DNA from: Heptranchias perlo
Lineage: Eukaryota
Length of the DNA stretch: 64,000 bases
Direction of reading: 5' to 3'
NCBI RefSeq assembly: GCF_035084215.1
Contig: NC_090363.1
Span: 5,952,001 to 6,016,000, forward strand
Position 1 is the first letter of the stretch; the number at the start of each line of letters is the position of its first letter. The notes beneath the pieces were generated by a model that saw only the letters and a program-made list of their open reading frames with translations, did not search any database and was not told the origin of the DNA. A program made the translations under genes and the position numbers. This document shows, in pieces, positions 1 to 64,000 of this stretch.

Positions 1-222
1 AGGTGCTGCCCAATGTCTTCTGTTGCCACTATCTGTCCCCAGATTTCGGGCCTTGGGGACCTCGTTCTGCCACTGATGCCACTGCCACCTGTCCCATATC
101 CATATTGGTCTTCTGCCCTTTTTTATCCAGCCTTGGACCGCGGGCCACCTACCCCTGACTGCCGCAAATGAGCCAGCCGCATCTGACCGATTTTATAACT
201 CATCATGAATATCATTAGGATA

Positions 223-404
223 ATTGTAAACAATTTTACAACACCAAGTTATAGTCCAGCAATTTTATTTTAAATTCACAAGCTTTCGGAGACTTCCTCC
301 TTCCGAAAGCTTGTGAATTTAAAATAAAATTGCTGGACTATAACTTGGTGTTGTAAAATTGTTTACAATTGTCAACCCCAGTCCATCACCGGCATCTCCA
401 CATC
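223..404. mobile_element. Penelope-like element terminal remnant forming a hairpin
   Basis: Inverted arms of ~65 bp; flanking direct repeat ATCATTAGGATA (211-222 and 405-416); same sequence family as 12580-12700 and 26610-26856. Confidence 0.75.
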
Positions 405-769
405 ATCATTAGGATAGACTAGCTAGGAAGGTCACTACACAACATGCTGCGAGTTTCACTTTTCCAAGATTACTTCTCTACAATGCCTGAATTCATGATT
501 TAGGAAGCTAGGGTTTAGCTTTCTATCAATCAATTATACAAGAAGGAACTATTATTTATACAGCATTGTCCCTCACACATGTTCCAAAGTTCTTCAGGTA
601 CAAGATTAGATTCTGAAGCTGTTGTTATTGGTCAAACAAAGCAGTCATTTTACATACAGAAAGATCCCACAAACAACAAACAACAATGAGTTGAATGATA
701 AGTTTTCATTAGAGGACGGATTGCCAGCCAGCACATGGAAGGACTCTCTGCTCTTCTTCCAATAACAAA

Positions 770-1130
770 ATCCAACAACAACTTGCATTTATATAGCTCC
801 TTTAACGTAGTAAAACATCCCAAGCCACATAAGGAGATATTAGGACCAGTAACCAAAAGCTTGGTGAAAGAGGTAGGTCTTAAGGAGTGTCTTAAGGGAG
901 GAGAGAGAGGTAGAGAGGCGGAGAGGTTTAGGGAGGGAATTCCAGAGCTTAGGGCCCAGGCAGCTGAAGGCACGGCCGCCAATGGTGGAGCGATTAAAAT
1001 CGGGGATGTGCAAGAGGCCAGAATTAGAGGAAAGCAGAGTTGTAAGGTTGGAGGGGTTACAGCGATAGGGAGAGTGTGAGGCCATGGAGGGATTTCAACA
1101 CCAGGATGAGAATTTTAAATTCGAGGGGTG
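770..1130 (-). mobile_element. L2-type LINE 3' fragment
   Basis: Reads TIGGRAFSCLGPKLWNSLP, with the tail GCTATATAAATGCAAGT(TGT)n. Related copies at ~29095-29310, 51310-51820, 55620-55945 and 57700-58070. Confidence 0.8.
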
Positions 1131-3305
1131 CTATTTACGTCTCATCAGAAGTTGGGCACCTGCAACAACGTATTTTCTTACATTTCCGACGCCAGCCATT
1201 CTATATGAACTAGATTGCCAGTTCACTGCCAATTACTAACCTTGGGGCTTTTCAGTGATGTTCACCTACTTGGCTCGGATTATTATGAACTCCAACTATC
1301 CAGAGCAAAACAGAGGAGACTTACCTCCCATCGGTTTAGACAGCATTTGAACAGGGTTCCCAAAGGTGCAAACAGAGTGTTGCAATCCAATATGCCATCC
1401 AGACTTATGCCACTGAACTAGCAATACTGCACCCAGTACTCTAACTGTTTCTTAACCAATGTCCTATGTAAATATATTACAGATTTTTATTCAGTCTATG
1501 AGGGTAAAACCCCAGAATCAAACATTGGTTTAATGTCCTATTTACACCTCTAGCTTTTAAAAGTAAACTGTTCATCTGTGTTCTTAGATCGCTCTGGACC
1601 TCTATAGCGCCTCTGAGAACAGTAGCGTTCTTATATTGTCTATGTTTTGTTTCCAAAAATGATCTACATCATATTGGTCTAAATTGACACGTGTTTCCCT
1701 CTCTCCTCTCGCAATCTCCTGCATTCTTCTTCACAATTTGTGGTCACCTAATTTGATAGAATCAGCATTTCTTTTACAGAAGATAAAGTTTCAATCAATA
1801 GGGTAACAAATTGATTGTTGAATTTCCCCGGAGGTTCCCGAACTCCCTCTGTAACTTCGACGGAAGATCGAGCGAAATGTTTTTTTCTGGGATTTCCACC
1901 CAACCTCGGAAATACACAACAGGGCGCATTGTTTTTTTCCGTTTCCCACATCAGTCATTTTAAGGCTGCATTTCATTATGATTGTCAATTTGGTGTTGCT
2001 TTATATTAAACTATAGGCTGTGCTATTCTGCAGGCACTGCCTAAATTAATTTCAATAGGTTTCTTAAATAGGGTAGCGAGTGGAAAATGTCATCCATCGT
2101 TCTGGGCTAGATTGGAACTAGAGTCCAAAGGCTGAGGGAGACAACTTCAAAATCATACAGTGAGGTGATCATATCTTTTCCTTCAACTCTCCTGACAAGC
2201 TACTGACCGAAGTGTTGATTTTATTCTTGACATTTTTCAAAGTACACCATTAAATATCTTGTTTTACTGAAAATATGTACATGAAAGCGTTTCAGCTGCG
2301 TGATTTTTTTCTATATAGTACTGAAAATTCATGTGTTCTTCCGCATATCAATAAAACGAAAGATTGGCAAAATTAAACTGTGCGATGAGACACTAACCTA
2401 CAGGAAAGTGATCATGAATTGCTTCATGCATTTGACTGGTAGCTTTATGTGTGAGATGAAAATGTGCTTTGCTGCAAAAATATTGAACTGGGGAATAGAC
2501 CATTGACAATTAAGGACTGAATTATATTCGTCAATCAGCCGTCCGTCTTCAACAAGGTAGATCGATAAACACAACTAATAGACGCGGTTGAGTTCTGTCG
2601 ATCGGATGCGACTGCAGAAAATGGCCACGAATGGCTTATATCGATTTCTCTGTGACGATTACTGTAATCAATAACCGATTTATATTCAAGAGTACATCTC
2701 ACCAACCAATGTGTTTCCATCTTTCTCTTAGTTTCAAGCGAAGTGATAGAAAATTGCAGCAGTTATCCTATCCTGGACAGGAACTGAGTTGCTGCCTACA
2801 TGTTAATGCCTGCCACATGGTCCAGTCCAGGATCATAAATCTTACAATGGTCACATCGTTGCTGAATTCTCAGAACCACGATTAGCTGAATGGAAACTTT
2901 TGTCCTTTTCTGTGATGTTTAGTCATCTTCAAGCCCGCCACTTCAAAACAATATGCAGTTTGAGTAAGTGTACAGATAGAACCGCGAATAGCTCAGTCTA
3001 GATAATTGGTTCAAGTATTATCGACGTGTTTCATGCTCCGATTTTCCTATGCAGTGTACTTATCAGATACCATGAACACTGCAATTTTTATACAATTCTC
3101 GAAACGCTAAAAAAAAAGCCGCTTTAAAGACTAACACCGTTTAATTCTATGCATCACTGAAGAATGTGCATCCTGCGTCAACATTGAGACCGCAAATAAT
3201 TCCATTCACACTTCACGTGGGTCGGTGCTAAATACTCTGTTTACCTTGCTAACGTTGCTCGCCCCTGGGCTCATTATCTCCAATCTCTTCACGTATACAC
3301 AGAAA

Positions 3306-3363
3306 ATGCTGTTCATTCAAGAGTTTACTTTAATGCAGCTGATTCTCTTTGCAACATGCATGG
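3306..3363 (+). CDS. Gene 1 exon 1, signal peptide MLFIQEFTLMQLILFATCM
   Basis: ATG in AAAATG context, hydrophobic leader, phase-1 donor G|GTGAGT. Confidence 0.8.
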
Positions 3364-6300
3364 GTGAGTTAATTGATTTTTGCCCGTTACCGATAGCGTC
3401 GACAATCCATAGGATAATGTGAATTTAAATTGTATCTTTTGCAGAAACTAGACTTTTTAAAAAAAAATTAAAACATTTCTAGCTTCTAATCGATAATTTT
3501 TATTATTTGAGATAACCACAAAAACGCTAACGGGCACCAATTGTTGATATGTTTTTTCCACAATTTACTGAAGATTGTCGCAATAACGATAAAATAGCGG
3601 TGTCACTGTGCTTGGTGATTGGTCCACGCTCCTCTGAGCAGATTTACGCTATGTCCTAGGCTTAAGCACCTATGCGGCAGAATTTCCGCAAGATTCCCCG
3701 TAACTTTGGCGGAAGATCGGCTCTTTTTTATAAAACAGTTGTTGAATGAAACAGGATAATGGATATATGAATGTCATATCAATCAAAATCACAGGTAATC
3801 GATCTGCCACCGCATTTTATCAGTTCAACCCTTGATTTATGCGGCTTTCCTAAATTTCTCCCTGCTGATTGATTGCTCAAGTTGCCTTCAGTAATGGAGG
3901 CAGCGAGATGGAGCAACACTACGGCGCGTTAACCTGCCTTTCCCTTTCAGACCCTGGCTGAGTTGCTGTGTGTTTACAGCAGGCTCTGGTTTACATATTT
4001 CTATTATTCGCTATTTCCTTTTTATCTCTGCATTGATATAATGTGAAATGCTAACGCCAATACTGATGGAAATGTCAATCAGCGTTAGTGAGGTGTGGAG
4101 TTCAGTGATGATCGGGTTTAGAGTTAAACGTTTCACTTTTCAGCAGATGGGAAGGTGAATTTCAGCGTTTACCAGTTCCCTCCCGTTATAACTGCACAAG
4201 AGGGGGAGTCGGTGACACTGAACTGTGCCATGGATTCTGAACGAAATCCACATCTGATCGGTACAGCTACATGGACACGGGGTGACCCGAATGGGTACGA
4301 ACTGGACAATAGTCCATTTTATAAACGTCGGCTGAATAAATCGGACAGCGATTCATTTATCAAGAACAGAATATTCATTAAAATCTCCGACTTGATTGAG
4401 AAAGACACAGACACATATTTCTGCAGCATACGTTTAATGGGAGAAGAAGCACGAAGCGGGAATGGGACCAAACTGGAAGTGAAACGTAAGTGACAACTTA
4501 AAATAATCGTTTATAAGGCACGTGCTCTAATTTTACAGACGTATACGATTCACACAAACCATAATGATCTTTGGTTCAATTTCCGAGCAGTGATAAGTTA
4601 GTTGATCTCACTACAATTTGCCCCAGCAATCTGGCCCCAGATATGGGGAAATCATCTAGAGTAGCTCCTCCTGGCCCCTTCTCAAATCTTCTCTCCTGTT
4701 AAGTGTTTATATTTCTGTGGACGTCTGTGGGGAGCGGGTGAAATTGGACATGGGCGGGGACGCAAAGCGGGCGGAATCGCATCTGCCGCCCGTTTTGCAA
4801 CGCGCCCGATATTCAATGCTGTTGAAGTCAATATGGGGCGCAGTGTGTAACAGGCGTCCGATGCGATACCGCCTGTGTTGCGTCCCCCTCCCGCCTATGT
4901 ACAAGATGTCTACCTGGCTAAACTGGATTGTGACGCCGCTTAGAGTCAAAAAGCCGATTTCACCATCTGGCTTCAACAATCGATTGCCATTTGAATGATG
5001 TATTGGGATCTACCGGTGACGCCAGAACCCATGAAGAGTCATTGCTTTGGGGAGAACAGAGCAGAAATTCAATAGAGGTGGAGGGAGGCTTCTTGACATT
5101 GCCCTTACTTTCACTGGAGGAGCAATCATTTTACTTCTATTTTAATATTTCGGTTATTTCTTTTTTTACAATCATGCTATTTGTCTTAATGCAAACAAAA
5201 TCGTTTTTCCTCCGCATTTTCAGATTTAGCTATAAAAATACTGACTTCAACTTCTTATTTCAGGCAGAATACAGGGAGAAAATAGCGAGAGCAGTAACCT
5301 GGAACCTTTCCTTGGAGGTGCCCTGGCGATCCTGGTTATAACAGTCATGATTCTTATATTTCGAATAATCTGGCAAAACAAAGGTCCGTAATCTTTACAA
5401 AACACGCTGGTAACAATTTAAATATTACACTTCAGCTATAGTGGGGAAGAATTGTTCTGGTCGCTACGAGTAGCAATACAGTTCATGCTTTCGTGGAGCT
5501 AGTCGGTATTTCTAGTGAAATGTGAAACACGTTTATTATGAACAATTATTTTAGCACACCCTTAGGATTTCACTAGAAATAATAATCCAAGGAACTATCC
5601 ATAATCCATTATGATGTCGCTACACATAGTGACCAGAATAACTCCGCATCCCATCCATAATTTCGATTGGCATTACTCCTGGTTTCATTTTGCTGGCCAT
5701 TATGAGCACTTCCCTTATTTTGCTAGAAACACCTAACAGAGGAAACCTTCACCGGCACATTTAGGATATTGAACATATATAGAGAACAGAGCAATTCCAT
5801 CGCTGCAGATAGCAGTTGGTGAATTACTGGAGACTTACTGTTTACTGGAATCATTGCACATGTATAACATCTCATCATCCAATGGTCCTTACTTGTGTAC
5901 CGACTAGCTCCACGAAAGCATGAACTATATTGCTACTCGTGGCGACCAGAACAATTCTTCCCCACTATAGCTGAAGTGTAACATCTAAATTGTCGATGGT
6001 CAATTTTACAGCATTTTTATAAGTAACAATATAATGGAAGTAATTATCTTAAGACTATTATATTAATGCCTATCTTCTTTCCCTTTCAGTTATCTTGAGG
6101 CTGAAAAGGTACTGGAAATGTTAAATCCGATAGATTTGATGATTGTTGAGAACGTAATGCGCATAATTTTAAATTCTAACATCATCTCTCTTATTACAGA
6201 AATCATAGAGAAACCAATCCAATATACGGTAAGGGAGCTTTAATTGCATTTACTTGACGTATTTTACATTGATTATTACTGCTGCTTAATTGACAAAAAC

Positions 6301-8387
6301 TAAATATGAAATATATTTACAAATTATTTTATTCAAAATCACTTCATCTCCAGTCTATTCATAAATCTATGTGTACACGTGTGCATGTGTGTGTGTGTGT
6401 GTGCGTGTGCATATGTGTGTATGCATGTGTGTGTTGCATTGTGTAATTCTGACATTTTCTATCATTGACTCCCCTCTCATATTCACAGAAACAGTCGATC
6501 CACAGCCAACGACACAAGTAAGACCACTGGATGTTGAGATGTTATACATGTGCAATGATTCCAGTGAACAGTAAGTCTCCAGTAATTCACCAACTGCTAT
6601 CTGCAGCGATGGAATTGCTCTGTTCTCTATATATGTTCAATATCATAAATGACTAGCTCCACGAAAGCCTTGAATATACTCAACAACTGGGGCAGAGAAT
6701 TCCAAAGATTCACAACCCTCTAAGTGAAGAAATTCCTCCTCATCTCAGTTTTAAATGGCCGACTTCTTATCCTGTGACTTTGCCCCCTAGTTCTAGACTC
6801 TCCAGCCAGAGGAAACAACCTCTCCGCATCTACCCTGTCAAGCCCCCTCAGAATCTTATATGCTTCAATGAGGTCACCTCTCATTCTTCTAAATTCCAGA
6901 GAGTATAGACCCATTCTACTCAACCTCTCATCATAGGACAATCCTCTCATCCCAGGAATTAATCTAGTCCAAATTCATCAAGTCCAAGTGGTGCAAACGT
7001 GATTGTACGTGGTACACAACTGGCTTAGCCAACCATTCCCAGATCTGGCTTGCCACATTAATCGCTTACAGGCTTTGCGTTACTCTGCAGAAACCATCCA
7101 CTACTCCAGGACCATCCTGGAGGGTAAGGATAACTCTAGGCTCCTTGTCTCTACTACTTTAAACAACTTTCTTCTCCACCTCCACTCTCACCTCAAGTGC
7201 GAGGAACTCAAGCATTTTCCTCTCAAAGACAGAGACCATCTGTTCAGCCGCCTTGCTGCTTCTGTCTTCCTCTTGTCCACAAAGCCAAATTTCCCCCAGT
7301 CATTGCCCTGAACCCTCGCCTCTCACCAGTTTCCCCCCTTTCCACCCAACTCCTCCAAATTCATCTCATCCATGAGACCTACTTCCTGTTTTCTTGATCA
7401 CCACTAAACTCCTGATCATCCGACTTCCCTTCCTCGCACTCATTTTAGCCAATATTGTAAATGGTTAAATTTATACAGGTACTATCGCCCTACCTTTCAA
7501 ACCGGCCGTCATTATCCCTTCTCAAGATCCTTGAACTCTCTGCCATATCTAGGTAATGTCCCATCTTCAAACTTTCCTTTACTCTCCAAGATCCTCAACG
7601 TGCTTTTGCCTCCCAGATCTGTATCAATCTCCCCTCCAAGAGGGTTTCTACCCCTCTCACAACACTGTAACAACCCTAACCAAAGTCATGCGTGGCATTC
7701 TCTGCTACTGAGAATTTGGTGTGTTATCCATCTTCATGCTCATTGACCTCTCGGTAAACTTTGACATCAATCACGTGATCCTCCTCCAATGCCTCTTCTC
7801 TGTTGTTCAACTCCGTGGTCATCCACTTTGCTTGGCTCTACTATTACGCATCCAGTAACAAGAGCATCACCAGCAATGGCATCGCTTTCCACCCATGCCA
7901 TTAGCTCGGGAGTCTCCAAAGGATACAGCCTTTACTCACTTGTCTATATATTTCCCCTAGTTGGCTCATCGAATCCTTGCATTCAGTATCCGTATGTATG
8001 CCAATTACAGATTTACTTATCCACTACCTATCTCGACTCCTCCACTGACTTTGTGCTGTCAGCCCGTTGCTCCGACATCTAGACTTGATTGAGCCATAAC
8101 TTGTTCTTTGACTCTGGGTCCATTTATTTTTTAATTACACATCGCTGAAGCGCCTTGGGACGTTTTTCTACGGCGCTATAAACATGAAAATTGGTTTTGT
8201 TGTATTTATATGCATTGGGAATTTAAGTCAATTTTAATCTGCTTGCAATAATTATCAGGCACATTCCAATCATGGCAGTGGTGAGTCGGTTTCCGTGCAT
8301 TATGTCCAAGTGAATACAAAGCAAGAAGGGAAGACGAGAAGAAAGAACAAGGAGGTACATCATGTGGAGTACGCCACCATCAACTGA
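3306..8387 (+). CDS. Gene 1: NKp30/NCR3-like single VJ-type Ig-domain inhibitory receptor with two ITIMs (7 coding exons, ~241 aa)
   Basis: Exons 3306-3363, 4144(or 4147)-4485, 5264-5383, 6090-6108, 6200-6228, 6489-6517 and 8259-8387 are all bounded by GT-AG. Intron phases 1,1,1,2,1,0 join into one open frame: leader, V domain, TM (PFLGGALAILVITVMILIFRIIW) and a tail containing IYETV, VHYVQV and VEYATI, then TGA. Confidence 0.88.
4144..4485 (+). CDS. Gene 1 exon 2, VJ-type Ig V domain (NKp30-like)
   Basis: B-strand Cys (VTLNC), C-strand Trp (IGTATWTRG), D-x-x-x-Y-F-C and J-like GNGTKLEV all lie in one exon. Acceptor TTTTCAG/CAG, donor C|GTAAGT. Resembles human NKp30 motifs IGSVTWFR and GNGTRLVV. 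Confidence 0.93.
5264..5383 (+). CDS. Gene 1 exon 3, stalk + transmembrane
   Basis: CTTATTTCAG acceptor; reads RIQGENSESSNLEPFLGGALAILVITVMILIFRIIWQNK; phase 1 to phase 1. Confidence 0.85.
6090..6517 (+). CDS. Gene 1 cytoplasmic mini-exons 4-6 (6090-6108, 6200-6228, 6489-6517)
   Basis: 19, 29 and 29 nt exons, each with a pyrimidine-tract AG and a GTA donor. They read VILRLKR/NHRETNPIY/ETVDPQPTTQ, and their phases match gene 2. Confidence 0.78.
6660..6970 (-). mobile_element. CR1-type LINE 3' fragment
   Basis: Reads LSYDERLSRMGLYSLEFRRMRGDLIEAYKIL, the CR1 ORF2 C-terminus. Confidence 0.85.
7060..8205 (+). mobile_element. Degraded L2 LINE fragment
   Basis: Decayed RT-like sequence ending in an L2-type tail. 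Confidence 0.55.
8259..8387 (+). CDS. Gene 1 last coding exon with two ITIMs
   Basis: Phase-0 acceptor ATTATCAG; reads AHSNHGSGESVSVHYVQVNTKQEGKTRRKNKEVHHVEYATIN*. AATAAA at ~8669. Confidence 0.85.
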   Translation, partial: AHSNHGSGESVSVHYVQVNTKQEGKTRRKNKEVHHVEYATIN

Positions 8388-11297
8388 AGCAGTGTGAAGA
8401 AACCAGAAAGACCTCAAAAATCCTGATCCTACGTATTCCTATCCCTGTCACTGTGAGAACAGGAACAATTTTAAACAGTATCCAGCACATCGACCGCCAT
8501 GTTCTTTATTACTCCAGCAATAATGTTGTAACATGTTAGCTATGAATCTATGTAAATCTGCAGTTGTTCCTAATTTCCCAGTTGTACAATATTCTGCCGT
8601 TTCAATTAATCACCCTGTGGAAGATGTGTAGCAAATCTTTGGAAATTGACTCTTCCTTCCCATTTCCAAATAAATATGTCTTTCCAGCTTGACAAACTGA
8701 ACAAGGTAGGAGAAGAATTCCTCTGGGTCATTGTGTGTAGTGACTGTGGAAATGCATCAGTGAAAATTCACTTCCGTTGGTATTTCTGGTGAAATCATAA
8801 AAGCATTCTTAAAAATGTATTCGCTGTTTTCCTAGAAATAGGTATCAAGAAATCTTCCCGGTGTGTTTGCATTATCAATAACAGATGGTGACCAGAGAAA
8901 ATCTTCTCCCAGGGTGACTATATACTACTTACTATTAACTAGCTTAAAATTTCTTATGAATAATAAAACTTAATCTTCTTAATTCTGCATGTCAGATTTA
9001 CGATCGTTTTACCCCAAGTGTTTGTCACAAATATTTCGATTTTGCACTTAATAAATTCTCAGATTCAACATCACCAGTCACCAGTAAGTGGACCTAGGGT
9101 CCCCTACAATTTGGAGTTCACCATTTGCTGTCCAGTATCTAGCTAAACGATATTGTGGCCAGGAATTGTAACATAGAACTCGTATTGTGTGTACTGGCTA
9201 CTGTAATATCATAGATACCATCATGTGTATTCTGCTGTCCTTACAGAAGGAAGTCTGAGAAACAAATTAATAAGACGAGACACAATGGGAAACAATCAGG
9301 TTAGTTTATTTTGGAACAACAGGATACAGTTTCCACAGTAATCTGTGTCGCTTCCCAATGCTCCTTCATTCACGAAAAATAACAAAGGTATGACTCCACT
9401 GAAGCTCTAGGTGAAAGCCCACTTTCAGGCAAGTTGTTCCCAAGTTACCTGGCCCTGTAGTCCTGTCTTTAGCTGCTTGAATTCACCCTACCTATCTGGT
9501 GTGTGAAGGAGAGAGTGAGAGCGGAGGGGGAGACGGGGAGAGAGAGATCTTCAAGACAAGGGATACTAGTTACCTCTGTATCACAGCAGCCCCCACCCCC
9601 AATCTCAACCCACCCTGACACCAGAATTAGTTTCAAATTGAACTAGTATTGTTGAACTGCCAAAAGCTTTCCCCTTTTATTAATTTAATTTTGAGCAGAC
9701 TGGACTCTGTTTTTTGCATATTAAAATTTGATTATCCGCTGTTCCTAAATGGACACCATTCAGGTAAATTGTCACCCTTCTCGGATGCTTGAAAAGCAAC
9801 TCGTACCAATAGATTGTAAACAAGTGATATCCAGACTGAGTGGTTTTGAAGCAGAGACAGGAATGCTCACAATTGCTTTCGGAGGAAACTTCCATGGCTG
9901 CACACACCCCACCTCCTTCCCCCCATACCGCTCCACGCACACTGTCTTGGAATCTGAGAAAGTACATTAAATGGGTTAAAACCGAGCCTTACTCCACCCT
10001 GTGGCCATATTGTAAATAAAAGGCGTGGATATTCCTCTGATAAAAAAAAACTCGAGGGTCTTACCATAACGATTCTAAAGTGGGTTTATAAATGAGTGCT
10101 AAATATCCACTTTAATTAAAACTTCAATCTTACAATTTAACAATTCACGATATTTTTACATTCAGCACCACAACTTAGCAAGAGTTGTTGCTCAGTGAAT
10201 ATTCAAGCAGAGCTGAAGATCTAATGATAAAAGCAAAACAATAAAATCATGCAGCCTGTAGAAGTAAAAAGCACGGAGCCTGTATCAGCTCAACTGCAAC
10301 AGACTCACGCGGTAAATGCAAAGCTTTGCAGAATTGAAAAGAAGCAATCGGCTTGGCTCTCAAATCTCACAGACAGAAAATAGACATAGTCCTGTAACTG
10401 TGCAATCCTCCATCTTCCCCTTACTGTTGATTTTGTTTTGTCCATTTAACAGTGGCGCAATGCTTCATGTGAACTCATAAACAAATATCATGATACAATA
10501 AAAGTCACAGGTATGATTTTCCCAATCAAATGTATATGAATTCAGCCAAATAAATGTCATCTTATATAATGTTACCCAGCCCTGTCTCATGCACATGACT
10601 TTTCTAATGATAGTCTGACGTAGGACACTCCACCCTGGACATGTATCCTTATCGGCATTTACAATTAGTGTTTTCAATAATTTTAACAAATTGTTGCCAA
10701 GTGTTTTGTTTACTTTCATTATTACTTCCTGTTTTTCTCTGAACATATCTCTCAGTCACCAGGTCACGCAGCGCGGGACACACGGTATAAAAATAACCTT
10801 GCTCCTCATCAAAAGAACTGTTTACATGATTCTGTGTTCCAATAAGACAATTTATTGCTTGATGCGGATGGATTCTATACGTGAATGCTGGTCATCTCAT
10901 GCTCGAAATACGTTCCTGTAATTCAGGTGATGGCTGGACTGTGGGCCGGTTGAATTGCCAGCTATTAGTGTGCTCATAAAACCAAGAGTCATTTTCAGGA
11001 TTGCTCAGTCCAACATTTGGCGTATTGTTCCGAGTCAGGCTGTACTAGGAGCAAAAATTCCGGTCAGTTAATCACACTGTCGACAACCGACAATACAGCA
11101 GCATTCTTGCAAGTACAGTATAACATTTTAAGAACGTGTTTGTTTAAAAGTAAACTTACCAATGACAAATTAACGTGTTTTTCTTCATGTGTTTTACATC
11201 TAGTGAAAGCTGTAATCTTCGCAATTCTTTCAAATGGCTTATTAGAATAAATCTAATTGTAGTGTTAGCAAATTATCGACACGTGTGACCTTGACAG

Positions 11298-12150
11298 TTT
11301 TTTTTTTATTCGTTCATGGGATGTGGGCGTCGCTGGCGAGGCCGGCATTTATTGCCCATCCCTAATTGCCCTTGAGAAGGTGGTGGTGAGCCGCCTTCTT
11401 GAACCGCTGCAGTCCGTGTGGTGAAGGTTCTCCCACAGTTAGGAAGGGAGTTCCAGGATTTTGATCCAGCGACGATGAAGGAACGGCGATATATTTCCAA
11501 GTCGGGATGCTGTGTGACTTGGAGGGGAACGTGCAGGTGATGGTGTTCCCATGTGCCTGCTGCTCTTGTCCTTCTCGGTGATAGAGGTCACGGGTTTGGG
11601 AGGTGCTGACGAAGAAGCCTTGGCGAGTTGCTACAGTGCATCCTGTGGATGGTACACACTGCAGCCACTCTGCGCCGGTGTTGAAGGGAGTGAATGTTTA
11701 GGGTGGTGAATGGGGTGCCATTCAAGCGGGCTGCTTTATCCTGGATGGTGTTGAGCTTCTTAAGTGTTGTTGGAGCTGCACTCATCCAGGCAAGTGGAGA
11801 GTATTCCATCACACTCCTGACCTGTGCCTTGTAGATGGTGGAAAAGCTTTGGGGAGTCAGGACGTGAGTTACTTGCTGCAGAATACCCAGCCTCTGACCT
11901 GCTCTTGTAGCCACAGTATTTATATGGCTGGTCCAGTTAAGTTTCTGGTCAATGGTGACCCCCAGGATATTGATGGTGGGGGATTTGGCGATGGTAATGC
12001 CGTTGAATGTCAAGGGGAGGTGGTCAGACTCTCCCTTGTGGGAGATGGTCATTGCCTGGCACTTGTCTGGCGCGAATGTTACTTGCCACTTATCAGCCCA
12101 AGACTGGATGTTGTCCAGGTCTTGCTGCATGCGGGCTCGGACTGCTTCAT
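11298..12150 (-). mobile_element. CR1/L2-group LINE, 5'-truncated 3' end
   Basis: Reads QQDLDNIQSWADKWQVTF...MEYSPLAW, with a poly-A tail; highly similar to 13350-14780. Confidence 0.88.
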
Positions 12151-12577
12151 AAAATAAACGGAATAACTTTGTTATATACTTCCGTTTTAAAATCGCATTT
12201 TAGCCCATATTTCTTATAAGTTCAACGTTAGCGGTGATTCCTTACCTTACACGGTTGCTATTATAAAATAAACAATTTTTGAATTATTTTAAAAGAGGTT
12301 GAGGCAGATCTAGACTCCCCAGAGAATCGGGTTAACAATTTGGTTCGGGAACATATAATCCATATCGAATCTACCGTGTAAATGTAATTTGGCCACTTGT
12401 TGTGAAGGTCTTCATTTAGAACGAGCTTCAGATTGGAGCTCACTGCATAGCAAGTTCTTGAGCCGGCCACTAGATGGAGCCCGTTGCAGAGCTGAAGAAA
12501 ACTACAAGACAGATCCAGTTCACTCATCCACAGGCAGCGTTTAGGAAAAGGTCATGAGCAAATTAAAGGGAAGGGGT

Positions 12578-25600: not shown

Positions 25601-28600
25601 TGTGTCCACGCCCAAGTCCGATATCAACCGCTAAAAAGAGAAGACAAGGGCTCTTTTTCAATTTGTCACCAAGGCATGAAAATGGCAAAGAGGATTATCG
25701 GCCCATTATAAAACCCACCAGATTTTCATCCCATTGAAATCAATGGAAATGAAAATCTGCAAGTGAAGAGGAAAATTTACCGCAGGGAGATAGATGGAGA
25801 AGCTTACAATGCGATAAGTCTTCATTTCAATGCAGGTAGAATGCAGTGACATGGGAAAAACGAGCAGGGTGGTGCATTTGCAATTTAAGAGGAAGGAAGG
25901 GGGAATGTAATGAAAGTAACACACGAACTTACCTCTGAAGAGCAATACAAGCTGTAAAAAAGGGCAAAACACACAATCATGAAATGATTATATCTGAATG
26001 CATAATGATGATTTCGTTTGCAATTTCATACCCTGATAATTACCATCTATGGTGTTTCTATGGAAGTATAATTTGCCAAAAATGTGTGCCATAAAACAGC
26101 ATAATCAGTAATAAACATGAACATGGCATATACTGGCAAACATGCCATTGTCCTAAAGAGGTACCAATCACGGTTCTTCATACTTTCCAATTTCAGGCTA
26201 AAACATTTGTTATTAATAACCCATTCCACCCATCCACCTCCTATATGGACATCTTACAACCACCCCACCCCCACCCGCCCCACAGCTGATTGGATCCTAG
26301 ATGAACAAGGAAACCACAGGGCCCCTACTGCCAATCTAATCGCCCACATGGGCAATGTGTTGCCCAAACCTCGCTGACACCTCGGGGTATTTTGCTCTGT
26401 GCTCGCCGCCTCCACCCTCGTTTTTTTTCTGCCCCTTAAAGTGCCAATCGCAATCGCCTACCCAAAAGTCCAAACAAACTCTGATCCACTTTTTCTGCTC
26501 GATATGAGCCTCTCAACAGGTTGCCCCCGACAACCGACAGAGCTACCACAATGAACATAACTATAATATACATAGTGTAGGCATCTGAAAGCATCACCCA
26601 ATATATTGCAAACAATTTTACAACACCAAGTTATAGTCCAGCAATTTTATTTTAAATTCACAAGCTTTCGGAGGCTTCCTCCTTCCTCAGGTAAATGTTC
26701 AGGAGCTCCTTGAAGCCTACGCATCCTGAACATTTACCTGAGGAAGGAGGAAGCCTCCGAAAGCTTGTGAATTTAAAATAAAATTGCTGGACTATAACTT
26801 GGTGTTGTAAAATTGTTTACAATTGTCAACCCCAGTCCATCACCGGCATCTCCACACCAATATATTGCGACCAAAGAAAATAGGCAAACCTGGCTCAATT
26901 CAATGAATAAAAATTATAAACTGAAGTTCATAACCCATTCCCTCAGTAATCAACCCTTTTTAATTTCATTGCCACTACCTAAAATTGGCAATGGATATCA
27001 AATGGGATTGGGAATGATCGACCTGAACTGGTGAACATGTCAATGCTAGTAATCAATTTGATTTATTCATTCTTGGGATGTGGGCGTTGCTGGCAAGCCT
27101 GGCATTTGTTGATCGTCCCTAGTTGCCGTTGAGAAGGTGGAGATGAGCCTTCTCTGTGAGCCACTGCAATCCTTGTGGGGAAGGTACTCCCACAATGGTG
27201 TTAGGCAGGTAGGAAGTTCCTGCATTTTGACCCAGCCATGATGAAGGAACAGCGATCCATGTCCAAGTCTGGACGGTGTGTGACTTGTAGGAGAACTTGG
27301 AGGTGATGGTGATCCCACGCACCTGCTGACCTTGTCCTTCTAGGTTGCGGGTTTGGGAGGAGTTGCCCAAGACGCCTTGGCAAGTTGCTGCAGTGCATCC
27401 TGTAGATAGTACACACTGCAGCCACGGTGAGCTGGTGGAGGGGGGAGTGGATACAATTGAACACGACTTTTTCAAGGTCATTTGGGTCATTCTGTTGAGG
27501 TTTGGCAAGCAATGTAAAGGTATTGGAGGGTGAAATGGCGCGGGGTATAAAACCAGCGTTGCATCCGATCCCATCAGTTTCCCAACGGATGGGTTAGCAT
27601 AAAATTACCCCCCAGAGTTCAGGACACTACTAAGGTTTAAAGGGGGGGGGGTAAATAAATAAATAAAGGTTATAAAAGTCTGGAGATTGCAGATGGATAG
27701 GAAGACTGAATGAGGTGGAGTCCATTGGTTTTTAAGTCCTCGGAAACAAGATGAGTTGGAGAAGGACAGGACAGCAAATATCTTCATTTGAAAACAATGG
27801 GGATATCAGGAGGAGGAAAGCCATGCATTTAAACCTTAACAGAGACAATAGACCAATTGCAATAGTAGTAGCAATAATAATAGATAAAATATATAAAAAT
27901 ACCTTTATTTCGTTGGACGAGACGCACGGACACTATAATTAATGAAATGCAAAGCAGTGCTATCACTCCAGCCGCCACTCCAATGAATCTGATGCTAATG
28001 GAGCTGCAAGTTTTTCCTGTTTGAGAAGCACCTGATATGATAATCGGAAGAAAAGTCAGACAAGCATTGGTGCCTCAGCAAACGAAGACCTACTCTTTCT
28101 GTGTACATGCCATTAAAATAAAGGTGGCTGTTTTATAATAATGGAGAGGGATTAGTAAGTAAGGAGCAATGGTCTTTATTGGTGTATTTACGCCGATTTA
28201 CTACAGAGCTGGAGAGCGATTGAAAAGATGGTTGGGTGGAAAATTAGTCTTAGGCGGTAGAGCAAAGCAGGCGGTATCGAATCGACCGCCCGTTATAGGC
28301 CTTGCTCGATATTCAGTCCCATTCACTTCAATGGGACACTGAATATCGGACGGTGCTTATAATGGGCGGCTGATTCGATGAGGCCTGAGACGAATTTCCA
28401 GCCCAGTGGGAGAAACATAAGGGGGTAATTTTTCTATTCCTACACCTGCCGCTTTTAGATTACTTGGGCACGGGAAATAAAGGAAAACTCGGAGGGGATC
28501 CCAGGCCATTAAGGAAGCCCGTCCGATACGCCGTACATTTAAATCAATGGATGGGAAATCAGGCCGGTCTCCCTTAGGGACTTACGTTCCTTCCAGTTTG

Positions 28601-31286
28601 ATTATCCTGTTTTGATGGATCCAAGCTACCCAATAGCCCTAGGCACAGGAACAGGATCGCCTGTCCCTGCTCTGTCCCCCTGTGTAGCTACATCCGAAAT
28701 GGGTTTCTGAAGATTTCCTTAGATTGGCATTTCTAGCGAAATGGTAAACTGAGGGAGGGTGGGGGAGCTTTGCTCAGTGCTGCTGCACTGAAATCTGAAC
28801 ACCTTTATCATATCACTGCACTGAGACCACAGTCTCTCCGGCTTTTTTTTCCCCAAACGTTAGGATTTTATAGATAGAGCCATCTTTTACCACTGAAGGG
28901 TGAAATACGAAAAGGGAGAGGAATTGAAAGTGAGCTTCCTCTTCGTGTATCTGTGACAGGGCACACAGACACACTCACACAAACACACACACATAGGGAC
29001 ACACACAGACACGTACACGCACAGACACACACTGTCACACAGACACAAAGGCACACACATGAAGAGATACACACACAGAGACAACAACAACTTGCACACA
29101 TATAGCAGCTTTAACGTAGTAAAACGACCCAAGGCGCTTCACGGGTGTGCTATCAAACTAAATTTGACACCGAGCCACATAAGGAGATATTAGGACAGGT
29201 GATCAAAGAGTTAGGTCTTAAAGCAGAAGGGTGAAGTAGAGAGGTTTAGGGAGGGAATTCCAGACCTTAGGGCCTAGACGGCTGAAGGCACGGCCGCCAA
29301 TGGTAGAGCAGCAGGGCACACACACAGACACACACGGGAATGCTCAATCAAAATTAATCCAATGTTCTTACGCATCACGGTAACGATCGTCCCTTGACCC
29401 TTTGTCTTTCTGTCCATTACATCCAGTACGCAATAATACGTCCCAGAATCACATTCTGTAAGGTCCTTGATCCGCAGAGATAGCTTCAATATTTGCTTGT
29501 TTTTGGCGTCTCTTTGGATTACATTTACTCTTTCGCTGTACATTGATATGATTTTTGATATGTGTATGTCAAATTTTAGCCACTCATAGACTTTAGGCCC
29601 AACGAAATCGATGGTACAATTAATAGTCACATTCTGACCTTCAACGAGCGCCACTGAAAGAGGTGTCTGCTGTACATGGAGATTATTTGAGTAAACTCCT
29701 GTTACAAATAAAACAGAATAAAGCTTTCAGTGTCATAATTCGTTACTCTTCCGTGACACTTCCATATACTAATTGACCTTATCAAGATTTTTTTTTATTT
29801 AACTCGTCTCTTCCTTTCATTTTTTTTCTTCTCCTGAAGGTACTAAGTCAAACTGGAGTGGCACCAGCACCTCTCCCTCTCCTGGCACCACGGCCGTCCT
29901 TCATGTTTGGTGCCGGACTACTGGTTTTTCTAAACTTTTCTGTAAGGGGGGTCCTGAAAATAGAAATGTACACCTTGGACGCAGCCGTTATAACTTCTAA
30001 GTTAAAATTCGCGTTGGGCGGTAATGCAAACAGACGGCATCACATCAGCCGCCCGTTACACTCCCCGCCGATACTAAGCTCCAATGACTTCAATGGAGGC
30101 CCATGCGTTATGCTCGATTTGCACCAGCGTTCAGGATTCTACCTTAGTGTCAGCGAGCCAAAGGAAAGCGGTGCTCTCCATGGAAAGGTCGATGCAAAAA
30201 TAGCGTAGGACCAATGGAACTCATGTCAAGAAAAATGCAACAATCTGAGGACATGCGGACAGAAATGGATACTAAGGAGCTTTTTCCATGGATACTAAGG
30301 AGCTTTTTCCCTTCGTTGAGGGTTCTATAACAAGGGGACATAGATTCAAGGTAAAAGGCGGGAGGTTTAGAGGGGATTTGAGAAGGAACTTTTTCACCCA
30401 GAGGGTGGTTGGAGTCTGGAACTCACTGCCTGAAAGGGTTGTGGAGGCAGGAACCCTCACAACATTCAAGAAGCATTTGGATGAGCACTTGAAATGCCAT
30501 AGCATACAAGGCTACGGACCAAATGCTGGAATATGGGATTAGAGTAGACAGGGCTGATGGCCGGCGCGGACACGATGGGCCGAAGGGCCTCTATCCGTGC
30601 TGTATAACTCTATGACTCTATGAGAAATGGAATGAACTCAGGGACTCCCTGGAATCTCCGGCTAAACGCGCTGGAGTTCGGGAACCCTAGTTTGAATATT
30701 TTGTTTGATTTCATTCTCAGCGTGTGGGTGTCTCCGGCTATTGCCCGTCCTTGATTGCCCCTTGAGAAGGTGGTGGAACCTCTTCTTGAACCTATCTTTG
30801 TCCTTGGACAGTGTGGGCAAACGGCACCTGAGTTTTACAATCCAGTCTCAGCTAATTCCTCCCTTATATACAGGCCCGTGTTTCCTAGGGAATAAAGTGA
30901 TCGCTATCCCAATTTTCCCTCGCTTGGTTCAGAGAGGAAAAGTCCAACGGTAGCACCCATCCTGCACCGGCTCGGGCCCACAAACGTACTGGACTGTTGA
31001 CCAAACCTGGGACTTTCCTGCTCTGTAATACTCTGCAATACATTTCTCCAACTAACCTTTCAATGGGGCGTTAGGACTCCATTAATAAGTTAACATGTCC
31101 CCGCTCTTCTAAAGTTTATATAGGCGATTGTAAACCTTTATGTAGCTCAGTTCCGAATACTCTATCCATCACATATCTGTTTCCATCCAATTAACAGAAA
31201 TTTTTGAATATAAACCTAGACTTACCACTGGCGAAGAGACACAACATTAGAATAAAGGCGGGAGTAGAACAAAAATCTATTGTCAT
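19508..31286 (-). CDS. Gene 2: NCR3-like single VJ-type Ig-domain receptor, paralog of gene 1, lacking a canonical ITIM (7 coding exons, ~243 aa)
   Basis: Exons 31286-31226, 29698-29372, 28031-27903, 25951-25933, 25310-25276, 22751-22717 and 19633-19508 are all GT-AG. Phases 1,1,1,2,1,0 are identical to gene 1, including a 19-nt exon 4, and give a continuous ORF ending ...DNAEYVHFGQPQATLP*. Confidence 0.86.
19788..19863. repeat. (GATA)n microsatellite, imperfect
   Basis: Direct reading. Confidence 0.85.
20205..21085 (+). mobile_element. CR1-type LINE 3' fragment
   Basis: Reads [15 protein letters not shown], with the (TTCTATGA)n tail. Confidence 0.85.
22717..25951 (-). CDS. Gene 2 cytoplasmic mini-exons 4-6 (25951-25933, 25310-25276, 22751-22717)
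   Basis: 19, 35 and 35 nt exons with strong acceptors and GTAAGT/GTAATT/GTAAGC donors. They read ACIALQR/QFVAFITEKST/ESVPSNQKGMHK. Confidence 0.78.
23610..23960 (-). mobile_element. CR1 3' end
   Basis: Same 3' UTR family as 20205-21085. Further copies at ~24665-24985, 33655-33920, 51050-51280 and 52020-52290. Confidence 0.7.
26610..26856. mobile_element. Penelope-derived inverted-repeat insertion in gene 2 intron 3
   Basis: Near-perfect inverted arms of ~95 bp; 12-bp TSD CCAATATATTGC (26598-26609 and 26857-26868). Confidence 0.8.
26732..26772 (+). ncRNA. Minimal type I hammerhead ribozyme motif (mirror copy on - strand at 26656-26696)
   Basis: AUUUAC-CUGAGGA-A-GGAGG(AAG)CCUCC-GAAA-GCUU-GUGAAU: stem I, conserved core, stem II and a palindromic stem III. 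Confidence 0.65.
27060..27480 (-). mobile_element. Diverged LINE 3' end (family of 13350-14780)
   Basis: Sequence similarity to 11298-11700. Confidence 0.7.
27903..28031 (-). CDS. Gene 2 exon 3, stalk + transmembrane
   Basis: Reads RASQTGKTCSSISIRFIGVAAGVIALLCISLIIVSVRLVQRNK. It ends ..N-K-G|GT in the same way as the gene 1 TM exon. Confidence 0.85.
29372..29698 (-). CDS. Gene 2 exon 2, VJ-type Ig V domain
   Basis: Reads LHVQQTP...EGQNVTINC...YEWLK...LRIKDLTECDSGTYYC...GQGTIVTV. Acceptor TTTGTAACAG, donor C|GTAAGA. Confidence 0.92.
30285..30625 (+). mobile_element. CR1 3' fragment
   Basis: Reads TRGHRFKVKGGRFRGDLRRNFFTQRVVGVWNSLP, with the (ACTCTATG)n tail. Confidence 0.85.
31226..31286 (-). 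CDS. Gene 2 exon 1, signal peptide MTIDFCSTPAFILMLCLFAS
   Basis: AAAATG start, hydrophobic core, G|GTAAGT donor. Confidence 0.82.
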
Positions 31287-32327
31287 TTTTCAGTCACTGG
31301 TCATCTATTCACAGTAAAGGCAGACAGCTGAGATCAGGGTATATAACCAGCCTGAGCGAAGCAAATAATCACATACAGTGCAGGCTAATGTTAATCGCAC
31401 GATGGGACCGCTAGATATAGAACAGGAAACAGATGACAGGATGCGAGAAGGCAACTTCCCAAATATGATCTCAATATGACACCATGTGAGAAAGCAACTT
31501 TCCAAACTTTCGAAAATACTTTGCCAAAAGGGCATAGATTTAAAATAAAATGCAAAGCTTTACATCTGATAGGGCTTCTTTTAAATTGGCTTGTTTTATT
31601 TGGTTGAATCTCAGTTTTTGTCCGGTTACACTCATGTGAAGCCTCTTGGGGCGTTTTACTACGTTAAAGGCGCCATTTAAATGCAAGTTGTTGTTGATGA
31701 TGAAGAAAACCCCTTCTATATCCTCTTCACAGTCTTAGCTTTAAGTATCTAACCTCCTCTATCTTCTGGTGCTTATACTCTGGCCTTATATTCTGGTGCT
31801 ACAGCTCGCTGCATTTGCCATAGCAAAATATCCATCCATTGCCAGATTTGAGGCAAGACCCTTCAAACTTACTGCAGTTTAAAAAGGATTCCAGTGAAAC
31901 GTCCAAACTTTAGTCACAAGAAACAAGATAAACTCCCGTGAGGCCATAGACAGGCGTTTTGTTCATCAAATTCTAAATATTTATTTATTGCAAGTTATTT
32001 TAAGGTAATTTTAGCATTAAAATCAACAAGGAATTGTCACATTTGGTCCAAACTGCGAGAATATACAAAAAAAACATAACGGATGAAGGTCACAAAGTGA
32101 AATTTATGTTTGTACCAAGCGAGATGCGAGTGAGCTCTGAAATTCAGCGGAAGTGTCAATGAATGGGCGCCTTTTTTCTGCATTTATGGGTCATTAAAGT
32201 GACGGTGTTGATGCCGTGGGATGGGACAGTTTCAACTTTGTGCACCCGGTGTCCTTATTAAACACTCCCGGATCAGGTATGGCACGCCGACTTGCAAAGT
32301 AAAGCATTCCCTACTTCTCCACATTTG

Positions 32328-32723
32328 TGGGGGCAATTTTAACCCAACTGCTCCGTCGGGAAACTGACAGGATCGGGTGCAATGTACACCCCGCCCGATT
32401 TCACTTTCCACTGAAGTCAACGGAGGTAACACCGGCGGGGTGTAAAAACGGCGTTCCACCCGTGAGTTTCCTAACCGGCCAGTTAGAAATTGGGGGTGAT
32501 TTTAACTCCCAAGAATAGATGGGTTGGGGGCGGGTGGGAGTTGAAAATAGTTGTTTTTTTGGGGCGCAACCGCAACCGGGTTTAACTTGGGCGTGTGAAT
32601 GTCCAGGCTTCCCACTGGAAATGCAAAGTCCAAAAATTTTGCAGTTGCAACCCAAAAAAACAATCCTTTTCAACTCCCACCTGCCCCCAACCCACCCGCT
32701 CTTAGGGGTTAAAATCACCCCCA
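32328..32723. mobile_element. Two adjacent palindromic MITEs
   Basis: GGGGCAATTTTAAC and GGGGTGATTTTAAC...GTTAAAATCACCCC termini. Another full copy at ~44326-44544. Confidence 0.7.
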
Positions 32724-34689
32724 TTGTGTCTTTGCCTCAATATCAGAAGCAGCAGCCTCAAATGGACTAATGTGATCATTTTCTATTCTCCACACCAGGC
32801 ATCCTTTTCACTTCTCTTGAGAATGACAACGTTGTGCAAATTAGGGGCCGTTTTGGTGGCATGAAGCCATGCCCATTATAAAATGGACCAAGGCTTCTCA
32901 AATCTGTTTGATATAATATCCATTACAGATCATGTGTTGAGTCAGAACCCTAAAGGCTGGGCTACAGCCCCTCAATATCGAAAGGACTAGGGGGCTAAAA
33001 AAAGATAAATTAATAGTGCTTATGTAAAGCAAAGCTTGGATTTCAAGAGACTGCAGAATGAAGGAAAGATTGAATGAAATAAGGAGCTCTGCAGTTTTGA
33101 AAATAAGAACAGGACAAGTAGGGAACAAGTTTGGGACAATGGAAAATAATGTCCTAGCCAGTGACTTCAAGTATGAAATGGAAGGCGTGGATAAGGGAGA
33201 GGAAAGCAGAGTCTGGCAATTATCCTAAGATAGTGGAGCATTCTTATAGAACTTAGCATTGTCTATGCATCTTAGCTCCTTAAAGTGTAGCCTTTTACTA
33301 TCCATTTTGTCATATATGGGCTAAAAGACTACACTTTTTTTGGAGTGTATTTAGATAACTATCCTTTAGTTGCACTCTGGCCTCTCAGTGAGAAGGTCAT
33401 GGGTTCAAGCCCCATTTCAGCACATAATCTATGCTGGAATTTGAGTATGGTACTGAGGGGGTGTCACTGTCAGAGGTATCGTCTTTTCTTATACACTGTC
33501 TGCCTGTGTGGGTGACCTAGATGATCCATGATACAATTTAAAGAAAAACAAGGAGTTCTCTTGGTGTTCCCAGCCAACTTTCCAAAAAATAAATTATCTG
33601 GTCATCTGTTACTTGGGATGTTTTTCAGGAACAATGTTCCAGGAACAATTTGCCAATGTTAAGGTAATTGGCAAAAGAGTCAGAGGCGATATGAGGTGGG
33701 GGTGGGTGGAATTAAACAGCGAGTTGTTATGATCTGGAACGCACTGCCTGAAAGGGCGGTGGAAGCAGATTCAATAATAACTTTCAAAACTTGAAGGGGG
33801 GGGAATTGAAAAGCTATGGAGAAAGAGCAGGGGAGTGGCACTAATTGTATAGCTCTTTCAAAGAGCTGGGAAAGGCACGATGGGATGAATGGCCTCCTTC
33901 GGTGCTCTATCGTTCTATGAGTCCCACTTTGCCCAAATTGGTTGTCCCGTTTAGCGACATCGCAGTGACTGCTCTTCAAAGGTAATTCATTGGTTTGGAA
34001 CCTCTCTGAGAACGCCAGAGGATCTGAATAACTGCAAATTATTTTTTTCTGTACCTTTCGCACTTAAAATGCCATCTCGTTCATGTGGTCAGCAATTAGA
34101 CTACACCGGCCGCCTTTCAGTTTTTGAGGGGGCGTGCATCCTGTTTATTAGCTGGTTTTGACATTTATCACATTAGTTGTCAGCGTTCGTTCAAAATCGA
34201 GATATAAATAAACCTTTTGGAGGTTACACCCAGAATGCTACACGCTCGAACTGGTGTGCATGTAGACTCCTTTCTTGTCCACATTGACTCGAAATGTATT
34301 AAGACTGTGAAGTGTTAACTATTATTCAACATAGTTAAGTTGCATTGTTTGTTCAACTGGCTGGTGTGCTTTGGAGGCCTGTTACATACACCAGATCGGG
34401 AAGGATACATTTGTGCACACGTATCTTCCATGCAATAGGAGGTACACTTTCTAGACCACTATTTATTGCATGAAGATAGAATCGAGACTAAATTACAATC
34501 GATGTTTTGACTGCATAATGTTAAACACACGCTGCATTTACTTTGTTCTATAATGAACACAATTGATTGGGTGTCTGGTCTATGTGAGGCAATTAGATAC
34601 ATACAGTATGTGGAACTGGACGACACAGTGGCCTTTTACCTCGTAGAATTGAATTCCATGTATTTAGTTAGGTATTTTGTACCTGTTAG

Positions 34690-37600
34690 CTATTCGGGTC
34701 CTGTGTGGATTTTGACTCCAGACCTCTTGAAGTGTCATAGCTTCAAGCCAAAGCTCAAGGAAACCATTGGTGCTCACGACTTACTGCCCTCCCCACTGAC
34801 TAATCAGTACCTCTCCATGTTGAACATCGCCTTGGGGGAACTCTGAGATGAGCAACGGCACAGAATGCACTCTGGGTGGGGGATTTTAATGTACACCACC
34901 AAGATTAGTTTGGTAATGCCACCACTGACCAAGCTGGCTTAGTCCTGAGGGATGTCACTCTTGACTGGGCCTGTATCAGGTAGAGATGGAACCGACACAA
35001 GGAAGTAACCTGCTTGGTCTCATCCTCACCCACCTATCTGTTTCAGACACATCTGCCCATGATAGTACTGATAGAGATGTAGAGATGTCCATGAAACAAT
35101 CCTTGTGAATACAAAGCCTTATCTTTACAATGAGGACATTCTCCATCATGTCGTGTGGCACTGATACCGTGCTAAGTGGCACAGACTAAGGACAAATCTA
35201 ACAGCCCAAAATGAGCAACCAGGAGGCACAATGAGTAATCAGCAGGAGCATAATTGTATACCCAGAACATCCTTCCTTCCTTCATTGTCATCAAGCCAGA
35301 AGACGACTCCTGCTTCAATATGGAGTGCACAAGGATGTGCCAGCATCAGCATCAGGTGGACCTTAGAAAGACCTATGAACCTAGTGAAGAGATAACTGCA
35401 TGCTAGGTATCTCTTCACCAGCAGTAGACTAAAGACAGAGTAAAGCAGTCCCATAATCTACAGATCAGAACATAGCTGTGTAGCCCTGCCACATCCAGTC
35501 TAGAATAGAGTTGGACAACCAGTCAACTAATAGGAGGAGGATGGCCTCATTAACATTACCATACCCAACCATGGCGGAGCCAGCAAGCTGCTGCAAGAGA
35601 CAAGCCTGCTGTGTTTCAACCAAAAGTGCCAGGTGCACCCTTCCAAAGTCCTCACTAGCATAGGTACCAGTGACCATCTAATTCGGTTCACTCCACATGA
35701 CAATAGAGAATGGCAGATTGCACTATGAACAACAAAGGCTATGGGTCCTGACAATATCCCAACTGTCTACTCGAGCTAGCTGCTACGCTGGCCAAGCTGC
35801 TGCAGTACAGCTATGAACCAATAAAGTGGAAGATTGCCTAAGCGTGTCCTCTTCACAAAACAGGAAAGTCTAACCCAGCCAGTTCAGTCCAAGCCCAATC
35901 TTCAGCAAGTAATGGACGGATGTCATCAATAATACCATCAAGCAGCACCTACTCAGGAATAACCTGCTTGCCAACACTAAGTTCAGGGTCATGATATTTT
36001 GGGAGTGTGGCGGGGGAAATCCTGTTGGGAAACCCGGAAGCAGAAGAGGAAGGAAGAAGACGTGAATAGGTAAGTGTTAGATGGGGGGTGTCATCAGAGG
36101 GGGGGGGTCGGGAGTCACTGAGGGGGGGGCTCAGTCGTTGGGTGTCACCGGGGGCGGTGAGGGGTCAGTTACTGAAGGGTCACTGGGGGGTCAGTTATGG
36201 AGGTCATTGGGGGGTCAGTCATCAAAGGGCTCAGTGATCGGAGAGGCGGCTCAGGGGGGCTCAGCCATCGGAGGGCTCAGTCATCAGAGGGGAGGTCATC
36301 ACAGGGGTCGGAGATCATGGGAGGTTGGAGATTGTGGGGGGGTCGGAGATCGTTGGGGGGGTCTATCGTGTTTGTAGGGTCATTACAGGTTGGCTTGTTG
36401 GACCTGGGGGAAGCACTCCTGCTTCTCTGGGACCACAAGCCGAGCTATAAAGACACTTACCTGCAGTTTTGGGCCTTTCGCCTCCTCTCACGTGGCGTGA
36501 AGCAGAAGGCCCGGGAATCCCGGCCCCCAGGGGTTAAAAACAAAAAAATCTGTCAAAATGGAGGCCCGCCACCTCCTTGAAAGTTTTTTAATGACCGACC
36601 TACCTCCTAAGAGCGGGTTGGTCACCTGCCCCTTGTCCCACCTCTGCGGAAACCGGAAATGGGCAGGGGGGAGGTGGGTTGGAGGCGGGTTTTAGACTTT
36701 TAAAATTTTTACAGCCCCATCGCCCCAAACCCACCGATTTTTCCCCATTTAAAATCATGCCCAGGTTTCACCAGAACGATTCAACTTTAGACCTTATTAT
36801 AGCCTTAATTCAGACATGGATTCAATGGCTGAATGTCGTCAAAGAGATGAGAGTAGCTTCCCTGGATATCAAGGCAGCACATAACCCAGCCTGGCACCAA
36901 GGAACCCTAGCAAAACTGAAGTCAATGGGAGTCAAAAGGAAAATGCTCCAGTGGCTGGAGTCAGACCTGATGCAAAGGAAGATGTCATGGTGGTTGGAGG
37001 CCGCTCATTGCAGCCCCAGTATCACTGCAGAAATTCCTCAGGCAAATGTCCTTGGCCCAACTATCTTCAGTTGTTTCATCAATGACTTATTCACCATCAT
37101 TCGCTGATGATTCCAGTGTTGAGCTGCATTCAAAACTCCTCCAATTATGAAGCAGCTCATGCTAGCCTACATTAGTAAACAATTTTACAACACCAAGTTA
37201 TGGTCCAACAATTTTATTTTAAAATTCACAAGCTTTCGGAGGCTTCCTCCTTCCTCAGGTGAATGTCAAGAAATCCTCGAACCTCTCGCATTTATAAATC
37301 ACAGAACAACATTAGGACCAATGTAGCAACCGGGCTTGGGCTGACAATATCATCCAGGACAGGGCAATTCACTTGATGGGTGCCCGTGCCATTGGACTCA
37401 GCATCCACCCCCTTCCACTAGGTCACACTGTGGCGGCAGTATGTATGATTGACAGGATGCATTGCACAGGTTCACCGGGAGCACCAATACATCCAAGTCT
37501 CACATCGATCTGACTCGGACTTAGATCTCTGTTCTTTCATCATCAAACCAATATCTGGAATTCCCTATCTACTCACCAAGGCTTCTTCGACAGCACCTCC

Positions 37601-37990
37601 CAAACCCTCGACCTCTACCACCTAGAAGGACAAGAGCAGCAGGCACATGGGAACAACACCGCCTGCACGTTCCCCTCCAAGTCACACACCATCCCGAATC
37701 GGAAATATATCGCCGTTCCTTCATCGTCGCTGGGTCAAAATCCTGAAACTCCCTTCCTAACAGCACTGTGGGAGAACCTTTACCACATGGACTGCAGTGG
37801 TTCAAGAAGGCGGCTCACCACCACCTTCTCAAGGGCAATTAGGGATGGGCAATAAATGCTGGCCTCGCCAGCGATGCCCACATCCCATGAACGAATAAAA
37901 AAAACAAGGGCTGCGGTGGTTCAATGAGAAGGCCCACCACCACTACCTTCTCAGGGCAACTAGGGATAGGCAATAAACTCGACCTTGCCG
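34690..37990 (+). mobile_element. Old degraded LINE interrupted by a TIR element (~35987-36762), a Penelope fragment and a younger LINE 3' end
   Basis: RT motifs (LDIKAA, PQANVLGPTIFSCFIND) resume after the GC-rich TIR insert. Confidence 0.7.
37176..37308 (-). mobile_element. Penelope terminal-repeat fragment inserted in an older LINE
   Basis: Same sequence as the 26610 arm; flanked by the direct repeat ACATTAG. Confidence 0.7.
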
Positions 37991-39473
37991 ACCTTGCCCA
38001 CAAATACAAATAAAATAAGTCAGTTCTTAGTAGACGTACGCCCACGGCCCAAAACTTCCACTGATTTAGCACTAGATCTCACGCATAGACTTCATGTGAT
38101 GGTCAGTGAACAGCAGAAAATAAATCACCATGAGAAACCTTTTAGGTCAAGAGCAGAGAGAGCTTTGCTATGCATCTAATCATGCTGTACCTGGCCTAGG
38201 GATGCTTGATGCAACATTGCGTTCCTGAAACGAAAAGTATTCAATTCCTCACTTCATTTTGATGAGCACAAAATGCATCCAAAAATAACGTTTTATTAAT
38301 ATATATATTAAATTCAAACTTCCCTGCCCAGAAATTACAGTTGCTGCATTAGTAAACAGGTTCTTAACGTATTCCCATGATATTCCTCTACTGGCAGTTT
38401 TAACACGGGTGTTAACCCCTTTCAATAGGTTAACGACTCAACTACAATAGTGGACATATAAACACTTAAAGCGTTGATCCGCTCATGTTGCCTGTAGCAG
38501 TTTCTATTCTGTAATGTGTGGTGTAATAACAAGCAGCAAGAGTTCATCACCCACTAACTTTAGTTGGATCCATCCCACAACGGGTTTAAGCCAGGGGCAG
38601 GTTGGTAACAAACGCGCGGTGTCCCTTTCTGGAGCTCTGTACCTGTTCTCCTTTACATTAACCATTTACTTTCTACTGAGAGAGTGGGAGAGGGAGAGGG
38701 GGGAGAGAGAGTCGAAACAGCAGTGGGGAGAGCTAATTGGATAGTTCTTTCAAAGAGACGGCATCGGCACGATTGGCCTCCTTCTGTGCTATAACTACAG
38801 ATATAGAATCTGTAATATGATTCCATATCAGAGGCAAAGCTGATTGCTGCAAGGGAGAATTTGATTTGCAGCTATTATTGCCCTCCCACCCCGCACGCCC
38901 CCCGCCTCCAACCCATCGAGATGACCCACTTTAGTGGTACATTAAAGTAATTAACCGCCAGCTCGAAAATAATGAGAAAATTCGGATATTTCGGTGTAAT
39001 TAAAATCTCGTCACGTTGCTTTATTTTTAAAAGTCGGCAGAAAAGAAACCAGAGCGGCAGGGTCATCAGTAGTACAACCATTAGCAGTATCTGAATTGTA
39101 GTCAAGCATTGGACTGTTAAAAGCGGCAGAGTCCTGCAGAGTGAAGCAACAATCAAACAAACAGAAGCAACCCGCAGTCATGAGGTAGATCAATTCTAGC
39201 CGGAAAGTCTATGTGGGAGGAGAGGGGGAGGGAAACTGGAGCATAGTTTAAAATCACCATCTACAACCACGAAATCTCTGCACAGAACGATGTGAAAAAA
39301 ATCTGAGTGCAAATTTATCGGTCAGCATCCAGTCAGTGAGATTTACATACTTTCTACTGGTAAAACTTTATATCTAAATATATATAATAATATAGCTCCT
39401 GAGTCATAATTTCCCCTCCCTCAGAACGTTTTAACTCCCCATAGATTGGGATGTGGAAAGGACAATGTAAAAT

Positions 39474-39737
39474 ATTATAAAATATTCACAATTGCTATTT
39501 ATAAAATATTCACAATTGCTATTTATAAAATATTCACAAATGCTATTTATAAAATATTCACAATTGCTATTTATAAAATATTCACAATTGCTATTTATAA
39601 AATATTCACAAATGCTATTTATAAAATATTGACAATTGCTATTTATAAAATATTCACAAATGCTATTGATAAAATATTCACAATTGCTATTTATAAAATA
39701 TTTACAATTCGTATTTATAAAATATTCACAATTGCTA
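39474..39737. repeat. 24-bp AT-rich minisatellite, ~11 copies
   Basis: Unit TATAAAATATTCACAATTGCTATT. Confidence 0.92.
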
Positions 39738-41039
39738 TGACTTTAAACTGCAAACAAGTCCGAGCCCAAGTAAGGGATGTTTATATTTTCCCCGCCTCCC
39801 ATATTTGCAGTTGCCAGTAAAATTGCAATTTTCTCAGCCAGTGGCTCGGTGCACCCCCGGTGTGACCTTACCTCAATGAGAACAGAATGGTTTCTGGTTT
39901 GATCCCGATCAGGACTGATTTAGCTGATGTGAATCGAGCGATAGGGACCAGTAGCTTTTAGAGGGCGCCAATTTGTTTTCACCTCCCTTCGGCTGGGAGG
40001 AGAAGGAAAATTCACCGGCGGTCCTGTCCCCTGATCACTATCCAATGATGTCCCGCTGGAAAGTGAGTGTACACGAGGGGGCTCAGCTCTCCATGGGCTC
40101 AAATAGCCCGCCCAACACACACCGACTTAGGCATGCAAATACCCAATGCCAATTGGACGAGTTACTTTCGCGTCGCCAGTGGAACTGTACCTCGACTACA
40201 GTCAGCAACATACAGAGAACATTTTAAGACCACCTTACCAGTTTCAGAGCCCGCTTGTGACCAGTTGATAGTAAGATAATTGCACGTTGACATGACAGTG
40301 GTGCGCTCTCTCACACAGCGAAACTTCCATCACAGTGCTGCCAGCAAGGCCACATCCTGTTTATGTTATTTTCTATAACTTTAACCATCGCCATAAATTT
40401 ACTGGTCAGTTTGAAAACATATTTCTTTAGACTTGTGGGTTTATTTTCGCTTTCTTGTAATAACTTGTGTTGTTGTGTCCTTTCCTAAATGCGACATTTC
40501 GCAACTAATAACTGGCCTCATTTTCAATTGGATTCGGCCTTGCGTTTGAATTCAACCAATGGTTCGAATTATTTTTTTAATATAATTATTAGTGGACCAG
40601 ACATCATTTTTTTGCATTGGTTGTTGTGTGTCCATGAACAGGATGCACGTGTTAACCAATATGTCAAATCCGATTTGGATTAATTTTCTGCGTTTGTTTT
40701 TTGGTATATGGGCAATTGATGTTTTGTGTAAGGAGAGATTGGTGTACCTATGCAGGTTTGACCTTTATTTTTAAATAATTGGGTATGTGGTGCATGGGGT
40801 TTTGTGTGTGTGTGTGTGTAGACATGTTTGAGTTTGCACTCCAAGGGGTGGTTTGATTTTTTGTGTAAGGAGTGATTTTTGTATGTATGCGAGTTTGATT
40901 TTTTAATAATAAATGGGGTTTTCTTTTTTTGTGTGTAGACAGGTTTGAGTTTGCTGTCCATAGGGTGCTTTGATTATTTTGTGTGTGGAGGGTTTGATGT
41001 TTTGTGGGTGGTGTTTGTGTTTTTTTATGTATCCCTCCT

Positions 41040-41690
41040 CATCCTTCTCGACCTTTTGATATCATCGACCACACCATCCTTCTCCAACGCCTCGCCTCCG
41101 TTGTCCTGCTGAGTGGGACTGCACTCACCTGGTTCCACTCTTACCTATCTAGTTGTAGCCAGAGAGTTTCCTGCAATGGGTTCTCTTCCTGCCCACGCAC
41201 CTTTACCTCTGGAGCCCCCCAAGGATCTATCCTTGGCCCCCTCCTGTTTCTCGTCTACATGCTGCCCCTCAGTGACATCATCCAAAGACATGACATCGGG
41301 TTCCACATTTGCACTAAGAACACCCAGCTCTACCTCACCACCACCTCTCTCGACCCTCCACTGTCTCTGATTTGTCACACTGCTTGTCCGAATCCAGTCC
41401 TGGATGAGCCGAAATTTCCTCCAAGTGAACACCGGAAAGTCTTCAATCCCCCGCCATAAACTCCATTCCCTCGCCACCGATTCCATCCCCCACCCTGACC
41501 TCTATCTGAGGCAGAACCAGATTATTCACAACCTCAGCCTACTATTTGACCCTGAGCTGAGCTTCCAACCACTTATCCGCTCCATCGCATAGGCTGCCTA
41601 ATTCCACTCCCACAATATCACCCATCTCCGCCCCTGCGCCTCGAGATATTTTCCTACATTAAAGGTGCTATATAAACTCAAGTTATTCTG
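41040..41690 (+). mobile_element. L2 LINE RT fragment
   Basis: Reads FDIIDHTILLQRL...WFHSYLS...GAPQGSILGPLLF. Confidence 0.85.
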
Positions 41691-41704
41691 CATATGGGTA
41701 TGAT

Positions 41705-43625
41705 TTTTTGTTTGATGGGGTTTGATTTTTTAGTTTGATGGGGTTTGATTTTTTTTGTGATTGATTGGGTTTGATTTTTTTGGTTGCGATTGGGTTTGAT
41801 TTTTTTGGGTTTGGGTTTGATTTTTTGGTGTGATTGGGTTTGATTTTTTTGGGTGTGATTGGGTTTGATTTTTTTGGTTGTGATTGGGTTTGATTTTTTG
41901 GGTGTGATTTGGGTTTGATTTTTTGGTTGTGATTGGGTTTGATTTTTTTGGTTGCGATTAGGTTTGATTTTTTTGGGTGTGATTGGGTTTGATTTTTTTG
42001 GGTGTGATTGGGTTTGATTTTTTTGGGTGTGATTGGGTTTGATTTTTTGTTTGTGATTGGGTTTGATTTTTTGGGTGTGATTGGGTTTGATTTTTTGGGT
42101 TTGGGTTTGATTTTTTGGGTGTGATTGGGTTTGATTTTTTGGGTTTGGGTTTGATTTTTTTGGTTGTGATTTGGGTTTGATTTTTTGGTTGTGATTGTGT
42201 TTGATTTTTTGGTTGTGATTGGGTTTGATTTTTTGGGTGTGATTGGGTTTGATTTTTTTGGTTCAGATTGGGTTTGATTTTTTGGTTGCGATTGAGTTTG
42301 ATTTTTTGGTTGTGATTGGGTTTGATTTTTTGGTTGTGATTGGGTTTGATTTTTTGGGTTTGGGTTTGATTTTTTTGGGGTGTGATTGGGTTTGATTTTT
42401 TGGGTTTGGATTTGATTTTTTGGGTGTGATTGGGTTTGATTTTTTGGTTGTGATTGGGTTTGATTTTTTGGTTGTGATTGGGTTTGATTTTTTGGGTTTG
42501 GGTTTGATTTTTTTGGGGTGTGATTGGGTTTGATTTTTTGGTTGTGATTGGTTTTGATTTTTTGGGTGTGATTGGGTTTGATTTTTTTGGTTGTGTTTGG
42601 GTTTGATTTTTTTGGTTGTGTTTGGGTTTGATTTTTTGGGTTTGGGTTTGATTTTTTGGGTGTGATTGGGTTTGATTTTTTTGGTTGTGTTTGGGTTTGA
42701 TTTTTTGGGTTTGGGTTTGATTTTTTGGGTGTGATTGGGTTTGATTTTTTTGGTTGTGTTTGGGTTTGATTTTTTGGGTTTGGGTTTGATTTTTTGGGTG
42801 TGATTGGGTTTGATTTTTTGGTTGTGATTGGGTTTGATTTTTTGGTTGTGATTGGGTTTGATTTTTTGGGTTTGGGTTTGATTTTTTTGGGGTGTGATTG
42901 GGTTTGATTTTTTGGTTGTGATTGGTTTTGATTTTTTGGGTGTGATTGGGTTTGATTTTTTTGGTTGTGTTTGGGTTTGATTTTTTTGGTTGTGTTTGGG
43001 TTTGATTTTTTGGGTTTGGGTTTGATTTTTTGGGTGTGATTGGGTTTGATTTTTTTGGTTGTGTTTGGGTTTGATTTTTTGGGTTTGGGTTTGATTTTTT
43101 GGGTGTGATTGGGTTTGATTTTTTTGGTTGTGTTTGGGTTTGATTTTTTGGGTTTGGGTTTGATTTTTTGGGTGTGATTGGGTTTGATTTTTTTGGTTGT
43201 GTTTGGGTTTGATTTTTTTGGTTTGGGTTTGATTTTTTGGGTGTGATTGGGTTTGATTTTTTTGGTTGTGTTTGGGTTTGATTTTTTGGGTTTGGGTTTG
43301 ATTTTTTGGTGTGATTGGGTTTGATTTTTTGGGTGTGATTGGGTTTGATTTTTTGGTTGTGATTGGGTTTGATTTTTTAGTTGTGATTGGGTTTGATTTT
43401 TTGGTTGTGATTGGGTTTGATTTTTTAATTGTGATTGGGTTTGATTTTTTGGGTTTGGGTTTGATTTTTTGGGTTTGGGTTTGATTTTTTGGGTGTGATT
43501 GGGTTTGATTTTTTTGGGTGTGATTGGGTTTGATTTTTTTTGGGTGTGATTGGGTTTGATTTTTTTGGGTGTGATTGGGTTTGATTTTTCGTGAGATTGG
43601 GTTTGATTTTTTGTGTTTGTGTTTC
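41705..43625. repeat. ~1.9 kb G/T-rich simple satellite
   Basis: Variants of TTTGATTTTTTGG(G/T)TGTGATTGGG; almost no C on the + strand. Confidence 0.95.
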
Positions 43626-46049
43626 TGTGGGTTTGGTTTTTCTGTGTGAGGGGATTTGAAATTTTTGATATGGAACGTCACATTTATGTGTATCAGAGCT
43701 CAGGTGTTTTATTTATAGGAGTCTGATTTTTTGGCACTTGTTTTTTTCTCTGTCTGCAAAAGGCTCATACTTTTAAAGATGGAGGCACTGGAGTTCTGTC
43801 TTTTGACAGCCTATATTTCTGTCTATGGGAGACCCACATTACTGTGATGGGGGAGGGGGGCGGGATCATTTTTTTCTGTAATTATTTGCAGCCGGTATGA
43901 AAGATCTCCTGGTGTGCGTCTGGTGTCTTAAAATCCCTTCATCTGTAGGAGAAAGAAGCTATTTGTTTGTGTACTTAGTATTTAATGTCTTTTATACTGA
44001 ATCAAATTATTACACATTTCAGCACACAAATACTTGAACACATCAGTACAATAGTAGTTTAGATGAATGTATCTGAGTCATGCTGGAGATAGTACAGGGG
44101 ACAACATAAGAATAAATTAGGTAGTATTGACCATAAACTCTGTTGAGTTTAGCTTCCTCCATGTGCTGCTTAATGCCTTTGTGTTAACTTCCTGTCTATT
44201 CAATTTTAATGCAGTTATGTGACACATTTGGTTCCAGCAACTCCAGTTGGCTTCTGCCATATGATGCATTCACAGCAGAGGGAGCTGTTGGGTGCATCAT
44301 ATTATGTTGGGTGCAACAGACCTTTTGGGGGGTGATTTTAACCCCCAAGAACAGGTGGGCTGAGGGCGGGTGGGAGTTGAAAATAGTTGTTTTTTGGGTT
44401 GCGACCGCAACCCAGCTTTATTTCCGGGTTCAACGTCAGCGAATGCAAAGTCCAAAAATTTTGCAGTTGCGACCCAAAAAAACAATTATTTTCAACTCCC
44501 ACCCGTCCCCAACCCACCCGTTCTTGGGGGTTAAAATCACCCCCTTTTGTGACGACAATCTTTACCTGTAATTGAAAGCTTGAACCCGTTTGTAAAGAAC
44601 GGTTATAACCTTTAGTTACTCATAATGCACAGAGAAAATCATCCCGCCCAGGAGCATAGCTGTAACTGAATGAAATGAGGAGTTCGGGATCTATGAGGAA
44701 AGACTGGCGAGACGTGAGCTACTCAGCCTGGAAAGGACGGGGTAGAAATCTGTCTCGGGCTGGGGCATATAACAGGCGCCCGATGCGATACCACCCGCCC
44801 GAGACAAATTTCTACCTCAAGGTGTCTGAGACGTGACTGTATATAAAATAATTAAGGCTAAGAAAAAGTCCATGAAACTGTGTGAGTAAAGAAAGAAAGA
44901 CTTGCATTTATATAGCACCTTTCACGGCATCAGGACATCCCAAAGCGCTTTATAGTTCTTTTGACGTATAGTCACTGTTGTAATGTAGGGGAACACAGCA
45001 GCTAATTTGCGCACAGCAAGATCCCGCAAACTGCAATGTGACCAGACAACCTGTTCTAATGATGCTGGTTGAGTGATGAACATTAGCCAGGAGTAGAACT
45101 AAGGGACATGGGTTCAAACTACTAAAAGGTAATTTTAGGATGGTTATCAGGAGATTCCTCTTCACACAAAGAGGGTCATTTCCACCTTCACCATGTGGGT
45201 AATAAACCAACCCCAAGCACTTGGTTTTCATCCCCAAGATTTTGATCCGCTCCGCCAGTTCACCACCCCAGTGGAGATGAAAATTACCCCCAACGAGTGA
45301 CCATCGCAGTGAACAAACTTCACAGTGGCCAAGACAAGTATTGTATTTAATACACAACTGGATGGAACAATGAGGGTGCGGTGGGGTTCAGATCTCTCTG
45401 TGTGCTTGAATTGAGATGAATGGTCTTCCTCTTCCGTAATTATCTTGTGATTCAGGTCCAGAGTCAGCTGGTTCAGGATATACGTAACAGGCACAGCACC
45501 AAGCCTGCTCCAGTGCGTAATTACTTTAGGGGCATCTGGGATCTTAGACTGAAACACAGCAGCTCCTTGTTATAATGGTCTCCAGTGTGTTACAGCACTC
45601 ACTTTAATTTCTGGGCCTATTTCTCCACTGATATCCCTTGTCGTCATTTCAGGGCCTTTGAGTGTGAAATTCACCTTAGGTGGAAATGCAAAGTGAATGG
45701 AATCTTTTCCATTGATTCCCATTGGAATCAATGGAAAAGAAAGTCAGGTGGGACATGAAACGGACGGCTGATTCGCTATTGTAACCCACAAGATAAATTT
45801 CACCTCCTATTTTTCTTCTGCTTCTACTTAGTTACATTACCTTACGGCTCACCAATAACACCTGCATGGCTTAATGGTAGCACTCTTGACTCTGAGGCTG
45901 AAGTTTATGGGTTCAAGTCCCACTCTAGGACTTGACTGTGTAATTTTTAGGCTGACACATCAGTGCAGTACTGAGGGAGTGCTGCACTGTCAGCGGCGCT
46001 GTCACTTACATAATATACTACACTCTCGGGTGGATGTAAAAGATCCAAT

Positions 46050-47774
46050 GGGCCCGATATTAGGAGGGAGGCGGGTTGGCAGCGGGGGGTCGACTGAGCA
46101 CGTGGGTAACCCGCCCGGTGAAATCGGTGGGCTTCCCACACGATCGTAAGTAAATTGAAGCCACTTTGCTTCCGGGTTTCGCGCTGGAAAGCTGCGCAGT
46201 GGGCGGACTGCGCACCCGCATCATAGGCTGTCAGCTGGAGGAGCTCTACTTAAAGGGGCAGTCCTCCACTGATTGCTGCAGAAAATCGGCAAAATTACAG
46301 CATGGAGCAGCCCAGGGGGAAGGCTGCTCCCAGGTTTAATGATGCCTCACTCCAGGTCTTACTGGATGGGGTGAGGAGGAGGGGGAGGACAGAGATCTTC
46401 CAACCGGCGGGCGGGAGGAACTGGCCTGCCTCTGCCACCACGAGGGCCTGGCTTGAGGTGGCAGAGGAGGTCACCTGCACCACCAACATATCGCCCACCT
46501 GCATACAGTGCAGGGGGCACTTCAATGACCTGAGTAGGTCAGCCAAAGTGAGTACACTTACTCATTCCCCTACACTCCGTCTGCCACATCACTGCCCCCA
46601 GCCCACATCTCCTTCTGCACTGCCAACACTACTCTATCACATCACTCCCCACACCCACTCAAACCTCATCCTCATCTTACCTGCACTTACTCACCTCGCC
46701 AGTACTCATCCCACCACTACCACTCAACCCAATCCTCATACAATCTCATGGCTCTGTCTCATACTCACCCTCTCACGCATCTCTTTCACGGTCAGCCTCA
46801 CCCAACCTGCCACTACCTGTGCTGCAGCCACAGGGCATGCATCACATATGTGCAGTAGGCAGCGTAAGGCAAACGTGTCGTGAGCATGAAGGGGATGCAC
46901 AAGGGTGTTTGAGGGTTTGTCATGGTTTTTACTTATATTTGATTTCTGATCAACTCACATTACATATTATATTGGCACCACTACTGCCATGTCTTGGCCA
47001 TTCTTGACTGGCTTGTGCAATAATGCCCTTTCATGAGGTTCTCCATGAACACCCTTTGATGACACCCATTGGGTCACCCTACAGTGGGTGTATGTATAGT
47101 TGCACGATTACTTTGTGCAGGTGCCTGTTGCACAGCACTGTGTTGTGTAGCTCCACGTGTCGGAGGTGGACGGCATGCCTGGGGAGGCTGGTGATGTTGC
47201 TCGTCCTCTAATGGAGTGATGAATGCAGCAATGGACCCCCACCCCTCCCATCCTGACGGTGTGAGTGCGAGGGGGTCCGCAAAATAGGTAAATGTGTTTG
47301 GACAGCAGAGTTTAGGGTATGATTTAATAATTTGGAGTGTGGAGACAACGGTGTGGCAGGCAAAACTTTGTCTGAGGTGACAGAGTGCCCTGCTGCAATG
47401 AATGAGGGTTTACCCCGCACCTGTTAAACGGACCTTTGCAGCTGCCACTGGCTGCAACATGTCTGTTTAAACAGGGAGCGTTTCCCCCAGCATGGGAAAC
47501 CCGCTCTGGGTAGTCTAAAATCCGAATCCTCCTAAAATCTCCAACTAATGAGGTCTGTAAATGACCCAGATAATGATCTGAAGTGGGATCCCTCCGGCTT
47601 TGATTGCCAGTGGGAGTCCCGCATGCGGGGGCTGCGTGCTCTCCGATTCGCATCATTGAGGAACCCGGAAGTGGGCGGGTTGGAGCCGGGCTCCAGACCC
47701 GCTCCGGGAATCCCCAATTTTAGGAGCACCCCCCGCCACGAACGCACCTGCTCGGCCATCCGAAAATTGACCCC
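46050..47774 (+). mobile_element. PIF/Harbinger-like non-autonomous DNA transposon with a Myb/SANT-like ORF, inserted into a SINE
   Basis: The ORF from 46302 (APRFNDASLQVLLDGV...AWLEVAEEV...QCRGHFNDL, donor AAA|GTGAGT) is SANT/Myb-like. Imperfect TIRs and a 3-bp AAT duplication; SINE sequence resumes on both sides. Confidence 0.72.
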
Positions 47775-48344
47775 AATGGCACTGTTGGCAGAAGTGCAGG
47801 GAGTTCTCCCTGTGTCCTGGCCAACGTTCCTCCCTCAGCCAGCACCACCAAAAACAGATTAACCGGTTATTTATCTGTTTGTTGGACCTTGCTGTGCAAA
47901 TATTAGCTGTGCATTTGCCTTCATACCATCAGTGACTACATTTCAAAAAGTACTTCATTAATTTCAAAGTGCACTGGAATCAGTCTGAGAATGTGAGAGG
48001 TGCTATAGAAATCCAAGTTCTTTCTTTCTTTCTTGTTAAGTTAGGCCTTGAATTACTCTGGTTCATACTCCTACACGCTATCAAAACATCCTTTACACTG
48101 CTATAATATCCGACAATCCTTGGATGTTCTCCAAGCTTCTCCCCTTGCTTTTTACTTCTTCTGAGAAATAAGGAAGAAACCTCCCCTTTAAGTATTTTCA
48201 CCTATCAGAATTAAACATTACTGCAGGCAGTTCTGACCAACTAACGTTTTCCATCAGAGATAGGCTTCCAATGATAATTGCATGAGCACTTAATTAAAGT
48301 ACTTAATTTTGTTTGAGCACAAAATCTAGCCTGACACTTCAATG

Positions 48345-49465
48345 CAGTACTGAGGGTGTGCTGCACTGTCGGAGGGGCAGTACTGAGGGAGTGCTGTACT
48401 GTCGGAGGGGCAGTACTGAGGGAGTGCTGCACTGTCGGAGGGGCAGTACTGAGGGAGTGCTGCACTGTCGGAGGGGCAGTACTGAGGGAGTGCTGCACTG
48501 TCGGAGGGGCAGTACTGAGGGAGTGCTGTACTGTCGGAGGGGCAGTACTGAGGGAGTGCTGTACTGTCGGAGGGGCAGTACTGAGGGAGTGCTGCACTGT
48601 CGGAGGGGCAGTACTGAGGGAGTGCTGCACTGTCGGAGGGGCAGTACTGAGGGTGTGCTGCACTGTCGGAGGGGCAGTACTGAGGGAGTGCTGCACTGTC
48701 GGAGGGGCAGTACTGAGGGAGTGCTGCACTGTCGGAGGGGCAGTACTGAGGGAGTGCTGTACCGTCGGAGGGTCAGTACTGAGGGAGCGCTGCACTGTCG
48801 GAGGGGCAGTACTGAGGGTGTGCTGCACTGTTGGAAGGGCAGTACTGAGGGAGTGCTGCACTGTCGGAGGGGCAGTACTGAGGGAGTGCTGCACTGTCGG
48901 AGGGGCAGTACTGAGGGAGTGCTGTACCGTCGGAATGGCAGTACTGAGGGAGTGCTGCACTGTCGGAGGGACAGTACTGAGGGAGTGCTGTACCGTCGGA
49001 GGGGCAGTACTGAGGGAGTGCTGTACTGTCGGAGGGGCAGTACTGAGGGAGTGCTGCACTGTCGGAGGGGCAGTACTGAGGGAGTGCTGCACTGTCGGAG
49101 GGGCAGTACTGAGGGAGTGCTGTACCGTCGGAACGGCAGTACTGAGGGAGTGCTGCGCTGTCGGAGGTGCAGTACTGAGGGAGTGCTGCACTGTCGGAGG
49201 GGCAGTACTGAGGGAGTGCTGTACCGTCGGAAGGGCAGTACTGAGGGAGTGCTGCGCTGTCGGAGGGGCAGTACTGAGGGAGTGCTGCACTGTCGGAGGG
49301 GCAGTACTGAGGGAGTGCTGCACTGTCGGAGGGGCAGTACTGAGGGAGTGCTGCACTGTCGGAGGGGCAGTACTGAGGGAGTGCTGCACTGTCGGAGGGG
49401 CAGTACTGAGGGAGTGCTGTACCGTCGGAACGGCAGTACTGAGGGAGTGCTGCGCTGTCGGAGGT
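48345..49465. repeat. 33-bp minisatellite (~34 copies) expanded inside a SINE
   Basis: Unit GCAGTACTGAGGGAGTGCTGCACTGTCGGAGGG. The SINE body continues to ~49790. Confidence 0.95.
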
Positions 49466-50174
49466 GCTGTCTTTAGAATGAGACTTTAAACCGAGGCCCC
49501 GTCTGCCCACTCGGGTGGACGTAAAAGATCCCATGGCACTATTCGAAGAAGAGCAGGGGTGTTATCCCAGTGTCCTGGCCAATATTTCTCACTCAACCAA
49601 TATCATTAAAGCAGACGATCTGGTCATTATCACAGTGCTGTTTGTGGGATCTTGCTGTGCGCAAATTGGCTGCTGCTTTTCCTACATTACAGCAGTGACT
49701 ACACTTCAAAAAAAAAAGTCCTTTATTGGCTGTAAAGCACACTGGGACATCCTGATGTCATGAAAGGCGCGATATAAATGCAAGTCTTCCTTTTTCTTTA
49801 AGTTGGAAACAAATCCTTTCGAACTATTAATAGGTATGCACTGTTTAGCACAAGCCTTTAACAAAAAAAAAGAGAAGTAAGACACCACGATAAACCACAA
49901 GTTTCCTCTCTGGGGACTGACTGCGAATAATGAGGAAGCTGGGACTGTAACTGAAAGTGCAAGTTTCTGCAGAAATACTTGGAAGCTGCCCAGTTACAGC
50001 ATGTTTGATATGATTAATGGACCAGTGGAATTGTTTCACTTCCTGAAAACAAATGAAGTTCAGGCATGGAGTGTTATAAAGTTCAAGGGTGCTGGTTATA
50101 TGAGATCAGCATCGTTAAAGGGCCAACTCTGTCATCCCTTCGAAAAATGGCCACATGATCTCTGCGAGCGCTGA

Positions 50175-50545
50175 ACTGGTGGTGCAGTGGGTCAGACACT
50201 GACCTTTCACCCTCTGGGACTGGGTGGTACAGTGGGTCAGACACTGACCTTTCCCCCTCTGGGACCAGGTGGTGCAGTGGGTCAAACACTGTCCTTTCAC
50301 CCTCTGGGACTGGGTGGTACAGTGGGTCAGACACTGTCCTTTCCCCCTCTGGGACTGGGTGGTACAGTGGGTCAGACGCTGTCCTTTCCCCCTCTGGGAC
50401 TGGGTGGTACAGTGGGTCAGACACCTTTCCCCCTCTGGGACTGGGTGGTACAGTGGGTCAGACGCTGTCCTTTCCCCCTCTGGGACTGGGTGGTACAGTG
50501 GGTCAGACACTGTCCTTTCCCCCTTTGGGACTGGGTGGGTCAGTG
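50175..50545. repeat. 57-bp minisatellite, ~6 copies
   Basis: Unit GGTGGTACAGTGGGTCAGACACTGTCCTTTCCCCCTCTGGGACTG-type; unit length not precisely resolved because shorter variants alternate. Confidence 0.7.
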
Positions 50546-63579: not shown

Positions 63580-64000
63580 CATAGGAACAGGAGGAGGCCA
63601 TTCAGCCCCTCGAACCTGTTCTGCCATTTAATTAGATCATGGCTGATCTGTATCTTAACTCCATTTACCCGCCTTGGTTCCTTAACCCTTAATCCCCTTT
63701 GCCTGAAAAAAACTGTCAATCTCAGTTTTGAAATTTTCAATTGACCCCCAGCCTCAATGGCTTTTTGGGGGAGTTTCAGATTTCCACTCCCCCTTGTGTG
63801 AAGAAATGCTTCCTGACATCACCCCTGAACGGCCCAGCTCTAATTTTAAGGTTATGCCCCCTTGTTCTGGACTCCCCCACCACAGGAAATAGTTTCTATC
63901 TATCCTATCAAATCCTTTAATCATCTTAAACACCTCAATTAGATCACCCCTTAATCTTCTATACTCGAGGGAATACAAGCCCAGTCTGTGCAACCTGTCC
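63580..64000 (-). mobile_element. CR1 3' fragment
   Basis: Reads [27 protein letters not shown]. Confidence 0.85.

Follow-up and report, generated by a model that had tools for sequence, protein, structure and literature searches.

The Heptranchias perlo sequence considered here, a window of 64,000 nt, carries two single-V-domain receptor genes that can be read off the sequence as convergent (tail-to-tail), gene 1 on the + strand and gene 2 on the - strand. The account that we favor, and consider probable, is that they are two elasmobranch NCR3-family genes which stem from an ancient inverted duplication and have been kept as separate orthologue lineages, with gene 1 encoding an ITIM-bearing inhibitory receptor, gene 2 one that signals through its own tail, and the two having different ligands. 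Both are members of the already published shark NCR3 (NKp30) family (Kinlein et al. 2021, Immunogenetics 73:333, as cited in PMC12227049 and PMC10450919), and both have existing automatic annotations, gene 1 being 'NCR3-like' and gene 2 'uncharacterized' at NCBI. The likeness to shark NCR3, of which nurse shark subtypes are deposited as MT914154-MT914161, extends to a single non-rearranging VJ-type V domain that is followed by stalk, TM and tail. Each of the two products would be a type I membrane protein with a signal peptide and one such V domain, joined by a short stalk to a TM segment, and with the tail encoded by four exons: the 19-nt microexon, two further small ones and the last, in which a basic patch precedes an E-Y motif.

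There are seven coding exons in gene 1 and seven in gene 2, with intron phases 1,1,1,2,1,0 in both and splice junctions that read AG/GT throughout. Those of gene 1 are:

3306-3363, + strand: exon 1, ATG and signal peptide MLFIQEFTLMQLILFATCM, phase 1; absent from NCBI P0157 and P0160
4144-4485, + strand: exon 2, VJ-type V domain with J-like GNGTKLEV, phase 1; Pfam V-set E 4.7e-12
5264-5383, + strand: exon 3, stalk without Cys, TM at about 5308-5373, ends AAC AAA G|GT, phase 1; matches P0160
6090-6108, + strand: exon 4, 19-nt microexon VILRLK, phase 2 out; in P0160
6200-6228, + strand: exon 5, 29 nt, RNHRETNPIY, phase 1 out; in P0160
6489-6517, + strand: exon 6, 29 nt, ETVDPQPTTQ, phase 0 out; P0160 has its donor at 6517
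8259-8387, + strand: exon 7, VHYVQV ITIM at 8295-8312, basic patch KTRRKNK, VEYATI ITIM at 8364-8381, stop TGA at 8385-8387

Those of gene 2, with an alternative first coding exon, are:

31286-31226, - strand: exon 1, ATG and signal peptide MTIDFCSTPAFILMLCLFAS, phase 1; resembles the leaders of P0170, P0169 and P0153
29698-29372, - strand: exon 2, VJ-type V domain with J-like GQGTIVTV, phase 1; Pfam V-set E 6e-8; matches P0174
28031-27903, - strand: exon 3, stalk Cys136 at 28008-28006, Arg142 at 27990-27988, TM at 27987-27925, ends AAT AAA G|GT
25951-25933, - strand: exon 4, 19-nt microexon ACIALQ
25310-25276, - strand: exon 5, 35 nt, RQFVAFITEKST
22751-22717, - strand: exon 6, 35 nt, ESVPSNQKGMHK, phase 0 out; in P0174
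19633-19508, - strand: exon 7, Ser-rich stretch, polybasic GKKKRKPKQRNK, AEYVHF at 19552-19535, stop TAA at 19510-19508
40293-40239, - strand: alternative first coding exon of NCBI isoform X2, MSTCNYLTINWSQAGSET; not signal-peptide-like

This arrangement had been proposed in the initial annotation, down to the shared phases, the 19-nt exon 4, the TM exon ending N-K-G|GT and the basic patch followed by EY; all of it can be read in the sequence, and exons 2-7 of gene 1 and of gene 2 are matched by the NCBI H. perlo protein models P0160 and P0174, respectively, the latter from the same contig. The gene 1 V exon is 100% identical to H. perlo 'NCR3-like' proteins at NCBI. In the searches each V exon served as a query by itself, and the full-length queries were the database proteins P0157 and P0153. 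The leader exons of both genes are missing from the NCBI H. perlo models and resemble the signal peptides of orthologues, that of gene 1 being similar to the leaders of its catshark and horn shark counterparts (P0162/P0163). One product of the analysis is a pair of amended gene models that include the microexon and the leader exons which were lacking. A segment at 25179-25139 had been a candidate for exon 6 of gene 2 and was ruled out by P0174 and the orthologues, with which the real exon is 22751-22717. The human NKp30 gene has four coding exons as against the seven of the shark genes. NCBI also models an ITIM-less gene 1 isoform (X2, P0157), in which use of a second exon 6 donor, after 6570, changes the reading frame so that the ITIMs are lost.

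Within the window, a J-like G-x-G-T-x-[LV]-x-V in a single-exon V domain occurs in only two exons, those of gene 1 and gene 2. When an AIF1-type EF-hand, further Ig exons and long ORFs were sought there, only reverse-transcriptase fragments and tandem repeats came to light, and no MHC marker genes were recognised within these 64 kb.

A common origin of the two genes is supported by profile-profile comparison (hhalign), which aligns them with a probability of 98.9 and an E value of 1e-17 over the V domain, TM and 19-nt exon. The V domains are 29% identical over 112 aligned positions, and the V-domain phylogeny that had been suggested for the pair places the orthologues of gene 1 and those of gene 2 in separate groups with support of 100/100 and an intervening branch of 3.2 changes per site. 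Because the V domains have only this level of identity and fall in two separate orthologue groups, the duplication is an old one, and the initial idea of an old duplication with strongly diverged V domains is borne out. Each gene has orthologues in other sharks, with gene 2 additionally represented in a sawfish and a skate, and in both S. canicula and H. francisci the gene 1 and gene 2 orthologues are on the same chromosome-scale contig. The name NCR3 is already attached to both lineages: bamboo-shark relatives of gene 1 carry it in UniRef, and P0172, the gene 2 orthologue in the nurse shark Ginglymostoma cirratum, with which gene 2 groups, was deposited under it. The ancient inverted duplication would then have yielded gene 1 and gene 2, since retained as one-to-one orthologue lineages.

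For the V domain of gene 1 the best solved relative, in a comparison of the single sequence with the PDB, is human NKp30 (E 4e-9), and when the profile of the gene 1 orthologues is used instead NKp30 is within the top four (E 2.4e-10). The TM has no charged residue in its outer or middle part. Behind it, in exons 5-7, are the motifs which the initial annotation had described: two VxYxxV/I ITIMs, VHYVQV and VEYATI, which match [SIVL]xYxx[IVL] and have their tyrosines 23 residues apart, and in addition IYETV, which straddles the exon 5/6 junction. Horn shark (P0163) and catshark (P0167) retain the ITIM tyrosines, again 23 residues apart; the catshark motifs are VQYAKV and VEYATI, and in horn shark the tyrosines are kept but the -2 residues are non-canonical at both positions (QQYAKV, AEYATI). 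The VILRLK/N of exon 4 is also kept in gene 1 orthologues. With the paired ITIMs and the distance between them retained by horn shark and catshark alike, an inhibitory role for gene 1 is likely, and by analogy of motif the phosphorylated ITIMs would most likely recruit the tandem-SH2 phosphatases SHP-1/SHP-2 and so damp activation. As to what the receptor might see, the initial guess of B7-H6 as ligand is plausible for gene 1 only, whose V domain is specifically NKp30-like, that of gene 2 not being so.

Might one gene provide both inhibitory and non-inhibitory forms? Exon 4, joined in H. perlo by the second exon 6 donor, could act as a frame switch: with it included the tail would have the ITIMs, and when it is skipped a stable mRNA would encode a receptor with a short ITIM-less tail. 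We view such splice-controlled signalling as possible, with the balance tilted against it. In its favor the NCBI isoforms from three species converge on one alternative frame and one last-exon stop, H. perlo X2 (P0157) by way of the donor at 6570, and horn shark X4 (P0165) and catshark X3 (P0166) by skipping of exon 4; with the alternative-frame stop in the last exon, nonsense-mediated decay would not be expected. The microexon is also skipped in basking-shark gene 2 models, and variation of the tail by alternative splicing, which the NCBI isoforms of the shark genes recall, is a feature of human NKp30, whose isoforms differ in tail and in function (PMC6514059). However, aligners and gene predictors frequently overlook microexons of 19 nt, and the models which skip exon 4 may therefore be artefacts, and the likeness of the alternative frame across species is an automatic result of conservation of the main frame.

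The second lead to emerge, besides the microexon frame switch, is a possible link of gene 1 to the small ITIM-bearing adaptor LST1. On this proposal LST1 would be an ITIM-bearing NKp30-like gene after loss of its V exon, which we regard as quite unlikely; it is correspondingly a long shot that gene 1 preserves the ancestral V-domain-bearing form of LST1, with the frame-shifting small exons behind the TM exon being a shared inheritance. The attraction is easily seen, since if it were true LST1, treated so far as a eutherian novelty, would be an inhibitory NKp30-like receptor minus its V exon. Pfam LST1 (PF05083) is the only family match of the TM-plus-tail part of gene 1 orthologues and covers profile positions 2-75 of 78 (E 0.015 for horn shark and E 0.0077 for catshark), and an Atlas feature search with the same part has two LST1 clusters in its top three at a score of 0.79, though scores below 0.9 in this language-model search count as leads only. 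LST1, which is spliced into many forms, has a TM and then a tail with two ITIM-type tyrosines, whose ITIMs bind SHP1/SHP2 (PMC8111073; PMC4015914); it has almost no ectodomain, unlike gene 1 with its full V domain. LST1 is the neighbor of NCR3 in the MHC class III region of eutherians, the mammalian order being LTB-LST1-NCR3-AIF1 (PMC1654159), and gene 1 is tail-to-tail with an NCR3-family gene in the window. Against this, the bit scores of 15.9 (horn shark) and 16.8 (catshark) are below the Pfam gathering cut-off of 22.3, neither the H. perlo gene 1 tail nor gene 2 tails gave a match in the PF05083 search, and these TM-plus-tail pieces have similarly strong matches to unrelated DUF families. 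Moreover, marsupials, frog and fish yielded no LST1, which has been judged a eutherian gain (PMC1654159), so the gap from shark to eutherian that the link would have to bridge is very large.

To return to the favored account, of two NCR3-family lineages with separate modes of signalling, the V domain of gene 2 is of a more generic kind. NKp30 is absent from its best 60 sequence matches against the PDB, which are generic V domains, and a fold search with the gene 2 model has, among the fold matches listed, generic V domains only and not NKp30; what ties gene 2 to the NCR3 family is its homology with gene 1 and the name of its nurse-shark orthologue. Among gene 2 orthologues there is next to no variation at the stalk Cys or in ACIALQ; the stalk Cys suggests that the product may be a disulfide-linked dimer, and the juxtamembrane Cys that it may be palmitoylated. 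As had been noted initially, gene 2 lacks the first ITIM, has AEYVHF, and has an Arg at the outer edge of the TM in ISIRFIG (27999-27979), here Arg142; indeed it has no canonical ITIM at all. The cytoplasmic tail is 71 aa long and has a mean identity among orthologues of 67%, versus 54% for the V domain, with a conserved motif N-A-x-Y-V-H-hydrophobic-G to which AEYVHF belongs. A juxtamembrane Tyr encoded by exon 5 is kept in nine orthologues and is Phe in H. perlo. It is via this strongly conserved lysine-rich tail, with its Y-V-H-hydrophobic motif, and not via an ITAM adaptor, that gene 2 would most likely signal.

The initial annotation had instead seen the two genes as an inhibitory/activating pair. 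Part of that proposal stands, namely the inhibitory potential of gene 1 with its conserved ITIMs and spacing; gene 2 as the activating partner is not supported. The pairing in its full form, in which gene 1 inhibits, Arg142 of gene 2 pairs with Asp of CD3zeta/FcRgamma and the two receptors have related B7-family ligands, is very unlikely. In its favor, the predicted TM helix starts right where Arg142 is placed (the AF2 helix begins at residue 141 and continues through the TM and juxtamembrane part), a site comparable to that of the TM Arg by which human NKp30, whose tail cannot signal by itself, couples to CD3zeta/FcRgamma (PMC6514059); gene 2 lacks a canonical ITIM; and the H. perlo Tyr-to-Phe loss could fit a move away from tail signalling. 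Against it, the Arg is private to H. perlo, with Val or Ile in its place in 10 of 10 gene 2 orthologues, the tail is long, conserved and tyrosine-bearing in contrast to the short motif-free tails of adaptor-coupled receptors, the V domains are highly dissimilar and separated by a very long branch, and that of gene 2 is not specifically NKp30-like. The claim that gene 2 is an adaptor-coupled activating receptor is accordingly not supported, a clear negative result for its 'activating Arg'. Because the position of Arg142 is like that of the adaptor-coupling Arg of human NKp30, H. perlo gene 2 may all the same have undergone a species-specific gain of adaptor coupling. The Arg at the TM edge and the Tyr-to-Phe change in the tail are what set H. 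perlo gene 2 apart from shark NCR3.

How then do the two genes compare with established systems? With the paired receptors (KIR, SIRP alpha/beta, PILR alpha/beta) they have in common that homologues are neighbours and that one of them is ITIM-bearing. The ectodomains of paired receptors are usually near-identical. Those of gene 1 and gene 2 are far from it, and gene 2, the member without ITIMs, combines a long, conserved tail with a TM in which no charged residue is conserved; to judge by the ectodomain identity, a classical paired receptor sharing a ligand is not supported and would be a poor fit, and the ligands of the gene 1 and gene 2 receptors are probably different. With human NKp30 the likeness is in having one V domain with a J-like G-x-G-T, for which gene 1 has the closest relationship among solved structures, and the differences are that gene 1 has two ITIMs and no TM Arg, while in gene 2 the Arg is unconserved and the tail is long.

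NKp30 has been described as the one natural-killer receptor traceable across jawed vertebrates, and its V domain has been used in discussing the origin of antigen receptors. The two genes add comparative detail on early NCR3-family signalling rather than a new type of system. Within the Hexanchiformes, a basal lineage of sharks, the V domain most like that of NKp30 belongs to a probably inhibitory receptor with ITIMs and without an adaptor-coupling Arg, a design conserved in horn shark and catshark. Adjacent to it a very divergent second member of the family, gene 2, with its own conserved tail that probably signals, has persisted from a time before sharks and rays diverged.

The two genes are bounded by start codons at 3306 (+) for gene 1 and 31286 (-) for gene 2, and they lie tail-to-tail with a gap of 11 kb, part of which is occupied by reverse-transcriptase debris. 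Their coding exons, as read from the sequence, are:

3306-3363, 4144-4485, 5264-5383, 6090-6108, 6200-6228, 6489-6517, 8259-8387 (+): gene 1, exons 1 to 7
31286-31226, 29698-29372, 28031-27903, 25951-25933, 25310-25276, 22751-22717, 19633-19508 (-): gene 2, exons 1 to 7

Every junction has canonical AG/GT, and re-reading bore out the seven-exon skeleton of the initial annotation: in both genes the intron phases are 1,1,1,2,1,0, exon 4 is 19 nt long and the transmembrane (TM) exon ends ...AA(C/T) AAA G|GT. The gene 1 V exon is 100% identical to two NCBI proteins of the sharpnose sevengill shark, H. perlo: XP_067829801, which is isoform X1, and XP_067829802, which is isoform X2 and named 'natural cytotoxicity triggering receptor 3-like'. 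The first (P0160) agrees with exons 2-7 in full; the second (P0157) is spliced from another donor, after 6570, with a frame shift to the end HIPIMAVVSRFPCIMSK and without ITIMs. Gene 2 corresponds to P0174, labelled 'uncharacterized protein' at NCBI and located on the same contig of 21.08 Mb; this model agrees with exons 2-7, including exon 6 at 22751-22717, and has a different first exon, 40293-40239 (-). Both genes are further members of a known family, already annotated at NCBI. The two leader exons, absent from the NCBI models of H. perlo, were kept because of their similarity to the signal peptides of the orthologues. Upstream of gene 2, the segment 40239-40293 (-), which NCBI isoform X2 takes as its first coding exon in place of the signal-peptide exon 9 kb downstream, encodes an N-terminus that is not signal-peptide-like; a four-codon upstream ORF (ATG ACC AGT GAC TGA), 31310-31296 (-), immediately precedes the gene 2 start codon.

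That the two arose by an old inverted duplication, as had been proposed, is upheld. Their V domains share 29% identity, and profile-profile alignment of the two orthologue sets (probability 98.9, E 1e-17) spans the V domain and TM and runs into the 19-nt exon. In a V-domain tree the sets, gene 1 with horn shark, catshark and bamboo shark, and gene 2 with nurse, whale, zebra, white, basking and horn sharks, houndshark, two catsharks and sawfish, split with 100/100 support, the branch between them measuring 3.2 changes per site, and each gene of the window nests within its own set. (A skate orthologue aligns with the gene 2 set and was omitted from the tree, being unmatched by the V-domain extraction pattern.) Accordingly, the duplication is older than the squalomorph-galeomorph divergence among sharks and, for gene 2, older than that between sharks and rays.

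Searches took single exons as queries, and database proteins wherever a full-length query was used. Among solved structures the four best relatives of the gene 1 V domain are human NKp30 chains, both with the single sequence (E 4e-9) and with the orthologue profile (E 2.4e-10, the next match being 70-fold weaker), and the domain reads as specifically NKp30-like. Sequence and predicted-fold searches with the gene 2 V domain returned general V-domain matches (DIP, VNAR, TCR alpha, CD79b, SIRP). Its nurse shark orthologue, P0172, was nevertheless deposited under the name 'Natural cytotoxicity triggering receptor 3'. Kinlein et al. are said to have described, in 2021, eight highly divergent, MHC-linked NCR3 subtypes in nurse shark. 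PMC12227049 cites eight divergent NCR3 genes for this species, MT914154-61, to which P0172 most likely belongs.

All the motifs originally named were found again: VHYVQV, VEYATI and IYETV in gene 1, the last straddling the exon 5/6 junction; AEYVHF and ISIRFIG in gene 2; and, in both, a basic patch preceding the last E-Y. The two gene 1 tail motifs compare as follows.

H. perlo gene 1: first VHYVQV, second VEYATI
Catshark P0167: first VQYAKV, second VEYATI
Horn shark P0163: first QQYAKV, second AEYATI

The Tyr-to-Tyr spacing of 23 residues is kept in all three species, and the conserved frame of the tail is the ITIM-bearing one. The tandem SH2 domains of SHP-1/SHP-2 usually dock on two canonical ITIMs so spaced, and would be expected to do so on the gene 1 pair; no charged residue was found in the outer and middle parts of its TM. 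An inhibitory function for gene 1 is most likely.

This tail may be subject to an on/off switch. NCBI isoforms in three species reach one alternative frame of the last exon, horn shark P0165 and catshark P0166 by skipping the 19-nt exon and H. perlo P0157 through the more distal exon 6 donor; gene 2 models of the basking shark likewise lack the microexon. In the microexon-skipped forms (P0165, P0166, P0018, P0154; window sites 6090-6108 and 25951-25933) the tail's shifted frame reads on uninterrupted until a stop codon within the last exon. Such splicing may really remove the ITIMs, or the skipped isoforms may be an artefact of how aligners and predictors handle microexons. Young inverted duplications lie within gene 1: 5758-5898 matches 6512-6651 in reverse-complement orientation (136/141 identical), with a second pair, 5413-5508 and 5898-5993, nested (92/96). 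The outer arm 6512-6651 holds the exon 6 end and donor plus the distal donor of isoform X2, and its pairing with intron 3 in the pre-mRNA could loop out exons 4-6.

Kinship of the gene 1 tail with LST1, the ITIM adaptor adjoining NCR3 in eutherians and regarded as a eutherian gain (PMC8111073, PMC1654159), is at most a tentative lead: from stalk through C-terminus, P0163 (E 0.015) and P0167 (E 0.0077) match only Pfam LST1, and a language-model (Atlas) search with orthologue TM-plus-tail put LST1 in two of its top three (0.79), but the Pfam scores are under cut-off, H. perlo gene 1 itself has no such match and unrelated DUF families match these pieces about as strongly.

Gene 2 had been cast as the activating partner by virtue of the Arg in ISIRFIG, and it is here that the initial annotation, sound in its observations and on the old duplication, is not supported. 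This Arg, residue 142, does lie where the predicted TM helix begins (from residue 141) but is private to H. perlo among eleven aligned orthologues, the other ten having Val or Ile, followed by His, Tyr, Leu or Phe. The 71-residue cytoplasmic part is better conserved than the V domain (mean pairwise identity 67% versus 54%); it includes the almost invariant NK-ACIALQ-RQFVAYITEKS, a polybasic run (KKKKRKPK) and the terminus N-A-x-Y-V-H-(F/V/I/C)-G. In adaptor-dependent activating receptors, of which a mammalian case in this family is described (PMC6514059), the tail is short and free of motifs and a charged TM residue is conserved, whereas gene 2 has a long motif-bearing tail and a non-conserved Arg, and so its anatomy is read as that of a receptor that would signal through its own tail. 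A stalk Cys, present in all the aligned sharks and skate and absent from sawfish, suggests a disulfide-linked dimer. The Tyr of FVAYITEKS (exon 5, 25276-25310 (-)), retained in nine orthologues, is Phe in H. perlo, alone among sharks and sawfish in the alignment; there is a small chance that this and the private Arg142 together mark a lineage-specific shift.

Classical paired receptors have near-identical ectodomains. Here, by contrast, ectodomain identity is 29% and the orthologue lineages are separate and long-lived; in place of the proposed inhibitory/activating pair, two family members that happen to adjoin is the better description.

LINE-like reverse-transcriptase ORF fragments in both orientations, some between the genes, occur at 11588-16046, 36679-37107 and 41004-41459, with sub-threshold Pfam RVT_1 matches (E 4e-6, 5e-5). 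There are also four long tandem arrays:

41695-43613: period 24/138, ~82 copies, extremely G+T-rich on the + strand
48344-49464: period 33, 34 copies
50178-50546: period 45, 8 copies
39475-39738: period 24, 11 copies

The long ORFs at all four are artefacts of the tandem repeats.
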